64,000 bases of DNA from Alphaproteobacteria bacterium. Lineage in GTDB: Bacteria > Pseudomonadota > Alphaproteobacteria > UBA9219. The DNA is taken from contig JAQVBU010000011.1 in the NCBI GenBank assembly GCA_028690155.1, forward strand, positions 12,370-76,369, read 5' to 3'. Both the position numbers and the translations under genes were made by a program. Below are positions 1 to 64,000 of the stretch, piece by piece (position 1 is the first letter of the stretch; the number at the start of each line of letters is the position of its first letter). The notes beneath the pieces were generated by a model that worked only from the letters and a program-made list of their open reading frames with translations, did not search any database and was not told the DNA's origin.

Positions 1-3
1 CTT

Positions 4-633
4 GTGAAATTTGGCGACACGCACGTTTTGTGTACCGCCAGCGTCAGCGACAAAGTTCCGTCTTTTTTGCGGAATTCCGGTATGGGCTGGGTGACGGCGG
101 AATACGGCATGTTGCCTCGCGCTACGGCCGACCGTACGGATCGCGAAGCGGCCAAGGGCAAACAATCGGGACGTACACAGGAAATACAACGCCTTGTGGG
201 GCGCAGTTTGCGCGCTGTGGTCGATCGCAAGGCGCTGGGTGAGATCCAGATCAAGGTCGATTGCGACGTTCTTCAGGCCGACGGCGGTACGCGCACGGCC
301 TCGATCACGGGCGGCTATGTCGCGCTGGGGCAGGCGTGCCGCTATTTGATGAAAATCGGGAAGCTTACGGCCGATCCTTTGAAAACGTCGGTGGCAGCGG
401 TGTCATGCGGGATTTGCGGCGGCCAGGCTTTGTTGGACTTGGATTATTCCGAAGACTCGACGGCCGAAGTCGATTCAAACTTTGTGATAACGGGGCTTGG
501 AGGCATTGTGGAAATCCAGGGAACGGCCGAACAAGAGCCGTTCTCTGAACCCCAATTCAATGAACTTCTGCGTCTGGCGAAAAAAGGTATCGCCGAACTC
601 TCAACGCTGCAGAAGCAGGCGTTAGAGGTCTAG
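4..633 (+). CDS. rph: Ribonuclease PH (5' end lies before the window)
   Basis: [57 protein letters not shown] motifs. Confidence 0.97.
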
Positions 634-1041
634 CTTGTTAAAATTATTATGACTTCCGCCGAAGCGCATTCTACCTCTCGGCTTAACCCCTCCGCTCGAG
701 CGTAGATGGGAAGGCTTATTATGTTCTCCCGAGACGCGGATGACTCCCGCCTGATTGTCGAATTTGCGATCAAATTTGGTCGAAGGGTCTTCGGTGACGC
801 CAGGCTCAGGCCGCTCCCTCCCGAGTGCTTTTTGATATTGTGATCCTTTATGCTGTCTGTGCGATGATCCGCGAGTAGGGGAAATAAAACGGGCCACGGG
901 CTCGCCGTTTTTGCTGGCGATGACGACGCCATTTTCATTGCTGTGGAAAGAACAGCCTTCAACCCGCCTCATGTCAACGGATCCAAAATAAGTCGGGATA
1001 GAAGCGGTGGAAGTAAAATTTATCATCGTAACATCCTCCAT
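622..1041 (-). CDS. Hypothetical protein
   Basis: 139-aa ORF filling the gap between rph and the mreB promoter region; no confident family. Confidence 0.45.
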
Positions 1042-1313
1042 ATTTACTTGGGGAAACCCTGATCTTCTCTAAGAAAGAAGTATCTCGATCTTTAAGCTTT
1101 TGTGCAATTAAAAGAAATAATTTCATTTATAATTCATGTGGATAATTTTTTTCGGGCACAAATAGGGTTAAGAAGACACAGCGTCTTGCCTTCAGAGGCG
1201 TCCGTGGGCATAAAAGGGTCTCTTTTCAAGATTACTCTTGCGAAAAAGGGGGGACGGTGCCAGAAGGTTTGCATCGCCTTCGCGCAACGAGTCGTCACCG
1301 CTGCAGGGAATAA

Positions 1314-2357
<1,044 letters not shown>

Positions 2358-2390
2358 TCGGAGGCGGCGTTGCCAAGGAGAAGGCGTAAC

Positions 2391-2981
2391 ATGGCAACCT
2401 CATCGAGACGCGGTTTTAGTTTGACCGAAACGGCCATCGTTCTCGGCGTGGCGGGGTTGATACTGAGCGGGGTCTGGGTCATGGTCGGCGGCATGCGTTC
2501 GAGCGCCATCCAGACGAAATTTTCCGATCTTCTCGCCGTCGTTGTCGAGAACATTCGCGGAACGTATGTCGGCAAGGCGTCTTTCGAGAGCACGTCCCCC
2601 ACGAAGATGATGCCCATCCTGAGGCGCAAGCATGTTTTCCCCGGCGACGTCGTTCGGAAAGAAAGCGACGGGACGATCAAGGTCGTTTCGCCTTTCGGCG
2701 GAGAGCTTGTGGTCTGTGGCTGGAAGGCTTCGGGCAGCACGAAGTGCGAGACGGCGGGAGAAACACTCGATGTGCCCTTTTTTGCCGTTGAGATCGCTGT
2801 GGACAAAAAAGATTGTATCAATGCGGTGGTGCGGAACGCGAATTCATCGCTGTTTCCAGGATTGCTTGGCGTTTATATTAACGGAACAAAACGAGAGTTG
2901 CCGATTTCCTTTTCCGCCGCTCAGACAGGCTGTTCTAAGGCCTCCAATATTGTCGATTTTGTTTTTCGCCTGCTTCCCTAG
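2391..2981 (+). CDS. Type IV pilin / pseudopilin-like protein
   Basis: Class III signal RRG|FSLTETAIVLGVAGLILSGVW with E at +5; AAGGAG RBS upstream of ATG 2391; four Cys in the globular part. Confidence 0.85.
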   Translation: MATSSRRGFSLTETAIVLGVAGLILSGVWVMVGGMRSSAIQTKFSDLLAVVVENIRGTYVGKASFESTSPTKMMPILRRKHVFPGDVVRKESDGTIKVVSPFGGELVVCGWKASGSTKCETAGETLDVPFFAVEIAVDKKDCINAVVRNANSSLFPGLLGVYINGTKRELPISFSAAQTGCSKASNIVDFVFRLLP

Positions 2982-3057
2982 TTTTATAAGGAAACGCCGG
3001 CTGTTTTCGTGATAAGGTTCCTTTGTTTTTGGCCTTTGTTTGAGGAAAATAAACGCA

Positions 3058-4401
3058 ATGATTACACCGCGCACCCCTTCCGGAACGTTAGAGCTTCTTC
3101 CCCGGGAACAGACTGTTTTTCAGCATATGGTGGATATTATTCGCCGTGGATTCGAGCGGTTTGGCTTCGTTCCCGTCGAGACGCCGGTTTTCGAGTTGAA
3201 GGACGTTTTGCTGACAAAATCGGGCGGGGAAACGGAGAAGCAGGTTTACTTCGTTCAATCGACAGGAGGCTTGCAGCAGGGGCACGAGGCGGATCTGGCT
3301 TTGCGGTTCGATTTGACGGTGCCCTTAGCGCGCTATGTCGCCCAGCACGAGCGTGAGCTCGCCTTTCCTTTCCGGCGCTATCAAATGCAGCGCGTTTATC
3401 GCGGCGAACGGGCGCAGAAGGGGCGCTTTCGCGAGTTTTACCAATGCGACATCGACGTCATCGGAAAAGATAAATTGAGCCCGGCGTACGATGCCGAACT
3501 GCCGGCCATTATTTCCCGGATTTTTGAAGAGCTGAACATCGGCGCCTTTACGATTTACTTCAGCAACCGGAAAATTCTTCGAGGCTTGCTTGCCGGGCTT
3601 GGCGTGGCGAGCGAAGAGACAAAAACGTTGATTCTGCGGGAAATCGACAAGCTGGACAAAGTCGGCGCCGACAAAGTGCGCGCCGCGATCATGGACGCAG
3701 GGCTTTCGTCCACGGCTGCTTCTTCCGTGTTGGAGCTGGTTGCCCACAAAGGGACGAAAGACGATATTTTATCCCTTCTAAGAGGGATGGCGGTTGAGGA
3801 TCCCGTTTTCCGGGAAGGCGTTGACGAAATTGCGTCGATGATTGCCTCGTTACGCGCCTTGGGCGTCCCCGAGGATCGGACGCGGCTCGATCTGTCGATC
3901 GCGCGGGGCTTGGATTATTACACGGGTTCGGTTTACGAGACAAAAGTGAACGCGCATCCTGAATTCGGAAGCATTTGTTCGGGGGGGCGTTACGACGATT
4001 TGGCCGGCCATTACACCAAATCCAAGCTTCCGGGGGTTGGTATTTCGATCGGGCTCACCCGGCTGTTCGATCTTTTGCGTGCGAACGATCTTTTGCCCGA
4101 AGCGCCTTGTGCCGTGCAGGTCCTAGTCGCTCAGATGGATCCGGCGTTGAGGGCCGAGTATTTGGCTTTGGCGACGGCCTTGCGGGCGGCGGGATTGCGG
4201 GTTGAGACGTGGTTGGAGCCGGCGAAACTCGATAAACAGCTCAAATACGCCAACAAAGCGGGAATTCCCATCGTTCTGCTTTTGGGCGAAGACGAACAAG
4301 CCAAAGGTTCCGTCGTCATTAAAGATATGGTGGGAAAAGAGCAGAAAGAAACACCGCGGGACGAGGTTGTCGCTGCGGTGCGAGGCATGTTGGAGGCCTA
4401 G
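3058..4401 (+). CDS. hisS: Histidine--tRNA ligase
   Basis: LRFDLTVPLARY, GRFREFYQCDIDVIG, ARGLDYYTG, SGGRYDDL, C-terminal anticodon-binding domain. Confidence 0.97.
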   Translation: MITPRTPSGTLELLPREQTVFQHMVDIIRRGFERFGFVPVETPVFELKDVLLTKSGGETEKQVYFVQSTGGLQQGHEADLALRFDLTVPLARYVAQHERELAFPFRRYQMQRVYRGERAQKGRFREFYQCDIDVIGKDKLSPAYDAELPAIISRIFEELNIGAFTIYFSNRKILRGLLAGLGVASEETKTLILREIDKLDKVGADKVRAAIMDAGLSSTAASSVLELVAHKGTKDDILSLLRGMAVEDPVFREGVDEIASMIASLRALGVPEDRTRLDLSIARGLDYYTGSVYETKVNAHPEFGSICSGGRYDDLAGHYTKSKLPGVGISIGLTRLFDLLRANDLLPEAPCAVQVLVAQMDPALRAEYLALATALRAAGLRVETWLEPAKLDKQLKYANKAGIPIVLLLGEDEQAKGSVVIKDMVGKEQKETPRDEVVAAVRGMLEA

Positions 4402-4404
4402 GCT

Positions 4405-7400
4405 TTGGCGACGCGCAAAAAGGCACCGAAGCGGTCGCAAAAGGGAGGAAGCCTTTGGCGAGGGGGGCTTGTTTCCTTTTGTATCGGTTTTGTCGTTTTA
4501 ATTGGCGGACTCGTTTACAACGAGATCATAACCTCCGAAGCCCAAGCCAAGTGGTTTTCTCATTATACGCAGAAGGTTTCTTTTGCTATGGAGCCGGGCT
4601 CTAATCCGGCCATGCACTATCCGTTGTGGGGGCCCTACAACGCGCGCCTTGGATACCAGTATTTGCCGTTTTACACCAAGGCCCTTGCCGCCGAGGATTT
4701 CAGCGTTGCGGCGCAGATGCGCGGCTCGGCGATGTACAATACGCTGATCGGTCTTGGGCTTTATCCCCCTTACTATCCGAAAACGACGGCCGGGTTGACC
4801 CTTTATGATCGTGAGGGAAAGAAGCTCTATGCGGCGTCTTACCCGCAAAAAGTTTTTTCGGACTTTTCCGCGATTCCGCCTTTGCTTGTGCAAACGTTAC
4901 TTTACATCGAAAACAGGGAGCTTCTGCAAGACGGCCCCGTAACGCGCAACCCGGTTATCGAGTGGGGGCGCCTGTGTTACGCAACGTGGGGACGTTTGGC
5001 CCGCCTTTTCGATCCGCGCCTGCGTGTCGGCGGCGGCAGCACGTTGGCGACGCAAATCGAAAAATTCCGTTTTTCGCCTTCAGGACAGACAACGGGCGTC
5101 GGGGAGAAACTACGCCAGATTTTTTCGGCCTCCTTGCGCGTTTATCTGGATGGACCGGATACGCGCAAAGCCCGAGAGACGATTGTTCTTGATTATTTAA
5201 ACAGTACGCCCTTATCGGCACGGCCGGGCTTTGGCGAAATTAACAGCTTCGGCGACGGCTTGTGGGCTTGGTTCGGTTTGGATCTTGATGTCGCGTCCAT
5301 TCTTCTGACTTTGCCGGAAGAAAAGGGCGATGCTCTTCAGTCAAAGGCCTTTGCCTATCGGGCTGCGTTGGGATTGATTTTGGCGCAGCGTCGGCCAAGC
5401 GAGTATCTTCTAAGCAATCACACCTCGTTGGACCGCTTGATCGATATGACGTTGGACCGCTTGAGGGACGAGGGTGTCGTTTCGCAAGCTTTATGCGACG
5501 CGGCCAAAAAAACGAAGCTCGTCTTTTTGAAAGAACCTCCGACACAACCGCCTCCGGCCTATGTCGATCAAAAGGCGGTCAACGCGTTGCGCGTCCATCT
5601 GATGAATTCATTGGGGTTAAAGAATCTTTATGAGGTTGATCGTTTGGATTTATCGGGCCAAACGACGATTGACCGGAGCGCGCAGGAAAACGTGGCGGCT
5701 CTTTTAAAAAAAATGGAAGATATCGATTTTTTGAAGAGCCAAGGATTTTATGGCCATCACCTTCTTGAGCAAGGCGATGATCCGACAAAGATAAAATGGA
5801 GCGTCGTTCTTTATGAGCGAGGCGAAAAGAGCAATAAAGTTCGCGTTCAAGTCGATACGATCGAGGGCCCCTTCGACATGAATGAAGGGATGAAGCTTGA
5901 TCTTGGATCGACCGCTAAACTGAGAACCCTTGTGACGTATTTGGAGATCGTGGCCGAGCTTCACAGGCGCTACGCGGGGCTTGACGCGGCAACGTTAAAA
6001 GACATGGCATCGGATGCGCCCGACGCTTTGACAGAATGGGCGGTTACATGGCTGCGGCACCATGTCTCAGCCGATCTTGAGACGATGCTGAGGGCATCCC
6101 TGAAGCGGCGTTACTCGGCCAGTCCCAATGAAGTTTTCTTTACCGGAAGCGGCGCGCACGTTTTTCACAATTTTGAGCGCGACGAGGATTCCTGGGTCAT
6201 GCCGGTGCGCGAGGCGTTCTGCCAGTCGGTCAACCTGATTTTTATTCGGATGATGCGGGATATTGTGAACTACACGATTGCTCAGCGGGCGCAGACAAAA
6301 GAAGCGCTTCTGGAAGCCGAAGGCGGACCTGAGCGTCAAGCGTATCTCGAACGATTTGCCGATCAAGAGGGGCGGGTCTTTTTGAACCGCTATGTGGCCG
6401 AATACGAAGGGTTGTCGGCCGAGGCTCGGCTCGATAAGCTTTTGGAGCAGGGGCACCAAAGCGCTGTCGCGCGTACGGTCATGTTTCGTTCCATTCATCC
6501 AAAGGCCGATTATAAGACTTACCAAGACTTTATGAAGGCGCATGGATCGACGCTTTCCCTGAGGGGTTTGGCCGAGCTTTACACGGCTTACGCGCCGGGT
6601 CGCTATTCGTTAGCGGACCGCGCGTATTTGGTCGGGGTCAACCCGATGAAATTGTGGTTGCTGGCCTATTGGCAAGAGAATCCCCATGCGACGCACCGCG
6701 ATCTGATCAAGGTAAGCCGTCCTGTCCGGATCGCCTGCTATGCGTGGCTTTATAAGCCCGGAAAGAAACAGGCTCAGGATAAACGTATTCGCATTATGTT
6801 GGAAAAAGATGCTTTCAACCACATTCAAAAGCGTTGGGCGCGTTTGGGGTACCCCTTCGATTTGGTGCCGAGTTATGCAACGGCAATCGGAAGTTCGGCC
6901 GATCGGCCCGGCTCTTTGGCCGCGTTGATGGGGATTATTCTTTCCGATGGGGTCAGAAAACCGGCTGAACGCTTTGAATCTCTAGAGTTTGGGACGAACA
7001 CGCCTTATCAGACGCTCTTTCGTTTAAATGGAAAGCCCCCTCGTCAAGTTTTGTCTCCTGTGGTCGCTCGTGTTATAAAAGACGTTATGACCGATATTGT
7101 CGAAAATGGGACGGCGCGTCGGCTGCGCGGCGTTTACAAAGACGCCCAAGGCCGGGATCTTCGAATCGGGGGAAAAACGGGAACCGGCGATCAGCGTTAC
7201 GACGAGTTTTCCTCCAACGGAAAACTTATGTCCTCGCGCGTCGTCAACCGGACGGGCACGTTCGTCTTTTATATCGGCGACCGTTTCTTCGGCGCGATTA
7301 CGGCGCATGTCGCGGGCGAGGAAGCGGGGCGCTTTACCTTTACAAGCTCGTTGGCGACGCAGCTTCTTAAGGTTTTAGCGCCGGCTCTTAATCCTTTGAT

Positions 7401-7431
7401 CGACGGCGCGCCGGCGGCATTGGCTCCATGA
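4405..7431 (+). CDS. Large atypical class A penicillin-binding protein (GT51 transglycosylase plus transpeptidase)
   Basis: N-terminal TM anchor; GGSTLATQIEK GT51 motif; transpeptidase motifs STAK (S502), SVN (S608), KTG (K924). Confidence 0.85.
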   Translation: MATRKKAPKRSQKGGSLWRGGLVSFCIGFVVLIGGLVYNEIITSEAQAKWFSHYTQKVSFAMEPGSNPAMHYPLWGPYNARLGYQYLPFYTKALAAEDFSVAAQMRGSAMYNTLIGLGLYPPYYPKTTAGLTLYDREGKKLYAASYPQKVFSDFSAIPPLLVQTLLYIENRELLQDGPVTRNPVIEWGRLCYATWGRLARLFDPRLRVGGGSTLATQIEKFRFSPSGQTTGVGEKLRQIFSASLRVYLDGPDTRKARETIVLDYLNSTPLSARPGFGEINSFGDGLWAWFGLDLDVASILLTLPEEKGDALQSKAFAYRAALGLILAQRRPSEYLLSNHTSLDRLIDMTLDRLRDEGVVSQALCDAAKKTKLVFLKEPPTQPPPAYVDQKAVNALRVHLMNSLGLKNLYEVDRLDLSGQTTIDRSAQENVAALLKKMEDIDFLKSQGFYGHHLLEQGDDPTKIKWSVVLYERGEKSNKVRVQVDTIEGPFDMNEGMKLDLGSTAKLRTLVTYLEIVAELHRRYAGLDAATLKDMASDAPDALTEWAVTWLRHHVSADLETMLRASLKRRYSASPNEVFFTGSGAHVFHNFERDEDSWVMPVREAFCQSVNLIFIRMMRDIVNYTIAQRAQTKEALLEAEGGPERQAYLERFADQEGRVFLNRYVAEYEGLSAEARLDKLLEQGHQSAVARTVMFRSIHPKADYKTYQDFMKAHGSTLSLRGLAELYTAYAPGRYSLADRAYLVGVNPMKLWLLAYWQENPHATHRDLIKVSRPVRIACYAWLYKPGKKQAQDKRIRIMLEKDAFNHIQKRWARLGYPFDLVPSYATAIGSSADRPGSLAALMGIILSDGVRKPAERFESLEFGTNTPYQTLFRLNGKPPRQVLSPVVARVIKDVMTDIVENGTARRLRGVYKDAQGRDLRIGGKTGTGDQRYDEFSSNGKLMSSRVVNRTGTFVFYIGDRFFGAITAHVAGEEAGRFTFTSSLATQLLKVLAPALNPLIDGAPAALAP

Positions 7432-8243
7432 GTTTTTTCCGACGGTTTTCATGCCTATGGTTCTTCGCGCTTTTAGCGGTCGGTTGGGGTTTTTGTGCGC
7501 CCGGCCATGCGGCGCCTGTCCATAAAGAGCGGAAGCTGGGGACGTTTGGGGCATGGCGGGCCTATGCGTATGAAGAAGGCGGACAGACCGTTTGCTATAT
7601 GGTGACCACGCAGAAAAAACGCGTGCAGGGCCAGAAGACGTATCGAACGGCGTATCTTATGCTCACGCATCGACCGATCGAGGCAAGTTTGGATGTTTTC
7701 AGTTATGGCGCAGGGGCTCTTCTTGACGCCAAGCATAGCTCGCGTGTGCGTATCGGTTCGAAATCGTTCGATCTTTTTTCCGTTCGCGACAAAGCATGGG
7801 CTCGTGACGCCCAAACGGATCACCAAATCGCCAAGAGCCTCGTGTCTTCTTCAAAGATGCTTGTGACAAGCGTGCCGTCAGGGAAAGGGGCGGCGACCAT
7901 CAAGGATCAGTTTAGTCTTACAGGAGCGCGCGCCGCTTACCGCGTCATCGGAAAGGCCTGCGGTCTTTCCGATGCGATGGTGGCATCAACGAAGAGTTCT
8001 TCGAAAAAGACCGTTAAGGAAAAAAGCGTTAAGAAGAAGGCGATCAAGAACAAGGTTCCTCAGAAAAAGGCCGTTGAAAAGAAGCCCGCCAAGAAAAAGG
8101 TTATCAAAAAGAAAGCTTCAACAAAGACAGCGGTTAAGAAGAAAACATCAACAAAGAAGAAAACCGCAAAAAAGACGTCTAACACGAAGAAAAAGACGCA
8201 AAAGACCAAAGCGTCGACGCCGCGAGGGGCGTCGACGAAGTAG
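7428..8243 (+). CDS. IalB (invasion-associated locus B)-family periplasmic protein with Lys-rich histone H1-like C-terminal tail
   Basis: Signal peptide; LGTFGAWRAY...VCYM and FSLTGARAAYRVIGKAC match the IalB pattern; last ~85 aa about 40% Lys. Confidence 0.75.
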   Translation: MSFFRRFSCLWFFALLAVGWGFCAPGHAAPVHKERKLGTFGAWRAYAYEEGGQTVCYMVTTQKKRVQGQKTYRTAYLMLTHRPIEASLDVFSYGAGALLDAKHSSRVRIGSKSFDLFSVRDKAWARDAQTDHQIAKSLVSSSKMLVTSVPSGKGAATIKDQFSLTGARAAYRVIGKACGLSDAMVASTKSSSKKTVKEKSVKKKAIKNKVPQKKAVEKKPAKKKVIKKKASTKTAVKKKTSTKKKTAKKTSNTKKKTQKTKASTPRGASTK

Positions 8244-8362
8244 CGTGTCTGGGGGAGGCGTAACGGCCCTCTTGCGGGTCAGAGAAAACCCTGATTATAG
8301 TACCCCCCGCATGCGGTCGGGGGCGAGCCTCGAAAGCTGTTTTTTCAGGAACAGGAGACGCC

Positions 8363-9253
8363 ATGTTTCAATTTGATAGCGAAACGTTTCGTTTAAAGGT
8401 CGGCTTGGCCGATATGCTCAAGGGCGGCGTCATCATGGATGTGACGAATGCCGAGCAAGCCAAGATTGCGGAAGACGCCGGGGCCGTTGCCGTGATGGCG
8501 TTGGAGCGCGTGCCTTCCGACATTCGCAAAGAAGGCGGCGTGGCGCGCATGGCGAATATCGGCGTGATCGAAGCGATCATGAAAACGGTTTCGATTCCCG
8601 TTATGGCCAAAGCCCGCATCGGCCATTTCACGGAAGCGCGGATTTTAGAAGCCTTGGGCGTGGATTATATCGACGAAAGCGAAGTGCTGACCCCGGCGGA
8701 CGAGGAGAATCATATCGACAAAAATGATTTTAAGACGCCCTTTGTTTGCGGCGCGCGCAATCTCGGCGAGGCGTTGCGGCGTATCGGCGAAGGCGCCGCG
8801 ATGATCCGCACCAAGGGCGAAGCGGGATCGGGCAACGTTGTTGAAGCGGTGCGGCATATGCGCTCAATCATCCGCGAGATGAAGCGTCTGACAACTGTCG
8901 GACCAGATGAGTTGGCCCGCGAGGCCAAGGAGCTTCAGGCGCCTTTGGAACTCGTCGAATGGGTTGCGAAGAACGGCGCGCTTCCGGTCCCGAATTTTTC
9001 GGCGGGCGGCATCGCGACTCCGGCGGATGCGGCTCTTGTCATGCAGCTTGGCGCGCAGGCTGTTTTTGTCGGCTCCGGCATTTTCAAATCGTCGGATCCG
9101 GCGGCAAGGGCCTCGGCCATCGTTCAGGCCGCCAAGAATTATGACGATCCGGCCAAGCTTTTGGATGTTAGTCGTTCGCTGGGCGATGCCATGCCGGGAT
9201 TGGATATCGCCAAGATCCCAGAATCCGAGCTTTTGCAAAAGCGCGGATGGTAA
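8363..9253 (+). CDS. pdxS: Pyridoxal 5'-phosphate synthase lyase subunit PdxS
   Basis: [52 protein letters not shown]. Confidence 0.98.
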
Positions 9254-9268
9254 TCAAGGAGCCTTTTT

Positions 9269-9847
9269 ATGAAGACGGCAGGCGTTCTCGCTTTGCAGGG
9301 CGATTTCGAGGCTCATGCCGCGGCGTTGAAAAAAGTCGGACTTAAAGTCTCTTTTGTGCGCTCGGCCGACGGTCTGCGCGAGGTTGACGGCTTGGTTCTT
9401 CCCGGCGGCGAGAGCACGACGATGCTCAAACTTCTCGCTCATGATGGAATGATGGCGCCGTTGCGGGCCTTTGCCGAAACGAAACCCGTTTTCGGCACGT
9501 GCGCGGGGGTTATTCTGTTGGCCAGAGAAGTGTCTCACCCCGTGCAGGAAAGTTTGGGCGTGTTGGACGTTTCGGTCGAACGGAACGCTTACGGACGCCA
9601 GAACGAAAGCCGCATAGTGGCGTTGACGCCGGAAGAACCGTATCGGCAGCGAACGGGCGCCGACCGGATCGAGGCCGTCTTCATTCGCGCGCCCATTCTT
9701 CGTCGAACGGGTCCCGGCGTTACGGTCTTGGCGCGGTATCAGGACACGCCGGTTCTTGTCGAACAAGGCAACATTCTTGCCGCCACGTTTCATCCCGAAC
9801 TTACAGCGTCCACGGACGTTCACGCGCTTTTTGCCGCGAAACTTTAA
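9269..9847 (+). CDS. pdxT: Pyridoxal 5'-phosphate synthase glutaminase subunit PdxT
   Basis: GVLALQG, PGGESTT, FGTCAG (catalytic Cys), RNAYGRQ, VFIRAP, ATFHPE (His-Glu). Confidence 0.97.
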   Translation: MKTAGVLALQGDFEAHAAALKKVGLKVSFVRSADGLREVDGLVLPGGESTTMLKLLAHDGMMAPLRAFAETKPVFGTCAGVILLAREVSHPVQESLGVLDVSVERNAYGRQNESRIVALTPEEPYRQRTGADRIEAVFIRAPILRRTGPGVTVLARYQDTPVLVEQGNILAATFHPELTASTDVHALFAAKL

Positions 9848-9856
9848 CAGGAAGAT

Positions 9857-10969
9857 TTAGGCTTCGACGGGCTTCAGAACATCGCCTAGTTTCTTGAGAA
9901 GGTAGTCGACGTTTTCCTCATCCATATCTTCGCATTGTGTCAAAATGCGTTCGATAACAATGGCGCGGTAACGCTCCCGCGACTCTTCCCCGGCGTCTAT
10001 TTCCGTTTCGTTTAACACCTCAATGGCCGCGCGAACGATGGGCAAGAATTCGGCCGGCATGCCGGCGCGGTCATAGAGCGATTTCAATCCGAGTTGCCCT
10101 GCATCGTGAATTAAAATGCGTGCGTTGATAAGCGGAATGCCCGCCATGACTGAAATGGAGACTTCAAAGAAGGAAATATCGCCTGTACACAGCGCACGAA
10201 GAACGATGGATGGCGTCAGACGTTTATTGGTGTGCATTTGAACGATGAGCTTTTCAAGCTCTTCGATGTTTGATCGTCCGGTCAGACCGACAACCGCGCG
10301 TTCGCGACTTTGAAGAACAATGTCTGAGGCGATCGTCGGAGAAACTTGATGGTGCGAGATAAGATACTCGCGCATGTTGTCGGCGACTAACGTCACCAAA
10401 CGTTCGGTCACGGTCGGGGGAAGCACCGATCGCATGGCCATCTTTTCTTTGATAACGTCACTTGACGAAAAACGATCGACGGCTTTGTTAAGGCTTTGTT
10501 CGCTGATATGCGCTGTGGCGTTATCCATAAGTCTGGCGACGGCTTTTTCGACACCTGTCGTTACGATTTCATCGGCGACATTTTCCGAAAGATTTTCGCG
10601 TCCAGCGACAACTTCCTGTTTGGCCGGAACCCCGCTTTGAACGATTTCAATAAGATCGGCGTCCGTCAGGACGGTTGAACTTTCCAGAATCGGAAGAGCA
10701 ACACTTTCGATGTCGTGCGCCAATTTAACGGCGACGTCGTGCGGAAGATGTGGCGCATGGCGTAAATTTTGAGCTAAGGCGGTGCGGACGCTGGCTTCGA
10801 CATCGCGAGCCATAATTCGCACAATGTCTTGGGCCAGCTCGGCTTCGGTTTCGCTTAGGTCTGGGTTTTCAATTTCAACGCCGACTTTGCTGGCCAGATC
10901 GGCGCGTATGGCTGGCGATGGTTCTGCCAAGAGTTTCTTTACGTCGTCTTGAGTTAATGTCACATGCAT
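9857..10969 (-). CDS. DUF2336 domain-containing protein
   Basis: VRTALAQNL...LPHDVAVKLAHDIESVALPILESSTVLTDADL and RLTPSIVLRALCTGD patterns. Confidence 0.85.
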   Translation of the reverse strand: MHVTLTQDDVKKLLAEPSPAIRADLASKVGVEIENPDLSETEAELAQDIVRIMARDVEASVRTALAQNLRHAPHLPHDVAVKLAHDIESVALPILESSTVLTDADLIEIVQSGVPAKQEVVAGRENLSENVADEIVTTGVEKAVARLMDNATAHISEQSLNKAVDRFSSSDVIKEKMAMRSVLPPTVTERLVTLVADNMREYLISHHQVSPTIASDIVLQSRERAVVGLTGRSNIEELEKLIVQMHTNKRLTPSIVLRALCTGDISFFEVSISVMAGIPLINARILIHDAGQLGLKSLYDRAGMPAEFLPIVRAAIEVLNETEIDAGEESRERYRAIVIERILTQCEDMDEENVDYLLKKLGDVLKPVEA

Positions 10970-11072
10970 GCTTTGACTCCAGCCGATTTCTTCAGTGTGG
11001 ATTGTCGATTGATTTTGTCGTTTAAAACTTAGGTTGCAAGGCCTGCCGGAACTAGTATAGGCTTCTTTCCCG

Positions 11073-11088
11073 TTACGAAACCGTTAAC
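11073..11088. promoter_or_regulatory. CtrA-like box (TTAC-N7-TTAAC) between divergent DUF2336 and apt
   Basis: TTAC GAAACCG TTAAC; one mismatch to TTAA-N7-TTAAC. Confidence 0.5.
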
Positions 11089-11098
11089 GGGGGAGACC

Positions 11099-11617
11099 GT
11101 GATCAATATTGAAGATCATATCCGTACCATTCCGGATTATCCAAAACCAGGTATTCTTTTTTACGATATAGGAACACTTCTTGCGCACGGAGCCGCGTGG
11201 AAAGAGACCGTGACGCGCTTTTCCGATTTAATTTCTCCTTTACATCCGGATGTTCTTCTTGGCGTCGAATCGCGAGGGTTTCTTATTGGTTCGGCGGTCG
11301 CGGCGAATCTTGGCCTTTCTTTCATGATGATACGGAAGAAAGGCAAGCTTCCGGGAAAAACGGTTTCCCAATCCTATGCTCTTGAGTATGGCTCTGATAC
11401 CTTAGAAATTCAGGAGGGCATCATCGATTCGGGGAAAAAGGCCGTTTTGTGCGACGACCTTCTGGCAACCGGAGGAACGGCTTCGGCTACGATTGCTTTG
11501 GCGCGTCAGCTTGGACTCGATATTGTTCAGGCAGCCTTTATTATAGAGCTTGGTTTTTTGAACGGACGCGCTCGGTTGGATGTGCCCGTTGGCAGCTTGT
11601 TGTGTTATGATAAATAA
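11099..11617 (+). CDS. apt: Adenine phosphoribosyltransferase
   Basis: IPDYPKPGILFYDI, ESRGF, IRKKGKLPG, YALEYG, PRPP motif LCDDLLATGGT. Confidence 0.97.
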   Translation: MINIEDHIRTIPDYPKPGILFYDIGTLLAHGAAWKETVTRFSDLISPLHPDVLLGVESRGFLIGSAVAANLGLSFMMIRKKGKLPGKTVSQSYALEYGSDTLEIQEGIIDSGKKAVLCDDLLATGGTASATIALARQLGLDIVQAAFIIELGFLNGRARLDVPVGSLLCYDK

Positions 11618-11775
11618 TCAAAGTCGTATGTGTTTTGGTGCATCTTGCCGTTGAGTTAGGCGTGCGTTGTTCAACCCTATGCTTATGTTGTGGTAACGTT
11701 TTGTTTATTCTCTTGGGGTAGCGTTTACTCTTCGGGTTTATCAGTTTTTCTGTCCACTTTTGTTTAGGGTGCTCT

Positions 11776-12162
11776 ATGGCTGTCGATATGAATATGAACG
11801 TCCTGATCGTGGACGATTATAAGACCATGTTGCGAATCATCGAGAATTTGCTGAAGCAGCTCGGCTTCAAAAACATTCATCAGGCGACGGATGGAGGGAT
11901 GGCACTTGAAGTTCTGCATAAAACGAGCGTGGGCTTGATTATCTCCGACTGGAATATGCAACCGATGACAGGTTTGCAACCTTTGAAAGAGGTTCGCGCT
12001 GATCCTAAACTCAAGGCGACGCCGTTTATCATGATTACCGCGGAGAGCAAAACGGAGAACGTGATTGCGGCCAAAGAGGCTGGAGTTAATAACTACATCG
12101 TCAAGCCATTTAATGCCGAAACACTCAAACAAAAGATTGCCGCCGTTCTTGGAAACTTCTAG
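11776..12162 (+). CDS. cheY: Chemotaxis response regulator CheY
   Basis: Single receiver: VLIVDD, IISDWNM, ITAE, YIVKPF; directly upstream of cheZ-like gene. Confidence 0.93.
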   Translation: MAVDMNMNVLIVDDYKTMLRIIENLLKQLGFKNIHQATDGGMALEVLHKTSVGLIISDWNMQPMTGLQPLKEVRADPKLKATPFIMITAESKTENVIAAKEAGVNNYIVKPFNAETLKQKIAAVLGNF

Positions 12163-12179
12163 TCCAAAGGGGAAGAAGA

Positions 12180-12833
12180 ATGACGAAGGAAGACACTCAG
12201 GATCAAATCCGAGAAAAAATCGAAGTGGCTTATGAAGAGACGAAAGTTCCCCTTACTCCCGAAGAGGTTGCCGTTATTGTTCAGCAAGTGACGCAATCGT
12301 TGGAAGGCGATGTTTCGGCGGCGGATCTTAAGTTTTTTTACGAACTTAAGGAATTGGCCCGATACATCCGGCAGGCCAAGAACGAGATTGCCGCGATTAA
12401 GCCGGATGATATCAGCACGAGTTATATTCCGAGTGCGACCGATGAACTGGATGCCGTTGTGGGGGCAACCGAAGATGCCACAAATCGGATTATGGATGTC
12501 TGTGATGAAATGAGCGCCATTGCGGCGGAATGCACGCCGGAACTCAATGAAAAGCTTGTGAATTGCACGACGAAAATTTTCGAGGCCTGCAATTTTCAGG
12601 ATGTGACGGGACAGCGTATTACGAAGGTCGTCGAAGCGCTGAAACATATCGACATGAAGATCGAAGCGCTTGTCAAGGCGATGGGTGAAGAGATTCACCA
12701 TGGCAGCGAAAAGGATCGCGTTCATTCCAATATTCACGCGCCGAGTTCGGAAGAAGGTCTTTTGAACGGGCCTCAACTTCCATCGAATGCTATAAGTCAG
12801 GACGATATCGACAAGCTTTTGTCGGGAAACTGA
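12180..12833 (+). CDS. cheZ: CheZ-like phosphatase (alphaproteobacterial type)
   Basis: ELDAVVGATEDATNRIM and FQDVTGQRITKV (DxxxQ catalytic motif); LLNGPQLP...SQDDIDKLL tail. Confidence 0.88.
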   Translation: MTKEDTQDQIREKIEVAYEETKVPLTPEEVAVIVQQVTQSLEGDVSAADLKFFYELKELARYIRQAKNEIAAIKPDDISTSYIPSATDELDAVVGATEDATNRIMDVCDEMSAIAAECTPELNEKLVNCTTKIFEACNFQDVTGQRITKVVEALKHIDMKIEALVKAMGEEIHHGSEKDRVHSNIHAPSSEEGLLNGPQLPSNAISQDDIDKLLSGN

Positions 12834-12842
12834 CGTTGGCGC

Positions 12843-13556
12843 ATGATTGGCGCGAGGATGGATATGGCCGTCTTTTTTATCGTGTTTGTTTTTTTGCTTG
12901 CCGTGCCCGTTTTTTGGCCATCAGCGGATCTTTTTCTTTCGGGCCTTTTTCATGAGGCGGGGCGAGGTTTTCCTTTAGCCGACTCCTTTCTTTTTCAGGC
13001 TGTGCATGAATTGGCTTTCTATGGAGCGCGTGTCCTTGCGCTCGCCTTTATGGCGTTTCTTCTTGTGGCGCTTGTTCGGCGCAAGAAAGTTTTTTTATCC
13101 TCTAAGGCTTGGATATTTCTCTTTTTGGCCCTTGTGATTGGACCGGGACTTGTGGCCAATGCCGGCTTCAAGGACCATTGGGGGCGTCCACGACCAAGGG
13201 AAGTCGTGGCCTTCGGAGGAACTGAGCGTTTTCTGCCCATTTATGAACCTCAATTTGACGGCGCTCGGTCAAACGGCTCTTTTGTATGCGGCGACGGCGC
13301 GTTCGGTTTTTTTCTGACGGCGTTTGCTTTCGTTGTGCCCTATCGGTTGACGCGGCGGGCGTTTGCCGCGGCGGTAGGTCTTGGCTTGGTGTTCAGCTTT
13401 GTTCGATTAGCAATGGGCGCGCATTTCTTCAGCGATATCGTTTATGCGGCGTTGTTGATGTTCGCGGTCAACACGGCGCTTTTCGCGCTTTTCTATGGAC
13501 GACGCGAGGCTTGGGCGCGGTGGAGGGCGATTATTTGTGGCGGAGCTGACGTGTAA
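12843..13556 (+). CDS. PAP2-family membrane phosphatase
   Basis: KDHWGRPRP (K-X6-RP), SFVCGD, RLAMGAHFFSD; several TM helices. Confidence 0.88.
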   Translation: MIGARMDMAVFFIVFVFLLAVPVFWPSADLFLSGLFHEAGRGFPLADSFLFQAVHELAFYGARVLALAFMAFLLVALVRRKKVFLSSKAWIFLFLALVIGPGLVANAGFKDHWGRPRPREVVAFGGTERFLPIYEPQFDGARSNGSFVCGDGAFGFFLTAFAFVVPYRLTRRAFAAAVGLGLVFSFVRLAMGAHFFSDIVYAALLMFAVNTALFALFYGRREAWARWRAIICGGADV

Positions 13557-14214
13557 GGGCGTTGAGCCGTGCGCAGGTTTCCCTTTCGGCTCGGCCCGTT
13601 ATGTGGTTTGAAACGAAACGGCGTTGAAAGGCTTGCAGCGTGGCGGTTAGGTCTGCCGTGTCATAGCCCAGAAAGGCAAGTTTCGCCGCGACCGAAACGT
13701 CATCCAAAAGAACATCATCGTCTTCGATAAGGCTCGGCCATAAGCCAAGTTTTTGTCGAGCCAAATCTTCCCAAGGGAAAAGTTCGCCGGGATCTTGTTT
13801 ACGGCAAGGCGCGATGTCGCTGTGGGCGAGGAGCCCGGTGAGAGGATCAATGGGGCGACGGTGGACGATGTCGTGCAACAGAGAGATAAGGCCGTTGATT
13901 TGAGAGGACGGAAACGACCGATAGCCAAATTCGTGTCCCGGGTTGACGAGTTCAATGCCGATCGACGCGCTGTTGATATCGCGTTCGCCTTTCCAAAAAC
14001 TTTCTCCGGCATGCCAGGCCCGTTTGTCTTCATCGACGAGAGGCCATGTTGTTCCGTCCTCGTCGATAACATAGTGAGTGCTGACGGGAGTTTTGGGGTC
14101 GCACAGGCGGGTCAAGGCGTCCTTGGCCGTTTTCATCCCCGTGTAATGCAGGACAATCAGGCTTAAGGCGACGTTCGGATCACGTTCGTTGAAATTTGGC
14201 GAACGAAAGATCAT
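13531..14214 (-). CDS. N-acetylmuramoyl-L-alanine amidase (Amidase_2, AmpD/AmiD-like)
   Basis: IVLHYTGM, RAWHAG, SIGIELVN, LAHSDIAP..KQDPG; C-terminal PG-binding-like helices (AFQRRF). Confidence 0.93.
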   Translation of the reverse strand: MIFRSPNFNERDPNVALSLIVLHYTGMKTAKDALTRLCDPKTPVSTHYVIDEDGTTWPLVDEDKRAWHAGESFWKGERDINSASIGIELVNPGHEFGYRSFPSSQINGLISLLHDIVHRRPIDPLTGLLAHSDIAPCRKQDPGELFPWEDLARQKLGLWPSLIEDDDVLLDDVSVAAKLAFLGYDTADLTATLQAFQRRFVSNHITGRAERETCARLNALTRQLRHK

Positions 14215-15017
14215 GTCATGCCCTTTATCTTGCAGACCGTATCGTAGGCGGCGTTGATGCGCTTCATTTTCTCGGTCGCCGTGGCGACAAATTCTTGCGG
14301 CATGCCTTGAGCGATAAGCTTATCGGGATGATGCTCGCGGATCAGCGCGCGGTAGGCCCTTTTGATTTCTTGGGGCGACGCCGTTTCATCAACGCCCAAG
14401 ACTTCAAAAGCTTCGGGAGGCTGATGGCGCGGCCGTTCGCTTTCGGGGAGCGTGACGCCGGATCGTGCGGCAATACGGACAAAATCTTCTGTGGAGAAGC
14501 CAAAAAGAGCCGAAACTTTTTTAAGAAAAACGATTTCACTGGGACTTAATGTTTCTGAATCGGCCGTACCGATGATGAAAAGGCCGCTTAAAATTTCTTC
14601 AAGGACAGAGGGTGTATGATGAAAAACTTGGGCCAGATTCAAGGCATAAGGCTCGAATCCGTAAGGGCTCAAGCGGGCCCGGTCAAAGAGCAAGCCGATC
14701 GAGTTTTCTTGTTCAGGCGTGATCCGAAACACGCGCTTAAAGGCGTTGATTTCTTTCTGTGAAATGCGCCCGTCGGCCCGCGCCATTTTGGCGCTTAGAA
14801 CGACGACGCCCATGGTGAAGGCCGCTTGTTCCAGACGCGCGGCGAACGCTTCATGATTGCGCCACAGAGAAAAGAGGACATCGTTGCTCATTCGGGCTTG
14901 TTTGTCATAGAGATGGCCGACGATGACGCCAAAAAGAAGGCCCCAAAGACCGGCAAAAAAGAAGCCCAAAAGGCCGCCGATAAGTTTTCCTTGGATTTTT
15001 TTGAAGATAAACGCCAC
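14211..15017 (-). CDS. djlA: DjlA-like co-chaperone (TM anchor, TerB-like domain, J domain)
   Basis: N-terminal TM; LSAKMARADG; EIKRAYRALIREHHPDK...MKRINAAY J domain. Confidence 0.9.
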   Translation of the reverse strand: MAFIFKKIQGKLIGGLLGFFFAGLWGLLFGVIVGHLYDKQARMSNDVLFSLWRNHEAFAARLEQAAFTMGVVVLSAKMARADGRISQKEINAFKRVFRITPEQENSIGLLFDRARLSPYGFEPYALNLAQVFHHTPSVLEEILSGLFIIGTADSETLSPSEIVFLKKVSALFGFSTEDFVRIAARSGVTLPESERPRHQPPEAFEVLGVDETASPQEIKRAYRALIREHHPDKLIAQGMPQEFVATATEKMKRINAAYDTVCKIKGMT

Positions 15018-15025
15018 TTGTTTTC

Positions 15026-15044
15026 TATGCTGCTATGCAGCATA
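15026..15044. promoter_or_regulatory. Perfect 8-3-8 inverted repeat in the 36-bp gap between divergent djlA and irr
   Basis: TATGCTGC-TAT-GCAGCATA. Confidence 0.45.
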
Positions 15045-15053
15045 CTTTCTTGC

Positions 15054-15494
15054 ATGAGCCTGAAACGGAAAAAAGCCGAGCGGAAGTATGATTCCTCTAC
15101 GGCTCTTTTGCAAGGCGTAGGATTGCGTCCGACGCTTCAGCGCCTTGTGATGGCGCATATTCTGTTTGACGGCAAGGACCGTCATGTCACGACCGAACAA
15201 GTTTGTGCGGCCTTGTTAAAAAAACGGCAGCATGTCTCGTTAGCGACGGTCTATAATACATTGAATGCCTTTACAAAAGCGGGCCTTCTTCGCCAAACTG
15301 TGATTAACGGGGGCGGGGTTTATTTCGATACGAACACGCGCGCGCATCACCATATTTTCGATGAAAAAAGTCGGAAATTGTCGGATGTTGACGCGTCGTC
15401 CGTGCGGTTTTTATTAAAGCCCAAACTTCCGACCGGTAAAAAATTGGAGCAGGTCGAGGTTGTTTTCCGCGTGCGCTCGGCACGGGATGTTTGA
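15054..15494 (+). CDS. irr: Fur-family regulator, Irr-like
   Basis: GLRPTLQRL, VSLATVYNTLNAF, YFDTNTRAHHHIFDE; no C-terminal CxxC. Confidence 0.8.
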   Translation: MSLKRKKAERKYDSSTALLQGVGLRPTLQRLVMAHILFDGKDRHVTTEQVCAALLKKRQHVSLATVYNTLNAFTKAGLLRQTVINGGGVYFDTNTRAHHHIFDEKSRKLSDVDASSVRFLLKPKLPTGKKLEQVEVVFRVRSARDV

Positions 15495-15565
15495 GGTTTA
15501 TTAATAAATTGTTATTTCAATCCTTTTAAAATGGATTCTCGGCTTTTAGAAAGAGACGGTCTGCC

Positions 15566-16441
15566 ATGTACATGGTTGCTTTTTTGGCGCTGCTCGTGGC
15601 GCTTATCGGAACCTTCACCCAAGTTCATATGAACCAAGCTTCTTCCAGCATGGCTCAACAGTCCGGCGTCGTCGAGTCCTTGGCATCGTGGCATGCGACG
15701 GCCGTGGATTTGGCGCAGAAGTATATTAATACTGCCTCGGCATCGGAATGTTCAATGACCTGCGAAACGCTGGAAAAAGCCCCCGGCGCACTTTCTCTTT
15801 CCACGACCACAGAGCCGGTCGCCGTTGGCGGTTTGTCAGATAACGCGTCCATTAATGCGGATGTGTGGTGGCGCGGCCCCGGAAAGCCCCACTTTCCGGA
15901 TCATGAGGATCCTCCAGTTGTCCAAAAAACGTCCGTTTCTCTATGTAGTGGTTCTTCCGCTTCTTGCGTTTGGGATGAATCGAACGAAACTATTTGCAGT
16001 GGGGAAGGCAAAACGCCCTGTTTTTCCGTTTTGCCCAGCGGATATAATATGAATTACAAATTCTATTCCATCGAGTTTAAGAATACCGACGACAAGTACT
16101 ATGTTTTAACATTCGTGCCGCCTCCGGCCTCGAAAGGCGATGCTTTCGGCGTCGGGCTTTTGTGCCTGCCGGGCAAGATCGACGAGACAGCCGATGGTCC
16201 CTGTCCTTCTCCGCAGAAGCAGGTTTCGATGACTTTCAGCAATCTTTCCAAGGAAATGGAAAAAACGGGGCTTATTCCGCCGACAGCCTACGGCACCGTC
16301 AAGCAGACGGGAAAATTGACGCCCCATATGACGTTGGAGGGGACGACTAAGGGCTCCTACTATACGGTGCCGAGCGTCGTTCCCGTTGGGTCTTTAGGGG
16401 TTATAACAGAGGTCGTTCCATGCTCAAATTGCAGCAGTTAA
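15566..16441 (+). CDS. Membrane-anchored Cys-rich exported protein, possibly a PilM-like accessory of a type IVb pilus
   Basis: Hydrophobic N-terminus MYMVAFLALLVALIG; 10 Cys; overlaps the start of the PilV-like gene. The PilM link is from context only. Confidence 0.45.
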   Translation: MYMVAFLALLVALIGTFTQVHMNQASSSMAQQSGVVESLASWHATAVDLAQKYINTASASECSMTCETLEKAPGALSLSTTTEPVAVGGLSDNASINADVWWRGPGKPHFPDHEDPPVVQKTSVSLCSGSSASCVWDESNETICSGEGKTPCFSVLPSGYNMNYKFYSIEFKNTDDKYYVLTFVPPPASKGDAFGVGLLCLPGKIDETADGPCPSPQKQVSMTFSNLSKEMEKTGLIPPTAYGTVKQTGKLTPHMTLEGTTKGSYYTVPSVVPVGSLGVITEVVPCSNCSS

Positions 16442-17901
16442 CGGGGGCAACGGTGCCTGAGGAAAAAGAAAAGGCGAGGCGCGGTATAAGAAAAAGCCGT
16501 TCTTCGGGCTTCACGCTTGTCGAGCTTGCCATCGTTTTAGGTGTGGCGGGCGTTCTTTTTGGCGGCCTTTGGCGGCTCATGTCCACCAGCAACGCGCAGA
16601 TGCGCGACCAGACGGCGGCGAACCAACAGGCTCAATTGATCGCGGCCGTGAACACCTATCTTCAAACGTCGAAGGGGCAAAAGGATTTGGCCGACCTTGG
16701 TCCAAACGAAAATGGCCCACTTAAGCTTCCCCCAGTGAAAGACCCCGCCGGAAAGCCTTCGTGCGAAGGCAACGCGCCCTCTCCGGGATTATGCTCGATT
16801 TTGCCGGCCGGGGTGTCCGCGGGAACGACAAACCCCTACGGGCAGATCTATAATATTCGTATCAAGAAGGACGACACGCTAAAAGGTACGCCGCCACGCA
16901 CGTATTCATTCATGATTATGACGTCCGGGGGCGACACGATACCGGACGCTTCCGGCGGCCGGATCAGCGCCATGATCGGCGGCGACGGCGGTTTTATCTA
17001 TAGTACGGATACCTGTGGAGATCCTGCGGCGCAATATGCATGCGGTTCTTATGGTTCGTGGAGTTCTGACCTTCACGACGACGACACCTATGGATTTGAT
17101 GCCGACATCGTTAAAGTTGGGCATATTGCTTCGCGGACATACTATCTTCCGTCCCAGAGTGCCAATGAGTTTTGGCTCGCCCGTAGCGCTGTTCTTGGAG
17201 ACACCAATTTTACTTATAACACGATGACCACAGGGCTGTATTTGGACAATCAGACCTTGTCTCTTAAAGAGGGGAAGATTGATTTTGGTTCCGACTACGG
17301 CATCGAAGGACCAACTACAACGCTGAATGATAAAGGAGACACGGTGATTCATCCCGGAGAGATAAAGTTAGTAGGGGAACCCTTCAGCATAGAACTGACG
17401 GCCGATATGTCTAATGGTGGAAATCCGGCGTTCTCATTAAAAGGGGGGTGTACGACCCTCGCCTCTGGCACCGAGCCCCTAGTTAATTATGCCGCCGGCT
17501 GTCAGCCTGTTCAGCAGGTTTTGGGCGACGTTACGGTCGTGGGACAATTGGAGGCGACGGGCCTTTATGCGGTAACCTTCATTTACAATACCTCGGATCG
17601 GCGGTTGAAGGAAAACATCAAACCGATCGACAAGGCACTCGACAGGCTTGGCAAGATCAAACCGGTTTCCTTTACCCTTAAGGCGACGGGCCAGAAAAGC
17701 CTTGGCGTCATCGCCCAAGACCTTGAAAAAGTTTATCCTGAACTTGTCAGAAACGAAAAGGACGGGTTCAAGTCGGTTGCCTATGACGGCCTTATTGCGC
17801 CGTTGATCGCTTCGGTTCAGGAGTTGAAGAAAGAAAACGACGCCCTACGCGTCCAGATGAAGGACCTCGATAGAAGACTTCGCGTTCTCGAAAAAAAGTA
17901 A
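16420..17901 (+). CDS. PilV-like type IV tip pilin with C-terminal Peptidase S74 tail-fibre chaperone domain
   Basis: G|FTLVELAIVLGVAGVLFGGLW; RISAMIGGDGGFIY resembling the shufflon PilV N-domain; C-terminal SDRRLKENIKPI...GVIAQDLEKVYPELV...VAYDGLIAPLIASVQEL plus coiled coil. Confidence 0.88.
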   Translation: MLKLQQLTGATVPEEKEKARRGIRKSRSSGFTLVELAIVLGVAGVLFGGLWRLMSTSNAQMRDQTAANQQAQLIAAVNTYLQTSKGQKDLADLGPNENGPLKLPPVKDPAGKPSCEGNAPSPGLCSILPAGVSAGTTNPYGQIYNIRIKKDDTLKGTPPRTYSFMIMTSGGDTIPDASGGRISAMIGGDGGFIYSTDTCGDPAAQYACGSYGSWSSDLHDDDTYGFDADIVKVGHIASRTYYLPSQSANEFWLARSAVLGDTNFTYNTMTTGLYLDNQTLSLKEGKIDFGSDYGIEGPTTTLNDKGDTVIHPGEIKLVGEPFSIELTADMSNGGNPAFSLKGGCTTLASGTEPLVNYAAGCQPVQQVLGDVTVVGQLEATGLYAVTFIYNTSDRRLKENIKPIDKALDRLGKIKPVSFTLKATGQKSLGVIAQDLEKVYPELVRNEKDGFKSVAYDGLIAPLIASVQELKKENDALRVQMKDLDRRLRVLEKK

Positions 17902-17911
17902 TTTCTGATCG

Positions 17912-18265
17912 TTATTTCTCGACCAGTTTGCACTGGAACACACACGTGTCCGGCGTTTTCTGTATGACGCAGCATACGGGGGCAAGGCCTCCTTTCCCGT
18001 TCTTTTTTTCTTCCCTCGCCGTCAGGCATCCGTCCGTGTCGAGGCCGGCGAAATCGTCGAAGACGTCGTTCTCGTTTTTGAATCCGAATCCCCGTGCCAG
18101 GCAGGCTTGGCCTTCTTCGACCCATTCGGAAGCGGAGAGGTCGTAGCTGCGGCAGGGCACTTCGGTCGAGCAGGTATAACGGCCGAAAACGTGGCCCGTT
18201 TCGCCTACGGCAGAGGATGGCAGGGCGACAAGAGCAACAAGAAGGGACAACGGGATATAACGCAT
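17912..18265 (-). CDS. Small secreted Cys-rich protein
   Basis: GGAG RBS, ATG at 18265, signal peptide MRYIPLSLLVALVALPSSA, 8 Cys in about 95 mature aa. Confidence 0.7.
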   Translation of the reverse strand: MRYIPLSLLVALVALPSSAVGETGHVFGRYTCSTEVPCRSYDLSASEWVEEGQACLARGFGFKNENDVFDDFAGLDTDGCLTAREEKKNGKGGLAPVCCVIQKTPDTCVFQCKLVEK

Positions 18266-18385
18266 GGGGACTCCTCCGATACAAGAAAGATGGCGCGACG
18301 GCAGGCCGCGCGCGCGATTCATCTTCATAATATGCGGAAATTTGGCATGAACATCAAGCGAGAGACGTCCGTTGCCCAAAAAGTC

Positions 18386-18544
18386 TCAATGGACGCTTGT
18401 CGGTTTCATATGATTTTGGCGTACAAGAGCGAAAGCGTTGTCGCGGTCGGCTGTGATGCTGAGCGGCGTGCCATCGGCGGCATAGATTGATTGATAGGTG
18501 CGTCCGCCGACGGTGATGGGCTTGACGTAGGCGACGTTGCTCAT
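18386..18544 (-). CDS. DUF1150-family small protein
   Basis: VAYVKPI...IYAADGTPL...RDNAFALVRQNHMKPTSVH fits the DUF1150 pattern, including the terminal SVH. Confidence 0.75.
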   Translation of the reverse strand: MSNVAYVKPITVGGRTYQSIYAADGTPLSITADRDNAFALVRQNHMKPTSVH

Positions 18545-18784
18545 ATCGCAGGCCTTGAAACCGATTTTAGGGTTTGGTTTCCGTAACGTGAAAGGAAGAG
18601 CTTTTGAAATCATGATAGGATGGAAGCTAGGAAAGATATCATGGCCAACGTCCTGAAGACGCATCGAAAAAACATACGACCATAAAAAAGATAACCAATT
18701 CTTAAAATTCAGCTTATGCTTAACAGAAAAGAACGATCGGTTATCGAAGAAGACCTTCTTTCAACGAGACTTAAGGAGGCTTTT

Positions 18785-19912
18785 ATGCGGATAGGCGTTC
18801 CCAAGGAAATCAAAACGCATGAATATCGCGTCGGGCTGACGGATGTTTCGGTGCGCGAGCTGACGTCCCGAGGGCACAGCGTAATGGTGCAGGCTGGGGC
18901 AGGGCTTGGCGCGGGCATTCTTGATTCCGATTATGCGAAGGTCGGGGCATCGGTTGTAGACGATCCGGCCCAGATTTTTGCGACGGCGGATATGATTGTG
19001 AAGGTCAAGGAGCCTCAGCCGGAGGAATACGGCTTTCTTCGCGCCGACCAAATTCTTTTTACCTACCTGCATCTTGCTCCGGATCCTCACCAGACCGAGG
19101 CTTTGTTGAAGGCTGGGTGCGTCGGGATCGCCTATGAAACAGTGACGGATCGACAAGGGCGATTGCCGCTTTTGTCACCGATGTCCGAGGTTGCCGGACG
19201 GATGGCTGTGCAAGCCGGGGCGCACTATCTGGAAAAGATTTACGGCGGCCGCGGCGTTCTTTTAGGAGGCGTTCCCGGCGTGGACTCTGGAAAAATTGTT
19301 ATTTTGGGTGGCGGCGTCGTGGGAACGAACGCCGCGATGGTGGCTGCGGGTATGGGCGCTGATGTCACCGTACTCGACAAATCGCCTGCGCGCTTGGCCG
19401 AGCTGGACTACCGGTGGGCAGGTCGCGTGCATACTTTGTATGCGACGGCGCATACCATTGAGTCTCAGGTCGTCGAGGCCGACCTTTTGATCGGGGCGGT
19501 TTTGATCCCCGGCGCCGCGACGCCCAAATTGGTTCGTCAGGCTATGCTGGCCAAGATGAAGCGCGGTGCGGTCATTGTGGACGTTGCCATTGACCAGGGG
19601 GGCTGCATCGAGGGTTCCCGGCCTACGACGCATACCCATCCGATTTTTGAAAAGGATGGCGTGATTTTTTATTGCGTGGCGAATATGCCCGGCGCTGTGT
19701 CCCGAACATCGACGTTTGCGCTGAATAACGCGACGCTGCCCTATGTTTTGGCTTTGGCCGACAAGGGATGGCAAAAGGCGTTACGAGACGATGTCGGGTT
19801 TCGGCAAGGGCTTAACGTCGTTCGCGGCAAGATCGTCTATGCGCCTGTCGCGACAGCGTTAGGGCTTCCGTCTTATGATGCCGATCCTTTTTTTGAAGAT
19901 GGCTCTTTTTAA
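18785..19912 (+). CDS. ald: Alanine dehydrogenase
   Basis: MRIGVPKEIK..EYRV, VKVKEP, FTYLHLA, MSEVAGRMA, GGGVVG, DVAIDQGGC, VANMPGAV. Confidence 0.97.
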   Translation: MRIGVPKEIKTHEYRVGLTDVSVRELTSRGHSVMVQAGAGLGAGILDSDYAKVGASVVDDPAQIFATADMIVKVKEPQPEEYGFLRADQILFTYLHLAPDPHQTEALLKAGCVGIAYETVTDRQGRLPLLSPMSEVAGRMAVQAGAHYLEKIYGGRGVLLGGVPGVDSGKIVILGGGVVGTNAAMVAAGMGADVTVLDKSPARLAELDYRWAGRVHTLYATAHTIESQVVEADLLIGAVLIPGAATPKLVRQAMLAKMKRGAVIVDVAIDQGGCIEGSRPTTHTHPIFEKDGVIFYCVANMPGAVSRTSTFALNNATLPYVLALADKGWQKALRDDVGFRQGLNVVRGKIVYAPVATALGLPSYDADPFFEDGSF

Positions 19913-20334
19913 GGAGACCGTTCGTCCGTTTTGATAATTGGCGTGTTTTCAAGTGTCCGGTGAAGAGGAGACTTGGCTGAAACGTCGATCAGTTTTGCCC
20001 GTTGTTCCTCGGTCAGGTCTGCACCACGTACGATAACGTGTTTTTCAAACACATCAACGGGATAGGGCGCCCCTTCGCGGCGTTCCTTATGAAAATCCAC
20101 AAGGACTTCAACTTCTTCGAGGGGCCAATTCTGTTGTTCGGCATACAGCCGTATCGTTATGGCCGTACATTCGCCCAAGGCAGCGGCCAACAGGTCATAG
20201 GGACTGGGGCCTGTGTCGTTGCCGCCGAAGGAAACGGGCTCGTCCCCCTTAATTCTGAAACCGGAAACATCAATGGTCACGGCATAGGGACTTTCGCCGT
20301 TTTCGCGTACGTGCGCGTGAGTTTTTGCTGACAC
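19909..20334 (-). CDS. OsmC/YhfA-family protein
   Basis: DEPVSFGGNDTGPSPYDLLAAALGECT; second Cys position reads KSPLHRTL. Confidence 0.85.
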   Translation of the reverse strand: MSAKTHAHVRENGESPYAVTIDVSGFRIKGDEPVSFGGNDTGPSPYDLLAAALGECTAITIRLYAEQQNWPLEEVEVLVDFHKERREGAPYPVDVFEKHVIVRGADLTEEQRAKLIDVSAKSPLHRTLENTPIIKTDERSP

Positions 20335-20578
20335 TACAGGCCTCCTTCGTGATTCTGTCTGGGCGAAGGATAGCTTGAAGAAAGAGGCTTGCCTAGCGGC
20401 GAGGGGCTAGCATGCTTCGAAGAAAAATCAAGTTTTTTCATGACGATAATGAAAATTATGTCCAAAGTGTGTTTTCTTGTCTGGACATTGCGGAGTTCAC
20501 AGAATAGAGAGGACAACTCAACAGGTCGTTAAAAAGTTAACGATCAGCACTGTCATAACAACAGAGGGCTATGAGATT

Positions 20579-20824
20579 ATGAGCGATATTGCAGAACAAG
20601 TGAAGAAGATCGTTGTCGAGCACTTGGGCGTCGATGCGGCGAAAGTCACGGACAACGCCAGCTTCATTGATGATCTTGGCGCGGACAGCCTCGACACCGT
20701 CGAGCTCGTCATGGCCTTTGAAGAAGAGTTCAGCATCGAAATTCCGGACGATGCAGCGGAAAAGATCACAACGGTCAAGGATGCGATCGACTTTATTAAT
20801 GCCAAGAAAGCATCGGCAGCCTAA
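20579..20824 (+). CDS. acpP: Acyl carrier protein
   Basis: [25 protein letters not shown]. Confidence 0.98.
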
Positions 20825-20866
20825 ATTCCGTTTGAAACGCTTTTGTTCTTGAAGAGGCAGGAGTCT

Positions 20867-22126
20867 ATGCGTCGGGTCGTTGTTACGGGTATGGGGATGG
20901 TTTCGCCTTTGGGCGTCGGCGTCGATCACAACTGGAAACGGTTGATCGGCGGGGTCGGCGGCATTCGGCGAATTTCGTCCTTTGACGCGTCCGACTTGGC
21001 CAGCCAAGTCGCGGGGATTATTCCTCGCGGCGACGGTGAGGGCGAGCTCGACGTCTCTTGCTTTATCGAGCCGAAAGAACAAAAGAAGATGGACGTGTTC
21101 ATCCATTACGCGCTTGTCGCGGCGGATGAAGCGATTAAGGATGGCGGCTATGTTCCCGCCACGGAAGAAGAGCGCGACCGTATCGGCGTTATGATCGGCT
21201 CCGGCATCGGTGGATTGAACGAGATTTACGAAGCCTCGATCCTTCTGTATGAAAAAGGGCCGCGCCGCGTATCGCCCTTCTTTATTCCGCGCAGCTTAAT
21301 TAATCTTGCCTCGGGGCAGGTATCCATCAAATATGGATACCGTGGCCCGAACCATGCGGTTGTAACCGCTTGTGCCACAGGGGCTCATGCCATCGGCGAT
21401 GCGGCCCGCATGATCGCCTTGGGCGATGCAGATCTGATGGTTGCCGGAGGCGCCGAAGCGGCTGTCTGCCGTATCGGCATTGCGGGTTTTTGCGCGCTTA
21501 GGGCTTTGTCCACAGGATTTAATGATCATCCGGAAAAGGCGTCTCGGCCGTACGATAAGGATCGCGACGGGTTCGTCATGGGCGAGGGTGCCGGTGTTGT
21601 GATCTTAGAGGAGTATGAGCACGCGAAGAAGCGCGGGGCCAAGATTTATGCCGAAGTGGCTGGATACGGTCTTTCCGGCGACGCTTATCACATGACGGCG
21701 CCGGCCGAAGATGGAAACGGTGGATTCCGTGCCATGCAAATGGCCTTGAACCGTTCGGGCCTGAATGTCGACCAAATTGATTATATCAATGCGCACGGAA
21801 CGTCCACGATTATGGGCGATGAGATCGAGGTTCGTGCGGTCAAGCGTCTTTTGGGTAGCCACACGGCTAAGGCAACAATGTCCTCGACTAAATCGGCAAC
21901 CGGGCATTTATTGGGGGCGGCCGGAGCGGTCGAAGCTATTTATTCCATCAAAACGATAGGTGCGGGCATTGTTCCCCCGACGTTGAACTTGGAATGTCCT
22001 TCTGAAGCGGTTCAAGGTATTGATCTCGTTCCGCTTAAAGCCAAAGAGAAGAAGGTTAAGGTCGCGCTGTCGAACTCCTTTGGGTTTGGCGGGACAAACG
22101 CCAGTTTGATCTTCAAGGCCGTTTAG
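20867..22126 (+). CDS. fabF: Beta-ketoacyl-ACP synthase II
   Basis: MRRVVVTGMG, VTACATG, DAYHMT, NAHGTST, GHLLGAAG, SNSFGFGGTN. Confidence 0.98.
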   Translation: MRRVVVTGMGMVSPLGVGVDHNWKRLIGGVGGIRRISSFDASDLASQVAGIIPRGDGEGELDVSCFIEPKEQKKMDVFIHYALVAADEAIKDGGYVPATEEERDRIGVMIGSGIGGLNEIYEASILLYEKGPRRVSPFFIPRSLINLASGQVSIKYGYRGPNHAVVTACATGAHAIGDAARMIALGDADLMVAGGAEAAVCRIGIAGFCALRALSTGFNDHPEKASRPYDKDRDGFVMGEGAGVVILEEYEHAKKRGAKIYAEVAGYGLSGDAYHMTAPAEDGNGGFRAMQMALNRSGLNVDQIDYINAHGTSTIMGDEIEVRAVKRLLGSHTAKATMSSTKSATGHLLGAAGAVEAIYSIKTIGAGIVPPTLNLECPSEAVQGIDLVPLKAKEKKVKVALSNSFGFGGTNASLIFKAV

Positions 22127-22190
22127 ATTTCATAGATCGGTACCGACGGTATGAGGCCTTGTTTTAAAGAACGAAGGAAAGGGTAAGCTT

Positions 22191-23267
22191 ATGCCAACGC
22201 AAGAGGATATTCTTAAGGCGCTTCGCACGATTGATTGGGACGGCCGGGACATTGTGTCGCAGGAGATGGTGGTCGGGGTTTCGCTTTCTGAAGAAGGCGG
22301 TGGCCAGCGCGCGACCCTGATTTTAGAAATCGATCCGGATAAGAAGGCCGACATCGAAGGGCTTAAAAGCCGCGTCGAGAAAACGGTTCAAGCGGTCGAA
22401 GGCATTTCTGCGGTGGCGGTCATTTTGACGGCTCATCAGGGTCCGCACGAACATAAACACGCGTCCGCACCGAAAGCTCATGGCAACGGATTGCCTAACA
22501 AGCTGGATCTCCCGAATATTAAAAATATTGTTGCCGTTGCGTCCGGTAAGGGCGGCGTCGGTAAATCGACGACGGCCGTAAACCTTGCGGCGGCGCTCAG
22601 CAGGAAGGGCTTAAAAGTCGGCTTGCTGGATGCTGACATTTATGGTCCGTCGGTACCTCGGATGATGGGGCTTTCGGGCGAACCTTATGTTGATGAAAAC
22701 GAAAAAATGCATCCGCTCGAACGGGACGGAATCAAGGTTATGTCCATCGGTTTTTTGGTGGACGAGACCGAACCCGTTATTTGGCGGGGTCCCCTTGTGC
22801 ATAGTGTCATCACTCAGATGTTTCGCGACGTTGTCTGGGGCGACGTAGACGTTTTGGTTGTCGATTTGCCTCCGGGGACGGGGGATGCTCAGTTGTCCTT
22901 GATTCAAACGGTTTCTGTGGCTGGGGCCGTGATGGTTTCGACGCCTCAGGACGTGGCGTTGTTGGACGTGCGCAAGGCTCTCGAGATGTTTCGGAAGACG
23001 AACGTGCCCCTTTTGGGCTTGATCGAAAATATGAGTTATTTCGAATGCCCGCACTGCAAGCAACGGACGGAAATTTTCGGTCACGGTGGCGCAAAAGCCG
23101 AAGCCGAAAGGCTCGGTATTCCTTTTTTGGGCGAGCTTCCTTTGGACACGACAATCCGTACGACGTCCGATGCGGGCGCTCCGTTAACGCTAACAGAACC
23201 CGAGGGAAGCGTGGCGATGCAGTACAAAGCCATTGCCGATTGCCTTTGGAGCGCTTTGAACGCTTGA
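22191..23267 (+). CDS. mrp: Mrp/NBP35 (ApbC) Fe-S cluster carrier ATPase
   Basis: SGKGGVGKST, DADIYGPS, WRGP, DLPPGTGD, ENMSYFECPHC. Confidence 0.95.
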   Translation: MPTQEDILKALRTIDWDGRDIVSQEMVVGVSLSEEGGGQRATLILEIDPDKKADIEGLKSRVEKTVQAVEGISAVAVILTAHQGPHEHKHASAPKAHGNGLPNKLDLPNIKNIVAVASGKGGVGKSTTAVNLAAALSRKGLKVGLLDADIYGPSVPRMMGLSGEPYVDENEKMHPLERDGIKVMSIGFLVDETEPVIWRGPLVHSVITQMFRDVVWGDVDVLVVDLPPGTGDAQLSLIQTVSVAGAVMVSTPQDVALLDVRKALEMFRKTNVPLLGLIENMSYFECPHCKQRTEIFGHGGAKAEAERLGIPFLGELPLDTTIRTTSDAGAPLTLTEPEGSVAMQYKAIADCLWSALNA

Positions 23268-23322
23268 CAGAAGGCTTGGGGATGCTCATAAAGAGCCCTC
23301 CCTTCTAATGGTTAGCCAAAAA

Positions 23323-23398
23323 GGGCCTGTAGCTCAGCTGGGAGAGCGCAACGTTCGCAATGTTGAGGTCGTCGGTTCGATCCCGATCAGGTCCACCA
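23323..23398 (+). tRNA. tRNA-Ala (CGC)
   Basis: 76-nt cloverleaf GGGCCTG...CAGGTCCACCA; anticodon loop TTCGCAA; G3:U70 pair; encoded CCA. Confidence 0.97.
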
Positions 23399-23519
23399 CT
23401 GCCGCCGGCAGTGCCGCCAGAGGCATCCGTTATTTTTTCCTGTGACTTTTAACCCATCGTTTTTTCTTTGGTCCCGTATCTTTCGGTGGGGAAGGTTTGT
23501 GCTTCAATAAAAAGAACAT

Positions 23520-23774
23520 GTGTTGATTGACGACGCCGATATAACTTTTGTTCCGGTTCAAGAAGACGATTTCGAAGATTTCAGAGTTCTCCACAAAAGA
23601 GTTATGAAAGAGCCTCTGGACCGTTGGGGTTGGTCGTGGAATGAGGACGAGGTGGCGCTGTTCCAGCAAGAGCTTTTTGATACGGAAGGTCTTTTCCTAG
23701 TTCCTGTTGAGAGATTTTTTTACCCTGTATGCGCTCTGTTTGTCGAAAGTACAGGCAGAGTGTATCCTTCTTGA
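23520..23774 (+). pseudogene. Probable truncated GNAT acetyltransferase fragment
   Basis: N-terminus DDFEDFRVLHKRVMKE...WGWSWNE resembles GNAT N-terminal helices; no acetyl-CoA-binding Q/RxxGxG motif in this frame or in the one shifted frame read. Confidence 0.45.
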
Positions 23775-23776
23775 TT

Positions 23777-24286
23777 ATGGGAAAACAGGCCATCGTTGTT
23801 CATGACAAGATGCAGCAAGGCTACCGGTACGTTCTCGAAGAACCTTCGGGGCGGAACTTTGCGCCCGATTTTAAACCTCAACTGACTCCCAAAGAGATGC
23901 TTAAACTGGGTGTATTCGGCGGAAAGTACATGACCGATACGCGCAACGAATTTCCTGACAGCTGGTTTGTTCAGGCAAAACTTTCTCCGGAACGATATGA
24001 TCCATCGCTTAACTACTTTGGCGTCCGGGCAAGTCAGCCACTTTCTGTTTGGCGGACAAAGGGTTGGATCCATCCTGCCGATCCTCGCGGCTGGTTCCAG
24101 TGGTACTGCCGTTACTATAGGGGCCGACGCATGAAAAACGAGGATAGACGTCAAATTGACCGCTGGAAAAAAATGAAGCGTCATGTAAATCAGGTAAAAA
24201 ACCACTGTTTTCAAGGGGATCTCCTCTGCCGACGACGGCAAAGGCAAGCTTTGCTTCATTGGGCCTATGACAGCCGGAAAATCTAA
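23777..24286 (+). CDS. Conserved hypothetical protein (DPRGWFQWYCRYY family)
   Basis: LTPKEMLKLGVFGGKY, DPRGWFQWYCRYY.GRR, RQRQALLHWAYD; aromatic- and Arg-rich. Confidence 0.8.
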   Translation: MGKQAIVVHDKMQQGYRYVLEEPSGRNFAPDFKPQLTPKEMLKLGVFGGKYMTDTRNEFPDSWFVQAKLSPERYDPSLNYFGVRASQPLSVWRTKGWIHPADPRGWFQWYCRYYRGRRMKNEDRRQIDRWKKMKRHVNQVKNHCFQGDLLCRRRQRQALLHWAYDSRKI

Positions 24287-24466
24287 AGGGAAAAACATTA
24301 TGTCGAGAGAGGTATCTCTTTATAAAAAATGTTTTTTCTCCTCCTGAGTTAACTAAAAATAAACTTGCTTCGTCGAAAACTTCCTTCATGGCGAGGTCCA
24401 CGCTGTATGCGGGGAGTTTGGATTGATTCTGCTTATTTTTTGTCTTCCTTTGGGGGCTCTTCAGGT

Positions 24467-26530
24467 ATGACGCGATATCTAGTTGTTCTGGCTCTCGTTC
24501 TGGGTATGGGAGGGTGTTCTGCGTGGGACTTACCTTCCATTCCTGATTTGGAGGACCATGGCGCCATCCCGACCAAAATTCCCGGAAGGGAGGATGTCGT
24601 TCGAGGCGATAAAGACCCGGCTATTGTTACCTTAAAGCTGAAGTCGGGACTTCGGGAAAAAAGACTGATCGTATCTGAGAATCTTCCAAACGATGTTATC
24701 GTTCCCACAACCAATTTGAACGGCGTTCCTATCACCGCCGCGCTTCAGGCCGTGTTGTCTGGAACGGATATCGCGTTGTCTTGGGATTCCGGGGCCATGG
24801 GGTCGCGTCTTGTGACGGTCATGAACCTTCGCGGTCCCTTGTCCCGTGTTGTCGAAAAAATATGCTCAGCCGCCAAGGTATTCTGTACCTATCGCCACGG
24901 CTCGATCGAGTTGTCCGAGAAAGAGATTTTTGTTGTAAGCCTTCCCCCGATCGCGCGGGCGGTGTCGGCTGGCTCGATTTCTTCGTCGTCTTCGGCGCCT
25001 TCTTCTTCGGTGCCTCAAGCTGCGGCGGGCGTCAGCAACACGATCGTCGATGCTATCAACAAGCTCTTGGACGGCGAGACCGCGACGGTGGATGAACAGG
25101 GGGGCAACATTGTTTACACGGCGACGGTCGATGCCGAAGAGCGCGTGGCGCGTTACCTGAAGGAACTTCGGACCGAGCGTCCTTTGATCGTGATGCAGAT
25201 GTATATCTGGGAAGTTATGCTGGATCAAGCAAACGCGCAGGGGATCAAATGGGATTCCTTCCAGAATACGGCGATGAAAAACGCGACGCTGTCGTTGTCG
25301 AACAGCTTGACGTCGCTTGAATCCACGGCGGGTAGCATTAGTCTCGGCGCTGTAACGACGGGGAACTTCTCGGCGGATGTCGTGGCTTCTTTCGTGGCAA
25401 CGAAGGGACGCATCAAAACGATCAGTAATCCCCAAATAACTTTTGTGTCAGGCTCAACGGGTTCGCTTAAGGTTGGGGGAACGCAGAAGTACATTTCGGA
25501 GGTTGGGACGTCTTCTTCAAGCGACGTGAGCGGAAGCTCCAGCAGCAGCTCCACCAATACCGTGACGACCGATACGATCGACACGGGCCTCTCCGTATCG
25601 ATTTCTGGTGCCTATGAAAATGGCGTTGTCTTTGCAAGTTTGGATCTGTCGATCAAAAGCCTTGTGAGCCTTAATCCAACCCAAAGCGGAAGCGGGACGA
25701 TCGATCTTCCTGAGACGACCGACGAAATGATGAATACGATCTTGCGTGTACGACCGGGCGACAGCGTTATTTTGGCAGGCCTTGTTTCGTCCAGCGAGTC
25801 GGGGTCATCTCAAGGCTTTCCTTTAGGAACGGAAACGGCTTTGCCTCTTTACGGGAAGGATTTGCGCGAAAGCCGGGAACTTGTGCTGATTTTAAAACCT
25901 TCGGTCATTCTTTTCGAGGAGGACGACGCGTCGGATCATGGCTCTAAAGGGTCTCATTCTTCACCGGCTGAACCGTCGACAAAGAGCACGGTCCATGCCT
26001 TGCATAATTCAGAGGACAAGAAGCCCCCAGCTTCCAGGATTCAACCCGCGATGGTTTCTGAGACGACAACAAGGACGGAGAACGTTTCCAGAGAGAATAA
26101 GAGCACGGTTAAAAAGAAAGACTCTGTGGCAGCTCCTGTTTCTTTGGAGGAAGAGGATGCGCGGATGATTTCCGTTTCGCCTGATGAGGTAGAGAAAGGA
26201 GAGAAAAGCATTTCCGATTCAACCTTGGGGGCGAAGAATGGACCCCATTCCGTGACGGAAGCGAAATCTGAAAGCATGCCCTCGAAGTCTGCGGAAGAGG
26301 GCGGTTCTTGGGGGTTTGTGCATGCCTTTGACTCATTGATTCATCCCTCAAAGAAATCCGAAGTCCCGGCGGTTAAGGACACAACGAAGGCCATTCCTTC
26401 ACCTTCCGTTGAGAAAACTTCCGTTGAGAAAAAAAGTGGGGCAAGCGGGGACTCGTTCGACTTCTCGCATGCCTTTGACACCTTGCTTGGCCCGGCTCAG
26501 GAGGCTGGGCCCCCGAAGGGGGTTCAATGA
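24467..26530 (+). CDS. Lipoprotein secretin (PilN/BfpB-like) with long low-complexity C-terminal extension
   Basis: Lipobox LGMGGC (Cys17); IYIWEV-like strand, GIKW, ISNPQIT, DTGLSVSI, VRPGDSVILAGL, ELVLILKP secretin-domain motifs. Confidence 0.88.
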   Translation: MTRYLVVLALVLGMGGCSAWDLPSIPDLEDHGAIPTKIPGREDVVRGDKDPAIVTLKLKSGLREKRLIVSENLPNDVIVPTTNLNGVPITAALQAVLSGTDIALSWDSGAMGSRLVTVMNLRGPLSRVVEKICSAAKVFCTYRHGSIELSEKEIFVVSLPPIARAVSAGSISSSSSAPSSSVPQAAAGVSNTIVDAINKLLDGETATVDEQGGNIVYTATVDAEERVARYLKELRTERPLIVMQMYIWEVMLDQANAQGIKWDSFQNTAMKNATLSLSNSLTSLESTAGSISLGAVTTGNFSADVVASFVATKGRIKTISNPQITFVSGSTGSLKVGGTQKYISEVGTSSSSDVSGSSSSSSTNTVTTDTIDTGLSVSISGAYENGVVFASLDLSIKSLVSLNPTQSGSGTIDLPETTDEMMNTILRVRPGDSVILAGLVSSSESGSSQGFPLGTETALPLYGKDLRESRELVLILKPSVILFEEDDASDHGSKGSHSSPAEPSTKSTVHALHNSEDKKPPASRIQPAMVSETTTRTENVSRENKSTVKKKDSVAAPVSLEEEDARMISVSPDEVEKGEKSISDSTLGAKNGPHSVTEAKSESMPSKSAEEGGSWGFVHAFDSLIHPSKKSEVPAVKDTTKAIPSPSVEKTSVEKKSGASGDSFDFSHAFDTLLGPAQEAGPPKGVQ

Positions 26531-27846
26531 TGGCGAGGTCCCTTTTTCTTTTGTTTGGCTTTTTGGTCGTTGCCGCAGTCTTTTGTGTCGACGCGTCTTC
26601 GACTTGGGCGCGGGAGGCCTCTTTTCTTAAACCGAACACGGGGGCCGGATCGTCGGATAGTGCGGTTATTGTCGAACCAAAAGCTGATATCGAAGTCGGC
26701 GAAACGACGGTCGACGTGTCGAAGAGAGTGACCATTTTTTTCGCGAACCAAACCAGCACACCCGTCACGATTGAGAGCATTGCCTTGACGAGCGATACCT
26801 TTGTCGAGGCCGAGAAGGTTGCCAGCGATTGCGAAAAGCAAGGCCAGATCCTTCCTCTTAGCCGTTGCAGTGTCGAGATTTCCGTCACGCCGTCGGGGGA
26901 GGGGGCTTGGAGCGTCGATGTTCTTATGACGCACAACGGAGCCGGACGCATTGCTCGAGCTCGGTTGTCAGGGCGAACTCCCGGATTCGGGGAAGGGAAA
27001 AACATGGGGTTGGCGGTAAGTTCGCACGAGGTTAAGCCCATAGACTTTGGAAGCGTTGATGCCGACGGAGGGAAGATTGTTCGTTCGTCGTTGATGGTGA
27101 ATGACAGTCCGGATGTGATCACCATTCAATCTATTGATGTTATTGAAGCCAGCAACGGTTTGGAGCGCTTGGATCAGGGCTGCAAGGAAGGCATGGTTCT
27201 GGCCCCCGGCGCGGCGTGCCCTGTGACCCTGTTATGGATTCCCGAAAACGACGAGCCCGTTTCGACGGATTTAATCATTCGTCATAGCGGAAAGTTGGGC
27301 TTTGCCGTTATTCCCGTTCGAGGGGCGGTCAAGAACGTTGTCGCTTCTTCAGGCAAGGAAAAGACGAAGACTTCGCGTGAATCATCGAAAAATCGCGTTC
27401 CGTTGCCTCTTTCAGCCAAGGATCTTGAAAACGAAATTAAGGGGAAAATCCCTCAAATTTCCGTAACCTCCTCTTCAAATGGCGAAGTCAGGGAGATTTG
27501 GGGAACCACAGGGTCTTCTTCGCGCAGTGGCGGTGAAGATTCGTCCGATCAGTCCAAGGGCAAACTTAGCCTTATCGGGACCGTGGGGGCCCGAGGACTT
27601 TTTCTGCTGCCTTCCGGGGAGATGCGCGTTGCTTCCGTGGGTGAGGAGCTTGACACAGGTCTTGGGTTTGGCCGGCTTGTTGCCGTTCGGGCACAGGAAG
27701 CGGATCTTATGGTGAACGATAAACTTCTTACCGTGCCCCTTCAGGCCTCGGATTCTCTCATTTCTTTTGCTTTGGAGCAAAACAATCGGCGTGGCGACAC
27801 GAAAGGGGAGAAGCCCGGTGGTAACATCGGCGTTAGCGTAAGATGA
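26527..27846 (+). CDS. Exported pilus-assembly accessory protein with two Ig-like (ASH/PapD-like) domains
   Basis: Signal peptide; two repeats of the pattern xDFG/EVG...N.S..V.I.SI....C..G..L.P...C.V.L...P; C-terminal LIGTVG...VGE segment reminiscent of PilP/GspC-like strands. Confidence 0.6.
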   Translation: MMARSLFLLFGFLVVAAVFCVDASSTWAREASFLKPNTGAGSSDSAVIVEPKADIEVGETTVDVSKRVTIFFANQTSTPVTIESIALTSDTFVEAEKVASDCEKQGQILPLSRCSVEISVTPSGEGAWSVDVLMTHNGAGRIARARLSGRTPGFGEGKNMGLAVSSHEVKPIDFGSVDADGGKIVRSSLMVNDSPDVITIQSIDVIEASNGLERLDQGCKEGMVLAPGAACPVTLLWIPENDEPVSTDLIIRHSGKLGFAVIPVRGAVKNVVASSGKEKTKTSRESSKNRVPLPLSAKDLENEIKGKIPQISVTSSSNGEVREIWGTTGSSSRSGGEDSSDQSKGKLSLIGTVGARGLFLLPSGEMRVASVGEELDTGLGFGRLVAVRAQEADLMVNDKLLTVPLQASDSLISFALEQNNRRGDTKGEKPGGNIGVSVR

Positions 27847-29606
27847 CGGACATCTCCCTTTCTGCTGTGGTTCCTTCCGATGCCATTTTTACGCAGGCTA
27901 GGGCGCACCACGTTAATCCGAAACACTATGAGCTTGCCCTTGCCGAGCAGGCTATGCGCCGCCAGAACGGGCGGTTGATGTCCATTGAGGAAATTCTGCA
28001 CCGCAATGGGTTTTCAAGCGTCGAACATGTTTCTCAAACCACCAAAAACGACAGCAGCGACGACCTGACGATGCAGGCGCTGCGCCTTTATGTGTCGTCG
28101 GCGGCGCAAACGGCTATGGGGCTTTGCCTTCTGGAACTGCGGCAAGGAATTCTCCATATTGCTGTTGGCGACCGCGTGGATGATGCGGACCTTCTGAGGA
28201 TAACGAAGGCCTTGGCGCGCGCGGGCCACAAGATCAAAAAGGTCGATGTCGAAGCGTGGGACCGAGCGGATCTTGCCCGGTTGATGCGCGAACAAGGCGA
28301 AATGGCCGGCGATCGATTGCTTCGATTGCTGCTGGAGCTGGCGCGTGATCCGGACGATGCGTCTTTGGTTGAAGAGGCGGTCAAGGATCTTTTGGCCGAA
28401 GCTCTTCAAAGCCGTACCTCCGATATTCATTTGTCGTTGCTTGATGACGACGCACAATGCTGGATTCGGTATCGCATCGACGGCGATCTTGTATACAAGC
28501 ACCTTGTGCCGCATCGTGTCATGGCGCCGATCGTGACGCGTATCAAAACGGATGCCAAGATGGACGCGGCCGATCGTCAGCATCCCCAGGACGGGCGTCT
28601 TGGGTTCGAGTGGCAGGGCCGTATGATCGACGTTCGCTGCGCGTCCTTGCCTGTTGCGCCGGCGGGCGAGAAGCTGACATTGCGTTTGTTGGATCGGGAA
28701 AACCTCAGGTCTTTTGACGAGCTTTTCCTTCATGCCCCCATCGTGGCCGAAAAACTGCGCAAAGCGGTTCACGCCCATACAAAAGATGGCGGATTGATCG
28801 TGGTCAGCGGCCCGACAGGATCAGGTAAATCAACGACGCTTTACGGCATCATTCAGGAAATTGATCGGGCGTCGCGCGCGGTCTATTCGGTGGAAGCGCC
28901 GGTCGAATACGATATGCCGTTGGTCGATCAAACATCGGTAACCGACAATTCGGCAAACTCGATCGCCGATATTATTCGTGCGCTTATGCGGCACGATCCG
29001 GACGTCATCATCGTCGGCGAAATGCGTGATGGCGACACGGTCGAAGCGGCTTTGCGCGCGACGGAATCCGGCCATATGGTGATCACGACCGTCCACTCGG
29101 TCGACGCGTTGCATACTTTGGACCGTGTTGACGGCTTTTTAAGCTCGGCTTATCGGACGAGCGGCCTTTATATTTTGGGTCACGCGTTGGTGGCGAGCCT
29201 TTCGCAGCGTCTTGTGAAGACGTTGTGTCCCGCGTGTCATCAAAAGAAAAAGGCCATTGATGTGCTGGGCGGGGAGGAACGTTGCAAAGAACTTGGAATT
29301 GACCCCAAAGCGACATTGGCTATTGCCAACAACAAGGGCTGCGATTTATGCGGGCATAGCGGTTTTCTTGGCCGAACGTTGGCTTTGGAGGCCATGTTTC
29401 CACCAGACGACCAGGCGAGCCGTCGCGCCATAACCGAGATGATGGTGTCCAACGTAACGTCGTCGATTGTCGATGTTCCGGGAACCATTTACATTCCGCG
29501 GCGCGAATCGATTCTTGATCTCATTCGCCGCAACGCCATTGATGCCAATATGGGCGCGTCGATGTTGATTGAAGAAGTTTCGATGACGTCACGCGGCAGG
29601 GGGTAG
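27843..29606 (+). CDS. PilB/GspE-type (PilQ-like) pilus assembly ATPase
   Basis: SDIH, RYRIDG, QDGR, Walker A GPTGSGKSTT, Asp box VEAPVEY, Walker B DPDVIIVGEMRD, His box TTVH, CPAC...CDLC Zn knuckle. Confidence 0.95.
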   Translation: MTDISLSAVVPSDAIFTQARAHHVNPKHYELALAEQAMRRQNGRLMSIEEILHRNGFSSVEHVSQTTKNDSSDDLTMQALRLYVSSAAQTAMGLCLLELRQGILHIAVGDRVDDADLLRITKALARAGHKIKKVDVEAWDRADLARLMREQGEMAGDRLLRLLLELARDPDDASLVEEAVKDLLAEALQSRTSDIHLSLLDDDAQCWIRYRIDGDLVYKHLVPHRVMAPIVTRIKTDAKMDAADRQHPQDGRLGFEWQGRMIDVRCASLPVAPAGEKLTLRLLDRENLRSFDELFLHAPIVAEKLRKAVHAHTKDGGLIVVSGPTGSGKSTTLYGIIQEIDRASRAVYSVEAPVEYDMPLVDQTSVTDNSANSIADIIRALMRHDPDVIIVGEMRDGDTVEAALRATESGHMVITTVHSVDALHTLDRVDGFLSSAYRTSGLYILGHALVASLSQRLVKTLCPACHQKKKAIDVLGGEERCKELGIDPKATLAIANNKGCDLCGHSGFLGRTLALEAMFPPDDQASRRAITEMMVSNVTSSIVDVPGTIYIPRRESILDLIRRNAIDANMGASMLIEEVSMTSRGRG

Positions 29607-29612
29607 GCTGAC

Positions 29613-30830
29613 ATGAAACTTTTTCATGCCAAATATGCCCAGATGCGCCATGGATACGTTTCTATTCAGGAAGACGATTTTTATCTTCCCGATCAACATG
29701 CGGTTCGTCGTCATTTGAGGAGCAACGGGTTTTTCCCCGTCGATATTCGGGAACAAAGGCAAAGCCTTCTTGAATGGGCGGACGTGCGATCCCGAGGGTG
29801 GCAAATACAACTTTTGCGCGCGCTCCGATTTCAAGGGGCCACGGCATCCGCGGGAACGGCGTTGTTAAACATCATTGAAGGTGAAAGCGATCCCAAAAGA
29901 CGGTTGGCTTTTCTTCCGACTCGTACCGTTCTTAAAGGGGGAGGTTCGTTTTCCGAAGCGTTGAAGGCGTTACGTTTGTTTGATGCGGCCACGATGGCGA
30001 TTATCACGGCGGGCGAACGGGCGGGCGACTTGAAAGGCGTCATTCAGCATGCGATTGAGCATACCGAAGAAAAGGGAAAGCAGACAAAAGTCATTATAAC
30101 GGCCCTTAGCTGGCTGTCGTTCGATATCGTCAACATCGTGGGAACGATCTGGGGCGCTCAGTTCGGATTCATTCCCTACTTGAAAAATCAAGGAGCCAAG
30201 ACATCGGACGCAGCCGCCGTTGAAAAATTCGATCATGCCATCGCGGTTGCATCCCGGATCAACATGGCCCTTTTGGTTCTTGTGACAACCATCGTCATCG
30301 GGGGCATGGTTTTTGTTGCCCTTTATTGGTTCAACAGACAACAACCGGATCACTACACGTCGAAGATACTGATGAAGATGCCCATTATGTCTTCCTACCT
30401 CAGAAATTCCAGCATCAAGGAAAGTTGCAAACTTATGCAGCGCCTCTTAAACGGCAAAGTTCCTTTGGCGGATGCGTTGGACATCATCATCGAAAGCGTT
30501 AATGAGCCTTCATGCCGCCTTTATTGGACGGAGTGCAAAGGCCGCGTTATGGCCGGAGCGGAGCCATCACGCGCTTTGGCTCGTTGGCCTCTTACAAAAG
30601 GCGAACAAGATCAGGTTCGAACTATACAGTCTGTTTCTCAGCTTGCCGAAGTCTATGCCGCGATTGCCGAGGAGAGGGGATTGATGGCCAAGACCGATCA
30701 ACGACGTTTGGCCATTTCCGGCGTTATCCTCATGATGGTTTTGGCGGGGGCGACAATTTTGACGATGGTGTATCTTTTGGTTATTCAGAATCAGAGCTTT
30801 CTTGATAGTCTCACCGAACTGCGTTCATAA
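29613..30830 (+). CDS. GspF/PilC (PilR-like) inner-membrane platform protein
   Basis: Two repeats (GGSFSEAL...AGERAGDL; GKVPLADAL...GAEPSRAL) and three TM helices. Confidence 0.88.
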   Translation: MKLFHAKYAQMRHGYVSIQEDDFYLPDQHAVRRHLRSNGFFPVDIREQRQSLLEWADVRSRGWQIQLLRALRFQGATASAGTALLNIIEGESDPKRRLAFLPTRTVLKGGGSFSEALKALRLFDAATMAIITAGERAGDLKGVIQHAIEHTEEKGKQTKVIITALSWLSFDIVNIVGTIWGAQFGFIPYLKNQGAKTSDAAAVEKFDHAIAVASRINMALLVLVTTIVIGGMVFVALYWFNRQQPDHYTSKILMKMPIMSSYLRNSSIKESCKLMQRLLNGKVPLADALDIIIESVNEPSCRLYWTECKGRVMAGAEPSRALARWPLTKGEQDQVRTIQSVSQLAEVYAAIAEERGLMAKTDQRRLAISGVILMMVLAGATILTMVYLLVIQNQSFLDSLTELRS

Positions 30831-30889
30831 TTTAGGGGCAGGGGGACGAAGAAGACGCCGTTCTTGATTGCCAGAGGGATTTTGGAAAC

Positions 30890-31969
30890 ATGGATGACGA
30901 GTTAGAAAGGAAAAAAGATTTTTTTATGGACGTCTTGTTCGGTAGGGGCAGGACGTTTAGGTCGGCTGCTGACTCTTCGTTGCCGGACGAGGAAGATATC
31001 GGCGCGTCTCCGTCTCCATCTCCGTCCTCGTCAATGATGCAAAGTTTGGGCGGGGCTATCACTCAAATCGAGGACTTTTTCTTCCCCTCCGACGTTGTCG
31101 GTGGGGTTTGTCCGCGCGTTGTCGGCGAGGAGGAAGCGATCGTTTGGAACGCCGCAGCCGAGGCTTGTGACAGCGAACGCGTTCATGTTGTTTGGCGCGC
31201 GGTAGACAATAATATTTGGTACTTGGCGGTACGTTCAGACAGCATGGCGTCGCATACGAAAACATGGTGTCCTTTAGCCGCCCTTCTGCCAACTTCCGAG
31301 ACGATCGAGACCCTTCCTGTTTGTTACACGTATTTTGGGGAAGAACTTGCCGTTCTTATGGTCGTTACGGCTGAGGAACTTCACATCTTCCGAGGAACGG
31401 CGTCCGTGATCAAAGCCAAGGCCGATCGTATCGTCGCGGAACACGAGGGAAAGGCCCAGACTGTCAATATTGATCCTTTCCTTATAGGTCAGATGACTCC
31501 CGTACCTTGGTATTCGGTGTCCCTTTTCGAGGAAAGAGCTCGGCGCATTTTGGCGGTGGTCTCTCTTTTGGCGGCGCTCGTCGTTTTAGGCATTTCCTTT
31601 TTTGTTTGGTTTGTCAGCAATATGACCACGGTGGCGTTGCGGCATAATATCGAGGAAACGACCATACGAACGCAGGACAAGGCGCGCGCTTTGTTGAGAC
31701 AGGCTGAAGATCTGCGCAAAAGCTCGTTGCAGGAACAAATAGAAAAGTTTTTGCAGATTAATGATGGCCTTTTGCCCTTGAATGGCTTTCTTGTTGTTTA
31801 CAACGTTGACGATAAGGGCATCCGGTGGAAAGCCGTGGTTCCTCCCAGCGCGACGGCGGATCGTATTTCCGGTCTTGGCGCCATGAGTATCGAAACGACC
31901 GAAGACGGGGTCACGATAGAAAACAAAGCGCAAGTTCTGTATGAACAGGAAAGTAAGAGGAGGCGGTAA
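30890..31969 (+). CDS. Pilus assembly/alignment protein (PilO/GspL-like by position)
   Basis: Cytoplasmic domain, single TM near aa 220-245, then coiled coil and small periplasmic domain; located in the pilus operon. Confidence 0.5.
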   Translation: MDDELERKKDFFMDVLFGRGRTFRSAADSSLPDEEDIGASPSPSPSSSMMQSLGGAITQIEDFFFPSDVVGGVCPRVVGEEEAIVWNAAAEACDSERVHVVWRAVDNNIWYLAVRSDSMASHTKTWCPLAALLPTSETIETLPVCYTYFGEELAVLMVVTAEELHIFRGTASVIKAKADRIVAEHEGKAQTVNIDPFLIGQMTPVPWYSVSLFEERARRILAVVSLLAALVVLGISFFVWFVSNMTTVALRHNIEETTIRTQDKARALLRQAEDLRKSSLQEQIEKFLQINDGLLPLNGFLVVYNVDDKGIRWKAVVPPSATADRISGLGAMSIETTEDGVTIENKAQVLYEQESKRRR

Positions 31970-32478
31970 TGTCTGTTTCGCCGAATTTTTTGATTCGGGT
32001 CTTCTCACCGCGCGTCGTCTATATGGCCATCAAAAGCTTCGATCGGTCGACGGCTGTGATTATTGGCCTTGCGTGGGCTGTTGCCTGCCTCATGCTTTTC
32101 TTTGCTTCCCTTTCGATTCGCGGTGTGGTTGATTCGAAGAGAGAGGCCCTTCTTGCCTTGGCGCAGGAACCCGTTTTGCCCAAAATTACGACCGCGCCTA
32201 TTCGGTTGAACAATATCGAGCCCATTCTTTCTAGGCTCAAAAGACAATTTCCGGAAATCAATATTGATCAGCGGGAAGGAAAGTTCCTAACCCTAAGGAG
32301 CAATGATGGGGCCTTGTTTCATCAATGGATTTCCGCTCTTAGCTATATTGATTCGATGACCCCCGAGATCCGGTGGGACCTTCGGGAATTCTGTGTTGGG
32401 GCTTGCGGTGGGGGGGGCGGGTTGATGAGTGCTACTTTGGTGGGACGTGAGGTTTCTATCTCTTTACCCCCAAAGTAA
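31969..32478 (+). CDS. Bitopic pilus assembly protein (GspM-like by topology)
   Basis: One N-terminal TM followed by a ferredoxin-like-sized domain; translationally coupled to the previous gene. Confidence 0.45.
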   Translation: MSVSPNFLIRVFSPRVVYMAIKSFDRSTAVIIGLAWAVACLMLFFASLSIRGVVDSKREALLALAQEPVLPKITTAPIRLNNIEPILSRLKRQFPEINIDQREGKFLTLRSNDGALFHQWISALSYIDSMTPEIRWDLREFCVGACGGGGGLMSATLVGREVSISLPPK

Positions 32479-32495
32479 AAAACTGTTTAGAGGCC

Positions 32496-32526
32496 TTGAC
32501 TTCTTTTATGAATGATGGTGTATAAC
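32496..32526 (+). promoter_or_regulatory. Possible sigma70 promoter for the pilin gene
   Basis: TTGACT...TATAAC, but the spacer is 19 nt (long). Confidence 0.35.
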
Positions 32527-32587
32527 TAATAATTAGCACACTCAAAGTACTAAGCTTTCTGCAACGGCAACCCTGAGGGGAACGAGC

Positions 32588-33322
32588 ATGGTTCAGCGGA
32601 GTGGTGAGGGACTTTTATCCCCTAACGCGGGTATTGCAATTGGACCGATTCTCTTCATCGTAGCGATCTTGGCGATTCTTGCTGCCGCCATTGCGGCGGG
32701 AAGCGGAAGCTTTACAGCGGGGACGACACAGGAAGCCAACAAGACAAAATCATCGGCTCTTATTCAAATTGGGGACACTTTGGCGACGGGTATGGCCCGT
32801 ATTATGATGTCGAATGTTTTGGATCCGGAGCAAATCGACACCAATGTCCAGAATACAACGGGGCTTAGTGCTCTTTTTTCGCCGGTTGGAGGCGGGATTT
32901 CGGCTCCGTCTGTCGGCATGGCAAACTACCCTCTTTACGATACGTGGGCCTTTCCGAAAGGCAATATCAGCGGGTTTGGAACGGCAGGCAACGAAATCTT
33001 GGCCGTTATTCCCGTGTCAAGAGGCGTTTGTTCCGAAATCAACAATCGTGTGGCCGGTATTGCCGCTGTTCCGCCTGCCGGCGATTACGGAACTTTCCTG
33101 AGCACAGGAGCCAGTCAGGCGACGGGAGATTTTCCGGCTTCGAGCGCGACATGGACGGTCGGCGCGACAACGACCACGACAACGGGGCCGACGCTTCATG
33201 CGGTGTCAACGGGATGTCTTTATAATACCGGGGCAGCGTTGGGCACGGGGTGCGGGGCAGGTACCTGTACGGCAGGACCGACAACGCAATTCTTTTTCTA
33301 TCAGGTTCTGGCGGTTCAATAA
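32588..33322 (+). CDS. Putative major pilin with non-canonical class III signal (no Glu5)
   Basis: 15-aa leader ending NAG|IAIGPILFIVAILAILAAAIAAG; amphipathic helix; C-terminal Cys residues; last gene of the pilus cluster. Confidence 0.7.
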   Translation: MVQRSGEGLLSPNAGIAIGPILFIVAILAILAAAIAAGSGSFTAGTTQEANKTKSSALIQIGDTLATGMARIMMSNVLDPEQIDTNVQNTTGLSALFSPVGGGISAPSVGMANYPLYDTWAFPKGNISGFGTAGNEILAVIPVSRGVCSEINNRVAGIAAVPPAGDYGTFLSTGASQATGDFPASSATWTVGATTTTTTGPTLHAVSTGCLYNTGAALGTGCGAGTCTAGPTTQFFFYQVLAVQ

Positions 33323-33348
33323 GAATGACGCTCGGAGGGGAGCGCTAG

Positions 33349-33377
33349 AAAGGGTAGCTCTTTAAGGGCTGCCCTTT
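33349..33377. terminator. Bidirectional hairpin terminator between the convergent pilin and REC-EAL genes
   Basis: AAAGGGTAGCTC-TTTAA-GGGCTGCCCTTT; 12-bp stem with two G-U pairs, A/T-flanked. Confidence 0.6.
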
Positions 33378-34510
33378 TCCCATTTTTCGATCCATGTATG
33401 GATGTCGGAGGCGGCCATGGGGTGCCCAATAAGAAAGCCCTGTCCGAAATCGCAGCCTTTTTCGTTCAGCAAGTCCCACGTTTTTTGGTCCTCGATTCCT
33501 TCGGCAATGACCTTCAATCCAAGGTTGTGACCAAGGTCAATGATCGAATTCATGATAACGGCCGAATCTTTATTGGTTGGAGCGTCCGTAATGAAGCTTT
33601 TATCGATTTTCAGCTCGCTGAAAGGCATACGTTGAAGCTCTCTGAGGGACGAGTGTCCTGTTCCGAAATCATCGATCGATACGCCAATGTTTCGAAGCCT
33701 CATGCGAAGAAGGACGTCCATGGTGCGGGTTACATCGCGCATGGCTTCCGTTTCAGTAACTTCAAGAATGAGTTTTTCCGTGGGGAGGCGGCTTTGTTCG
33801 CAGGCTTCAGCGATTTGGTCCGGTAAAGACAGGTCAAGAAGCGTCGACGCGGTGACGTTGATCGCCATGGTTAGAGACCGTCCGGAAAGGAAAAGCGACG
33901 CGGCCTGTTTTATGGCTTCGCGGATGACGAACAGGGTCAGTTCTTGCATAAGACCGTCATCCGTAATTTGTTTCAGAAAGGCGTCAGGAAGAAGCGTTCC
34001 CTGATCGGGGCGGTTCCAACGGACAAGGGCTTCCAGCCCCTTGATGTTACGCGAAGAGATTTCGACGACGGGCTGATAGTAAAGACAGAACTCTCCTTTT
34101 GCGAGGGCTTGCGCGCGAACGCCAACATCCGAGTCTTTTTTGCTCTTCGTGACGGATTCGAAGAAGGTCTTTAATGTTTGGATGCTTAGGGGTTTTTCCA
34201 ACGCCTCGACAACGTTGAGGCCATGAGCGCTTCCCAAACGACGGGCCCCGTTCAGCACGCGCGAATCGCTCCCGCTTATCAAGCAAAGCTGTGCCGTTTT
34301 GGCTTTTTCGGAAAGGAGCCTTAAAAGCTCGACGCCGTCAACGCCCGGCATCATAAGGTCCATCATGATGACATCGGGAGAAAACTCATTCAGAATGGAA
34401 TCGACTTGTTCGGCATCCGTGACCGATTGTGTGGTCAAACCGTGCCGTTCAGCGACTTCGGCGATAAGATCGCAAATATCCTCTTCATCATCGATAATCA
34501 GCAGTCGCAT
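33362..34510 (-). CDS. Receiver-EAL c-di-GMP phosphodiesterase response regulator
   Basis: REC (LLIIDDE, MMDLMMP); EALVRW, LEVTE, IDDFGTGHSS, LKIDKSF, IAEGIE, GQGF all intact. Confidence 0.93.
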   Translation of the reverse strand: MRLLIIDDEEDICDLIAEVAERHGLTTQSVTDAEQVDSILNEFSPDVIMMDLMMPGVDGVELLRLLSEKAKTAQLCLISGSDSRVLNGARRLGSAHGLNVVEALEKPLSIQTLKTFFESVTKSKKDSDVGVRAQALAKGEFCLYYQPVVEISSRNIKGLEALVRWNRPDQGTLLPDAFLKQITDDGLMQELTLFVIREAIKQAASLFLSGRSLTMAINVTASTLLDLSLPDQIAEACEQSRLPTEKLILEVTETEAMRDVTRTMDVLLRMRLRNIGVSIDDFGTGHSSLRELQRMPFSELKIDKSFITDAPTNKDSAVIMNSIIDLGHNLGLKVIAEGIEDQKTWDLLNEKGCDFGQGFLIGHPMAASDIHTWIEKWEKGSP

Positions 34511-34524
34511 GGGGTCCCCGTACT

Positions 34525-37200
34525 TTATAAGCTTGTTACTCCCTTCCTCAGTAATTCACCGAGCGCGCGGCGGATATCCTTGAGGCGATAAGGTTTTTCA
34601 ACGATAGGAACAACGTGATTTTTCAGGAAGTCCTGAACATGAGAGGATAACGTATCCCCGGTAACATAAATAATCTTGTTTGTGTAAGATGGCAACTCGC
34701 GTTCCAAAGCGGCATAAAGCGCCGGGCCATCCATGACGGGCATGCGCAGATCGCTGATGATGACGTCGAAGGATTTGGCGCGGAGTTTTTCCATGGCGAT
34801 AGCGCCGTTGATGGCGATGTCGACGGTATGCCCTTCGGGTTCAAGAAGGTCGGCAAGGGTTTGGACAAGCTCAATTTCGTCGTCAACGAGCAGGATTTTA
34901 AGGTTGCGGACAACCTCAGACGCGGCGTTCAGGGCGACATCATCTTCTTGGAGCGGCTTTTCCAAGAAGGGAAATTTGATCGTGAACGTTGCTCCGCCGC
35001 CTTCCGTTTCGGTCAGGAAGATGTCTCCGCCGTGAGCCGAGACGATGTTCATGCACAAAGCCAGTCCAACGCCGGTGCCGCCCTTGTTGCTTTTTGTCGT
35101 AAAGAACGGCTCGAAAATACGCGAACGAATATCCGCCGGTATGCCTGGTCCCGTATCTTCGATCGTCAGAACAATAAAGGTATCGTCTTCGCGCTTCGTC
35201 GATACGGCGATACGCTTGGGGCCGCTCCAACTGTCCATGGCCTGTGTGGCATTGAGAACAAGGTTTGTTACGACTTGGGTCAGTTGGTCGCTGTCGCCGA
35301 TAATTTCGCGAAGGGAGGGGTCGAGGCTTGTATGAAGCTCAACGTCCTCGGTTTTGAATTGATAGCCCAGGAGCTCTAACGCCGCGCTGACGATTTGGTT
35401 TAGATCGACGAGCTTGTGTTCCGGCGGTTTTCGGCGTGCGAGGGCAAGAAAGCTTTTGACAATGCGTGAACACCGGTCGGCGGCTTTGAAGATTTTTTCG
35501 GCGCGCGAAGCGACTTTGGTTTCCGTCGCGCCTTCCATTAAAAGCGTCGATTGGCCGACGACGACGGAAAGAGGGTTGTTTAATTCATGAGCAACCCCGG
35601 CCAGCAGCCCCCCTAAGGCGGCCATTTTTTCGCTTTGTTGTAAGGCTTCTTGCTGTTGGGCAATTTGAACTTCGGCCTTTTTTCTTTCCGTAAGATCGGA
35701 AAGGCCCATGACCATAGCTTCGTGGTCCCTATAGGTTAGGCCGCGCGCCGACACAGCGGCCGGGATTTCTTCGCCGTTGCCGCAGACGATCGACGCCTCC
35801 ACCGAATCGACGGGGACGTGGGAGGCTATGTCTTGGGCGATTTTTCCCCGTACCGAGGTATTGGGCATAAAGTGTTCAAGGCGATGCGTTTCAATCTCTT
35901 TGCGTTTCATGCCCAAGAGTTGCTCCGATCCCGGAGCGGCATAAAGAATGGCCCCGGTTCGAATGGCCACGATCAACACGGGGACAGGGTGCGCCTCAAT
36001 GATGCTGCGAAACCGCGCTTCGCTGGCCAAAAGGGCAAATTCGCTTTTTTTGCGTTCGGTGATATCGCTGGTTGACCCCACCATACGCAAAACGCCGTGC
36101 GTGAGCCGATCGCGTACCGCGACGGCTTTTGAGTGCAGCCAGCGTTTTTCGCCATTGGGACGTTCAATGCAGTATTCGACCGTCAGGGTAATGGCGGTCG
36201 CGCTGCGCCGGAAGCGCCGAACCGTCTCCATTAAGGCGCGCCGATAGGGTGGTTGAACCAGCTTGATCCACTGCCGAAGCCCTTTAGGGCCGTTGATGAG
36301 CCGGAAGCCGAGGATACGGCGGAATTGATCCGAGAAAAAAACCTCGCCGGAAACGAGGTTCCAATCGAACAAGCCTTCGTTGGCGCCGCGTGTTGCCAGA
36401 GAGAAGCGTTCGTTGCTGATGGCCAGAGCTTTTTCCTTTTCTTCTTGTCTCGCGGCAAACTGGCTGGCGATGACGATGGCGAAGATAAGGGACGACAGCG
36501 CAAAAGACAGGCAGGTTGTGCCGTTGACTTGGGTTTGCGTTTTCAAAAGACCAAGCACATAGGCGGGTTCGGCCAGAATCCCCCCTAAAAGACTGGTGAA
36601 TGCGACGATATGGATCAAACTGCCGCTGGTCCGGTTGTAAACGCCGGAAACGCCGGCGAGAAGGATGGCGCCCAAAACGAAGGTTCCGATGAGCGGGAAG
36701 GCGAGGTAAATCAGCGTGCGGTCAATAAGAGAATAGAAGAGGATGAAAACAAGGAGCGCGCCGAGAAGCAGGAAAGGGATTTTGAACCCGGGATTGTTGA
36801 TGTCGAGCTCGAGAAAGGAAAAGGTGAAGAGCAGGGCAAAAATCCACGAGGCGATGAGGCTGAAATTGACGAGGAAGTAACGGCTGTTCGCGTCGAGGAG
36901 TCCGATCTTGTTCATCAACAGGTCGTTCGAGCTGTAGATGTTGACGCAAAGGCACAGAAGGAAGGCGATCAGAAAAACCTGGCCCCGGTCGTGCATGACG
37001 AGCCAGATAAAGAAAAGGTAGGCGGCGGCGGAAAGAACGACACCGATAAGAAGGCCGAAGAACAGGGCCGATATTTGATCGTTTTGCAAAGTGGTTCGGA
37101 TGAAAACGTCGGCCCATGCTGCCTTCGGCGCGAACGCCGCGAAAAGGGCGCTCGCACAAACAAAAAGAAAAGAGGACAGCCAAGAATGCGTTTTGGTCAC
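34525..37200 (-). CDS. Hybrid sensor histidine kinase (7TM region, two PAS domains, HisKA, HATPase, REC)
   Basis: Multiple TM helices; GANEGLFDW PAS; AGVAHELNNPL H box; QVVTNLVLNA, DTGPGI, FEPFFTTK, GTGVGL; C-terminal REC. Confidence 0.93.
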   Translation of the reverse strand: MTKTHSWLSSFLFVCASALFAAFAPKAAWADVFIRTTLQNDQISALFFGLLIGVVLSAAAYLFFIWLVMHDRGQVFLIAFLLCLCVNIYSSNDLLMNKIGLLDANSRYFLVNFSLIASWIFALLFTFSFLELDINNPGFKIPFLLLGALLVFILFYSLIDRTLIYLAFPLIGTFVLGAILLAGVSGVYNRTSGSLIHIVAFTSLLGGILAEPAYVLGLLKTQTQVNGTTCLSFALSSLIFAIVIASQFAARQEEKEKALAISNERFSLATRGANEGLFDWNLVSGEVFFSDQFRRILGFRLINGPKGLRQWIKLVQPPYRRALMETVRRFRRSATAITLTVEYCIERPNGEKRWLHSKAVAVRDRLTHGVLRMVGSTSDITERKKSEFALLASEARFRSIIEAHPVPVLIVAIRTGAILYAAPGSEQLLGMKRKEIETHRLEHFMPNTSVRGKIAQDIASHVPVDSVEASIVCGNGEEIPAAVSARGLTYRDHEAMVMGLSDLTERKKAEVQIAQQQEALQQSEKMAALGGLLAGVAHELNNPLSVVVGQSTLLMEGATETKVASRAEKIFKAADRCSRIVKSFLALARRKPPEHKLVDLNQIVSAALELLGYQFKTEDVELHTSLDPSLREIIGDSDQLTQVVTNLVLNATQAMDSWSGPKRIAVSTKREDDTFIVLTIEDTGPGIPADIRSRIFEPFFTTKSNKGGTGVGLALCMNIVSAHGGDIFLTETEGGGATFTIKFPFLEKPLQEDDVALNAASEVVRNLKILLVDDEIELVQTLADLLEPEGHTVDIAINGAIAMEKLRAKSFDVIISDLRMPVMDGPALYAALERELPSYTNKIIYVTGDTLSSHVQDFLKNHVVPIVEKPYRLKDIRRALGELLRKGVTSL

Positions 37201-37345
37201 GGAAACCCTGAAAAAAGGACGGGCAAAGAACCTTGGAAGCGGGCACTATGGGGTAAACTTTTTTAACTTTTGGTTGATTTTGTTGGGTAAAGGTTAAATA
37301 TATTGTTTGAAAGCCCTTTTCCTCGATTCTTACCCCCGTTTTTTC

Positions 37346-38101
37346 ATGAAACCCCTTATTCTTATCGGAACCCCTTGTTACGGCGGCGTTGTTTTTCAAG
37401 GCTATATGGAATCGGTGCTCAGGCTGATGGTGTATGCGTCACAGAATGACTTTGAGGTCAGTCTGGCGCTTCTGGGGGGCGATTCGCTCATTACGCGAAG
37501 CCGAAACAAGCTGGTTTCGGCTTTTCTCGATATGCCTCAGGCAACGCATCTTATGTTTATCGATGCGGATATCTCCTTTTTGCCCGAGGACATTCACCGC
37601 ATGCTCAAGCTCGGGCAGGATGTTGTGGCTGGTGTCTATCCCATTAAGAATTACGATTGGGATCAAGCGCGGAAGAAAATGAAACCCGAAATGGACTCTC
37701 GCGATTTGGCCGAAAGCGGATTGCATTTTGTCGGCTTGCCGTGCCCTCTGAAAGAACGCGAGGTCTCGGGCGACTTCGTTACGGGCGTTTATGCGGGAAC
37801 GGGCTTTATGTTAATCGCGCGTGCGGCGCTTAAGCGCATGATCAAGGCCTATCCGGAGACGAAGTACGACGTCGCCCACGTTTATCCCATGCCCGCGCAC
37901 GCAAGCGATCATCAATACGCCCTTTTCGACTGCATGATCGAGCCGGGAACCCAGATCTATCTTAGTGAGGATTTCACGTTTTGTCGGCGCTGGCGCGATA
38001 TCGGGGGCCAGATCTGGCTGGATACGAAAAGCCGTTTGGCCCATGATGGGACCTTCCGTTTTCAGGGAAGACCAACCATAGCAACGATCAGCCTGACGTG
38101 A
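37346..38101 (+). CDS. GT-A-fold glycosyltransferase-like protein
   Basis: ILIGTPCYGG, SLITRSRN, HLMFIDADI (DxD), GTGFMLI.R, YLSEDFTFCRRW. Confidence 0.7.
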   Translation: MKPLILIGTPCYGGVVFQGYMESVLRLMVYASQNDFEVSLALLGGDSLITRSRNKLVSAFLDMPQATHLMFIDADISFLPEDIHRMLKLGQDVVAGVYPIKNYDWDQARKKMKPEMDSRDLAESGLHFVGLPCPLKEREVSGDFVTGVYAGTGFMLIARAALKRMIKAYPETKYDVAHVYPMPAHASDHQYALFDCMIEPGTQIYLSEDFTFCRRWRDIGGQIWLDTKSRLAHDGTFRFQGRPTIATISLT

Positions 38102-38195
38102 TCGGCCATAAAGAAACTTTCTTGCAAAATCATAGAGATGAAGACTAAAGCTCGTGTAGCGCCTTAACAACGTGAAAAGCGAAGGCTTTCCCCTT

Positions 38196-38885
38196 CTAAC
38201 AGAAAGAAAAACTTTCTTCCGCGACAAAGCCGGGAGCCGGGGGAACATTCGCATCAAAAACATCCCGGCTTGAAATCTCCCCCTTGATTTTCCGATAAAC
38301 ACGCGCGTGGCCCATATGCACGATGTGGGCGCGGTCGTGTTCACGGACGATGGCGACCAGTCGTCCGCCTTCTTCAAGTTGGCTGAAAAGATAGTCCGGG
38401 AGAAAATCGACGCTTCCGTTGATAAAAATAACGTCGAAAGGCGCATGCGCGATGCACCCTTCGACCGGCGCGCCTGCCAGCATTTGGGTCCGTCCGGGGG
38501 CATAGGTTTCGACGTTCTTGGCCGCTTCCTTGTGAAGAAGGGCATTCGGTTCGACGCTGGCGACGGATGAGGTCAGCATGGCAAGGACAAGGGTGGCATA
38601 GCCCGTTCCGGCCGCCAGTTCCAGCACGCGGTCCTTGGGACCGATAGAGGCCGCTTCCAGAAGGCGCGCCAGAGGCAACGGCGGCATCATCCAACGGTCC
38701 GGCATAAGAGGGATCGCCGCATCGCTATACGCGATGCCCACGTGCGTGGGTGGAACGAAAAGCTCGCGAGGGATGCTCCCCATCGCATCCAGAAGGCGGT
38801 TGTCCGTGACGCCGTTGGGACGCAACTGTCCTTCGACCATGTTACGTCGCGCTTTTGCGAAATCGAGAACGCCGTGTCTGTGCAT
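38196..38885 (-). CDS. pcm: Protein-L-isoaspartate O-methyltransferase family protein
   Basis: ARRNMVEGQLRPNGV, PRELFVP, VLELAAGTGY, APFDVIFING, QLEEGGRLV. Confidence 0.9.
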   Translation of the reverse strand: MHRHGVLDFAKARRNMVEGQLRPNGVTDNRLLDAMGSIPRELFVPPTHVGIAYSDAAIPLMPDRWMMPPLPLARLLEAASIGPKDRVLELAAGTGYATLVLAMLTSSVASVEPNALLHKEAAKNVETYAPGRTQMLAGAPVEGCIAHAPFDVIFINGSVDFLPDYLFSQLEEGGRLVAIVREHDRAHIVHMGHARVYRKIKGEISSRDVFDANVPPAPGFVAEESFSFC

Positions 38886-38959
38886 AGGGAAAATTCCGAA
38901 GAAGGAGGAAACGATTATAAAGCCTCTTCGCGATTCCCAAAGGGAAAAGAGTCGCAAGA

Positions 38960-38994
38960 GAAAGGGCCCGAAGTCGAAAACTTCGGGCCCTTTC
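38960..38994 (-). terminator. Rho-independent terminator after the hypothetical gene pair
   Basis: Perfect 15-bp stem GAAAGGGCCCGAAGT / ACTTCGGGCCCTTTC with a 5-nt loop, 16 nt past the stop at 39010. Confidence 0.8.
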
Positions 38995-39009
38995 ATCGGG
39001 GGGAAGGGG

Positions 39010-39360
39010 TTAGCCTTGGGAAGGGGTAAGGCGGCGGCCACCCAGGCCACCCAAGAAGGACGGCGCCTTAGCCGATGGCTGAGCTGGTGTTATTGAATGG
39101 TTGTTATCGAAACGTTTGCCGAGATGTTCGGCGATTGCCGAAGCGGCACCCAAGACGCCCCATGATATATCCAAGGCCAAAAGAACGTGGGCCGGAGCAC
39201 CCGGAATGTTTTTCAGAATAGGGATGACGTTTTTATACGCCTCTATCAGGGCCCCTTTTCCGTCTTTTCTCAGACGGGTCGCGGCAGAGAACCCACTGAC
39301 ATAGTCAAAGAGCCTTTTGACATAGCTGGAAACGTTATTGGGGGTCGTTGCGTTATTCAT
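39010..39360 (-). CDS. Hypothetical protein
   Basis: 116-aa ORF overlapping the upstream ORF by 8 nt, followed by a strong terminator. Confidence 0.6.
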   Translation of the reverse strand: MNNATTPNNVSSYVKRLFDYVSGFSAATRLRKDGKGALIEAYKNVIPILKNIPGAPAHVLLALDISWGVLGAASAIAEHLGKRFDNNHSITPAQPSAKAPSFLGGLGGRRLTPSQG

Positions 39361-39757
39361 GGTCTTCCTCCATCGTTCCTAAAATGGCTTTCATTCTTTT
39401 GATATGGTCCGGCGCGTCTTCTTCGTCATAGGCCATCGCGTCGGGGTTTATCTCTTCAAAATAGGCGTCGCATGCTTCGCGAAGCGCTTGAATATGCGGG
39501 GCGGCCTGTTCCCGAACGTCGGGAGCGCATTCGGCCAAACCCGCCTCCATAACCTTCAACTGTTCATAGAGATGGATGCGCATTTCGGCATCGACGTCGC
39601 GTTCGATTTTCAGATCTTCCCAATCCTTCATGATTTTGACGATCGTGTCGTCGATGACGGGCCATGCATCGTCGGCCCCCATTTCCTGCCCGGCGGCAAG
39701 AAGGGCGTTTCGTGTCATAAACACTATTTGCTCTTCGGTCAGTTTCGACGTTGTCAT
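39353..39757 (-). CDS. Hypothetical acidic helical protein
   Basis: 134-aa ORF with GGAG RBS; very D/E-rich. Confidence 0.65.
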   Translation of the reverse strand: MTTSKLTEEQIVFMTRNALLAAGQEMGADDAWPVIDDTIVKIMKDWEDLKIERDVDAEMRIHLYEQLKVMEAGLAECAPDVREQAAPHIQALREACDAYFEEINPDAMAYDEEDAPDHIKRMKAILGTMEEDHE

Positions 39758-39850
39758 GGCTCGTTCTCCATTGTCTTGATCGTATCACCAAACGTTGCAA
39801 GTAATGCACAAAAACGACTGTGCCACGGGCCTTTCATAGCATTTTCATGC

Positions 39851-39865
39851 TTAAGGAACGTTTAA
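39851..39865. promoter_or_regulatory. Full CtrA box TTAA-N7-TTAA
   Basis: TTAA GGAACGT TTAA, about 95 nt upstream of the 39757 start. Confidence 0.65.
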
Positions 39866-39934
39866 TTGCGATGGATTTTTCGAGAGATTTCAGAGAAGAG
39901 GCCGCGCAAGTTTTACAGAAAATTACTTTCACGC

Positions 39935-40843
39935 TTAAACGGGAATTTCGTTAAGAGAATCTTTGCCAAAAAGAGGCGTTTTCTCCCACCTGTTTCTGAA
40001 CCACGTTGTCTGACGTTTGGCGTAATTGCGCGTTTTTTGTTGGGCCTTGGCGACGGCTTCATCGAGAGAGGTTTCGCCGCGAAGGTAGGCCGCGATTTCG
40101 CGCACACCCAAAATTTTCATAGAGGGCAGTGTGGGGGACAGGCCGCGCGCGAGAAGTTTTTTCACTTCGTCGATGGCCCCGCGTTCGATCATACTGAGAA
40201 AGCGTTGATCGCAGGCGGCGTAAAGCTGGTCTCGCGGAGGAAGCAGAAGATGGTATTCGATTTTTGCGCGCTCCGGTAACGCGCGGCGATCTTGCCCCGT
40301 CTTATGCCACGCCGACAGAGCCTTGCCCGTGTGCGTCACCACTTCATAGGCGCGGATCAGGCGTTGGCGGTCGTTACGTGCGATCTTTTGGGCGCTTTCG
40401 GGATCGTGCTTGGCCAACTCGGCCCGGAATTTTGTTTCGCCCCATTCGGCGTAATGCTTGGCGGCGGCGGCGCGGGCCTCGCTGGGGATCGGGGGAATAT
40501 CGGCCAGCCCGCCCAGAAGGGCGTCAAAATAAAGGCCCGTTCCCCCGACAAGGATGGGGGTTTTCCCTTGCGTGAGCGTTTGATTGATTTCGGCGCACGC
40601 ACGGTCAAGCCATATTCCTGCCGACGAAGGCTCGGTGGGATCGATTATTTCATAAAGACGATGGGGGATTCGGGCCTTATCCTCGTCCGAAGGCTGGGCC
40701 GTCAGGATGGGGAGGGCCCGGTAAACCTGCATGGCGTCGGCGTTAAGGATAACCCCACGCCGCGCTTCGGCCAACCGAAGCGCCAACGCCGATTTCCCAG
40801 AGGCCGTTGGCCCGCCGATCAGAATAAGGGTCTCTTGCGACAT
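39935..40843 (-). CDS. miaA: tRNA dimethylallyltransferase
   Basis: GPTASGKS, NADAMQVY, VGGTGLY, RNYAKRQTTWF. Confidence 0.97.
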   Translation of the reverse strand: MSQETLILIGGPTASGKSALALRLAEARRGVILNADAMQVYRALPILTAQPSDEDKARIPHRLYEIIDPTEPSSAGIWLDRACAEINQTLTQGKTPILVGGTGLYFDALLGGLADIPPIPSEARAAAAKHYAEWGETKFRAELAKHDPESAQKIARNDRQRLIRAYEVVTHTGKALSAWHKTGQDRRALPERAKIEYHLLLPPRDQLYAACDQRFLSMIERGAIDEVKKLLARGLSPTLPSMKILGVREIAAYLRGETSLDEAVAKAQQKTRNYAKRQTTWFRNRWEKTPLFGKDSLNEIPV

Positions 40844-40926
40844 GGGGTTTCCATAAGCTCGTGAAAAGGCTATAGTCCTTAAAGTTTCCCGTAAAGAAAG
40901 CTTTCCCTAAACTCAAGAGGAAACCC

Positions 40927-41142
40927 ATGGGATTAAGTCTAACACATATCATTTTGCTTTTGGTCGTTGTTTTGGTCGTCTTTGGCGTAGGCAAATTGCC
41001 GCAGGTCATGGGCGATTTGGGCCGGGGCATGCGCAATTTCAAGGCCGGCCTCAACGGCGACCCGGCCTCCGGAAGCAAAGAAGAACTTTCCGTTCCGCCC
41101 AAGACCGACGAGACCAAGCCCTTGCCCCCGCCCGATGCCTGA
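40927..41142 (+). CDS. tatA: Twin-arginine translocase TatA
   Basis: VVFGVGKLPQVMGDLGRGMRNFKAG. Confidence 0.93.
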   Translation: MGLSLTHIILLLVVVLVVFGVGKLPQVMGDLGRGMRNFKAGLNGDPASGSKEELSVPPKTDETKPLPPPDA

Positions 41143-41154
41143 GGAGGGTGGACG

Positions 41155-41385
41155 ATGTTGAATATCGGATGGCCGGAAGCTTTTGTCGTCGGTGCCGTGG
41201 CGTTGGTGGCCGTCGGCCCCAAGGACTTGCCCAAGGTTTTTTATGCGCTGGGACGCCTTGTCGGCAAGGCGCGCGTTTTTATGAACGATTTCCACCGCGC
41301 TCTCGATCAAGTCTCGCGTGAGGCCGAAGCCCGGGAGTCTTCCGAGAAAAAAAAGGCCCCTCCGTCCTCGCGGGATCGCGTTTAG
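41155..41385 (+). CDS. tatB: Twin-arginine translocase TatB (short)
   Basis: IGWPE...ALVAVGPKDLP. Confidence 0.9.
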   Translation: MLNIGWPEAFVVGAVALVAVGPKDLPKVFYALGRLVGKARVFMNDFHRALDQVSREAEARESSEKKKAPPSSRDRV

Positions 41386-41403
41386 CTTTTTTCAGGGTGT
41401 TTT

Positions 41404-42186
41404 ATGACGTTGCCGCCGTCCGCCGATCCTTCCGATGAACCTGCCGATCCCTCGGCCCAGCCTTTGCTGGCCCATTTGGTCGAATTAAGGCAGCGCTTGA
41501 TTTATTGCCTTTTGGCCATTTTGGCGGGGTTTGTGATCGCTTATGTTTTTGCACCCGAGATTTATGCTTTTTTGGCCCGTCCGCTTGCCGACGCTTCGGA
41601 AGGGGCTCCTCATCGGTTCATTTACACGAATCTGACCGAGGCCTTTGTCAGCTATATCCGCTTGGCGCTGTGGGCTGGATGTTTCGTGGCTTTTCCCCTG
41701 ATTGCGGCGCAGGTGTGGATGTTTATCGCCCCCGGCCTTTACAAGAGTGAACGCAAAGTTTTTTTACCTTTTTTCATCGCCACGCCCGTTCTTTTCCTGA
41801 TCGGCGCGGCCTTGGCGTATTACGTGGTCATGCCGATGGCGTGGCGCTTTTTCCTGAGCTTCGAATCGGTCGGGGGCTTGGGGGCGCTGCCGATCCAGCT
41901 TGAAGCGAGGGTCGCCGAATACCTGTCGCTGTCGATGACACTTATTTTTGCCTTTGGCCTCGCGTTTGAGCTTCCTCTGGCCCTTATTCTGCTTGCGCGG
42001 GCGGGGGTTCTGTCGGCGGCGGCGTTGTCGTCGTTTCGGCGCTATGCTATCGTGATTATCTTTGCTACGGCTGCCGTGTTGACGCCGCCTGATTTGATCA
42101 GCATGATCTGCCTCGCGCTGCCCGTAGTTTTGCTTTACGAGGTTTCCATTTTCGGGGCAAAATGGGTCGAAAGAACGAGAAAGTAG
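41404..42186 (+). CDS. tatC: Twin-arginine translocase TatC
   Basis: LLAHLVELRQRL, FIAPGLYKSE, FELP, AAVLTPPD, LYE. Confidence 0.96.
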   Translation: MTLPPSADPSDEPADPSAQPLLAHLVELRQRLIYCLLAILAGFVIAYVFAPEIYAFLARPLADASEGAPHRFIYTNLTEAFVSYIRLALWAGCFVAFPLIAAQVWMFIAPGLYKSERKVFLPFFIATPVLFLIGAALAYYVVMPMAWRFFLSFESVGGLGALPIQLEARVAEYLSLSMTLIFAFGLAFELPLALILLARAGVLSAAALSSFRRYAIVIIFATAAVLTPPDLISMICLALPVVLLYEVSIFGAKWVERTRK

Positions 42187-42195
42187 AGGCGTATT

Positions 42196-43596
42196 ATGCA
42201 TGATATCCGTTTCATTCGCGAACAGCCGGAAGCGTTTGACCGCGCTCTTGCACGGCGCGGGATTGCGCCGATGTCCAAGGAATTTCGGACCCTGGACGAA
42301 GAGCGCCGCGCGGTGCAGACCGAGCGCCAAGATCTTCAGGCCAAGCGCAACGACGCGTCGAAGAAGATCGGCGAGGCCAAGCGCACCGGGGCCAACGCGG
42401 ATGACTTGATGGCGGTCGTGGCGGCGATGAAGGATCGCCTGACGGCTTTGGACGAAACGGACCGGCGTTTGGGGCAAAAGCTGCAAGATTTGTTGGCGTC
42501 CTATCCCAACATCCTTTCCGACGAAGTGCCCGACGGCCGGGACGAGAACGACAATAAGGAAGTGCGCCGTTTTGGAACGCCGCCCGCGATCGAAAACCCC
42601 AAAGAGCATTTTGAGTTGGGCGAAGCCTTGGGCCTTATGGATTTCGAAGCGGCGGCCAAGCTGTCGGGCGCGCGGTTCACGGTTCTGAAGGGCGCTCTGG
42701 CGCGGATGGAGCGCGCGCTGGGCGACTTCATGCTCGATCTTCACACGGGCGAGTTCGGCTATACCGAAGTGTCGCCGCCGCTTCTGGTGAAGGATGAGAT
42801 CATGTTCGGCGTCGGCCAACTGCCCAAGTTTACGGACGAGATGTTTTTCGCCGGGCGGACCAAATCGCGCGAGGCCTTGCTTCGCGAGGCCTTGAGCACG
42901 GCGGACCCCGCCGACATCGAAGGGATGCGGCGCGGCGAAATCAGCCTTGAAGATTTTGTGGCGTCTGTTCTTTCCAAAGCGCCGACCAAGGAAGATCTGT
43001 GGCTGATTACGACGGCGGAGGTTCCTTTGACGAACCTTGTCAACAATATGATTGTCGATCGCGAAAAGCTTCCGATGCGCGTGACGGCGCGGACGCCATG
43101 CTTCCGTTCCGAAGCGGGCGCGTCGGGCAAGGATACGCGCGGCATGTTGCGCCAGCATCAGTTTTACAAGGTCGAGCTGGTCAGCATCACGGCGCCCGAG
43201 CAGTCGAAGGACGAACACGAACGCATGACGTCATGCGCCGAAACCGTGCTTAAACGGTTAGAGCTTCCTTTCCGGACGATCGTGTTGTGTGCGGGCGATA
43301 CGGGTTTTTCATCCAGCAAGACCTATGACATTGAGGTGTGGTTGCCGGGGCAGAAGGTGTACCGTGAGATTTCAAGCTGCTCGAACTGCCTCGATTTTCA
43401 AGCCCGGCGCATGAACGCGCGGTGCCGCGCCGCGGGCGACAAGCAATCGGCGTTTGTTCATACGCTGAACGGGTCCGGCATCGCCATTGGCCGGTGTTTG
43501 ATCGCCGTTATGGAAAACTATCAACAGCCGGACGGATCGATCGTCGTGCCTTCGGCGTTGCGTCCCTATATGGGGGGATTGGAGCGTATTGGATGA
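42196..43596 (+). CDS. serS: Serine--tRNA ligase
   Basis: [51 protein letters not shown]. Confidence 0.98.
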
Positions 43597-44438
43597 CGTT
43601 GGCGCGGTTTTTCCTCCTGAGGCGCTGGTTGGGGCTTGTCGTACTGCTTGGGACAGCGGCCTGTACGTTCATGCCGCCGCCTCCGGCCGAGCTTCCCAGC
43701 CGATCCGGAATTCAGGCCGGAAGGGCTGTCGTTGTTGGAAAAAACGAGACTGTGTACTCGGTTGCCCAAGCCCACAATGTCTCGATGCGCGAATTGATCG
43801 TGTTGAACGATCTTAAGCCCCCTTTCAACGTGGTTCAGGGACAAAAACTTTTTCTTCCCCAAGACGGCGAAAACTTTGCGGGAGGGATGAAGCCTCCGTC
43901 CTCATCGCCCTATACGCCGGTCGAGCGGCGGCGGATTGCGAAAAAGAAAGCGGAGGCGATCCGAACCCAGACGGCCGAAAAGGCGGAGACAAAGCCGACA
44001 CGTCAAAAGGCTGCCGTGGCACCCGTTCTTCCTAAGGAACCGGCATCAAATATTGCCTTATCCGTATGCTGGCCGGTTCGCGGGCCTGTTTTGTCGAGGT
44101 TCGGGGCCAAGGAAAATGGCCTGAACAATGACGGAATCAATATCGGCGCGCCTAACGGAGCGCCGGTGGTCGCCGCGGCATCCGGCATTGTCGTTTACGC
44201 CGGCAACGACATGAAGGGATTTGGAAACCTTATTCTTATTCGCCATCAAGGCGACTGGGTCACGGCTTATGCGCATCTTGGACGCGTCCTTGTAAGAAAG
44301 GATTCCATCGTGGCTCAGGGCGACATGATCGGTCGCGTGGGCAAGACGGGAAATGTTGCATCACCTCAGGTTCATTTTGAAATTCGCAAAGACGGGCATC
44401 CGATCGATCCTTTAACGGTCATTGAAAAACGGCGCTAG
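43593..44438 (+). CDS. nlpD: LysM-M23 lipoprotein (NlpD-like)
   Basis: Lipobox TAAC; LysM ([12 protein letters not shown]); degenerate M23 ([17 protein letters not shown]); follows tatABC-serS. Confidence 0.85.
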
Positions 44439-44537
44439 ACCCGTTCGCGTGTGGTGTGCGGTCAATCAAAAAGCGAGAGCCTTTACCGCGCAAAAAGCGT
44501 CCAACCTATTCGGAAAAAGCTCTAGGCCGTTCCTGAT

Positions 44538-44954
44538 CTAGAAAGGCCATAGGGACGTGGGGCCCTTGTCGTCCGCATCGTCGTTTGGGCCTTCTTGGGA
44601 AGTTTTGGTTGGGACAGGCTGTTGCGCGGCGAGGTTTGGGGCATCGAGCGTGCCCGCCTTTTGTTCCACAAGCTCGTAATACTTTTCCGCAGAATGAGGA
44701 TAGCGTTTCTGGGGGGTCACATTGATAAGCCGATTAGGCACGACGTCTTGGGGCGATGTGTAGCATTCGGGATACCCCAGGGTTCGATAGCACCAAAGCT
44801 CTTCGGACAAGGCCGAGGAGGTGTTCGTTTGCGTCGTTTTTTCCTCCGACCGGGTTAGGTAAATAGCGGCCGCTCCGGCGCCTATAGCCGCTTGTTGGCT
44901 GCAGCCGACTGTGGTTAAGACAAGAAGAAGGAAGGCGCTTGCGGCTTTTCCCAT
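44538..44954 (-). CDS. Hypothetical lipoprotein
   Basis: Lipobox TVGC; WCYRTLGYPECY motif. Confidence 0.65.
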   Translation of the reverse strand: MGKAASAFLLLVLTTVGCSQQAAIGAGAAAIYLTRSEEKTTQTNTSSALSEELWCYRTLGYPECYTSPQDVVPNRLINVTPQKRYPHSAEKYYELVEQKAGTLDAPNLAAQQPVPTKTSQEGPNDDADDKGPTSLWPF

Positions 44955-45226
44955 AATCCAACGTCCTTATTCTATATTTTGTGCGTTAAGAGACTTCTTA
45001 AGACAGGAGGGGAATCAGATAGCTATTAGAGCGTGCTCTTCTCTTTGATACAATTCAAAGATAAAGGGGGCATGACTTGTCATTGTCATGGAAATTTTGT
45101 TAACTTTTGCACCGTTGTTCTTTCAAAAGAGATAACGTCTTTCGAGAGAATGAAAAATTGACGCCTTGCCGACAAGTCGTTAATGTTTCCCCCCTCTGAA
45201 TACCTGTGGTTAAAGAGTTTTTTATC

Positions 45227-47041
45227 ATGCATCCCTATCGTACTCATACCTGCGGCGAACTTCGCCTTTCTCACAAAGATCAAATCGTTCGGCTTTCCGG
45301 CTGGGTCCATCGGAAGCGAGACCATGGAAGCCTTCTCTTTATCGACTTGAGGGATCACTATGGCATGACGCAATGCGTCATCGATCGGTCAAGCCCTCTT
45401 TTAACGGCTATCGAGTCGGTGAAAAATGAGAGCGTTATTACGGTGACGGGAAAAGTTGTCGAACGGCCCGACGACACGAGGAACGAACGCTTGCCCACGG
45501 GCGAGATCGAAGTCGATATTCAGGAGTTTGTGGTTCAAAGCGCGGCAGCGCCTTTGCCGTTGCAGGTTAATGCCGAGCATGACACCGAAACGGGCGAGGC
45601 CGTTCGGCTTCAGTATCGTTTTTTAGACCTTCGCCGTGAACAAATGCAGCGTAATTTAAAGCTTCGCTCGGATGTGATCGCGTCGTTACGGCGTCGGATG
45701 TGGGATGCGGGATTCCGAGAATATCAGACGCCGATTTTAACGTCGTCCAGTCCGGAAGGAGCCCGCGATTTCTTGGTTCCCAGCCGGTTGTATCCCGGAA
45801 AATTTTACGCCTTGCCGCAGGCTCCGCAGCAGTTCAAGCAACTTTTGATGATTGCTGGCTTCGATCGCTACTTCCAGATTGCGCCGTGCTTTCGCGACGA
45901 GGATGCCCGCGCCGACCGGAGCCCGGGGGAATTTTATCAGCTCGACTTCGAGATGAGCTATGTGACCCAAGAAGACATTTTCGATGTAATCGAGCCCGTT
46001 CTTCACGGCGTTTTTGAAGAATTCAGCGGCCATAACCGGCCGGAAAAGGCCGTTGTTTCATCCTTTCCGTTTGTTCGTATTCCTTATGAGGAAGCGATGC
46101 TGACATACGGCACGGATAAGCCCGATTTGCGCAATCCGTTGCTTATTACGGATGTGACGTCGATTTTCACGCGCGATGACGTCGAGTTTCGGGCCTTCCG
46201 CGGCGTGGTTGATCGGGGCGGTGTTGTCCGCGCCATTCGGGCCCCTAAGGTTTTGGGCCGTCCACGCAGCTTCTTCGACAAGCTGAACGATTGGGCGAAA
46301 GAGATCGGCGCGCCCGGGCTCGGCTATATTACGTTCGAGGCGGGGGCCGGCAAGGGGCCCATCGCGCGGTTTGTGGGGGCCGAGGCGCAGCAAGAACTTC
46401 GCGGTTTGACGGGGTGCGAAGACGGTGATGCCGTTTTCTTCGTCTGCGACGAGCCGGCCAAGGCGGCCAAAATGGCAGGCGAGGCGCGTACCAAGATTGC
46501 CCAAGACATGGACGTGATCGAAAAGAACGCGTTTCGTTTTTGCTGGATCGTCGATTTCCCGATGTTCGAGTACAATGAGGATCTCAAGAAAATCGATTTT
46601 TCGCATAATCCGTTTTCGATGCCTCAGGGAGGCTTGGAAGCCTTGCAGACCAAGGATCCTTTGGCCATCAAAGCGTATCAATACGACATCGTGTGCAACG
46701 GAATCGAACTTTCGTCAGGCGCCATTCGCAATCATCTTCCCGAGGTCATGTACAAGGCTTTTGAGATCGCCGGGTACAGCCGCGAGGATGTGGAGTCGCG
46801 ATTTGGAGGGATGCTGTCGGCGTTGAAGTTGGGCGCGCCGCCGCACGGTGGCGCCGCGCCGGGGATCGACCGGATGATCATGCTTTTGGCGGATGAGCCG
46901 AACATTCGCGAGATCATTGCATTCCCCCTGAACCAACAGGCCGAGGATCTTATGATGCAGGCCCCGGGAGCCATTACGCAGGATCGGCTGAACGAGCTTC
47001 ATATCCGGTTGGCGTTGCCGCCTAAAAAGACGAATGCATAA
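45227..47041 (+). CDS. aspS: Aspartate--tRNA ligase (probably non-discriminating Asp/Asn)
   Basis: [51 protein letters not shown]...GIDR. Confidence 0.98.
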
Positions 47042-47044
47042 GCT

Positions 47045-47350
47045 TTATTCAATGATAAAAAGTCGTTGAAAATGAGTAAGTTCAAGCATTTTTTTGACCT
47101 GACCGGTGGGGCCTTTCAGGATGATGCGTTTATGCGTTTTATCCCCCGCGTCATAGGCTAGGAGAAGCATGCCAAGCGCGGCCGAGTCGACGAAGGTGAG
47201 CTTGTCGATGCGGAAGATGATTTTTTGAAGATCGTCGAGAGTTTCGATCTGGTTAATAATATCGCGAAAGGCCTTATTATCGTTGAAGGTAAAAGCGCCT
47301 GACAACGTTATATCAAATGTTTTCTTTTGCACATTCTGAATAATGTCCAT
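47045..47350 (-). CDS. STAS-domain anti-sigma-factor antagonist
   Basis: LTFVDSAALGMLL (phosphorylatable Ser), VKKMLELTHF. Confidence 0.9.
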   Translation of the reverse strand: MDIIQNVQKKTFDITLSGAFTFNDNKAFRDIINQIETLDDLQKIIFRIDKLTFVDSAALGMLLLAYDAGDKTHKRIILKGPTGQVKKMLELTHFQRLFIIE

Positions 47351-47421
47351 AAGATTCGTCCTCCAAGCCATTAGGCTAGCAGCATGTTTTGTTAAACACA
47401 ACGAGCGTAGCACGGGCGATT

Positions 47422-48213
47422 ATGACGATAGATCTTTCGGAAAAGCAGTTTGCTGAATGTATTCGTGATCGGCTTGTTAGGCAGCTTATTGCGGCCAACG
47501 AACAGCTTGAGCAATTTGCGACAATCGCGTCGCACGACCTTCGAGAACCGCTTCGCATTATTGCCTGTTTTTCGGATTTATTAGAGAAAGAGTACGGCGA
47601 CTGTTTGGACGGAACAGGTCGAAGCTATCTGCAAATAAGCCGCCAAACGGCCAAGAAGATGGAGGCGATGGTGACCGATCTTCTTGAATACGGACGAATC
47701 GGGGAGAACGTCGAGCGATTGCAGGAAACGGATTGCAACGAGGCGTTGCGACATGCTTTAGTTGGGTTGGGCGAAGCGATCAAAACGTCTAAGGCAAAAA
47801 TTCAAAGTGACTCCTTGCCAACCGTCTTCGCAAATTCCCTTCAACTTTCTCGTCTTTTCCTGAATCTGGTCGGGAATGCCATTAAATACAGGCAAGATGG
47901 ACGGCTTCCCGTCATTCATATCTCGGCGAAGGATAACGGGGCCTTATGGCTTTTTTCGGTTCAGGATAACGGCATCGGAGTCGATCCGGATTATGTCAGG
48001 GCTATTTTTGCTCCCTTTAAAAGGCTTCATAGCGACGATCAATACGAGGGCACAGGCATTGGGTTAGCTATTTGCCAGCGCATCATCAGGGTTTTTGGGG
48101 GCTCGATTTGGGTCGAATCTGTCCAGGGAAAGGGTAGCACTTTCTTTTTCACAATCCCCAAACACACAACGCTGACGGAAAGCGGGCAGGACGAAGAACG
48201 GTCTTCGGACTAG
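47422..48213 (+). CDS. Cytoplasmic histidine kinase without a sensor domain (phytochrome-type HisKA plus HATPase)
   Basis: NEQLEQFATIASHDLREPLR starts about 25 aa from the start; NLVGNAIKY, DNGIG, FAPFKRLH, GTGIGL. Confidence 0.9.
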   Translation: MTIDLSEKQFAECIRDRLVRQLIAANEQLEQFATIASHDLREPLRIIACFSDLLEKEYGDCLDGTGRSYLQISRQTAKKMEAMVTDLLEYGRIGENVERLQETDCNEALRHALVGLGEAIKTSKAKIQSDSLPTVFANSLQLSRLFLNLVGNAIKYRQDGRLPVIHISAKDNGALWLFSVQDNGIGVDPDYVRAIFAPFKRLHSDDQYEGTGIGLAICQRIIRVFGGSIWVESVQGKGSTFFFTIPKHTTLTESGQDEERSSD

Positions 48214-48262
48214 AGCCGATCGTGATAAGGTTTGCGTCTTTTGACGACAACCGTTCGCGTGA

Positions 48263-48413
48263 CCAAACGCCACAGGCGTTTGGCGCGTAGCAGGCCAACG
48301 CCCTGCGAAGTCCGAGCCTTGCGAGGATAAAAACAGGCCTAATGCCTGTTTTTACAATCGGCTCGGTTAAACAAAAAGCTAGGGCACTTACCGCCCGCGC
48401 AAAAAGCGCCAAA
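48263..48413. ncRNA. Candidate structured RNA or compound terminator between convergent genes
   Basis: Hairpins 48263-48283 (9 bp) and 48328-48354 (11 bp), the latter enclosed by CCGAGCC/GGCTCGG, GCCCT/AGGGC and TTTGGCGC/GCGCCAAA. Confidence 0.4.
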
Positions 48414-48429
48414 CTTTCCGAAAAAGGCT

Positions 48430-49146
48430 CTAGGAACGGGGCAGAACGACAACCTTCGACCAGTATTTGATGACGACGGCTATGTAATCCATGTATTCTG
48501 AAAGATCGACCGACTTTTGAATAAAGCCGGCGGCGCCGTGGCGATAAGCTTCGACCATATCCTTCAGGCTGATGCTGTTGGTCAAAATAATGATGGGAAT
48601 GCTTTGAAGCGACGAGTTCTTTTTGATTGTCTTCAAAAGGCCCATGCCGTTCTTCTTGGGTAAGGAAAGATCCAGAACCACGAGATCAGGCCGTCTGTTA
48701 TGAAATTTTGTTTCATAATTATGGAGAAAATCCAAGGCACTATCTGACTCGTGAAAAATGTGTACATCCACCTCATAGCCGCATTCCGTCAACGCCTTTT
48801 TAAACAGAATGACATCAGCGGGGTTGTCTTCGATAAGGACGATGGAAAAAGGCTTTGCCTGTTTTTTTTGGATGACGGTTTCATCAATTTGTGTGCCGAA
48901 CGATCCCTCGAGATTAAGGCCTTCATAGAAGTAGTTTGGCGGGACGTTCAGGATCTTTGCAAAAAGGAGAAGCTTTCCAGCGGACACGTGGCTTATGCCT
49001 GTCTCGTACTTTTGCATTTGCTGATACGAGAACCCCATAAGTTCAGCCAATTCCGTTTGACTGAGCTTTAGGAGTTTTCTTCGTTCCCGGATGCGTTGGC
49101 CTATATAGGCATAGATAGCATCCTGATGTTCCGCGACATTCATCAT
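48430..49146 (-). CDS. XRE/Cro HTH fused N-terminally to an Rcp-type receiver domain
   Basis: IGQRIRERR...SQTELA...SYQQMQKYETG HTH; IVLIEDNPAD...PDLVVLDLSLP...IILTNS...FIQK REC. Confidence 0.88.
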   Translation of the reverse strand: MMNVAEHQDAIYAYIGQRIRERRKLLKLSQTELAELMGFSYQQMQKYETGISHVSAGKLLLFAKILNVPPNYFYEGLNLEGSFGTQIDETVIQKKQAKPFSIVLIEDNPADVILFKKALTECGYEVDVHIFHESDSALDFLHNYETKFHNRRPDLVVLDLSLPKKNGMGLLKTIKKNSSLQSIPIIILTNSISLKDMVEAYRHGAAGFIQKSVDLSEYMDYIAVVIKYWSKVVVLPRS

Positions 49147-49424
49147 GTTTGCTCCAAGACAATTCTGTCCTTGCTTTTTATGCATCTTTGTAAGAGATCC
49201 CTTTCCTACAACCTCGAATTGTAAATATACGTTTATATTCATATGAACGTGTGCGCAATCGATTATTTTTAAAAAGTTATTTTTCCTCCATGGTGCCAAT
49301 ATTGAGCGTACAGGCTTAATTGAGAATAACGTTCTGGCGGCGTAGGTTGATGTTGATATTAGGCGTTGCCGCCAATGACTCTTGCGTTATGTTGGAGTGG
49401 AGCGTTTTGACGGGGAAGAGCCTA

Positions 49425-49438
49425 CAACCTATAGGTTG
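49425..49438. promoter_or_regulatory. Perfect 14-bp palindrome, candidate operator
   Basis: CAACCTATAGGTTG; the half-site TAGGTTGA recurs at 49343-49350. Confidence 0.5.
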
Positions 49439-49517
49439 ACTGAAGGTTTTTTGGGGGGATGGGTACTCCCCTTGTGGCTTGGTTCTCTGAGGAAGCGCGA
49501 GGGATTTTTGACGAATT

Positions 49518-49895
49518 TTGGGAGGCGAATTTATAAACCGAGAAACATCTCCGATTGATTTCCGGCGCTTGGACTTAGTCGCTCAAACCGAAGACGAGCG
49601 AGGCTCGATTCTTGCCCTTTTTTTCGAAACGGCCGAGAGTATTCTTGACGAAATGCGCGCGGCCAATGATCGAGAATGTGACGTGGAATGGAAGGGGGCC
49701 GCCCACAGACTGCGCGGCGTTTCAGCAAACATCGGCACGAGGTCCTTAGAGACGCTTTGCTTCGAGGCGGAGAAACAGGCTTGTGCCGTGAAGGCGGTAC
49801 GAACAGCCTTGCTCCGGGAAATTATTTTGGAGCTTTCGGTAATTAAGGCCTTTCTTGCAGAAAAGGGTCTTTTTTCTCCCGATCGGGGGTGTTAG
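49518..49895 (+). CDS. Hpt histidine phosphotransfer protein
   Basis: AAHRLRGVSANIG...LCFEAE. Confidence 0.88.
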   Translation: MGGEFINRETSPIDFRRLDLVAQTEDERGSILALFFETAESILDEMRAANDRECDVEWKGAAHRLRGVSANIGTRSLETLCFEAEKQACAVKAVRTALLREIILELSVIKAFLAEKGLFSPDRGC

Positions 49896-49907
49896 ACCAT
49901 ATGTGCC

Positions 49908-51077
49908 ATGACCAATGAACTCTCACGGCAAATTCTCGATTCGCATATCGTTATTGTTGACGATATCGAGATCAATCGTCTTTTTCTCGAAAAGACGCTG
50001 CGCGCTTGCGGGTTCCATAATTTTCTTTGCCTTGCAAGCACGAAAGAGCTTCTTGTCAAGATTAAAGATTTTCAACCTGATCTTGTATTACTCGATATTT
50101 TGTTTCCGTCCGGCATGGACGGCTTCGATTGCTGCGAGGTCTTGAGGCGCGATGAATCTTACCGCGATCTTCCGATTCTGATCGAAACCTCGATTGTCGA
50201 GCCGGAACTTCGCGTCAAGGCCTTCAAGAAAGGCGCGACGGATTTTGTCAGTAAACCTATCGATCCCGCTGAATTGTGCGCGCGTGTGAACGTGCATCTG
50301 GAAAAACGGCATTCCTTGAAGGCGTTGCAGCTTTATAAAAGCCGCGTTGAGGCGGAGCTTGAGAACGCACGCCAGCTCCAAAGGGGGCTTTTGCCCGAAC
50401 CGGAGCAAATGAAAGAATGCGAACAGTGTTGTGGTTTGACGATCGACGCCGCTTTTTACCCTTCGTCCGAAATCGGCGGGGATCTTTGGGGCGTTCAGAC
50501 GATCTTTCCCTATCAGGTGGCTTTATGGCTTGTGGATTTCTCCGGCCACGGCATGGTGTCGGCTCTTAACGCTTTTCGGCTTCATGCCTATTTGAAGGAA
50601 CATGTTCCCGAGGCCGCTCGTCCCGGCGCGTACCTCTCCCAGTTGAACGACAAGCTGTTGAATGTGTTGCCTAGAGGCCAGTTTGCCTCGATGTTTTATG
50701 GGATTGTCGATACCCAAAGCAACCAACTCTTCTTTGCGCGGGCGTATATGACAAATCCGATTATTCTCCACAGCTCGACGGGCAAGGCCGAGAAACTTAA
50801 AGGCAGTGCCCCGCCTTTAGGCGTGGGTATGCATTTTTACTCGACACAGACCGTTCCTTTTTTATCCGGCGATGTCCTTGTTCTTTACAGCGACGCGCTG
50901 ATTGAAACGGCGAATGCCGCCGGTGTGTTTATGACGGAAGAGTATCTGATAACGCTTGTCGAAGAAAACGCTTCTGCATCCGTTTTTGAGCTCAAGGACA
51001 TTCTTTTTAAGAGCGTTAAAGAACACGCTGGGGATTTGATATGCGACGATCTGACCATTGTTGTTTGTGGGCGCTGA
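49908..51077 (+). CDS. Receiver-PP2C (SpoIIE/RsbU-type) phosphatase
   Basis: REC (IVIVDD, VLLDILFP); IGGDLW, DFSGHG, LYSDAL, DDLTIV. Confidence 0.92.
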   Translation: MTNELSRQILDSHIVIVDDIEINRLFLEKTLRACGFHNFLCLASTKELLVKIKDFQPDLVLLDILFPSGMDGFDCCEVLRRDESYRDLPILIETSIVEPELRVKAFKKGATDFVSKPIDPAELCARVNVHLEKRHSLKALQLYKSRVEAELENARQLQRGLLPEPEQMKECEQCCGLTIDAAFYPSSEIGGDLWGVQTIFPYQVALWLVDFSGHGMVSALNAFRLHAYLKEHVPEAARPGAYLSQLNDKLLNVLPRGQFASMFYGIVDTQSNQLFFARAYMTNPIILHSSTGKAEKLKGSAPPLGVGMHFYSTQTVPFLSGDVLVLYSDALIETANAAGVFMTEEYLITLVEENASASVFELKDILFKSVKEHAGDLICDDLTIVVCGR

Positions 51078-51080
51078 ATC

Positions 51081-51557
51081 ATGTTTGGCTCGGATGTTAA
51101 ACGTTTTACGCTTAGAACCCTGGACGAAGTTTGCGACGTTTCATCGGCGCTTGCCCGCTATTTTTCGGATTCCGGGAATATCCGAGTCGGCCTTTACGAA
51201 CTTCTTTTGAATGCCGTCGAACACGGAAATTTGGGGATTGGCTTTGACAGAAAGACGGCTCTTTTAAGAGAAGGGCGATGGGACGAAGAAATTAAGCGCC
51301 GCCTTCTTATGCCGGTTTTTTGTGATCGTTTTGTGACGGTCGATCTTGTTTGCGACGCGCTCGTCGCTCAGATCGCCATCGCCGATCAAGGGCGTGGTTT
51401 CTTTTGGCGTGGGCGCTTGCGGCGCTCTTTGGACGCCAGCAGGCCAAACGGGCGCGGTTTGATTATGGCAGAGCAGTGCGGATTTAATCGGATCGCCTAC
51501 AACCCTTTGGGAAACAAGGTTGTTTGTACAGGTGTTTGCCAAAACATCAAAGGCTAG
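51081..51557 (+). CDS. RsbW/SpoIIAB-like anti-sigma-factor Ser kinase
   Basis: ELLLNAVEHGN, IADQGRGF, GRGL, YNPLGNKV. Confidence 0.85.
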   Translation: MFGSDVKRFTLRTLDEVCDVSSALARYFSDSGNIRVGLYELLLNAVEHGNLGIGFDRKTALLREGRWDEEIKRRLLMPVFCDRFVTVDLVCDALVAQIAIADQGRGFFWRGRLRRSLDASRPNGRGLIMAEQCGFNRIAYNPLGNKVVCTGVCQNIKG

Positions 51558-52177
51558 GCCCCAAGCCGGTCGTTGGCGCGTTCCCAATTCAAAAGATTAT
51601 CCACGACGGCTGTGACGAAATCGGCGCGTCGATTTTGGTAATCAAGGTAGTAGGCGTGCTCCCATACATCGATGGTCAAAAGAGGAGTCCCCCCATCCGT
51701 GATGGGCGTTTCCGCGTTGCCTGTTTTCTGAATGGAAAGCGCACCGTCTTTCGCAACCAACCAAGCCCAGCCGCTGCCGAACTGTGATGTCGCGGCGGCG
51801 ATAAAATCTGTTCTGAATTTATCGTATCCGCCAAGATCCCGATCAATCAGGGAGGCCAATTTTGCCGAAGGCCTTCCGCCGCCTGGGGTCAGGCTTTCCC
51901 AAAAGAAAGTATGGTTCCATGCTTGAGCGGCGTTGTTGAACAGCGTCGTCTTATCCGGTTGGCCGGAGGTTTTTTGCACGATATCGATCAGGGAAAGCGT
52001 GGCGTAACCGGTACCCTCGATAAGACGATTAACGTTATCCACATAGGTCTTGTGGTGCTTTCCGTAATGAATATCTACGGTTTTTTTCGATATGACGGGA
52101 GCCAAGGCATCCGGCGCATAAGGAAGAGAAGGAAGGGTGATCGGCATAGCCATGACAGACTCCTTTGACTGTTTCAT
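51554..52177 (-). CDS. sodB: Fe superoxide dismutase
   Basis: HYGKHH, NNAAQAWNH (Fe-type Gln), FGSGWAW, NAETP, DVWEHAYY. Confidence 0.95.
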   Translation of the reverse strand: MKQSKESVMAMPITLPSLPYAPDALAPVISKKTVDIHYGKHHKTYVDNVNRLIEGTGYATLSLIDIVQKTSGQPDKTTLFNNAAQAWNHTFFWESLTPGGGRPSAKLASLIDRDLGGYDKFRTDFIAAATSQFGSGWAWLVAKDGALSIQKTGNAETPITDGGTPLLTIDVWEHAYYLDYQNRRADFVTAVVDNLLNWERANDRLGA

Positions 52178-52267
52178 GAATGCGCTTTAACAAACCCATT
52201 CTAAACCGGAAAGAGGGCGTTCGTCACTTTTTATGACATTTGTATGAGAAGGCGTAATTTTTTGGCT

Positions 52268-52999
52268 CTAACTTACCGTTGCAACAACAGACAAGAACTG
52301 GGCCAATCTTTCGGTTTGGGGCGCGCGAAGGATTGACGCCGTTCCGCTTTCTTCAATTCTTCCGTCTGCCATAAAGAAAACGCGGTCGGCGGTATGTCGC
52401 GCAAAGCTCAGAAGATGCGTAATGATAAAAATCCCGATGTTTTGTCCTCGCAGAGATTTCAGATAAGAAAGAAGCTTTGCAATTTGTTCAACATCCAACG
52501 ACGACGTGATTTCATCCAAAAGCAGGTAATGCGGCTCAAGAATTAACGCGCGCGCTAAGGCAACGCGTTGACGTTGCCCTAACGAGGCTTCGTTGGGATA
52601 TTTGTCGATGAAGCCTTGCATATCGAAGGCATGGATCAGAGCCTCAAGTTTGTCCGGGATGGTCGGATCTTTTCTGTGTTTTGTGGGGAGAAGAATGTTC
52701 TCTCGCAACGTCAGGTGCGGCCAAAGAAACAGTTGTTGGAAGACAACGGTGACTTTGGGCCACGGGGGCGTGAAGGTCTTTTGGGATTCGAGGGGATAGA
52801 CAAGGCGTTCGTCATCGATACAAATTTCACCTTGTTGAGGATTTTCCAGAAGAGCCATGCACCGCAGAAGGGTTGTCTTACCCGCGCCGCTCGGTCCGAT
52901 AAGAACGGTAAGCTCGCCCGGAGAAACCGTAAGGCTGATATCCTTAAGAAGCGGGGCCTTCTGGTCGTAGGAAAAGGAAAGATGACGGATGTCCAGCAT
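52268..52999 (-). CDS. Polar amino-acid ABC transporter ATP-binding protein (degenerate signature)
   Basis: GPSGAGKT, VFQQ, LLLDE, ITH; signature reads ASLGQ instead of LSGGQ. Confidence 0.88.
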   Translation of the reverse strand: MLDIRHLSFSYDQKAPLLKDISLTVSPGELTVLIGPSGAGKTTLLRCMALLENPQQGEICIDDERLVYPLESQKTFTPPWPKVTVVFQQLFLWPHLTLRENILLPTKHRKDPTIPDKLEALIHAFDMQGFIDKYPNEASLGQRQRVALARALILEPHYLLLDEITSSLDVEQIAKLLSYLKSLRGQNIGIFIITHLLSFARHTADRVFFMADGRIEESGTASILRAPQTERLAQFLSVVATVS

Positions 53000-53002
53000 G
53001 CT

Positions 53003-53668
53003 CTACCGCTCCGAGAGATTGCGCGTATAGCGTTTTTTCAAATAGACGGCCGTGAGATTGATGGGCAGGCAGACCATCAGGAAAAACAGCGCCAGCGCCG
53101 TATAGATTTCGACCGGACGGTAGATAAGGCTGTTGATGCGTTGGGACACGCGGAAAAGTTCGTCGACCGAAATAAGGCTCGCGAATAGCGTCACGTGCAG
53201 CATCATGACCTGTTGCATCATAACGCTTGGAAGAAGCTGACGGAACAAAAGGGGCAGTTGAATATGTCCTACGATGTCGCGGTGGCGCATGCCGCAAACT
53301 TGTCCGGCTAGGCTATATTGCTGGGGAAAATCGCAAATGGCGTTACGGACAAGTTCGGCGATGCCGAAAAGGTTTACGAGCGAGAATGTCAGCGCAGCGG
53401 TATAGAAGGGATCAATAACGACGTTGAAAAGAGCTTGAGCCGGATAATGCAGCCAAAACAGGACGACGAGTGTTGGAATGGCTGAGAAAGAGAAAGCCAT
53501 GAGCCGAGTCAGACGCCCCCAACTGGACGGAAAATTAGCGCCGAGAACCCCAAGAACGATTCCGCCGGCAATTCCTGAGGTCCAAATAATCAGGCAAAGC
53601 TTCAACGTCACCCCAAGCCCCTGAAGAAAGGCTTGGTGGTAGGCGATCAGGATGCTGAAAACGGACAT
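53003..53668 (-). CDS. Polar amino-acid ABC transporter permease
   Basis: GLGVTL, IPTLVVLF, EAA-like loop AGQVCGM, TLFASLISVDEL. Confidence 0.85.
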   Translation of the reverse strand: MSVFSILIAYHQAFLQGLGVTLKLCLIIWTSGIAGGIVLGVLGANFPSSWGRLTRLMAFSFSAIPTLVVLFWLHYPAQALFNVVIDPFYTAALTFSLVNLFGIAELVRNAICDFPQQYSLAGQVCGMRHRDIVGHIQLPLLFRQLLPSVMMQQVMMLHVTLFASLISVDELFRVSQRINSLIYRPVEIYTALALFFLMVCLPINLTAVYLKKRYTRNLSER

Positions 53669-53802
53669 GGCTTAGAGCGGGGACCTTTAAGGGGTTCGTT
53701 GCACAAAGACCTTGGGGCCGACTTATTGCGCCTTTAAAATTAAGGTGCCCAAAGCTTAGACAGCGTAAGATAAAGCGTCAAGGGGCTGTCCGATAAAGAT
53801 AG

Positions 53803-54441
53803 TTAGCGGTTTTTTGAGAAACTCGGGGGGATAAAGACGAAAGTCGATGGCGCAAAATGGTCCGGTTCCGTTTTATGTTCCAAGCTCACACCGGTTACAT
53901 GGCCTTGCGGATCGACGACCCGCCATTGTCGAAGTTCAAGAGGATTTTTGCTGAAAATAAGGGTTAACGAACCCATGCCCGGATCGTTGGTTTGGACAAG
54001 GGTGATCTCGATCTTTTGGGGGAAACGGTCGATTTTTGTGACCGTAACGTCCCCACTGAGGCTTACGGGAGCGCGCAGGATAAAGTGGGCGAGAGAAGAT
54101 TCCTGATCGACGTTCGTTTGAGCTTGCAAAGCGTCGTCCCAGATATGAACGAAATTTCCATCGGCGATAATAAAATCCTTACTTGGCGGGGCGTATGTGA
54201 CGCGCATCTTGCCCGGTCGTTGAATATCGATCGTGCCGTTCATGACGCCGCCGGCATCGTCGATTTGGATGAAATCGGCGTGCAGGTTCCGAATGGCGTT
54301 AAGGGCGTCCTCGATTTGTGCCGTATCTTTCAAATCTTGCGCGGACAAGAACGTTTCGGCACGGCCAGATGTGGCGGTCGCTAGAAAAAGGCACCCAAGA
54401 AGGGACCAGAGGACGGCGATTCTTTTCATAAGGCGCAGCAT
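53803..54441 (-). CDS. lolA: Outer-membrane lipoprotein carrier LolA
   Basis: Signal peptide; ADFIQ...G...IQRPGKMRVTY; LRQWRVVDPQG. Confidence 0.88.
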   Translation of the reverse strand: MLRLMKRIAVLWSLLGCLFLATATSGRAETFLSAQDLKDTAQIEDALNAIRNLHADFIQIDDAGGVMNGTIDIQRPGKMRVTYAPPSKDFIIADGNFVHIWDDALQAQTNVDQESSLAHFILRAPVSLSGDVTVTKIDRFPQKIEITLVQTNDPGMGSLTLIFSKNPLELRQWRVVDPQGHVTGVSLEHKTEPDHFAPSTFVFIPPSFSKNR

Positions 54442-54480
54442 GGAAAAAACCGCGCCTAAAATAAAGAGGAAAAATGACGA

Positions 54481-55686
54481 TCAGAGCACGGGTTCCGGAT
54501 TGCGTTTGATCGTTCTTTCTGGCGGAAAGACAAGAGAGACGGTCGTCCCGGCGTTCACCGTGCTTTTCAGCTCGAGCGTGCCGCCGTGAAGCTCGACCAA
54601 CGCCTTGGTCAGCGGCAAGCCCAATCCCGTACCCTGATGTTTGCGGCTCAGGGCGCTTTCGATTTGCCCGAAGGGTTCCATGACGAGGGCAAGATTTTCA
54701 GGGGCAATGCCGATGCCGTTATCGACGACGTTGATCATGATGCGATCGTTTTCGTCAATCAGCGCCGACAGCGTTACGCTTCCGCCTTCGTTCGTGAATT
54801 TGACGGCATTGGTCATCAGATTAGTCAGGATTTGTTTCATCGCTTTTTCCTCTCCCATCAGGAGAGGAAAATTGCGCGGAACGTGGAAATTAAGATGAAC
54901 CTTGCTTGCTTTGGCGCGCGCGGCGACAAGCCGCGAGACCGATGTCGCGATCTGGTCGATGTCCAGTTGTGTTTCTTGAAGCTGGCGTTTGCCCGCTTCG
55001 ATCTTGGACATATCCAAAATGTCGTTGATCAGGGAAAGAAGAAGCTGGCCGCTGTCGTAAATATCCTTGGCGTACTCGACGTATTGAGGCTGTCCAGCAT
55101 TGCCGAACATCTGGTCTTTGATGATTTCGGCGAATCCGATGATGGCATTTAGCGGCGTGCGGAGCTCGTGGCTCATGTTGGCAAGGAATTCCGATTTGCT
55201 TCGATTGGCAAAGTCCGCTTCCTCCTTGGCGTGCGCGGCAGCCATTTCGGCTTTGCGGCGTTCGGTGACGTCGTAAAGTGTGCATTCGAATTCCATGGAG
55301 CCGGGATGTTCAAGCGAGCTATGCCCGCTTAGGCTGACCCACAGGATATGGCCGTCCTTGGTGTATACGGCGCATTCTTCCGAATGGCGCTGTTTTTCTT
55401 TTACCCCCTTGATCCAGGACAGGCGCTGGGTGGGATCGACGAACAGTTTGCCTCGACGGTCGGGCTGCGCGTTCAGCAAGTCTTCCGGATTGTCATAGTG
55501 CAAGATCGTTGATGCCGTGGCGTTGGCGCTTGTCCACGTTCCGTCGGCGTCGATATGAAAGATGCCGATATCCGCGTTTTCAAAAACCGCACGGTACTTG
55601 TGCATGCATTCGCGCAATGCGGCCACAAGTTCGTCATGGGACAGGGTAGAAGGATCGGCAAACATGATGTGAGAAGGGTCGCTCAA
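54481..55686 (-). CDS. PAS histidine kinase of the PleC/DivJ (PdhS) family
   Basis: PAS; ANRSKSEFLANMSHELRTPLNAIIGFAEII; NAVKFT..GG, DNGIGI, GTGLGL. Confidence 0.9.
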   Translation of the reverse strand: MSDPSHIMFADPSTLSHDELVAALRECMHKYRAVFENADIGIFHIDADGTWTSANATASTILHYDNPEDLLNAQPDRRGKLFVDPTQRLSWIKGVKEKQRHSEECAVYTKDGHILWVSLSGHSSLEHPGSMEFECTLYDVTERRKAEMAAAHAKEEADFANRSKSEFLANMSHELRTPLNAIIGFAEIIKDQMFGNAGQPQYVEYAKDIYDSGQLLLSLINDILDMSKIEAGKRQLQETQLDIDQIATSVSRLVAARAKASKVHLNFHVPRNFPLLMGEEKAMKQILTNLMTNAVKFTNEGGSVTLSALIDENDRIMINVVDNGIGIAPENLALVMEPFGQIESALSRKHQGTGLGLPLTKALVELHGGTLELKSTVNAGTTVSLVFPPERTIKRNPEPVL

Positions 55687-55691
55687 AACCC

Positions 55692-55706
55692 CTAATATAC
55701 GGTTAA
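55692..55706. promoter_or_regulatory. CtrA-like box immediately upstream of the PleC/DivJ-family kinase
   Basis: CTAA TATACGG TTAA (reverse strand TTAA-N7-TTAG). Confidence 0.45.
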
Positions 55707-55717
55707 GTCTCGTAAAA

Positions 55718-56476
55718 TTATGTCCATCCGTGCAGATAAAGAATATCGAAAGAAGCGGGGATAAGGCCGTCGGCGTTGCTGAAGCGTTCTTGATACAATT
55801 GGGCGGCTTTTATGAAAATGCTACGCCGGGTAAGGTGTCGAATCCGATCAAAACGAGCGTTTGTTTGTCCCGTGGCGCGCAGATCGTGCATCAAGGCGAC
55901 CATGTCGGGATAAAGAAGCGTTACGGTTTCAATGTCGGCAACGGGCAGACGAAACCCCGCCTTCTGCATAAGATTTCCGGCGGTTCTAAGATCGACGCGC
56001 GGCGAGAAGCGCGGGCTGGCTCCTTTTGTTTCGGCGATTTCGGCATCGAGCAGGCACGATCTTAATTCCGTAAGGCTGTCGCCCCCGATCAGTGAAGCGA
56101 GGAATAATCCGTCTTTTTTCAACATCGCGCGTAATCGGAGCAACAGGCCAGGAAGATCGTTAACCCAATGAAGCCCAAGGTTGCTTACGATAAGATCGAC
56201 CTTTTCTTCTTCGGAAGGGAAAGGCTCTTCGTCGGGAAGCGTTGGAGGCGTTCTGACCGCAAGGGCGTTGCTCGAGCGGCGTTCGAGGAAGGGGAAGGGG
56301 CTGAGATCAAGCGCGGCATGAAAAGGATGCGTAATCTCATCCAACCGTTCCATAAGCTGCGAGGCGACATCGTCAAACAGGCCTTCTCCATTTGTCGTTC
56401 CGCGTTGTCGCGCGCGCAAAAGGCGTTGCCGGACAAGGGCGCCGTCAAAAACGGCCGAAGGCGACGAAGCGGTCAT
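55718..56476 (-). CDS. SAM-dependent methyltransferase (BioC/NDUFAF5-like)
   Basis: VFD..LVRQR, DLIVSNLGLHWVNDLPG, LKKDGLFL, PRFSP, AGFRLPVAD, LMHDLRATG. Confidence 0.85.
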   Translation of the reverse strand: MTASSPSAVFDGALVRQRLLRARQRGTTNGEGLFDDVASQLMERLDEITHPFHAALDLSPFPFLERRSSNALAVRTPPTLPDEEPFPSEEEKVDLIVSNLGLHWVNDLPGLLLRLRAMLKKDGLFLASLIGGDSLTELRSCLLDAEIAETKGASPRFSPRVDLRTAGNLMQKAGFRLPVADIETVTLLYPDMVALMHDLRATGQTNARFDRIRHLTRRSIFIKAAQLYQERFSNADGLIPASFDILYLHGWT

Positions 56477-57852
56477 TCGATCCCGTCGACGACGACGATG
56501 TTCCGCCCTTTCTGCTTGGCGCGCAAAAGGGCGCCGTCCGCGCGGGAAAAAAGCTTGTTCGGTTCGTCTTGGCGTTTCGGATTCATTTCGGCAACCCCGA
56601 TGCTGATCGTGATGGGGACGCTTAACGTGTTGTCGACAGGCACGGATTCCTCGGCGATGCGTTGGCGAATACGCTCGGCGATTTTGGCGGCGTTTTGAAG
56701 TTCGGTTTCCGGCATGACGATGGCGAACTCTTCGCCGCCCATGCGCACAAAAAAGTCGGTCGGACGGATGTTGTTCGATATCCGATGCGCAATTTCCTTA
56801 AGGATGGCGTCACCGGCCGGATGCCCGTGCTGGTCGTTAACGCGCTTGAAAAAGTCGATATCGATCATTTGGACCGAAAGAGACTTTTTTTCGTCTTGAG
56901 CATGCTTTAAAAAGCGGGGCAGATGCGCATCGAGATAACGGCGGTTAAACGCGCCGGTCAGCGGATCGATCAGCGCGAGCATGAGGTTGTGCTCGAGCCC
57001 GCTGCGCAGCCGATCGTAATTGCGCTTGTGCCGAAGCTGGGTTCGCGCGCGGGCGAAAAGCTCATGCGTGTCGAGAGGACGGATCAAATAATCGTTGGCG
57101 CCGAGATCCAATCCTTTGGCGACGCGTTCGATATCGTCGGGGTTGGCCAGAAGAAGGATGGGAATGTGCCGCGTCGACGGATTGGATCGCAAGCACGGGC
57201 ATATTGTCAGGCCGTCTTCCTTGGCCAAGTCAAGCTTGGAGAAAACGAGGTCAAAAAAGCCGTCGGAGACAAGAGCTTCGGCTTGGGCGATGCTGCCGAT
57301 TTCCTCAATGTGCGCAGACAGGGGCGCCAAGGCTTCACGGATAAAAACACTGTCGCTTTTATCGTCGTCGATGATCAGAATACGACAATTTCTGACGTTG
57401 AGCGGGTCCGAGATTTCTTCGGCGGAATCGGGCGATAATTTCAGCGCTGTCGATTCCCGCGCGCGCCATTCGTCCATCAGAATTTTCATGCGCAAAAGAG
57501 AGCGAACGCGTGCCATCAACGCAAGGTCGTTGATGGGTTTACCCAAAAAATCGTCCGCGCCGGCAGCCAAGCCGCGCACGCGGTCCGCAACGTCCGATAG
57601 GGCCGTGATCATAATAACCGGGATATGCGCCGTTTCCGGGTTCGCCTTAATGCGGCGGCATGTTTCAAAGCCGTCCATTTCAGGCATCATGACGTCGAGC
57701 AGGACGATATCCGGTTTTTCCTCGTCAATTTTTTTGAGCGCTTCGACGCCGTTCTCGGCCGTCGAGATAACGTAATAATCGCGGGCCAGCTTGGCTTCGA
57801 GAAGTCGGATGTTGACCGGGGTATCATCGACGATAAGAACGCGAGCCGACAT
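56473..57852 (-). CDS. pleD: PleD response regulator diguanylate cyclase
   Basis: MSARVLIVDD, REC-REC' tandem, DPLTG, DIDFFK, I-site RPTD, GGEEF. Confidence 0.96.
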   Translation of the reverse strand: MSARVLIVDDTPVNIRLLEAKLARDYYVISTAENGVEALKKIDEEKPDIVLLDVMMPEMDGFETCRRIKANPETAHIPVIMITALSDVADRVRGLAAGADDFLGKPINDLALMARVRSLLRMKILMDEWRARESTALKLSPDSAEEISDPLNVRNCRILIIDDDKSDSVFIREALAPLSAHIEEIGSIAQAEALVSDGFFDLVFSKLDLAKEDGLTICPCLRSNPSTRHIPILLLANPDDIERVAKGLDLGANDYLIRPLDTHELFARARTQLRHKRNYDRLRSGLEHNLMLALIDPLTGAFNRRYLDAHLPRFLKHAQDEKKSLSVQMIDIDFFKRVNDQHGHPAGDAILKEIAHRISNNIRPTDFFVRMGGEEFAIVMPETELQNAAKIAERIRQRIAEESVPVDNTLSVPITISIGVAEMNPKRQDEPNKLFSRADGALLRAKQKGRNIVVVDGIE

Positions 57853-57886
57853 GGTATGAAGAACTTCCTCCTGAAAAAGCCGAAGG

Positions 57887-58276
57887 TTAAATATACTTTT
57901 TAACCGTGGCAATGAATTGATGAACCGCGATCGGTTTCGACAAATAATCGTCGCATCCACCAGCGCGAATTTTTTCTTCATCGCCGCGCATGGCGAAAGC
58001 CGTGACGGCAATGACGGGAATATGCTTCAACGCGTCGTCCGCCTTCAACCACCCCGTGATTTCAATGCCCGAGATTTCGGGAAGTTGGATGTCCATGAGG
58101 ATAAGATCCGGGTGGTTCGTTCGCACAAGATCCAAAACCTGAAATCCGTCGCGCGTGTGTAAGGTGGCATAGCCATGCGCTTCCAAAAGATCCTTGAAGA
58201 GCTTAAGGTTCAGGTCGTTGTCTTCGACGATCAACACGAGCTTTTTTCGATGCATATCTTCGTAAGTCATGGGCAA
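57887..58276 (-). CDS. divK: Single-domain response regulator DivK
   Basis: [47 protein letters not shown]; upstream of pleD. Confidence 0.93.
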
Positions 58277-59109
58277 CTCTTGGGTTTCAGCGCCTGAAGA
58301 TTCTCCAAGGATCCGGCGATGGAAAAATCGCCGTAATCGATTTTCATGCTGCGGGCAATTCCGTTAGGAAGAAGAAAAAGGTCCATTTCATAATCCGGCT
58401 CGCTCGTTTCCGAGTCCAGCCCAAAAAAGGCTAGATGGACGGGCCAGGGCGTTTCTTTGAGAAGGGCGTTCTTTTTCATCGTTTCGCTAAGAACCGGTCC
58501 CTTTTGTACGGCGCGAAGAGGCAAAATGAATGCGCTTATGTCGCTGGAACCCGCCGTATCCGATCCGTCAAAGACCTGGGACGAGAAAAACTTTTTTCCT
58601 TGCGCGGCTTGATTCAGCACAAAGCTTGTGTGTGCGAGTGGAAAAAGCGTTTTAGGGGGTAAAATTTTGGTTTGTCCGGAAGGCAGGGTATAGGAAACCG
58701 AAATGGATCCGTCCGGATTTTTAACCGCCTTGCCGCGATAGGCTTCGGTTTCTTGGCCGTTGGCGAGGCGACGAACATTAAAGCTGTAGCGCTTTCCGTC
58801 TTTGGATTCCCACGTTAGTTCGGAGCTGGAAAGCTCCTGATTTTCGCCGTCAGCATAGTTGAAAAGAAGCGTTATTCGTTGCTCCACGGCCCAACCATCG
58901 CACAAGTCGTTCCACTCGAAGGTCATATCGCCGGAAACGTTCGATACGCTGCTTCCGTTTTTTACGGAATCCATTTTCATCCTGTAAACGGCGCGATGGG
59001 GGACGAAGGCCCGCAAGGAAGAGGCTGACCCCAAACCAACGGCTTCTGCCGGACGAGCGAAGAACGGAACAAAAAACGCCAGCAGGGCTATGGAGAAGAG
59101 GTAACGCAC
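58267..59109 (-). CDS. eipB: EipB/DUF1849 cell envelope integrity protein
   Basis: Signal peptide from GTG 59109; PHRAVY, CDGW, WESKDG, LFP..H, VFDGS, NGI...M.IDYGDF. Confidence 0.85.
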
Positions 59110-59307
59110 AAAAATTTCCCTGAAGGGACAACAACGAGATGATGCCTTGAATAGCTCCAAGACTCTTAACATATTATCAATAATTAGAACAGGTGCGTGC
59201 GCGGCAAGGTCTTCTTTTTAAGGCGTAAAGGAGAAAACTTTGTAATCTGTTGTAAACTCGGTTAAATAGGCCGAATTCTTAAAAAGGTTCTGAAGGAACT
59301 GAAGATT

Positions 59308-59889
59308 ATGGCTCGTTCACGTCTTATTCTTGCTTCGGCATCGTCGCGCCGCTTGGCTTTACTGACGGGGGTTGGGCTTGTCCCGGACGCGGTCGTTCCG
59401 GCAGAGCTTGATGAAACACCCGGAAAGAAAGAAACGCCCCGTGCCTTGGCACAGAGACTGGCCCTTGAAAAAATGCAGGCTGTTGCTCATGCTGAAGGGC
59501 AAGGCGCCTATGTTTTGGCGGCGGATACGGTTGTGGGACTCGGGCGCCGGATTTTGCCCAAGGCCAAAACGGCCGACGACGTCCGGCGTTTTTTAAAACT
59601 GATGGCCGGGCGAAGACATCATGTTTATACGGGCGTCGCTTTGGGAACGCCGGATGGAAAGGTCTTAAGCCGGGTGAGCGACAGCACCGTTATCTTTCGC
59701 CAGCTTTTGGATGCCGAAATTGACGCTTATGCACGGACCGGTGAAGGGATCGGCAAGGCGGGAGGCTATGCCATTCAAGGACGGGCCGGGCTTTTGATTC
59801 GTTTTATTTCAGGATCCTATTCCGGAATTGTGGGCTTGCCGTTGTTTGAGGTTAACCAGATGTTGCGAGGTGTCGGATGGAGCCAATGA
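59308..59889 (+). CDS. maf: Maf-family nucleoside triphosphate pyrophosphatase
   Basis: ILASAS.RR, ELDE, ADTVV, KAGGYAIQG, GSYSGIVGLP. Confidence 0.95.
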   Translation: MARSRLILASASSRRLALLTGVGLVPDAVVPAELDETPGKKETPRALAQRLALEKMQAVAHAEGQGAYVLAADTVVGLGRRILPKAKTADDVRRFLKLMAGRRHHVYTGVALGTPDGKVLSRVSDSTVIFRQLLDAEIDAYARTGEGIGKAGGYAIQGRAGLLIRFISGSYSGIVGLPLFEVNQMLRGVGWSQ

Positions 59890-60089
59890 CGAAGAGGGGG
59901 ACTCAAACGTGCCCAATATGCGGCAAACCTGTGGTTGATCAATTCAAACCGTTTTGTTCATCGCGTTGTTCCATGGTCGATTTTGGGGCATGGATAGGCG
60001 AAACCTATCGGTTAAAAAGCGAGGAAACCGATGAGGAAACAACCACTTTTCCGGAAAAAGATCCTGAAAATAATACATACAAAGGCTAG
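59886..60089 (+). CDS. yacG: DNA gyrase inhibitor YacG
   Basis: CPICGK...PFCSSRC..VDFGAWI; ATGA overlap with maf. Confidence 0.9.
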   Translation: MTKRGTQTCPICGKPVVDQFKPFCSSRCSMVDFGAWIGETYRLKSEETDEETTTFPEKDPENNTYKG

Positions 60090-60144
60090 ACAAGAGGGCC
60101 AAGCTTTCCTATAAGCTCCCCTCGCTGGGATTTAAGGCTTGTGG

Positions 60145-60220
60145 GCCTAGGTAGCTCAGTTGGTAGAGCAGGGGACTGAAAATCCCCGTGTCGGCGGTTC
60201 AATTCCGTCCCTAGGCACCA
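60145..60220 (+). tRNA. tRNA-Phe (GAA)
   Basis: 76-nt cloverleaf GCCTAGG...CCTAGGCACCA; anticodon loop CTGAAAA. Confidence 0.97.
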
Positions 60221-60287
60221 TTTTTTCCTTCGGCGTTGTTGAGCCATCCTTTTCCACCCAACGCCCCATACCAAAACGCGAAGCGAC

Positions 60288-61136
60288 TTAAGAAGCAAGC
60301 CAGCGAATGGCATCGTTGGCATAGGCCGTTTTCATGGCGGCATGCAGGGCTGGAAAAAGCGTTTTAAGGGTCTCATCAAGCCCCCAAGGAGGGTTGATGA
60401 TGACAAGTCCGCTTCCGGCAAGATTATCCGTGCGGACGTTTTCATCATAAATGAATTCGGCACAAAGGATTTTGGGTATTCCGGAAGCGGCCAAGGCTTC
60501 ATGAAAAGCCCATATGGCCGGGCGGTTTTTGACAGGGTACCATGCCATATAAAGGCCCGACGGCCAGCGTTTATGCGCTTTGACAAGATGGTGGGTCAGG
60601 GTGTCGAATTCGTCTGCGTCTTCATAGGGCGGATCGATCAGGACAAGGCCGCGTTTTTCCGGCGGTGGCAAGAGCGCGTTTAACGCCTCATACCCGTCGC
60701 GGCGATGGACCTGAAAACGCGCATCCAGAGGCGCTTGGGTATGCAGATCCCGCGCCTCTTCGGGGTGCCGTTCGCAGGCGATTAGACGATCTTGAGCTCG
60801 AAGATGATGAAAAACGATAAAAGGCGATCCCGGATAAAGTCGAAAATTTTCCGGTTTTTCTTCGCTCCACGACGGATTGGCCCTTTGTAAAGCGCTATAA
60901 TACCCTTCCAGTCCGAGAAGAGGCGGCGCGTTCAAAAAAGTCCGGATACCGTTTTGGGCTTCATTCGTCTTTTGGGCGCGCGTGTCGTCGAGGGGGTAAA
61001 GCCCGGATCCCGCATGCGTATCGAGAACAGCGAATCCCTTGTTTTTATTCAATAAACTGGCGAGGATGCGGCACAAAACCGCATGTTTGACAACATCACA
61101 GATGTTCCCCGCATGGTAAATATGGCGGTAATTCAT
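60288..61136 (-). CDS. rlmJ: 23S rRNA m6A2030 methyltransferase RlmJ
   Basis: MNYRHIYHAGN..DVVKH, DTHAGSG, YPGSP, LIDPPYE, WYPVK, NPPW. Confidence 0.96.
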   Translation of the reverse strand: MNYRHIYHAGNICDVVKHAVLCRILASLLNKNKGFAVLDTHAGSGLYPLDDTRAQKTNEAQNGIRTFLNAPPLLGLEGYYSALQRANPSWSEEKPENFRLYPGSPFIVFHHLRAQDRLIACERHPEEARDLHTQAPLDARFQVHRRDGYEALNALLPPPEKRGLVLIDPPYEDADEFDTLTHHLVKAHKRWPSGLYMAWYPVKNRPAIWAFHEALAASGIPKILCAEFIYDENVRTDNLAGSGLVIINPPWGLDETLKTLFPALHAAMKTAYANDAIRWLAS

Positions 61137-61202
61137 GGCCGACGACACCCGAAATTCTAAAAACGGCGTTTTAAAAGTCAGGATATGATATACAAAGAAG
61201 AA

Positions 61203-61448
61203 TCAGGATTTGTTAATAAAATCGTAGCCACCATCTTCTAAACTTCTTAGCCCATGGTGGGACCCCTGGTGGGGTTGGAACCCGGCCTTTTTTTGAGGAT
61301 CAGAAAATAAGACAGCCAATTTGGCGATGTGCTCGATAGCCCCACGTTGAGAGAAAAGGCCAAAGTGTTGGGATCTTCCATGATGTTGGGGGTGAATGCC
61401 TGTTACTACTTTGGTAACAATAAACCTAAATGGAATATCGCTGGACAT
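61203..61448 (-). CDS. Short hypothetical ORF (may be spurious)
   Basis: 81 aa with no recognisable family, in a low-GC spacer. Confidence 0.3.
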   Translation of the reverse strand: MSSDIPFRFIVTKVVTGIHPQHHGRSQHFGLFSQRGAIEHIAKLAVLFSDPQKKAGFQPHQGSHHGLRSLEDGGYDFINKS

Positions 61449-61509
61449 AGCCTATCAGTGTTAGGAATGTTCTTCATTAATCAGGAATCTCTATTCGGCC
61501 TTATCTGAT

Positions 61510-62418
61510 ATGTCTATGAGAGAGAAGAAATCTATCGATCGTATTGAAGCCTTGATCCAAGAGGATGTCGGAAGAAATGTCATTCCGCTGTTTGAAGCAA
61601 CCAAGGGGAATTTGTATGCGGCGGCACAAGAAATTGCAGAAACAAAGACTCCGAAAATTGGGATTGTGACAGGTTTCTATGTTCCAGCAGGAAACCCTCC
61701 ATCAGCGGAAACCGATGGACCGTTGGGGGCAGTGGTTCTGTCCGCCGGCCTGAAAAAGGCAGCAGTTTCCTGCCGGATTCTGACTGATTCCTATTGTGCC
61801 GGAGCCTGTTTTGCAGCGATAAAAAAGACTGGGCATGATATTCCTTTAGATGTGGCGGATACAGACGATGATTTATCAAACGTCGAACAATTGTGGAAAA
61901 AAGAAGGCATAACTCATATCCTCTCCATTGAGCGTTGCGGGCAAAGTGCTGATGGTAAGCCCAGAAATATGAGGGGGAAGGACATTAGTGAATTTACGCC
62001 TGCGTTTGATAAATTGTTCCACTCAAAAAGTTGGAGAACCCTAGCAATTGGGGATGGTGGAAACGAAATAGGTATGGGAGCCATTGATTCAGCTATCATT
62101 GCTAGCTGTGTAGCACATGGTGATAAAATCGCGTGTAAAACACCTGCGGACTTTTTGATAACAGCAGGTGTTTCCAATTGGGGTGGCTATGCTCTTCTGG
62201 CATCTCTTGGTGTTTTGAGAAAAGAGTGGGGGCAAGGAGCATTGTCCGGGCTGAGTTCGCAGACACATGCTGAAATATTGGAAGCTATGGTTACGCAAGG
62301 ACCGTCAGTCGATGGAGTTACAGGTGAGCAGGTTTTGAGTGTGGACGGATTTGCTCTTGAACGGCACGAGAAGAAACTGGTTGCAGTGAAGAACATCGCA
62401 AGCATCCATCTTAGGTGA
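61510..62418 (+). CDS. DUF4392-domain protein (stand-alone homolog of the D-glutamate cyclase C-terminal domain)
   Basis: VTGF, ETDGPLG, IERCG, NMRGKDIS, IGDGGNEIGMG, GVSNWGGY, VDGV. Confidence 0.85.
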   Translation: MSMREKKSIDRIEALIQEDVGRNVIPLFEATKGNLYAAAQEIAETKTPKIGIVTGFYVPAGNPPSAETDGPLGAVVLSAGLKKAAVSCRILTDSYCAGACFAAIKKTGHDIPLDVADTDDDLSNVEQLWKKEGITHILSIERCGQSADGKPRNMRGKDISEFTPAFDKLFHSKSWRTLAIGDGGNEIGMGAIDSAIIASCVAHGDKIACKTPADFLITAGVSNWGGYALLASLGVLRKEWGQGALSGLSSQTHAEILEAMVTQGPSVDGVTGEQVLSVDGFALERHEKKLVAVKNIASIHLR

Positions 62419-62471
62419 AGATGGATGCTTTTCTCGGAAAGGGGCGACGTTGTTGATGTCGCATAGAAATC

Positions 62472-63794
62472 ATGTGTTATGATGAGTTTCAATTTTTGCG
62501 ATATTCTTTTGACAAAAAAGAGGGCGTTCTTAATATGCACTATGCATATAAGGACGGCCCTTCTTTTGAGGAGAATGTGTCCTTTCCTAGGGCTGCTGTG
62601 GCCTTGGACCCGGGCAAACATGAAGCCTTGGAACAAGCCTTCAAGCTCATTTTCCTGTTGTCCGGGATAAGCTACTATAAACTCTACGTTCCTCGTCGAG
62701 TTGTTTGCCCGGCGTTCCCTCTTGATAAGCAAACAGCAGATTTTCTTAACAAGATTTATTATCATGGTCTTGGCGAATTTGCGTACAGAAATAATGTCTC
62801 TGTTTCCAAAGAGCTGTTTGTTTGCACACAAGATGCCCCCCATCATAAGGCCGTAAAGGTCGCATTGAAAGATAGATCGCTTGTGCCCGTCGGTGGAGGA
62901 AAAGATTCCATTGTTTCTGTGGAGACACTTAAGAGAAATGCAGAAGACCTCCTGCTTTTTGCCGTCGGAAATGTAAAAGGTGTTGCAGAGCCGATCAGGA
63001 AATCAATAGAAACTATGGGGCAACCTTCTGTTATTATCAAAAGGATCCTATCAGGAGAGCTAATCAAGCAGAATGAAAAAGGAGCATTAAACGGACATAT
63101 TCCAATTACGGCGATATTAAGCAGTATTGCCGTAGCCAGTGCGTTGTTGTTTGATTGTAACAAAGTAATCTTTTCCAATGAAAGTTCAGCAAATGAACCG
63201 ACCGTATTTTTAGGTGGGCAAGCCGTAAATCATCAGTATAGCAAGACCTTAGATTTTGAGACGGATTTCGCTGATTTTACTAAATATTATGTATCCCCCA
63301 GTGTGGAATATTTCTCTCTTCTCCGTCCGTTAACGGAGGCTGAGATAGCTCGTCGTTTTTCCGAGATGAAAAAATATCACAATGTGTTTAGGAGTTGTAA
63401 TGCGGCTTTTAAACAAAATAATTTTGAGAGAGGTAAAACATGGTGTTGTGATTGCCCTAAATGCAGGTTTGTTTTCTTGGCGTTGGCCCCGTTTATCAAA
63501 AAAGTGGAGCTAGTGGAAATTTTTGGACAAAATCTTCTCGATGATCCACGACAACTTGATGGTTTTAGGGCGCTTTGTCAGGAAGGTGTGGACAAACCTT
63601 TTGAATGTGTGGGAGAAAAAAAGGAGAGTGCGGTTCTCCTGAAAAGTTTGTCTGCGAATTCGGATTGGAAAGACGATTATATTGTCCGATCCCTTGTTCC
63701 AGATTTTCCTTTAGCGACAGAGAACTTAGCATCTTTTCTGGCACGCAGGGGACCACATCGTATGCCTTCTCGATATAGGAGAGGAGTATGCTAG
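62472..63794 (+). CDS. murL: MurL, UDP-MurNAc-L-Ala-L-Glu epimerase
   Basis: SYYK, YYHGLGEFAYRN, PP-loop-like VGGGKDS, NGHIPITAI, SNESSA, NHQYSK, FRSCN, WCCDCPKCRFVFL, KPFECVG; adjacent to a MurD-like gene. Confidence 0.85.
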   Translation: MCYDEFQFLRYSFDKKEGVLNMHYAYKDGPSFEENVSFPRAAVALDPGKHEALEQAFKLIFLLSGISYYKLYVPRRVVCPAFPLDKQTADFLNKIYYHGLGEFAYRNNVSVSKELFVCTQDAPHHKAVKVALKDRSLVPVGGGKDSIVSVETLKRNAEDLLLFAVGNVKGVAEPIRKSIETMGQPSVIIKRILSGELIKQNEKGALNGHIPITAILSSIAVASALLFDCNKVIFSNESSANEPTVFLGGQAVNHQYSKTLDFETDFADFTKYYVSPSVEYFSLLRPLTEAEIARRFSEMKKYHNVFRSCNAAFKQNNFERGKTWCCDCPKCRFVFLALAPFIKKVELVEIFGQNLLDDPRQLDGFRALCQEGVDKPFECVGEKKESAVLLKSLSANSDWKDDYIVRSLVPDFPLATENLASFLARRGPHRMPSRYRRGVC

Positions 63795-64000
63795 ATGTCT
63801 GCGAAGTTCCTTAGTAAAAAAGAAGTCGTCGTATGGGGAACGGGAAGAGAGGGGCAGTCGGCAGTATTGTTTATGAGAGAGATTGCTCCGGATGTGAGAC
63901 TTTGTTTTGTCGATGAAAAAGAGAATCTTGATCAAGAAATGCTTGAAGGTGTCCAAATAGTTACTGGAGACAGAATTAAAGAAAAAGTTCTAAACGCAGA
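63795..64000 (+). CDS. MurD2-like ligase, N-terminal fragment (runs off the window)
   Basis: Not in the ORF track. GAGGAG RBS, then ATG at 63795 abutting the murL stop; reads MSAKFLSKKEVVVWGTGREGQSAVLFM...FVDE, a Rossmann-like WGxGREG start as in MurD2. Confidence 0.7.
   Translation, partial: MSAKFLSKKEVVVWGTGREGQSAVLFMREIAPDVRLCFVDEKENLDQEMLEGVQIVTGDRIKEKVLNA

What the first reader, a model, noticed from the sequence alone, without database searches (positions are those of the whole stretch)
16420..17901. Type IV tip pilin fused to a phage tail-fibre S74 autocleaving chaperone
Seen: a single ORF combines a 30-aa leader with G|FTLVE class III signal, a PilV/shufflon-N-like domain, a beta-rich segment and a C-terminal S74 domain with the SDRRLK Ser-Lys dyad and coiled coil. 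Established: S74 domains fold trimeric phage tailspikes and fibres and then cleave themselves off, and they occur in Bdellovibrio prey-recognition fibres; type IVb tip pilins such as CofB and TcpB form trimers at the pilus tip. Inference: a pilus tipped with a phage-derived trimeric receptor-binding fibre matured by self-cleavage, suited to recognising prey, host or recipient cells. No shufflon cassettes or invertase follow it, so specificity is fixed here. This is one of the two best candidates for an undescribed system in the window.
Basis: partly seen in the sequence, partly recalled or inferred. Interest (0 to 1): 0.85.

Follow-up and report, generated by a model that had tools for sequence, protein, structure and literature searches.

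The report
Pilus-tip pilin with phage-fibre chaperone
This gene encodes a PilV-type pilus-tip protein whose outer end has been replaced by a phage tail-fibre tip and its self-cleaving trimerising domain, so these small-genome alphaproteobacteria probably tip a type IVb pilus with a phage-style binding fibre; the domain combination is catalogued but has never been studied.

Summary
ORF 16420..17901 (493 aa) has a class III prepilin signal (G30|FTLVE), a PilV-like pilin domain (aa 31 to about 285), a hypervariable fibre segment (about 286-391) and a Peptidase_S74 chaperone domain (392-493). The Ser392/Lys397 dyad is invariant in 115 homologues.

It is the middle gene of a conserved three-gene module: a leaderless pilin-like protein, the fusion, and a small 8-Cys secreted protein. 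The gene occurs in 70 of 71 genomes of its order, usually once, and is rare elsewhere in the class.

In two related genomes the module ends a complete R64-type type IVb pilus operon (TcpQ-PilN-PilO-PilP-PilQ-PilR-PilS). In this genome that machinery lies on another contig. It is not the pilus-like cluster at 24-33 kb of the window.

Best reading (0.6): the PilV-equivalent tip subunit of a chromosomal type IVb pilus. It would trimerise in the periplasm through S74, shed an 11.6 kDa fragment, and display a phage-like receptor-binding tip for cell-cell attachment. Trimerisation, cleavage, tip location and ligand are all untested.

Novelty is moderate. A 2021 survey of modular pilins lists pilin+S74 as a frequent architecture and read it as a peptidase. 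I found no experimental work.

The parts
15566..16441 (+). Leaderless pilin-like partner gene (291 aa). It starts directly with a hydrophobic helix (MYMVAFLALLV...), with no prepilin leader, no Gly-1 and no Glu5. It overlaps the fusion gene by 22 nt.
   Evidence: It lies adjacent and co-oriented upstream of the fusion in 21 of 23 loci; the 2 misses are at contig ends. The start position is conserved, with only 4 codons back to the preceding stop in L023. The AlphaFold2 model has helix 2-53 followed by a beta sheet, but mean pLDDT is only 60, and Foldseek found no match. There are no Pfam or NCBIfam hits. The equivalent gene sits between the PilS-like pilin and the fusion in G188 and G240.
16420..17901 (+). 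The PilV-like type IV pilin / phage-fibre / S74 fusion gene (493 aa, 52.8 kDa precursor).
   Evidence: There are at least 267 full-length homologues at 38-52% identity.
16420..16509 (+). Class III signal leader (aa 1-30, or aa 12-30 if GTG 16453 is the start). The predicted prepilin-peptidase cut is after Gly30.
   Evidence: The sequence reads GGC(G30)|TTC ACG CTT GTC GAG. N_methyl scores 23.8 bits. L33 and E35 are invariant in 115 sequences. A PilD-like peptidase is present in the genome at C27:115787-116563.
16510..17274 (+). Pilin module (aa 31 to about 285): alpha-1 helix 33-82 plus a PilV-like globular domain carrying the conserved GGRIS..IGGDGGFIY motif and two Cys pairs (C115/C125, C199/C208).
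   Evidence: AlphaFold2 pLDDT is above 90 over aa 40-240. hhalign against plasmid PilV gives 97.3% probability, E 2.3e-11. tblastn hits pilV genes. Homologues pass Shufflon_N.
17275..17592 (+). Hypervariable, indel-rich fibre segment (aa ~286-391) with the conserved Cys pair C344/C361. It is predicted to be the trimeric distal tip exposed after cleavage.
   Evidence: This is the least conserved part of the protein (top-residue frequency 0.23-0.25 over aa 281-300 and 321-360) and its length varies from 44 to 152 aa. It resembles phage tail fibres upstream of the S74 domain. Confidence in the monomer model is low to moderate.
17593..17901 (+). Peptidase_S74 intramolecular chaperone domain (aa 392-493, 11.6 kDa) plus the stop codon. 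Catalytic Ser392 is at 17593-17595 and Lys397 at 17608-17610. The C-terminal coiled-coil helix spans aa 455-492.
   Evidence: PF13884 scores 63.3 bits. S392, D393 and K397 are invariant. PDB profile hits include 6f45, 8jov, 7dc3 and 3gud. Foldseek matches the MyRF ICA domain at E 2e-5 and the endosialidase chaperone 3gw6 at probability 0.99. 42 PHROG tail-fibre and baseplate families match, best E 2.9e-30.
17912..18265 (-). Small secreted 8-cysteine protein. The likely start is M39 of the 155-aa ORF 17912..18379. It has a Sec signal (MRYIPLSLLVALVALPSSAVG) and a mature part of about 95 aa. It is the third member of the module.
   Evidence: It is adjacent downstream of the fusion in 20 of 23 loci. 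The alignment shows a signal peptide and 8 conserved Cys. It lies on the same strand, directly after the fusion, in the intact operons of G188 and G240. It has no family hits.

Best explanation
The gene encodes the PilV-equivalent minor (tip) pilin of a chromosomal R64-type type IVb pilus.

Proposed sequence of events:
1. The precursor inserts into the inner membrane through its class III signal and alpha-1 helix, and a PilD-like peptidase removes the leader after Gly30.
2. In the periplasm, the C-terminal S74 domains of three precursors associate through their coiled-coil helices. They template folding of the preceding about 100-residue segment into a trimeric, phage-fibre-like tip stabilised by disulfides.
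3. Once the trimer is correctly formed, the Ser392-Lys397 dyad cuts each chain before Ser392. This releases an 11.6 kDa chaperone fragment and leaves a 37.9 kDa mature pilin (aa 31-391).
4. The resulting homotrimer, possibly together with the leaderless pilin-like protein encoded just upstream, primes assembly of PilS-like major pilins. The machine is the TcpQ/PilN/PilO/PilP/PilQ/PilR set encoded on contig C22 of this genome, so the trimer ends up at the pilus tip.
5. There the hypervariable segment binds a surface structure of another cell, most likely a polysaccharide as for PilV and phage fibres.

Status of each step:
- Shown by computation: the domain composition, the homology to PilV and to phage fibre ends, the invariance of the catalytic dyad, the conserved three-gene module, the operon position in relatives, and the presence of all machine parts in this genome.
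- Inferred: trimerisation, cleavage, tip location, the ligand, and the biological role (attachment to prey, host or partner cells in a clade of about 2 Mb genomes).
For: Domain identification.

PilV homology:
- hhalign 97.3% probability, E 2.3e-11.
- tblastn to annotated pilV genes.
- Shufflon_N over threshold in homologues.

Pilin features:
- F1 and E5 are invariant, and S392/D393/K397 are invariant, in 115 of 115 sequences.
- The AlphaFold2 model has a 50-residue alpha-1 helix and a confident pilin domain.
- Three conserved Cys pairs fit an exported protein.

Operon evidence. In G188 and G240 the gene order is ATPase-TcpQ-PilN-PilO2-PilP-PilQ-PilR-PilS-like pilin-leaderless ORF-fusion-8Cys protein. 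The in-operon proteins carry N_methyl+Peptidase_S74, and the G188 pilin matches PF08805 PilS at 53 bits.

Machinery in this genome:
- PilN family TIGR02520, 268.9 bits.
- PilP TIGR03021, 38.5 bits (over cut-off).
- TcpQ PF10671, 57.9 bits.
- PAP_PilO PF06864, 74 bits.
- PilQ- and PilR-like genes are colinear with these at C22:62.9-70.6 kb.
- PilS-like pilins lie at C32 and C23, and a PilD-like peptidase at C27.

Phyletic pattern:
- All 9 genomes of a 301-genome class sample with a PilV-like hit also hold an orthologue (at least 41% identity) of the C22 PilR.
- The fusion is in 70 of 71 genomes and 28 of 28 genera of the order, typically one full-length copy.

Precedents, from the literature and from my own knowledge:
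- S74 self-cleavage at SDxxxK, blocked by Ser-to-Ala, is shown for a Bdellovibrio fibre (PMC10769870).
- CofB forms a trimer predicted at the type IVb pilus tip (discussed in PMC8179133).
Against: - No experiment exists for any member of the family. AlphaFold2 was run only as a monomer, so the trimer is not modelled, and aa 250-310 have pLDDT below 65.
- The window protein itself misses the Pfam Shufflon_N threshold.
- Foldseek similarity to the trimeric minor pilin CofB is not significant (E 2.3, probability 0.10).
- In this genome the gene is unlinked from any pilus machine.
- A second, unrelated pilus-like cluster (window 24365-33322) shows an equally clean co-occurrence with the full-length fusion in the class sample: 6 of 6 against 0 of 295. 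Machine assignment therefore rests on homology and on operons in other genomes.
- These co-occurrence counts are not phylogenetically independent.
- The fibre segment is short (about 100 aa per chain), so 'fibre' may overstate a stubby tip.
- The predatory or epibiotic lifestyle rests only on small genome size and on relatives being named Bdellovibrionales or Micavibrio.
Confidence: 0.6

Rival explanations
1. Same protein and same maturation, but it is assembled by the other pilus-like system, the one inside the window at 24365-33322 (lipoprotein MshL-like secretin, 439-aa accessory protein, GspE-like ATPase, GspF-like platform, and three unknown proteins including a non-canonical pilin-like gene).
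For: - The cluster lies only 6.5 kb away in this genome.
- Close orthologues (at least 52% identity) of its platform protein occur in exactly the 6 of 301 class-sample genomes that hold the full-length fusion.
- By contrast, the platform of a third system (contig C2) is widespread, in 104 of 301 genomes.
Against: - The proximity is not conserved. In G050, G057, G188, G220 and G240 the two are on different contigs or hundreds of kb apart.
- The cluster is not R64-like. Only its ATPase matches R64-type proteins, at 25% identity, and its secretin best matches MshL.
- The fusion sits inside the R64-type operon in G188 and G240.
- This platform is absent from genomes with PilV-like proteins such as G110, G117 and G323.
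Confidence: 0.1
2. The pilin-like N-terminus serves only as a membrane anchor or export signal. The protein would then be a short pseudopilus cap or a cell-surface or periplasm-spanning trimeric fibre that is never carried on an extended pilus, functionally like Bdellovibrio MAT fibres.
For: - Genomes of the order carry many other S74-ended proteins, in reading frames up to 9801 aa, so S74 fibres are a general surface theme here.
- One paralogue in this genome has an S74 domain with no pilin part.
- The gene is unlinked from machine genes in this genome.
Against: - F1 and E5 and the whole alpha-1 helix are conserved as in polymerising pilins.
- The globular domain is homologous to a proven pilus-tip adhesin.
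- In relatives the operon places it after the major pilin, as for pilV.
- MAT fibres use a Sec signal plus a different N-terminal domain.
Confidence: 0.15
3. The pilus is a mating pilus, as in IncI plasmids and PAPI-1. The protein would be a fixed-specificity recipient-recognition adhesin for DNA transfer rather than for predation or host attachment.
For: - The closest characterised relatives of both the pilin domain and the machine are conjugative thin-pilus components.
- PilV adhesins bind recipient LPS (abstracts).
Against: - The flanks are housekeeping genes, with conserved synteny in relatives.
- No type IV secretion or relaxase genes lie next to the module or next to the C22 cluster ORFs inspected.
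- The gene is near-universal and single-copy across an order of about 2 Mb genomes, which is core-gene behaviour rather than that of a mobile element.
- No copy exists in 72,556 plasmids.
Confidence: 0.1
4. The S74 module acts as a true peptidase on external substrates, as suggested in the 2021 modular-pilin survey. Alternatively it is retained uncleaved as a mere trimerisation domain.
For: - PMC8179133 reads IPR012902-IPR030392 as 'peptidase activity'.
- Cleavage has not been tested for this family.
Against: - In every characterised S74 protein the Ser-Lys dyad cleaves only its own chain, after trimer assembly. This is shown for Bd3182 in PMC10769870, and the structures matched here are intramolecular chaperones.
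- The dyad and its SDxxxK spacing are invariant, which argues against a non-catalytic remnant.
Confidence: 0.05

Closest known systems
PilV, minor pilin and tip adhesin of conjugative type IVb thin pili (IncI1 R64, IncI2 TP114, PAPI-1)
   Same: - Class III signal.
- Homologous pilin/constant domain: family columns 32-274 align with PilV 19-217, including the LPxGF..TNxYxQTY, IGxxGGxI, GxWS, GH(I/V)A and NxMxTxLxLG motifs.
- It is the last pilin of a TcpQ-PilN-PilO-PilP-PilQ-PilR-PilS operon in relatives.
- It has a variable distal part.
   Different: - There is no shufflon, no Rci recombinase and no alternative C-terminal cassettes.
- From about aa 285 onward the PilV constant and variable regions are replaced by a phage-fibre-like segment plus S74.
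- The gene is chromosomal and core, with no conjugation genes nearby, and in this genome the operon is split over several loci.
- No plasmid PilV covers 80% or more of the protein.
Phage tail fibres and spikes with a C-terminal S74 intramolecular chaperone (K1F endosialidase 3gw6, S16/T4-like long tail fibre tips 6f45, T5 L-shaped fibre)
   Same: - C-terminal S74 domain with an SDxxxK dyad and a coiled-coil helix.
- Sequence similarity extends into the fibre part upstream of the cleavage site.
   Different: - The N-terminal attachment module is a type IV pilin rather than a virion-binding domain.
- Folding must occur in the periplasm on a membrane-anchored precursor.
- The fibre part is only about 100 residues long.
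Bdellovibrio bacteriovorus MAT fibres, S74 subgroup (e.g. Bd3182; PMC10769870)
   Same: A bacterial, not viral, use of S74-matured trimeric fibres as cell-recognition adhesins, with the same SDxxxK motif.
   Different: [quoted passage not shown]
- Pilins are not mentioned in that paper.
- Here the carrier is a pilin and the protein is about 490 aa.
CofB and TcpB, trimeric minor pilins that cap and initiate type IVb pili of ETEC and Vibrio cholerae
   Same: A large minor pilin of a type IVb system, with the pilin module first and beta-rich domains after it. A homotrimer at the tip is the proposed working form (discussed in PMC8179133).
   Different: - There is no detectable sequence relationship, and fold similarity is not significant (4qs4, E 2.3).
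- CofB and TcpB trimerise without a cleavable chaperone.
Modular type IV pilins (PilB and PilC of Streptococcus sanguinis; survey in PMC8179133)
   Same: A pilin module with a grafted functional module. The architecture IPR012902-IPR030392 (pilin + S74) is explicitly listed among the 15 most frequent.
   Different: - The survey treats S74 as a peptidase effector.
- It does not note the PilV relationship, the fibre segment, the trimer/chaperone logic, the operon context or the taxonomic restriction.

Membership tests
Type IV pilin (class III signal, IPR012902 / PF07963) | Leader ending in Gly, then a hydrophobic residue at +1 and Glu at +5 | tested here: met
   The sequence reads ...SSG30|F31TLVE35. 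N_methyl scores 23.8 bits against a cut-off of 21.2. L33 and E35 are invariant in 115 sequences.
Type IV pilin (class III signal, IPR012902 / PF07963) | Alpha-1 helix of about 50 residues packed on a globular alpha/beta domain | tested here: met
   The AlphaFold2 model has helix 33-82 and a globular domain 84-254 at pLDDT above 90.
Type IV pilin (class III signal, IPR012902 / PF07963) | Prepilin peptidase available in the genome | tested here: met
   There are three Peptidase_A24 hits. C27:115787-116563 (258 aa) has Cys-rich motifs (CLYC...CPC) N-terminal to the A24 part, which I read from my own knowledge as PilD-like, and the GLGDVKF motif.
Type IV pilin (class III signal, IPR012902 / PF07963) | Polymerised into a filament | not testable with these tools
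   This needs purified pili, immunogold labelling or cryo-ET.
PilV / Shufflon_N (PF04917) tip adhesin of R64-type thin pili | Homology to the PilV N-terminal constant region | tested here: met
   hhalign gives 97.3% probability, E 2.3e-11. tblastn hits annotated pilV genes at E 4e-6 to 7e-5. The window protein itself is below the Pfam threshold. Homologues P0003, P0048 and P0029 score 31-34 bits against a cut-off of 27.5.
PilV / Shufflon_N (PF04917) tip adhesin of R64-type thin pili | Encoded at the distal end of a pilN-pilO-pilP-pilQ-pilR-pilS operon | tested here: inconclusive
   This is met in G188 and G240. In this genome the machine (C22), the PilS-like pilins (C32, C23) and the PilV-like module (window) are unlinked.
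PilV / Shufflon_N (PF04917) tip adhesin of R64-type thin pili | Shufflon: Rci recombinase, sfx repeats and invertible C-terminal cassettes | tested here: not met
   There are only short, imperfect chance repeats in 15500-21000. The neighbours are a small secreted protein, DUF1150 and a 398-aa ORF that looks like alanine dehydrogenase (not scanned).
PilV / Shufflon_N (PF04917) tip adhesin of R64-type thin pili | Part of a conjugative element | tested here: not met
   The flanks are housekeeping genes and are syntenic in relatives. There is no full-length match in 72,556 plasmids. The gene is core in the order.
Peptidase S74 / C-terminal intramolecular chaperone domain (PF13884) | Profile match over threshold at the C-terminus | tested here: met
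   63.3 bits against a cut-off of 22, aa 392-444. 26 of 26 family members match. Structure matches: 7dc3 at E 2e-5 and 3gw6 at probability 0.99.
Peptidase S74 / C-terminal intramolecular chaperone domain (PF13884) | Ser-Lys dyad in an SDxxxK motif | tested here: met
   S392-D-R-R-L-K397, with S392, D393 and K397 invariant in 115 of 115 sequences. The motif is as defined in PMC10769870.
Peptidase S74 / C-terminal intramolecular chaperone domain (PF13884) | Trimer-dependent autocleavage releasing the domain | not testable with these tools
   This needs expression of the wild type against S392A and K397A. No multimer prediction was available.
Bdellovibrio MAT fibre family | Sec signal followed by the conserved beta-rich N-terminal domain of about 130 aa | tested here: not met
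   The N-terminus is a class III signal plus a PilV-like pilin domain.
CofB/TcpB-type trimeric type IVb minor pilins | Fold similarity of the pilin and C-terminal domains | tested here: inconclusive
   Foldseek of the whole model gives CofB 4qs4 at only E 2.3, probability 0.10, over 241 columns. The query was dominated by the S74 part.
Modular pilins (PMC8179133) | N-terminal IPR012902 motif plus a domain not specific to type IV pili | tested here: met
   N_methyl + Peptidase_S74. The architecture is named in the paper.

The most novel reading that the evidence does not exclude
A clade of about 2 Mb, probably predatory or cell-attached, alphaproteobacteria has domesticated a phage receptor-binding tip as the head of a chromosomal type IVb pilus.

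In this reading S74 autocleavage does more than fold the tip. Because it fires only in a correctly assembled trimer, it would act as the licensing step for pilus initiation: three pilin helices joined at their far ends become the obligatory primer. The leaderless pilin-like protein and the 8-Cys secreted protein would be dedicated tip partners, playing roles comparable to an initiator pilin and to the CofJ/TcpF-type tip-bound secreted factors.

The hypervariable segment (aa ~286-360) would then set prey or host range, as a phage fibre does.
Probability: 0.3. Interest if true: 0.8.

Novelty: new variant of a known kind. Interest (0 to 1): 0.55.

Why it matters
If the model is right, it joins two well-studied machines in a way nobody has examined. 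A phage quality-control module that forces trimerisation and then removes itself would build the tip of a type IV pilus.

That bears on an open question in type IVb pilus biology: how a homotrimeric minor pilin forms and primes assembly. Here there is a clean biochemical handle, Ser392 to Ala.

It would also point to the likely cell-recognition device of a large, uncultured, small-genome alphaproteobacterial order in which the gene is core (70 of 71 genomes), with a ready-made hypervariable region to correlate with targets.

Practically, the annotation 'tail fiber domain-containing protein' suggests a phage gene, although the module sits among housekeeping genes with conserved synteny. The published reading of this architecture as a 'peptidase' pilin is probably wrong as well.

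Tried and rejected
- Prophage origin: rejected. The flanks are housekeeping genes (MreB, HisRS, PBP, Fur, ACP/FabF), synteny is conserved in relatives, and composition is unremarkable.
- Window cluster 24365-33322 as the cognate machine: this was my working idea. I downgraded it after finding the R64-type cluster on contig C22 and the intact operons in G188 and G240.
- Paralogue family with variable middles in one genome: not found. There is one full-length copy, plus one unrelated S74 fibre (C10, with dockerin-like repeats and a C-terminal TM) and one remnant without the dyad (C40).
- Fold of the upstream ORF: the model has pLDDT 60 and Foldseek gave nothing meaningful. Its word-based homologue search found only 9 proteins.
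- Foldseek of the whole fusion model: it did not resolve the pilin-domain relationship, because S74 dominated.
- Relationship between the gene upstream of an Acetobacter plasmid pilV and the window's upstream ORF: none.
- Micavibrio ARL-13 transcriptome tables: several prepilin genes are listed, but orthology to this gene could not be established without sequences.
- Literature searches for Peptidase_S74 + pilin, intramolecular chaperone + minor pilin, endosialidase + chaperone + type IV pilin, and S74 + type IV pilus + tail fibre all returned nothing.


Full report
**Observation.** The window holds an uninterrupted ORF at 16420..17901 on the + strand, 493 aa.
- Pfam finds Peptidase_S74 (63.3 bits, E 2.6e-17, aa 392-444) and the prepilin N_methyl motif (23.8 bits, above its cut-off of 21.2, aa 26-50). 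NCBIfam adds weak pseudopilin-type N-terminal hits.
- The DNA reads ...GGC|TTC ACG CTT GTC GAG, that is Gly30|Phe-Thr-Leu-Val-Glu35.
- The leader is 30 aa from ATG 16420, which is preceded by AGAGG. It would be 19 aa from the in-frame GTG at 16453. Homologues have leaders of 9-20 aa.
- The S74 motif is S392-D-R-R-L-K397.

**A real, conserved family.**
- A word-indexed search found at least 267 full-length homologues (38-52% identity, about 95% coverage). [quoted passage not shown]
- An exhaustive profile search of 1.84 billion cluster representatives gave 382 representatives at E<=1e-30. Most of the 150 best listed (roughly 110) match the profile end to end, and those are about 430-600 aa long.
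- In an alignment of 115 members, L33, E35 (Glu5 of the mature pilin), S392, D393 and K397 are invariant. So is much of a GGRIS..IGGDGGFIY motif. Six cysteines (115/125, 199/208, 344/361) are at least 90% conserved.
- Conservation is high in the alpha-1 helix, the pilin domain and S74. It is lowest over aa 281-300 and 321-360, where length also varies (44-152 aa between N267 and C344).
- After both predicted cleavages the mature protein would be aa 31-391 (37.9 kDa) and the released fragment aa 392-493 (11.6 kDa).

**Domains.** The AlphaFold2 monomer model (115-sequence alignment, mean pLDDT 83) shows four regions:
- a 50-residue alpha-1 helix (33-82);
- a globular alpha/beta domain (84-254, pLDDT above 90);
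- a poorly defined stretch (about 250-310), followed by moderate confidence up to 390;
- a confident S74 domain ending in a long helix (455-492).

Foldseek matches the C-terminal part to the MyRF ICA domain (E 2e-5) and to the endosialidase intramolecular chaperone 3gw6 (probability 0.99). CofB appears only at E 2.3. A profile search of PDB sequences hits phage long-tail-fibre tips (6f45, 8jov), MyRF and phi29 gp12 with the C-terminus, and type IV pilins with the N-terminus. PHROGs gives 42 tail-fibre or baseplate families for aa 366-493 (best E 2.9e-30), and phrog_1980 spans aa 245-486. tblastn against phages also extends upstream of S74, to about aa 260.

**The front half is PilV-like.**
- The window protein hits annotated plasmid pilV genes ('shufflon system plasmid conjugative transfer pilus tip adhesin') at E 4e-6 to 7e-5.
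- A 46%-identical homologue hits 614 plasmid records, down to E 7e-11.
- Several homologues pass Pfam Shufflon_N.
- hhalign of the family profile against the PilV of Klebsiella plasmid p447-IMP gives 97.3% probability, aligning family columns 32-274 with PilV residues 19-217.
- The chimera junction is therefore near aa 285.
- No plasmid record covers 80% or more of the protein, so the fusion is absent from 72,556 plasmids.
- No shufflon-type repeats or recombinase follow the gene.

**Gene context.**
- The flanks are housekeeping genes (MreB, HisRS, a PBP, Fur-like, DUF1150, ACP/FabF and others) and are syntenic in close relatives.
- What travels with the gene when the flanks change is a three-gene module.
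- The first member is an upstream, co-oriented ORF (15566..16441, overlapping by 22 nt). It begins directly with a hydrophobic helix (MY[ML]xxF...), with no leader, no Gly-1 and no Glu5. It is present in 21 of 23 loci.
- The third member is a small downstream protein with a Sec signal and eight conserved cysteines, present in 20 of 23 loci.
- Neither partner has family hits.
- The upstream protein models as a 52-residue helix plus a beta sheet, at low confidence and with no structural match.

**Distribution.**
- In the window's own order, 70 of 71 genomes and 28 of 28 genera have the gene, nearly always as one full-length copy. These genomes are mostly 1.5-2.4 Mb and carry many other S74-ended proteins.
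- In an even sample of 301 genomes of the class, full-length copies occur only in the 3 sampled genomes of this order and in 3 genomes of other families (G188, G220, G240). Weaker or PilV-only relatives occur in G110, G117 and G323.
- This genome has one full-length copy. It also has an unrelated S74 fibre and a remnant.

**Which machine?** This genome has several type IV filament systems.

I first suspected the cluster inside the window at 24365..33322: lipoprotein secretin, 439-aa accessory protein, GspE-like ATPase, GspF-like platform and three unknown proteins. Close orthologues of its platform occur in exactly the six class-sample genomes that have the full-length fusion, whereas the platform of a third system on contig C2 is widespread (104 of 301).

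That cluster is not R64-like, however. Searching the genome with R64-type proteins then revealed a colinear TcpQ-PilN-PilO-PilP-PilQ-PilR cluster on contig C22 (62.9-70.6 kb). Curated models confirm it:
- PilN family TIGR02520, 268.9 bits, just under its cut-off of 287.65;
- PilP TIGR03021, 38.5 bits, over its cut-off;
- TcpQ PF10671, 57.9 bits;
- PAP_PilO PF06864, 74 bits.

Orthologues (at least 41% identity) of its PilR platform occur in all nine class-sample genomes that have any PilV-like hit.

Decisively, in G188 and G240 everything is one operon: ATPase - TcpQ - PilN - PilO - PilP - PilQ - PilR - a pilin (PilS-type by Pfam in G188: PF08805 53 bits, Bundlin) - a leaderless ORF - the N_methyl+S74 fusion - the 8-Cys protein. 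This matches the R64-type order, with the fusion in the pilV position.

In the window's genome the operon has been broken up:
- the machine is on C22;
- PilS-like pilins are on C32 and C23;
- a PilD-like peptidase is on C27;
- the distal three-gene module is in the window.

**Mechanism.** I commit to the following model, at about 0.6.
1. The precursor is a membrane-anchored prepilin, processed after Gly30.
2. In the periplasm three precursors are brought together by their S74 domains, which template the preceding about 100 residues into a trimeric, disulfide-stabilised, phage-like tip.
3. The Ser392-Lys397 dyad then cleaves each chain, releasing the chaperone.
4. The trimer, perhaps with the leaderless pilin-like protein, primes polymerisation of PilS-like pilins by the C22 machine and so caps the pilus.
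5. The hypervariable segment is the ligand-binding surface, most likely for a surface polysaccharide, by analogy with PilV and phage fibres.

The domain logic, homologies, conservation and operon position are shown. Trimerisation, cleavage, tip location, ligand and lifestyle are inferred. The lifestyle inference rests on small genomes and on 'Bdellovibrionales/Micavibrio' naming of relatives; NCBI files Micavibrio under Bdellovibrionales. S74 self-cleavage at SDxxxK, abolished by Ser-to-Ala, is experimentally established for a Bdellovibrio fibre (PMC10769870). CofB is discussed as a tip trimer in PMC8179133.

**Rivals.**
- Assembly by the window's own cluster (0.1).
- A non-pilus surface or pseudopilus fibre that uses the pilin part as an anchor (0.15).
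- A conjugative mating adhesin (0.1).
- A true peptidase or an uncleaved domain (0.05).

Evidence for and against each is given in the rival entries.

**Novelty.** Full-text searches for the combination returned nothing, and the Bdellovibrio MAT paper does not mention pilins. Raynaud et al. (PMC8179133) list IPR012902-IPR030392 among the 15 commonest modular-pilin architectures and interpret it as 'peptidase activity', without further analysis. Earlier follow-ups of this scan reached the same reading for relatives in other genomes; these are not independent evidence.

What this window adds:
- order-wide, single-copy conservation;
- the conserved three-gene module;
- the ancestral operon and its break-up;
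- the caution that the neighbouring pilus-like cluster is probably a different system.

I rate it a new variant of a known kind (a PilV-type or modular tip pilin), with interest 0.55.

**Limits.** No multimer prediction was available. Phyletic co-occurrence was not corrected for shared ancestry. Organism names of the genome handles are hidden.

Noticed in passing
window 24365-33322: A separate type IV filament cluster. It has a lipoprotein secretin (721 aa, best NCBIfam match MshL at 105 bits), a 439-aa secreted accessory protein, a GspE/PilB-like ATPase (587 aa), a divergent GspF-like platform (405 aa), and proteins of 359, 169 and 244 aa with no family. Close orthologues of the platform occur in only 6 of 301 class-sample genomes. 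It is not R64-like.
   Followed up: partly
window 32588-33322; genome C40:60027-60785 and C40:59466-59984: The 244-aa protein with a non-canonical signal (…SPNAG|IAIGPILF…, no Phe1, no Glu5) has a paralogue sharing the same N-terminus on contig C40. That paralogue sits directly beside a short (172 aa) Peptidase_A24 gene, which suggests a pilin class with its own dedicated peptidase.
   Followed up: partly
window 2370-2981: A 203-aa prepilin-like gene (MATSSRRG|FSLTE) lies right after mreB and before hisS. Its homologues lie within a few kb of the fusion gene in L028 and L031, so it may be another pilin of the same type IVb system.
   Followed up: partly
genome C22:62887-70569 (locus L080): A complete R64-type type IVb machine (TcpQ, PilN, PilO, PilP, PilQ, PilR) with no pilin gene attached. 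A 338-aa T2SSE-family ATPase at C22:75099-76115 matches the second ATPase of the IncI2-type pil cluster and could be a retraction or accessory ATPase.
   Followed up: partly
genomes of the order and genome C10:60281-61699: These ~2 Mb genomes carry many other S74-ended proteins, some in reading frames of 2,000-9,800 aa. The copy on C10 of this genome has dockerin-like DINGDG repeats and a transmembrane segment after the S74 coiled coil.
   Followed up: no
G323:C1:447520-450000 (locus L079 16521-19001); G117: Sister lineages have PilV-like pilins of about 770-835 aa with a long C-terminal part that has no family match and no S74 in the 827 aa held (G323). The same PilV base seems to carry alternative tips.
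   Followed up: partly
window 4405-7431: A 1008-aa PBP1-like protein has only weak transglycosylase (39.8 bits) and transpeptidase (18.2 bits) matches, which makes it unusually divergent for a class A PBP.
   Followed up: no
genome C2:48000-58000 (locus L075): A third pilus or T2SS-like locus: lipoprotein secretin, two prepilin genes, a 624-aa ATPase and a 405-aa platform. Its platform has homologues in 104 of 301 class-sample genomes.
   Followed up: partly

What the first reader, a model, noticed from the sequence alone, without database searches (positions are those of the whole stretch)
61510..62418. Stand-alone DUF4392 gene heading the murL-murD2 unit
Seen: DUF4392 is co-oriented 53 nt upstream of murL and shares its low GC. 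Established: DUF4392 is the C-terminal domain of mammalian D-glutamate cyclase (D-Glu to 5-oxo-D-proline), and the function of the isolated bacterial domain is unknown. Inference: a three-gene D-glutamate module in which the cell builds D-Glu only on the UDP-precursor while DUF4392 disposes of or recycles free D-Glu or D-Glu-containing wall fragments, for example from prey or host. I know of no description of this linkage.
Basis: partly seen in the sequence, partly recalled or inferred. Interest (0 to 1): 0.78.

Follow-up and report, generated by a model that had tools for sequence, protein, structure and literature searches.

The report
DUF4392 gene heading a murL-murD2 cassette
A gene of the D-glutamate-cyclase family sits directly in front of the two genes of the racemase-free D-glutamate route of cell-wall synthesis; the same arrangement recurs in at least 42 other loci, is not described in the papers I could search, and here it lies on a foreign DNA island in a cell that also keeps the ordinary route.

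Summary
ORF 61510-62418 is a full-length, stand-alone DUF4392/GLUCM-like_C protein. It keeps the six metal-binding acids of the solved homologue TON_0340. It lies 53 nt upstream of a MurL homologue and a MurD2 that carries the L-Glu signature residues.

The linkage is not unique. DUF4392 lies co-oriented and abutting murL in 42 other loci. Most of these also carry DUF1445, giving the four-gene cluster DUF1445-DUF4392-murL-murD2. The DUF4392 and MurL trees agree.

The linkage is specific to one MurL lineage. Xanthomonad-type MurL genomes lack DUF4392.

It is the only one of 38 MurL genomes examined that has both routes. The cassette looks foreign: GC3 is 0.36-0.40 against 0.62 for the genome, an IS3 fragment lies downstream, and both proteins sit on long tree branches.

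DUF4392 is also fused to MurI-like racemase domains in at least 43 protein clusters. That is a third tie to glutamate stereochemistry.

My best reading is a Mn/Mg enzyme that acts on free D-glutamate and travels with murL-murD2. The biochemistry is inferred, not shown.

The parts
61149..61509 (.). AT-rich spacer between rlmJ (minus strand) and the DUF4392 gene; upstream edge of the low-GC island
   Evidence: GC falls from about 0.54 to 0.44-0.47 here. No sigma-70-like site was found on the + strand. No credible DUF1445 remnant was found (best tblastn E 0.05 against this short stretch).
61510..62418 (+). Stand-alone DUF4392 / GLUCM-like_C gene (302 aa), predicted di-metal (Mn/Mg) small-molecule enzyme
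   Evidence: PF14336 E 3.4e-69. Profile match to PDB TON_0340 at E 5e-33. AlphaFold2 model pLDDT 89.8, and the Foldseek top hit is TON_0340 with TM 0.77/0.86. E67, D69, E141, D182, E186 and D268 align with the six metal ligands of TON_0340 and are invariant. The protein keeps 75 of the 79 columns that are invariant in 25 relatives.
62400..62430 (+). 13-bp hairpin spanning the DUF4392 stop codon, followed by a weak U-tract; possible attenuator or mRNA-stabilising element between DUF4392 and murL
   Evidence: MFE -20.7 kcal/mol, z -4.6, and 0 of 200 shuffles fold as well. The terminator scan did not flag it. In the other loci the two genes abut or overlap.
62472..63794 (+). [quoted passage not shown]
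   Evidence: NF041275 E 8e-132, 440 bits, covering the profile nearly end to end. PP-loop-like GGGKDS motif. It keeps 72 of the 72 columns that are invariant in 20 MurL relatives, including xanthomonad and Micromonospora types.
63795..64000 (+). 5' part of MurD2 (L-Glu-adding MurD paralogue); the gene runs to 65105 beyond the window and is followed by a truncated IS3-type transposase ORF (65663-66181, minus) and the contig end
   Evidence: TIGR01087 302 bits. Pfam MurD-like_N, Mur_ligase_M and Mur_ligase_C. Specificity residues Glu (FPEH), Arg (GGYDRGL) and Pro (PAAPS) are as in xanthomonad MurD2. The genome's own dcw MurD has Asp, Lys and Ala, as in E. coli. The IS ORF matches HTH_21 and rve.

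Best explanation
Shown: ORF 61510-62418 encodes an intact stand-alone member of the DUF4392 family. This family has a small cavity with a di-Mn/Mg site built from six invariant acidic residues. The gene is the first gene of a cassette, DUF4392-murL-murD2. In one lineage of MurL operons it has travelled and diverged together with murL, usually as the four-gene cluster DUF1445-DUF4392-murL-murD2. In this genome the cassette is a foreign, IS-flanked, low-GC island. [quoted passage not shown]

Inferred: DUF4392 acts on free D-glutamate or its lactam, most likely the metal-dependent cyclisation D-Glu <-> 5-oxo-D-proline known from the animal DUF1445-DUF4392 fusion. In racemase-free MurL/MurD2 cells D-Glu is made only on the nucleotide precursor. 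Free D-Glu from wall turnover or uptake can then be neither racemised nor used well by MurD2. In that setting DUF4392 would serve as the sink or salvage step. In this genome the gene came along as part of the transferred unit and is still under purifying selection.
For: Family and active site.

Conserved operon:
- 16 genome loci plus G222 carry DUF1445-DUF4392-murL-murD2.
- G307 has InsA and Transposase_31 genes followed by DUF4392-murL, without DUF1445.
- All 24 metagenome MurL loci at 44-51% identity that have enough upstream sequence carry DUF4392 just upstream.
- In total 42 loci show it, with an approximate median gap of -8 nt.
- In the unbiased phylum sample of 401 genomes, MurL and DUF4392 co-occur in 3, and they are always under 3 kb apart.

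Congruent trees: the window groups with G307 in both the MurL tree (95) and the DUF4392 tree (94). In both trees that group is sister to the four-gene clade.

Racemase-free background: 0 of 37 other MurL genomes have MurI. In Acetobacteraceae, 0 of 17 DUF4392 genomes have MurI against 46 of 184 genomes without DUF4392 (one-sided Fisher p 0.0097, not corrected for phylogeny).

Ties to glutamate stereochemistry:
- The animal DUF1445-DUF4392 fusion is a D-Glu cyclase (PMC5339696).
- Bacterial DUF1445 lies next to DUF4392 in both gene orders.
- At least 43 protein clusters fuse DUF4392 to a racemase domain whose best match is glutamate racemase.

Foreign island: the long branches, and the absence of synteny with genus-mates.

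Purifying selection.
Against: - No activity has been measured for any bacterial DUF4392. The only assay of a stand-alone member (archaeal TON_0340) found weak phosphatase activity, best on AMP, and did not test D-Glu (PMC5132392).
- It is not known which domain of the animal enzyme is catalytic. Pfam names DUF1445, not DUF4392, 'D-Glu_cyclase', and this genome has no DUF1445.
- 16 of 18 other MurL genomes in the phylum sample, and 42 of 43 metagenome MurL loci of the 38-43% identity type, have no DUF4392. A D-Glu sink is therefore not a general need of the pathway.
- Twelve relatives in the same order that have MurL (nine of them genus-mates) also lack it.
- This genome has MurI, which could itself handle free D-Glu.
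- The closest DUF4392 homologues (54-56% identity) are not next to murL.
- No 5-oxoprolinase (pxpABC) is present to take the product further.
- Tight translational coupling to essential wall genes is unusual for a salvage enzyme.
Confidence: 0.45

Rival explanations
1. DUF4392 takes part in the MurD2/MurL reaction sequence itself. As a di-metal hydrolase it could clear or resolve an activated species or by-product of the ATP-to-AMP epimerisation, such as an acyl-adenylate, an anhydride or oxazolone side product, AMP or PPi.
For: The genes abut or overlap murL in 42 loci, which suggests matched expression. TON_0340 has a DHH/RecJ-like metal site and weak phosphoesterase activity that is best on AMP, and AMP is the MurL by-product. 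DUF4392 occurs with murL but without DUF1445 in the window, G307, L130, L146, G390 and Micromonospora.
Against: Recombinant xanthomonad, Micromonospora and Salinispora MurD2 and MurL work in vitro without any third protein (PMC8788868). Most MurL genomes lack DUF4392. The AMP activity is very low (kcat/KM 190 M-1 s-1) and the cavity is small. This reading does not explain the DUF1445 and racemase fusions.
Confidence: 0.15
2. The linkage is historical rather than functional in this genome. DUF4392 acts on some other small molecule and rode along when a block derived from the ancestral four-gene cluster was transferred.
For: The cassette is IS-flanked both here and in G307. The window alone has a 53-nt gap with a strong hairpin between DUF4392 and murL, which suggests looser coupling. 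The closest homologues stand among unrelated genes. Other DUF4392 clades sit next to aminotransferases, TauD-like dioxygenases or acyl-CoA dehydrogenases. The host already has MurI.
Against: The gene keeps 75 of 79 family-invariant columns and all metal ligands despite strong compositional drift. The pairing has survived across a clade with 45-53% MurL identity and congruent trees. An independent arrangement, murL-murD2-X-DUF4392, exists in G390, and a looser neighbourhood exists in Micromonospora.
Confidence: 0.2
3. DUF4392, with DUF1445 where present, runs in the other direction and supplies D-Glu by opening 5-oxo-D-proline. It would then be a further D-Glu source rather than a sink.
For: The cyclase reaction is chemically reversible. 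Thirteen genomes with DUF1445-DUF4392 (Asaia, Rhodopila and other Acetobacteraceae) have neither a MurI above the cut-off nor MurL.
Against: 138 of 155 MurI-less Acetobacteraceae lack DUF4392 too, so another D-Glu source must exist in that family. No source of 5-oxo-D-proline is known. Knockout mice accumulate D-Glu, which shows the degradative direction in vivo (PMC5339696). MurD2 uses D-Glu very poorly.
Confidence: 0.08
4. The adjacency is a chance neighbour or an assembly artefact.
For: The genome is a 43-contig assembly, and the island lies in the last 5 kb of a contig next to an IS.
Against: The same order and orientation occur in 42 other loci from independent assemblies. No repeat lies at the junction between rlmJ and the island.
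Confidence: 0.02

Closest known systems
TON_0340 of Thermococcus onnurineus (PDB 4FC5, 4DWZ, 5GKX, 5GL2-4), the structurally characterised stand-alone DUF4392
   Same: It has the same family and fold (profile E 5e-33; model TM 0.77/0.86, about 30% identity). All six metal-binding acids are conserved. It is a stand-alone protein of about 270-300 aa.
   Different: It is archaeal, with no peptidoglycan context. The bacterial protein has a longer, more divergent N-terminal third. Its only reported activity is a weak Mn-dependent phosphatase, and D-Glu was not tested.
Mammalian D-glutamate cyclase (DGLUCY / C14orf159 / 9030617O03Rik, EC 4.2.1.48)
   Same: Its C-terminal domain belongs to the same Pfam family, and its shown substrate is free D-Glu (PMC5339696).
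   Different: The animal enzyme is a DUF1445-DUF4392 fusion in mitochondria. The window protein has no DUF1445 partner anywhere in the genome. Which domain carries catalysis is not established.
MurL-MurD2 alternative D-Glu pathway of Xanthomonas, Stenotrophomonas and Micromonospora (Feng et al. 2017; review PMC8788868)
   Same: The gene order is murL-murD2. MurD2 has the Glu and Arg specificity residues. MurL keeps all family-invariant columns.
   Different: The described systems have two genes and occur in genomes without MurI. Here a DUF4392 gene leads the unit, the host keeps MurI and MurD, and the unit is on a foreign island.
DUF1445-DUF4392-murL-murD2 four-gene cluster of soil Alphaproteobacteria (Stellaceae, Acetobacteraceae and unclassified MAGs), found here
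   Same: DUF4392 directly precedes murL-murD2. This is the sister clade in both trees, at 45-52% identity.
   Different: Those clusters start with DUF1445, lie in 3.4-7.8 Mb genomes without MurI, and their genes abut or overlap. The window lacks DUF1445 and has a 53-nt gap with a hairpin.
DUF4392 fused to a MurI-like racemase domain (Duganella, Herbaspirillum, Paraburkholderia, Trinickia, Collimonas, Xylophilus and others)
   Same: The DUF4392 domain is intact with its metal ligands, and it is physically coupled to an enzyme of glutamate stereochemistry.
   Different: The coupling is by fusion to a cofactor-independent racemase domain (57-87 bits to TIGR00067, below the cut-off), not by an operon with MurL. 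These proteins are 590-950 aa long.

Membership tests
Pfam PF14336 GLUCM-like_C (DUF4392) | Match to the family HMM above the gathering score over its full length | tested here: met
   233.9 bits against a cut-off of 27.9, profile positions 1-287 of 291.
Pfam PF14336 GLUCM-like_C (DUF4392) | Six invariant acidic metal ligands (TON_0340 E59, D61, E115, D157, E161, D246) | tested here: met
   E67, D69, E141, D182, E186 and D268 are present and invariant in alignment A1. Across 82 relatives five are universal and D268 is nearly so.
Pfam PF14336 GLUCM-like_C (DUF4392) | TON_0340 fold (single alpha/beta domain with a parallel sheet) | tested here: met
   AlphaFold2 pLDDT 89.8 and pTM 0.92. The 15 best Foldseek hits are all TON_0340 chains, with TM 0.68-0.78 on the query length and 0.79-0.87 on the target length.
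D-glutamate cyclase (EC 4.2.1.48, DGLUCY type) | Two-domain architecture of DUF1445 plus DUF4392, fused or as adjacent genes | tested here: not met
   No DUF1445 was found upstream, in the contig tail or anywhere in the genome (tblastn with seven DUF1445 queries; whole-genome search).
D-glutamate cyclase (EC 4.2.1.48, DGLUCY type) | Conversion of D-Glu to 5-oxo-D-proline | not testable with these tools
   This needs an enzyme assay. It has been shown only for the mouse fusion protein (PMC5339696).
MurL-MurD2 pathway unit | MurL orthologue | tested here: inconclusive
   NF041275 gives E 8e-132 and 440 bits over the profile nearly end to end (positions 9-439 of 447), but that is below the Xanthomonadales equivalog cut-off of 700. 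The protein keeps 72 of the 72 columns invariant across xanthomonad, Micromonospora and alphaproteobacterial MurL. Activity was not assayed.
MurL-MurD2 pathway unit | MurD2 with the residues that switch specificity from D-Glu to L-Glu (Glu197 and Arg358 of X. oryzae MurD2) | tested here: met
   The window MurD2 has Glu (FP-E-H) and Arg (GGYD-R-GL). The genome's dcw MurD has Asp and Lys, as in E. coli.
MurL-MurD2 pathway unit | Host genome lacks glutamate racemase, as reported for all described hosts | tested here: not met
   An intact MurI lies at C27:75546-76286 (209.9 bits against a cut-off of 146.65; DSGVGG, ACNTAS and GCTHFP motifs present). All 37 other MurL genomes checked lack it.
Horizontally acquired genomic island | Deviant composition, a mobile-element gene at the border, and phylogeny at odds with the host | tested here: met
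   GC3 is 0.36-0.40, in the lowest 0.1-1.4% of long ORFs. An IS3-type OrfB fragment lies downstream. MurL is only 48-53% identical to genus-mates' MurL, while MurI is 52-71% identical (64-71% in eight of nine). The MurL end branch is 0.91 against a median of 0.17, and there is no synteny.

The most novel reading that the evidence does not exclude
DUF4392 is the metal-dependent catalytic unit for D-glutamate that is conserved from archaea to humans. In one MurL lineage it is a standing operon partner that keeps free D-Glu in check in racemase-free cells. The compact DUF4392-murL-murD2 cassette is mobile and drives the repeated switching between MurI-type and MurL-type wall synthesis seen within this single genus. 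This genome would then be caught in the intermediate state, with both routes present.
Probability: 0.27. Interest if true: 0.8.

Novelty: new variant of a known kind. Interest (0 to 1): 0.6.

Why it matters
DUF4392 is conserved from archaea to humans and has no settled function. MurL/MurD2 is a recently found alternative route of wall synthesis that has been proposed as a narrow-spectrum drug target.

A conserved operon joins the two. Fusions of DUF4392 to DUF1445 and to MurI-like racemases point the same way. Together they give a concrete, testable substrate hypothesis for the whole family: free D-Glu or 5-oxo-D-proline.

The finding also raises the question of how racemase-free bacteria handle free D-Glu. 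Separately, the genus shows a mix of MurI-type and MurL-type species, and this genome carries both routes on different backgrounds. That offers a natural system for studying how an essential pathway is replaced by gene transfer.

Tried and rejected
- Two-cysteine racemase idea. C143 and C209 are invariant among close relatives but are replaced by V, A, P or S across the family and in TON_0340, so they are not a family-wide catalytic pair.
- Remnant of DUF1445 upstream of the gene or in the contig tail: nothing credible.
- pxpABC 5-oxoprolinase in the genome: no tblastn hit with the E. coli proteins at E <= 0.01.
- Synteny of the island site with the murL loci of genus-mates: none.
- The 414-aa gene upstream of DUF4392 in metagenome locus L115 is unrelated to the 415-aa gene between murD2 and DUF4392 in G390, and unrelated to MurL.
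- The metagenome scan with the single MurL sequence found nothing. The scan with an alignment worked.
- My first simple ORF caller failed on high-GC loci. I replaced it with tblastn mapping of the four proteins.
- The promoter scan gave no convincing site upstream of the gene.
- The Foldseek search beyond TON_0340 gave only weak Rossmann-like or HAD-like matches and no mechanistic lead.
Full report
**1. The observation.**
ORF 61510-62418 (+) encodes 302 aa and matches Pfam PF14336 (GLUCM-like_C, formerly DUF4392) over the whole profile (E 3.4e-69). Its TGA stop is at 62416-62418. The next ORF, 62472-63794, starts 53 nt later on the same strand. That ORF matches NCBIfam NF041275 (MurL) at E 8e-132 and 440 bits, which is below the Xanthomonadales equivalog cut-off of 700. 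An ORF starting at 63795, directly after the MurL stop, runs past the window. In the contig it is 436 aa and matches TIGR01087 murD at 302 bits. It is followed by a truncated IS3-type transposase ORF (HTH_21 and rve) and the contig end.

The three genes have GC of 0.47, 0.42 and 0.42 and GC3 of 0.40, 0.38 and 0.36. The genome is 0.543 GC, and 867 long ORFs have GC3 of 0.62 +/- 0.07.

**2. What the protein is.**
[quoted passage not shown] The AlphaFold2 model (pLDDT 89.8, pTM 0.92) superposes on TON_0340 with TM 0.77/0.86, and no other fold comes close.

The TON_0340 paper (PMC5132392) describes a small solvent-exposed cavity with a di-Mn/Mg site formed by six invariant acids. It also reports a RecJ/DHH-like arrangement of the site and a very weak Mn-dependent phosphatase activity, best on AMP (kcat/KM 190 M-1 s-1). 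The authors conclude that all family members probably act on the same small molecule.

The window protein has all six ligands (E67, D69, E141, D182, E186, D268). Five are universal and D268 nearly so in 82 relatives. The protein keeps 75 of the 79 columns that are invariant in its 25 closest relatives, and the four changes are conservative. It is an intact enzyme gene, not a relic.

The animal D-glutamate cyclase is a fusion of DUF1445 and DUF4392 (PMC5339696). Which domain does the chemistry has not been reported in the papers I could search.

**3. The partners.**
The window MurD2 carries the residues that were shown by mutagenesis to switch MurD2 from L-Glu to D-Glu use (Glu197 and Arg358 of the X. 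oryzae enzyme; PMC8788868). It has Glu in FP-E-H, Arg in GGYD-R-GL and Pro in PAA-P-S, exactly as a xanthomonad MurD2. The genome's second MurD, in the dcw cluster on contig C32, has Asp, Lys and Ala like E. coli MurD. MurL keeps all 72 columns that are invariant across xanthomonad, Micromonospora and alphaproteobacterial MurL.

**4. The premise 'D-Glu only on the UDP precursor' fails for this genome.**
The genome has a glutamate racemase at C27:75546-76286. It scores 209.9 bits against a cut-off of 146.65 and has the DSGVGG, ACNTAS and GCTHFP motifs. The genome also has the canonical MurD just described, so both routes are complete.

This is exceptional. None of the 37 other MurL-bearing genomes I checked has MurI:
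- the 16 genomes with the four-gene cluster and 3 Micromonospora;
- G222;
- G307, G390, G481, G594 and G283, plus 12 relatives of the window's own genus, family and order.

Within the window's own genus, nine species have MurI (52-71% identical to the window's, 64-71% in eight of them) and no MurL. Nine have murL-murD2 and no MurI. Only the window's genome has both.

**5. The linkage is conserved, but only in one MurL lineage.**
I fetched 80 loci around DUF4392 homologues from one genome per species and mapped the four proteins by tblastn.
- Sixteen loci (Stellaceae, Acetobacteraceae and unclassified Alphaproteobacteria) have the co-oriented cluster X-DUF4392-murL-murD2. X is PF07286, the DUF1445 'D-Glu_cyclase' domain.
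- About fourteen further close loci have DUF1445-DUF4392 without murL.
- Planctomycetes have the reverse order, DUF4392-DUF1445.
- Two Micromonospora loci have DUF4392 3-6 kb from a divergent murD2/murL pair, with unrelated genes in between.

In an evenly drawn sample of 401 genomes of the phylum, MurL occurs in 19 and DUF4392 in 12. Both occur in three: the window's genome, G307 and G390. In all three they lie within 3 kb of each other.
- G307 has InsA and Transposase_31 genes, then DUF4392 (49% identical to the window's), then murL (53%). No DUF1445 or MurI occurs anywhere in that genome.
- G390 has murL-murD2, an unknown 415-aa gene, DUF4392 and a methyltransferase on one strand.
- In a sample of 201 Acetobacteraceae the single MurL genome (G222) has the four-gene cluster.

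Eighty MurL loci from metagenomes split cleanly. All 24 loci with 44-51% identity to the window's MurL and enough upstream sequence carry DUF4392 directly upstream, mostly preceded by DUF1445. Of the loci at 38-43% identity (xanthomonad-like and others), 42 lack it and one has it.

Altogether 42 loci outside the window have DUF4392 co-oriented directly before murL, and the genes abut or overlap (approximate median gap -8 nt). True three-gene forms without DUF1445 are the window, G307, L130 and L146.

Conversely, 16 of 18 other MurL genomes in the phylum sample have no DUF4392, and 12 MurL-type relatives of the window's order (nine of them genus-mates) have none either. DUF4392 is therefore an accessory of one operon lineage, not a component of the pathway in general.

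**6. Trees.**
In the MurL tree the window's protein lies in a 95%-supported group with G307 and three genus-mates. It sits on a long branch (0.91 against a median of 0.17). That wider clade is sister to the four-gene-cluster clade.

In the DUF4392 tree the window groups (94%) with G307 and with the genus-mate G644. G644 has MurI, no MurL, and unrelated neighbours. That group is again sister to the DUF1445-linked alphaproteobacterial clade. The two genes have therefore diverged together.

The cassette looks acquired rather than inherited in place, for four reasons:
- deviant composition;
- the IS border;
- no synteny with the murL loci of genus-mates;
- a native MurI at the identity to genus-mates expected for a vertically inherited gene.

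The donor may be a distant member of the same order.

**7. Further ties of DUF4392 to glutamate.**
One genome of the phylum sample (G516) has two DUF4392 matches in a single open frame. The frame encodes three parts in order: an intact DUF4392, a racemase domain with the MurI motifs (DSxxGG, ACNTAC, CCTHYP), and a degenerate second DUF4392.

A database search with the first two domains found 43 protein clusters of 587-952 aa that carry PF14336 plus PF01177. They come from Duganella, Herbaspirillum, Paraburkholderia, Trinickia, Collimonas, Xylophilus, a Cytophagales MAG and others. Their racemase part matches glutamate racemase best among NCBIfam models, at 57-87 bits, below the equivalog cut-off.

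Three independent associations now point to glutamate stereochemistry:
- fusion or adjacency with DUF1445, which in animals is a proven D-Glu cyclase;
- fusion with MurI-like racemases;
- the operon with murL-murD2.

In Acetobacteraceae, none of 17 DUF4392 genomes has MurI, against 46 of 184 genomes without DUF4392 (Fisher p 0.0097, not corrected for phylogeny).

**8. Mechanism.**
My best reading, with confidence of about 0.45, is as follows. DUF4392 is a Mn/Mg-dependent enzyme acting on free D-Glu or its lactam. In racemase-free MurL/MurD2 cells it removes or salvages D-Glu, which those cells can neither racemise nor feed efficiently to MurD2 (X. oryzae MurD2 has very low activity with D-Glu). 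In this genome it arrived as part of a mobile cassette.

- Shown: family, fold, metal site, conserved operon, co-divergence, racemase-free background of the other hosts, foreign origin here.
- Inferred: the substrate and the direction of the reaction.

Against this reading:
- No assay exists for any bacterial member.
- DUF1445 is absent here, and Pfam places the cyclase name on DUF1445.
- Most MurL genomes manage without DUF4392.
- This host has MurI.
- No 5-oxoprolinase is present.

The rivals are a helper role inside MurL chemistry, a hitch-hiker with another substrate, the reverse (supply) direction, and chance. They are weighed in their own sections of this report.

**9. Transcription.**
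The window's 53-nt gap holds a 13-bp hairpin over the stop codon (-20.7 kcal/mol, z -4.6) followed by a weak U-tract. Elsewhere the genes abut.

**10. Novelty.**
Full-text searches for DUF4392, DUF1445, D-glutamate cyclase, DGLUCY, MurL and MurD2 found no paper that links these families. Subscription journals are largely outside that library.

The parts belong to known families. The new points are:
- the conserved DUF(1445-)4392-murL-murD2 operon;
- the DUF4392-racemase fusions read as evidence for a substrate;
- a genome that holds both D-Glu routes.

I rate it a new variant of a known kind, with interest of about 0.6.

Noticed in passing
whole genomes of the window's genus (handles G634-G653): Within one genus, nine species have MurI and no MurL and nine have murL-murD2 and no MurI. 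Only the window's genome has both. An essential step of wall synthesis has apparently been swapped repeatedly among close relatives.
   Followed up: partly
201 Acetobacteraceae genomes: About 155 of 201 genomes have no glutamate racemase near the TIGR00067 cut-off, and only one has MurL. Most carry only a weak 27-43 bit Asp/Glu-racemase-like hit covering profile positions 55-190. Their source of D-Glu is not obvious from these searches.
   Followed up: no
L196:3761-11569 (G516) and proteins P0121-P0164: DUF4392 is fused to a MurI-like racemase domain, sometimes followed by a degenerate second DUF4392. There are 43 protein clusters, mostly from Burkholderiales.
   Followed up: partly
L093:4835-10711 (G390): An operon-like row on one strand: murL, murD2, a 415-aa protein with no Pfam match, DUF4392, and a class I methyltransferase. 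This is an independent arrangement of the linkage.
   Followed up: partly
L092:4806-8944 (G307): InsA-like and Transposase_31 (YhgA-like) genes lie directly upstream of DUF4392-murL, in a genome of another class that has neither MurI nor DUF1445. This is a second IS-flanked three-gene form.
   Followed up: partly
window 62400-62430: A strong hairpin spans the DUF4392 stop codon. It is absent from the other loci, where the genes abut.
   Followed up: partly
window 60145-60220: tRNA-Phe (GAA) lies 1.3 kb upstream of the island, separated from it by rlmJ on the minus strand. No att-like repeat was looked for.
   Followed up: no
L044, L048-L050, L055, L074 (cyanobacteria and one gammaproteobacterial MAG): In this DUF4392 clade the gene follows a class III aminotransferase and a TauD-like dioxygenase, which suggests a different pathway context, perhaps a natural product.
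   Followed up: no
L060-L062, L072, L076, L077, L079, L081 (Planctomycetota): The gene order is DUF4392-DUF1445, the reverse of the alphaproteobacterial order and of the animal fusion.
   Followed up: no
I did not check it.
   Followed up: no

Follow-up and report, generated by a model that had tools for sequence, protein, structure and literature searches.

The MurD2/MurL pathway of Xanthomonas oryzae was reportedly described by Feng et al. in 2017. The route has been proposed as a target for narrow-spectrum antibiotics, the premise being that host bacteria rely on it and possess no D-Glu-forming genes. Standard annotation pipelines call MurD2 a "D-glutamate ligase", and many MurL proteins appear in them as "endonuclease domain-containing" or "hypothetical". 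In X. oryzae the two enzymes are the products of XOO_1320 and XOO_1319 (reviewed in PMC8788868 and PMC5808125), and the residues that determine specificity for L- or D-Glu come from mutagenesis (PMC8788868). The pathway itself is already known, Alphaproteobacteria included: it has been reported in Devosia, Pelagibacterium and Parvularcula (PMC8788868).

Work on a different protein family, DUF4392, also bears on the locus described here. The animal D-glutamate cyclase, DGLUCY, is a fusion of DUF1445 and DUF4392, with DUF4392 at the C-terminus, and D-glutamate cyclase activity has been shown solely for the two-domain mouse protein (PMC5339696). The archaeal TON_0340 (PDB 4FC5/4DWZ), of the DUF4392 family, is a Mn-binding protein in which acidic motifs hold two Mn or Mg ions, the ligands being six acidic residues; it shows weak phosphatase activity only (PMC5132392).

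The window, that is, the whole 64,000-nt stretch that was analysed from a contig of an uncultured alphaproteobacterium, ends in a unit of three genes encoding, in order, a DUF4392 protein, a MurL-family epimerase and a MurD2-type ligase. We consider it likely that this locus is a laterally acquired module, DUF4392-murL-murD2, constituting a spare route that runs parallel to the canonical route of its host. Expression of the genes is presumed. The layout is operon-like: all three genes lie on the forward strand, and only 53 nt separate the DUF4392 gene from murL. A scan of the three-gene unit for sigma-70 promoters returned sites no more frequently than did shuffled sequence.

The murL gene (62472-63794, forward strand) is full length and encodes 440 aa. 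Its product matches the NCBIfam MurL profile NF041275 with 439.9 bits (E 8e-132) across profile positions 9-439 of 447, which is below the 700-bit cut-off of a profile tuned to Xanthomonadales; no further NCBIfam family was matched at E<0.01. Precomputed Pfam domains are MurL_N and MurL_epimerase_C, and the protein is 42% identical over 432 aa to the annotated MurL of Xanthomonas sacchari. An alignment of 35 sequences contains 88 invariant columns, all of which are retained, including GGGKDS and WCCxCPKCRF (invariant stretches include G141-S146, N207-H209, N253-K258 and W324-F333), together with 93% of the columns conserved to 90% or more. A sequence search of the PDB found no relative of MurL; the fold search, made with an AlphaFold model (pLDDT 90.3, pTM 0.92), found PP-loop ATP pyrophosphatases, the best matches being QatC/QueC, the carbapenam and beta-lactam synthetases, TtuA and NAD synthetase. 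By homology, the enzyme would adenylate the terminal alpha-carboxylate via its PP-loop domain and then release the D-epimer. In 70 of 80 related loci murL is paired, as here, with a co-oriented and adjoining MurD2-type ligase gene; most of the loci without the pairing are interrupted by contig ends.

The ligase gene begins at the base immediately after the murL stop codon, with a Shine-Dalgarno sequence AGGAGAGGAG. Its 5' part occupies positions 63795-64000 (forward strand; N-terminus MSAKFLSKKEVVVWGTGREG...), where the reading frame leaves the window; when the contig is read further the gene is complete (window-equivalent 63795-65105, 436 aa). The product exceeds the TIGR01087 cut-off (302 bits against 212), has the domains MurD-like_N, Mur_ligase_M and Mur_ligase_C, and keeps all 30 columns that are invariant across 35 MurD and MurD2 sequences. 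At the specificity positions it carries Glu186 (in PEH), Arg343 (in DRG), Pro414 and Tyr416, which correspond to Glu197, Arg358, Pro433 and Phe435 of X. oryzae MurD2; the first two positions are Asp182 and Lys348 in E. coli MurD. The Glu/Arg pair is common to 12 of 13 MurL-adjacent ligases, and phylogeny places the protein in the clade of MurL-adjacent ligases (n = 14), apart from the MurDs of dcw (division and cell wall) clusters, with an SH-aLRT of 99. Identity is 38-46% to members of that clade and 23-28% to MurDs. The branch of MurD2 is long (1.45 against a median of 0.32), and its placement inside the clade is weak; that of MurL is likewise long (1.15 against a median of 0.24). The homology predicts that MurD2 would ligate L-glutamate onto UDP-MurNAc-L-Ala. 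A reading of the sequence alone had recognized a full MurL motif set at 62472 and a MurD-like start at 63795, and had taken the two for a MurL-MurD2 type pair; family profiles, conserved residues, the complete ligase frame and the ligase phylogeny, which it had proposed as a check, all agree with that assignment.

The first gene of the unit (61510-62418, forward strand) encodes a stand-alone protein of 302 aa belonging to the DUF4392 (GLUCM-like_C) family (PF14336, E 3.4e-69). It matches PDB 4FC5/4DWZ with an E-value of 1.5e-22, the metal-binding motifs ETDGP, E(R/T)xG, GDGGNEIGMG and VDG being aligned, and alignment to 4FC5 shows conservation of ETDGP, SIE, GDGGNEIGMG and VDG. No remnant of DUF1445 was detected upstream of the gene, even at E-values up to 100, and DUF1445 is absent elsewhere in the host genome. 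The most likely role of the protein is that of a metal-dependent enzyme acting on D-glutamate, which it would cyclise or clear.

The three genes sit within a block of low GC content that begins at position 61303, extends to the end of the window and continues to window-equivalent 65261 (position 77630 of the same contig, C1). The block comprises 3,959 nt at 43.4% GC (46.6% for the DUF4392 gene, 42.1% for murL and 41.5% for murD2), which places it in the bottom 0.3% of genomic windows of that length. GC at third codon positions is 0.36-0.40 in the island genes (0.40 in that for DUF4392), as against 0.54-0.72 in native genes, and FYMINK content is 0.28-0.29 in the island proteins compared to 0.21-0.24 in homologues. 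The difference in GC between murL-murD2 and the flanking sequence, which ranges from -0.02 to +0.04 in all 13 relatives, is -0.10 here.

The search for a donor gave distant matches. The closest homologues of all three island proteins are just 52-57% identical, and no other contig carrying the three genes was found among 5.8 billion proteins. A single-protein search of GTDB genomes recovered no close relatives, and an alignment-based search was needed; MurL on plasmids is represented by four records only, at most 42% identical and uninformative as to donor. Two candidate sources found no support. The dcw-borne murL-murD2 of the host's own genus is just 47-53% (MurL) and 38-46% (MurD2) identical, and against it also stand the foreign GC content and the long branches. 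The four-gene cluster of Stellaceae and Acetobacteraceae fits no better, with 44-50% identity for MurL, 36-41% for MurD2 and a DUF4392 protein that falls outside the linked clades.

The left side of the block is native sequence. A tRNA-Phe gene (GAA; 60145-60220, forward strand, found with ARAGORN) is followed by rlmJ, encoding a 23S rRNA methyltransferase (60288-61148, reverse strand; PF04378, E 1.7e-58; third-position GC 0.54). A direct repeat of 378 nt (60925-61302), comprising rlmJ codons 1-75 and the region upstream of rlmJ, immediately precedes the island. On the right the block ends at an IS3 element of 1,249 nt (NF033516, with rve and HTH_Tnp_1 domains), which is divided between the end of C1 (77631-78848) and the start of a second contig, C23 (158-188), and directly after it stands the other copy of the repeat, 363 nt long (C23:189-551). 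The arrangement across the two contigs is thus rlmJ, island, IS3, the partial copy of rlmJ and a gene for a peptidoglycan-binding protein. The first 308 nt of the two repeat copies are identical; there follow two mismatches and indels of 12 and 3 nt. The IS3 element has the terminal inverted repeats TGACGTTCTCCCC, each of its ends is present once in the assembly, and no target-site duplication was found at it. Its two halves overlap with three mismatches in 157 nt. An extra frameshift interrupts orfB, so that the element has probably lost its mobility. Contig C40, which is native, contains an incomplete copy of this IS; on plasmids the IS3 DNA finds distant IS3-family matches only (64-69%).

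Lateral acquisition of the block is well supported by its foreign composition and by the mobile element at its border. The direct repeats of the 5' region of rlmJ suggest the recent integration of a circle: one of about 5.6 kb, composed of the IS, a homologous segment and the module, would integrate by a single crossover upstream of rlmJ. The tRNA-Phe gene was considered as the integration site and rejected; it ends 705 nt ahead of the left repeat, with rlmJ intervening, and what is repeated on the two flanks is rlmJ and not tRNA sequence. Most of what the sequence-only reading had said of this region is upheld: the block starts just beyond tRNA-Phe and rlmJ, its GC content is close to the 40-43% given from spot counts, the suspicion of lateral acquisition is supported, and the boundary that was to be sought beyond the window is the IS3 element. 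The baseline of about 70% GC is wrong, the mean being 52.5% in the window and 54.3% in the genome; only 2.3% of the 60-nt lines of the window reach 68%.

That reading had also offered two roles for the block, replacement of MurI and MurD or a second pathway for a modified wall, and had called for a search for murI, dat and canonical murD. The genome contains an intact murI (C27:75546-76286; it scores 210 bits where 147 is the cut-off, and has both catalytic Cys motifs) and, in the dcw cluster, a canonical murD with PDH, DKG (Asp/Lys), Ala and Phe at the specificity positions; no dat gene was found in it. Of the features that define a racemase-independent organism, the host therefore shows the absence of dat alone. 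Replacement can be dismissed. The second proposal holds in part: because the host keeps murI and the dcw murD, the module is a spare, parallel route, redundant and leading to the same product, and nothing indicates a modified wall.

Possession of both routes is rare. The gene murI accompanies murL in none of 15 MurL-positive relatives, in none of the 20 MurL-positive genomes within a class sample of 401, and in one of 34 further MurL-positive genomes; among about 69 MurL-positive genomes, then, this genome and one other have both. In the relatives murL-murD2 occupies the place of murD in the dcw cluster and provides the sole MurD-type ligase, and in at least four related species the pair lies in the mraY-ftsW interval of that cluster and follows a DgcA-like gene, with murI absent. 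The host's relatives stand at some distance, none of their dcw MurDs exceeding 67% identity. The host genome may capture the transitional stage by which sister species swapped murI and murD for murL-murD2. A first new observation is that murL-murD2 is carried here as a redundant, mobile copy.

The island may instead be a recent neutral passenger under relaxed constraint, its genes intact only because it is young, with no physiological role in this host and heading for loss. The canonical route is complete, both enzymes have long terminal branches, the neighboring IS3 is itself degraded, and both routes are almost never retained together. Moreover, MurD2 departs further than any other member of its clade from the conserved positions: it retains 83% of the columns conserved to at least 90% in other MurD2s, against an average of 96% in those; relaxed constraint on the island enzymes is accordingly possible. 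On the other side, the three reading frames are full length and free of stops, MurL keeps every invariant column and 93% of the well conserved ones, and MurD2 keeps not only each column invariant across MurD and MurD2 but also the determinants of L-Glu specificity. Much of the long branches is compositional and fits a long stay in an AT-rich donor rather than decay. We regard the neutral passenger as an unlikely explanation. A role outside the wall, in which the module would serve detoxification or catabolism of D-Glu centred on DUF4392, or the making of some other D-Glu-containing glycopeptide, seems to us very improbable. It would accord with a host whose wall synthesis can do without the module, with the occurrence of DUF4392 members in genomes without MurL, and with the weak phosphatase activity that is all TON_0340 displays; but MurD2 and MurL retain all conserved residues of enzymes whose sole known substrate is the UDP-MurNAc dipeptide, and in relatives the pair holds the dcw slot of murD as the only ligase of its type.

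The connection between island and genome could itself be an artefact of assembly or population, the unit being a separate circle, or belonging to a sub-population or another strain, and having been joined to the chromosome over the exact repeat. The path from rlmJ into the island does cross 308 nt of perfect identity; the genome is in 43 contigs, with C1 ending and C23 starting inside the IS and mismatches in their overlap; unit, IS and repeat together would close as a circle of about 5.6 kb; and the GC content is foreign. Against this, each copy of the repeat is assembled into unique sequence on either side, for which assemblers normally need read pairs, and the copies differ near their island-proximal ends and are hence distinguishable. 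Exactly one of each IS end is what a single integrated copy would leave, the partial IS in C40 places the same element in native sequence, and estimated contamination is 0.74%. An artefact is, on this evidence, distinctly improbable, and we return to the module as an integrated, spare route.

What the DUF4392 gene contributes to that route is suggested by its distribution. A second new observation is that in 35 of the 80 best MurL loci murL-murD2 is immediately preceded by DUF4392, usually together with DUF1445 in the order DUF1445-DUF4392-murL-murD2, and a third is that in relatives a DgcA-like gene occupies the position of DUF4392: among 13 relatives, five have a gene of DgcA type (NF042940; 448 bits, the cut-off being 400) immediately before murL. 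A further locus (L131) represents a third, distant instance of DUF4392 linked to murL. The island protein falls outside both of the murL-linked DUF4392 clades, and DUF4392 occurs without MurL in 10 genomes of the class sample and in one more genome of the host's genus (G011). No described or solved link between MurL and DUF4392 was found in the literature searched. By analogy, DUF4392 most likely belongs with the pathway in the way that DUF1445 plus DUF4392, or DgcA-like genes, do in other MurL users. The linkage of such upstream genes points to an undescribed partner of the MurL/MurD2 pathway, acting in D-Glu salvage or clearance.

More tentatively, and with rather less than even probability in our estimation, the MurL/MurD2 route has a hitherto unrecognised third component, either the bacterial counterpart of animal D-glutamate cyclase (DUF4392 with or without DUF1445) or a DgcA-type N-acyl-D-Glu racemase, and the window contains a portable form of it, on an IS-bounded island, in a transient two-pathway state such as sister species would have passed through in displacing murI and the dcw murD. 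Users of the route would lack a racemase and would not need free D-Glu, and would therefore carry a D-Glu salvage or clearance gene upstream of murL. If true, this would provide the first physiological context for bacterial DUF4392 and DUF1445 proteins, and a natural intermediate of non-orthologous displacement in an essential pathway. The recurrence of D-glutamate-cyclase-like and DgcA-like genes directly upstream of murL offers a testable hypothesis for DUF4392/DUF1445, a widespread family whose conservation extends from archaea to humans.

The locus has consequences for how the route itself is viewed. The route appears able to move, in the form of a small mobile module, into a genome already equipped with the standard one, and such mobility bears both on the replacement of essential pathways and on possible target-based resistance or bypass. 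Elsewhere in this alphaproteobacterial family a genome has strictly one route or the other, which makes the present genome a rare natural intermediate.

Comparison with the described systems shows where the locus conforms and where it departs. As in Xanthomonas, murL and murD2 form an adjacent pair in that order, MurL identity to a Xanthomonas protein stands at 42% over the full length, and the ligase has the Glu/Arg pair that sets L-Glu specificity, along with the Pro and an aromatic residue; the PP-loop fold modelled for MurL would fit the reported ATP-to-AMP chemistry. Unlike the Xanthomonas system, the pair is IS-bounded, low in GC and preceded by DUF4392, its MurL, at 440 bits, falls short of the 700-bit equivalog cut-off for Xanthomonadales, and, where published hosts have no D-Glu-forming gene, this genome has murI and canonical murD. 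With the host's own genus and family (uncultured MAGs, G001-G029) the island shares gene families, gene order and specificity residues, and its MurL and MurD2 fall inside their clades, weakly placed; in contrast to the island, the pair of these relatives has host-like GC, furnishes the only MurD-type ligase and occurs without murI, and identity to their proteins is limited to the values given above. The MAGs of Stellaceae and Acetobacteraceae type (for example L060, L061, L063-L104) resemble the island in having a co-oriented DUF4392 gene directly upstream of murL-murD2, its product 45-54% identical to the island protein; they differ in the presence of DUF1445 (PF07286), which the island lacks, and in their high-GC genomes of 4.5-7.8 Mb without murI, and all three island proteins group outside their clades. 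Finally, like DGLUCY and TON_0340, the first gene of the unit encodes a DUF4392-family protein that has kept the acidic metal-binding motifs; it is a stand-alone bacterial protein, whereas the activity of DGLUCY belongs to a protein of two domains.

The host genome comprises 43 contigs (2.10 Mb, GC-content 54.3%), of which contig C1 carries the window (C1:12370–76369). Judged by its MraY homologues, the host belongs to an uncultured lineage of the Alphaproteobacteria. A tRNA-Phe gene (60145–60220) precedes rlmJ (60288–61148, minus strand), which lies before three co-oriented ORFs: the first encodes a DUF4392/GLUCM-like_C protein of 302 aa (61510–62418; PF14336, E 3e-69), the second MurL (440 aa, 62472–63794), while the third, murD2, starts at 63795, directly 3' of the murL stop codon, and leaves the window. 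C1 extends a further 2,479 nt, in which murD2 is completed (436 aa) and followed by an IS3-family element up to the contig end. The sequence-only reading had named MurL and a MurD-like neighbor; both calls were right and the finding is real, the MurD-like start belonging to a complete MurD-family ligase with three domains once the contig is read past the window.

MurL is the sole NCBIfam model matched by the 62472 protein (439.9 bits, E 8e-132, full length), although the score is lower than the model's cut-off of 700 bits, which is tuned to Xanthomonadales. The protein is 42% identical to the annotated Xanthomonas sacchari MurL across 432 residues; in a 35-sequence alignment it keeps every one of the 88 invariant columns, the GGGKDS PP-loop and the WCCxCPKCRF cluster among them, and 93% of those with at least 90% conservation among the other sequences. 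By sequence it has no relative among solved structures. The fold of its AlphaFold model (pLDDT 90, pTM 0.92) resembles those of QueC-like proteins, carbapenam and beta-lactam synthetases, TtuA and NAD synthetase, all of them substrate-adenylating PP-loop enzymes, in agreement with the ATP-to-AMP chemistry reported for MurL (PMC5808125). Grouping with other PP-loop enzymes had been set against the MurL assignment, yet the two go together: judged by sequence and model, the protein is PP-loop in fold and MurL in family.

The island ligase shares 38–46% identity with MurL-adjacent ligases of relatives, but only 23–28% with ordinary MurDs, the host genome's own MurD among them (26%), and falls inside the MurL-adjacent clade (SH-aLRT 99). 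In X. oryzae MurD2, mutagenesis identified Glu197 and Arg358, near which lie Pro433 and Phe435, as the residues that decide between L- and D-Glu; at the two deciding positions E. coli MurD has Asp182 and Lys348 (PMC8788868). Island MurD2 has Glu186, Arg343, Pro414 and Tyr416, as in X. sacchari MurD2; the same four positions in the host MurD of the division and cell wall (dcw) cluster are Asp, Lys, Ala and Phe. One MurL-adjacent ligase from a relative (L030:9425–10717, genome G025) has Cys and Val (PCH, DVG) replacing Glu and Arg, and Ala replacing Pro, which makes its substrate preference unpredictable. MurD2 passes the TIGR01087 cut-off, the NCBI pipeline names X. sacchari MurD2 (L224:4804–6240, NZ_CP010410.1) "UDP-N-acetylmuramoyl-L-alanine--D-glutamate ligase", and many MurL homologues bear the database names "endonuclease domain-containing protein" or "hypothetical". 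The pathway looks to be systematically mis-annotated.

The island (C1:73672–77630; 3,959 nt, GC 43.4%) falls in the lowest 0.3% of equal-sized genome windows. GC3 of its three genes is 0.40, 0.38 and 0.36, against 0.54–0.72 for rlmJ, pleD, murI and dcw murD, and murL-murD2 differs from its flanks in GC by –0.10, compared with –0.02 to +0.04 in all 13 relatives examined. In a collection of 5.8 billion proteins, none of the three has a homologue closer than 52–57% identity, and no second contig with the island proteins was found. Their terminal branches are long, partly because of composition, the proteins being rich in residues favored by AT-rich DNA. Equally AT-rich stretches (42.7–43.8% GC) occur elsewhere in the host, at C32:197000–206000, C27:29500–31500, C22:123500–130500 and C23:126500–127500.

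The island ends 156 nt past murD2, at a 1,249-nt IS3 element with TGACGTTCTCCCC inverted repeats (C1:77631–78848 plus C23:1–188), the far end of which lies at the start of contig C23. The element lacks a target-site duplication, and an extra frameshift divides its orfB into pieces of 172 and 124 aa. Contig C40 contains a 374-nt fragment (C40:13170–13543) 99.5% identical to this element. Directly after the element, C23 holds a second copy of C1:73294–73671 (rlmJ codons 1–75 and the rlmJ upstream region), identical over the initial 308 nt and then differing by 2 mismatches and two indels; beyond it are a peptidoglycan-binding-domain gene, pilin-like genes and dxs. The order is rlmJ, repeat, DUF4392-murL-murD2, IS3, repeat (truncated rlmJ') and the next native gene. 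The left repeat ends with a terminator-like hairpin (GGGGTTGGAACCCGGCC then a T run, 61272–61290), and an 81-aa opposite-strand ORF between rlmJ and DUF4392 (61203–61448, minus) is probably spurious.

When a circle with a homologous segment integrates by a single crossover, the insert ends up between long direct repeats of host sequence. The flanking rlmJ repeats are a Campbell-like signature, and a circle bearing an rlmJ-homologous segment may have integrated in this way. Alternatively, the linkage to rlmJ across the 308-nt repeat could be a mis-join or exist only in a sub-population, which seems to us unlikely; each IS3 end is present exactly once in the assembly. A role for tRNA-Phe in the insertion was considered and rejected.

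Lateral acquisition, as first proposed, is thus upheld by foreign GC and the IS boundary; the accompanying proposal that the island replaced MurI and MurD is refuted, because the host keeps an intact murI and a canonical murD. The second MurD (C32:15522–16781, 299–307 bits) lies within a normal murE-murF-mraY-murD-ftsW cluster, and murI on C27 scores 210 bits (cut-off 147) and has the motifs DSGVGG, ACNTAS and GCTHFP. No D-amino-acid aminotransferase was found in the host genome. On predicted gene functions, the island module would supply the same intermediate by a parallel route. A weak Asp/Glu-racemase-superfamily match (C32:198463–198897, 35 bits to the murI model) lies inside an AT-rich stretch. 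The host dcw MurD forms one clade with those of 12 relatives (L032–L043). Very long branches (3.3 + 2.8 substitutions per site) set this clade apart from the ordinary alphaproteobacterial MurD that sister genera of the family carry, and its motifs (PDHMNYYDGD, GGADKGLP) are different as well; with ordinary MurD and MurD2, this makes three ligase types in the murD slot within the host family.

Coexistence of the two routes is rare. MurL is present in 15 of 60 relatives. These carry one MurD-type ligase each, which adjoins murL in 14; in the exception (G017), whose assembly is fragmented and 85% complete, it lies on another contig. All 15 lack murI, and murI-bearing relatives lack MurL. The order murE-murF-mraY-X-murL-murD2-ftsW in four same-genus species shows that the pair occupies the murD slot. 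Many relatives (including G008, G027, G031, G038 and G044) have neither murI nor murL, yet a MurD, some of them being an estimated 98–100% complete. In an even sample of the class, 21 of 401 genomes have MurL, accompanied by murI in the host genome only; among 34 further MurL-positive genomes, murI occurs in one, Pseudomarimonas arenosa CAU 1598. Both routes together are therefore found in about 2 of 69 MurL-positive genomes, and the host is not unique. P. arenosa (genome G482; L134, NZ_JACYTR010000016.1), a cultured Lysobacterales isolate with murL-murD2 and a murI above cut-off (207 bits), is a tractable organism for studying coexistence.

In mouse D-glutamate cyclase, DUF1445 forms the N-terminal domain and DUF4392 the C-terminal one (PMC5339696); TON_0340, an archaeal homologue, is a small-cavity enzyme in which six invariant acidic residues build a two-Mn/Mg site (PMC5132392). 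Aligned to the TON_0340 structure, the island protein keeps these acidic metal-site motifs. Its two nearest homologues on long contigs both lie within DUF1445-DUF4392-murL-murD2 clusters, an arrangement found co-oriented in 35 of the best 80 MurL loci from species-representative genomes (Stellaceae, Acetobacteraceae and unnamed Alphaproteobacteria); the 25 of these genomes that were checked for murI all lack it. In L131, a high-GC MAG that is very distant, DUF4392 likewise lies ~1 kb upstream of murL-murD2. Since none of the island proteins groups with the four-gene-cluster clades, there seem to be at least three separate lineages in which the DUF4392-murL-murD2 neighborhood arose or was kept.

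In host relatives the gene directly upstream of murL passes the NCBIfam DgcA equivalog cut-off (NF042940, 447.7 versus 400 bits). This DgcA-type N-acetyl-D-Glu racemase gene lies between mraY and murL in the dcw cluster (L021:6901–7935 in G020; also L022, L024, L025 and L028), an unusual placement, seen in several same-genus species, for a D-Glu salvage gene; DgcA belongs to a D-Glu-to-L-Glu salvage pathway (PMC10845958). Two unrelated predicted enzymes of D-glutamate handling thus occupy the same slot before murL. Tentatively, MurD2/MurL users, unable to reuse free D-Glu, might couple the pathway to an enzyme of D-Glu salvage or clearance, although DUF4392 also occurs without MurL. The literature searched holds no mention of a MurL–DUF4392 link.

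The MurL/MurD2 pathway is already known, including from Alphaproteobacteria, and the core of the finding accordingly belongs to a known kind of system. What is distinctive is the combination: redundancy with murI/murD, an IS-bounded low-GC island, and a recurrent D-glutamate-cyclase-like partner.
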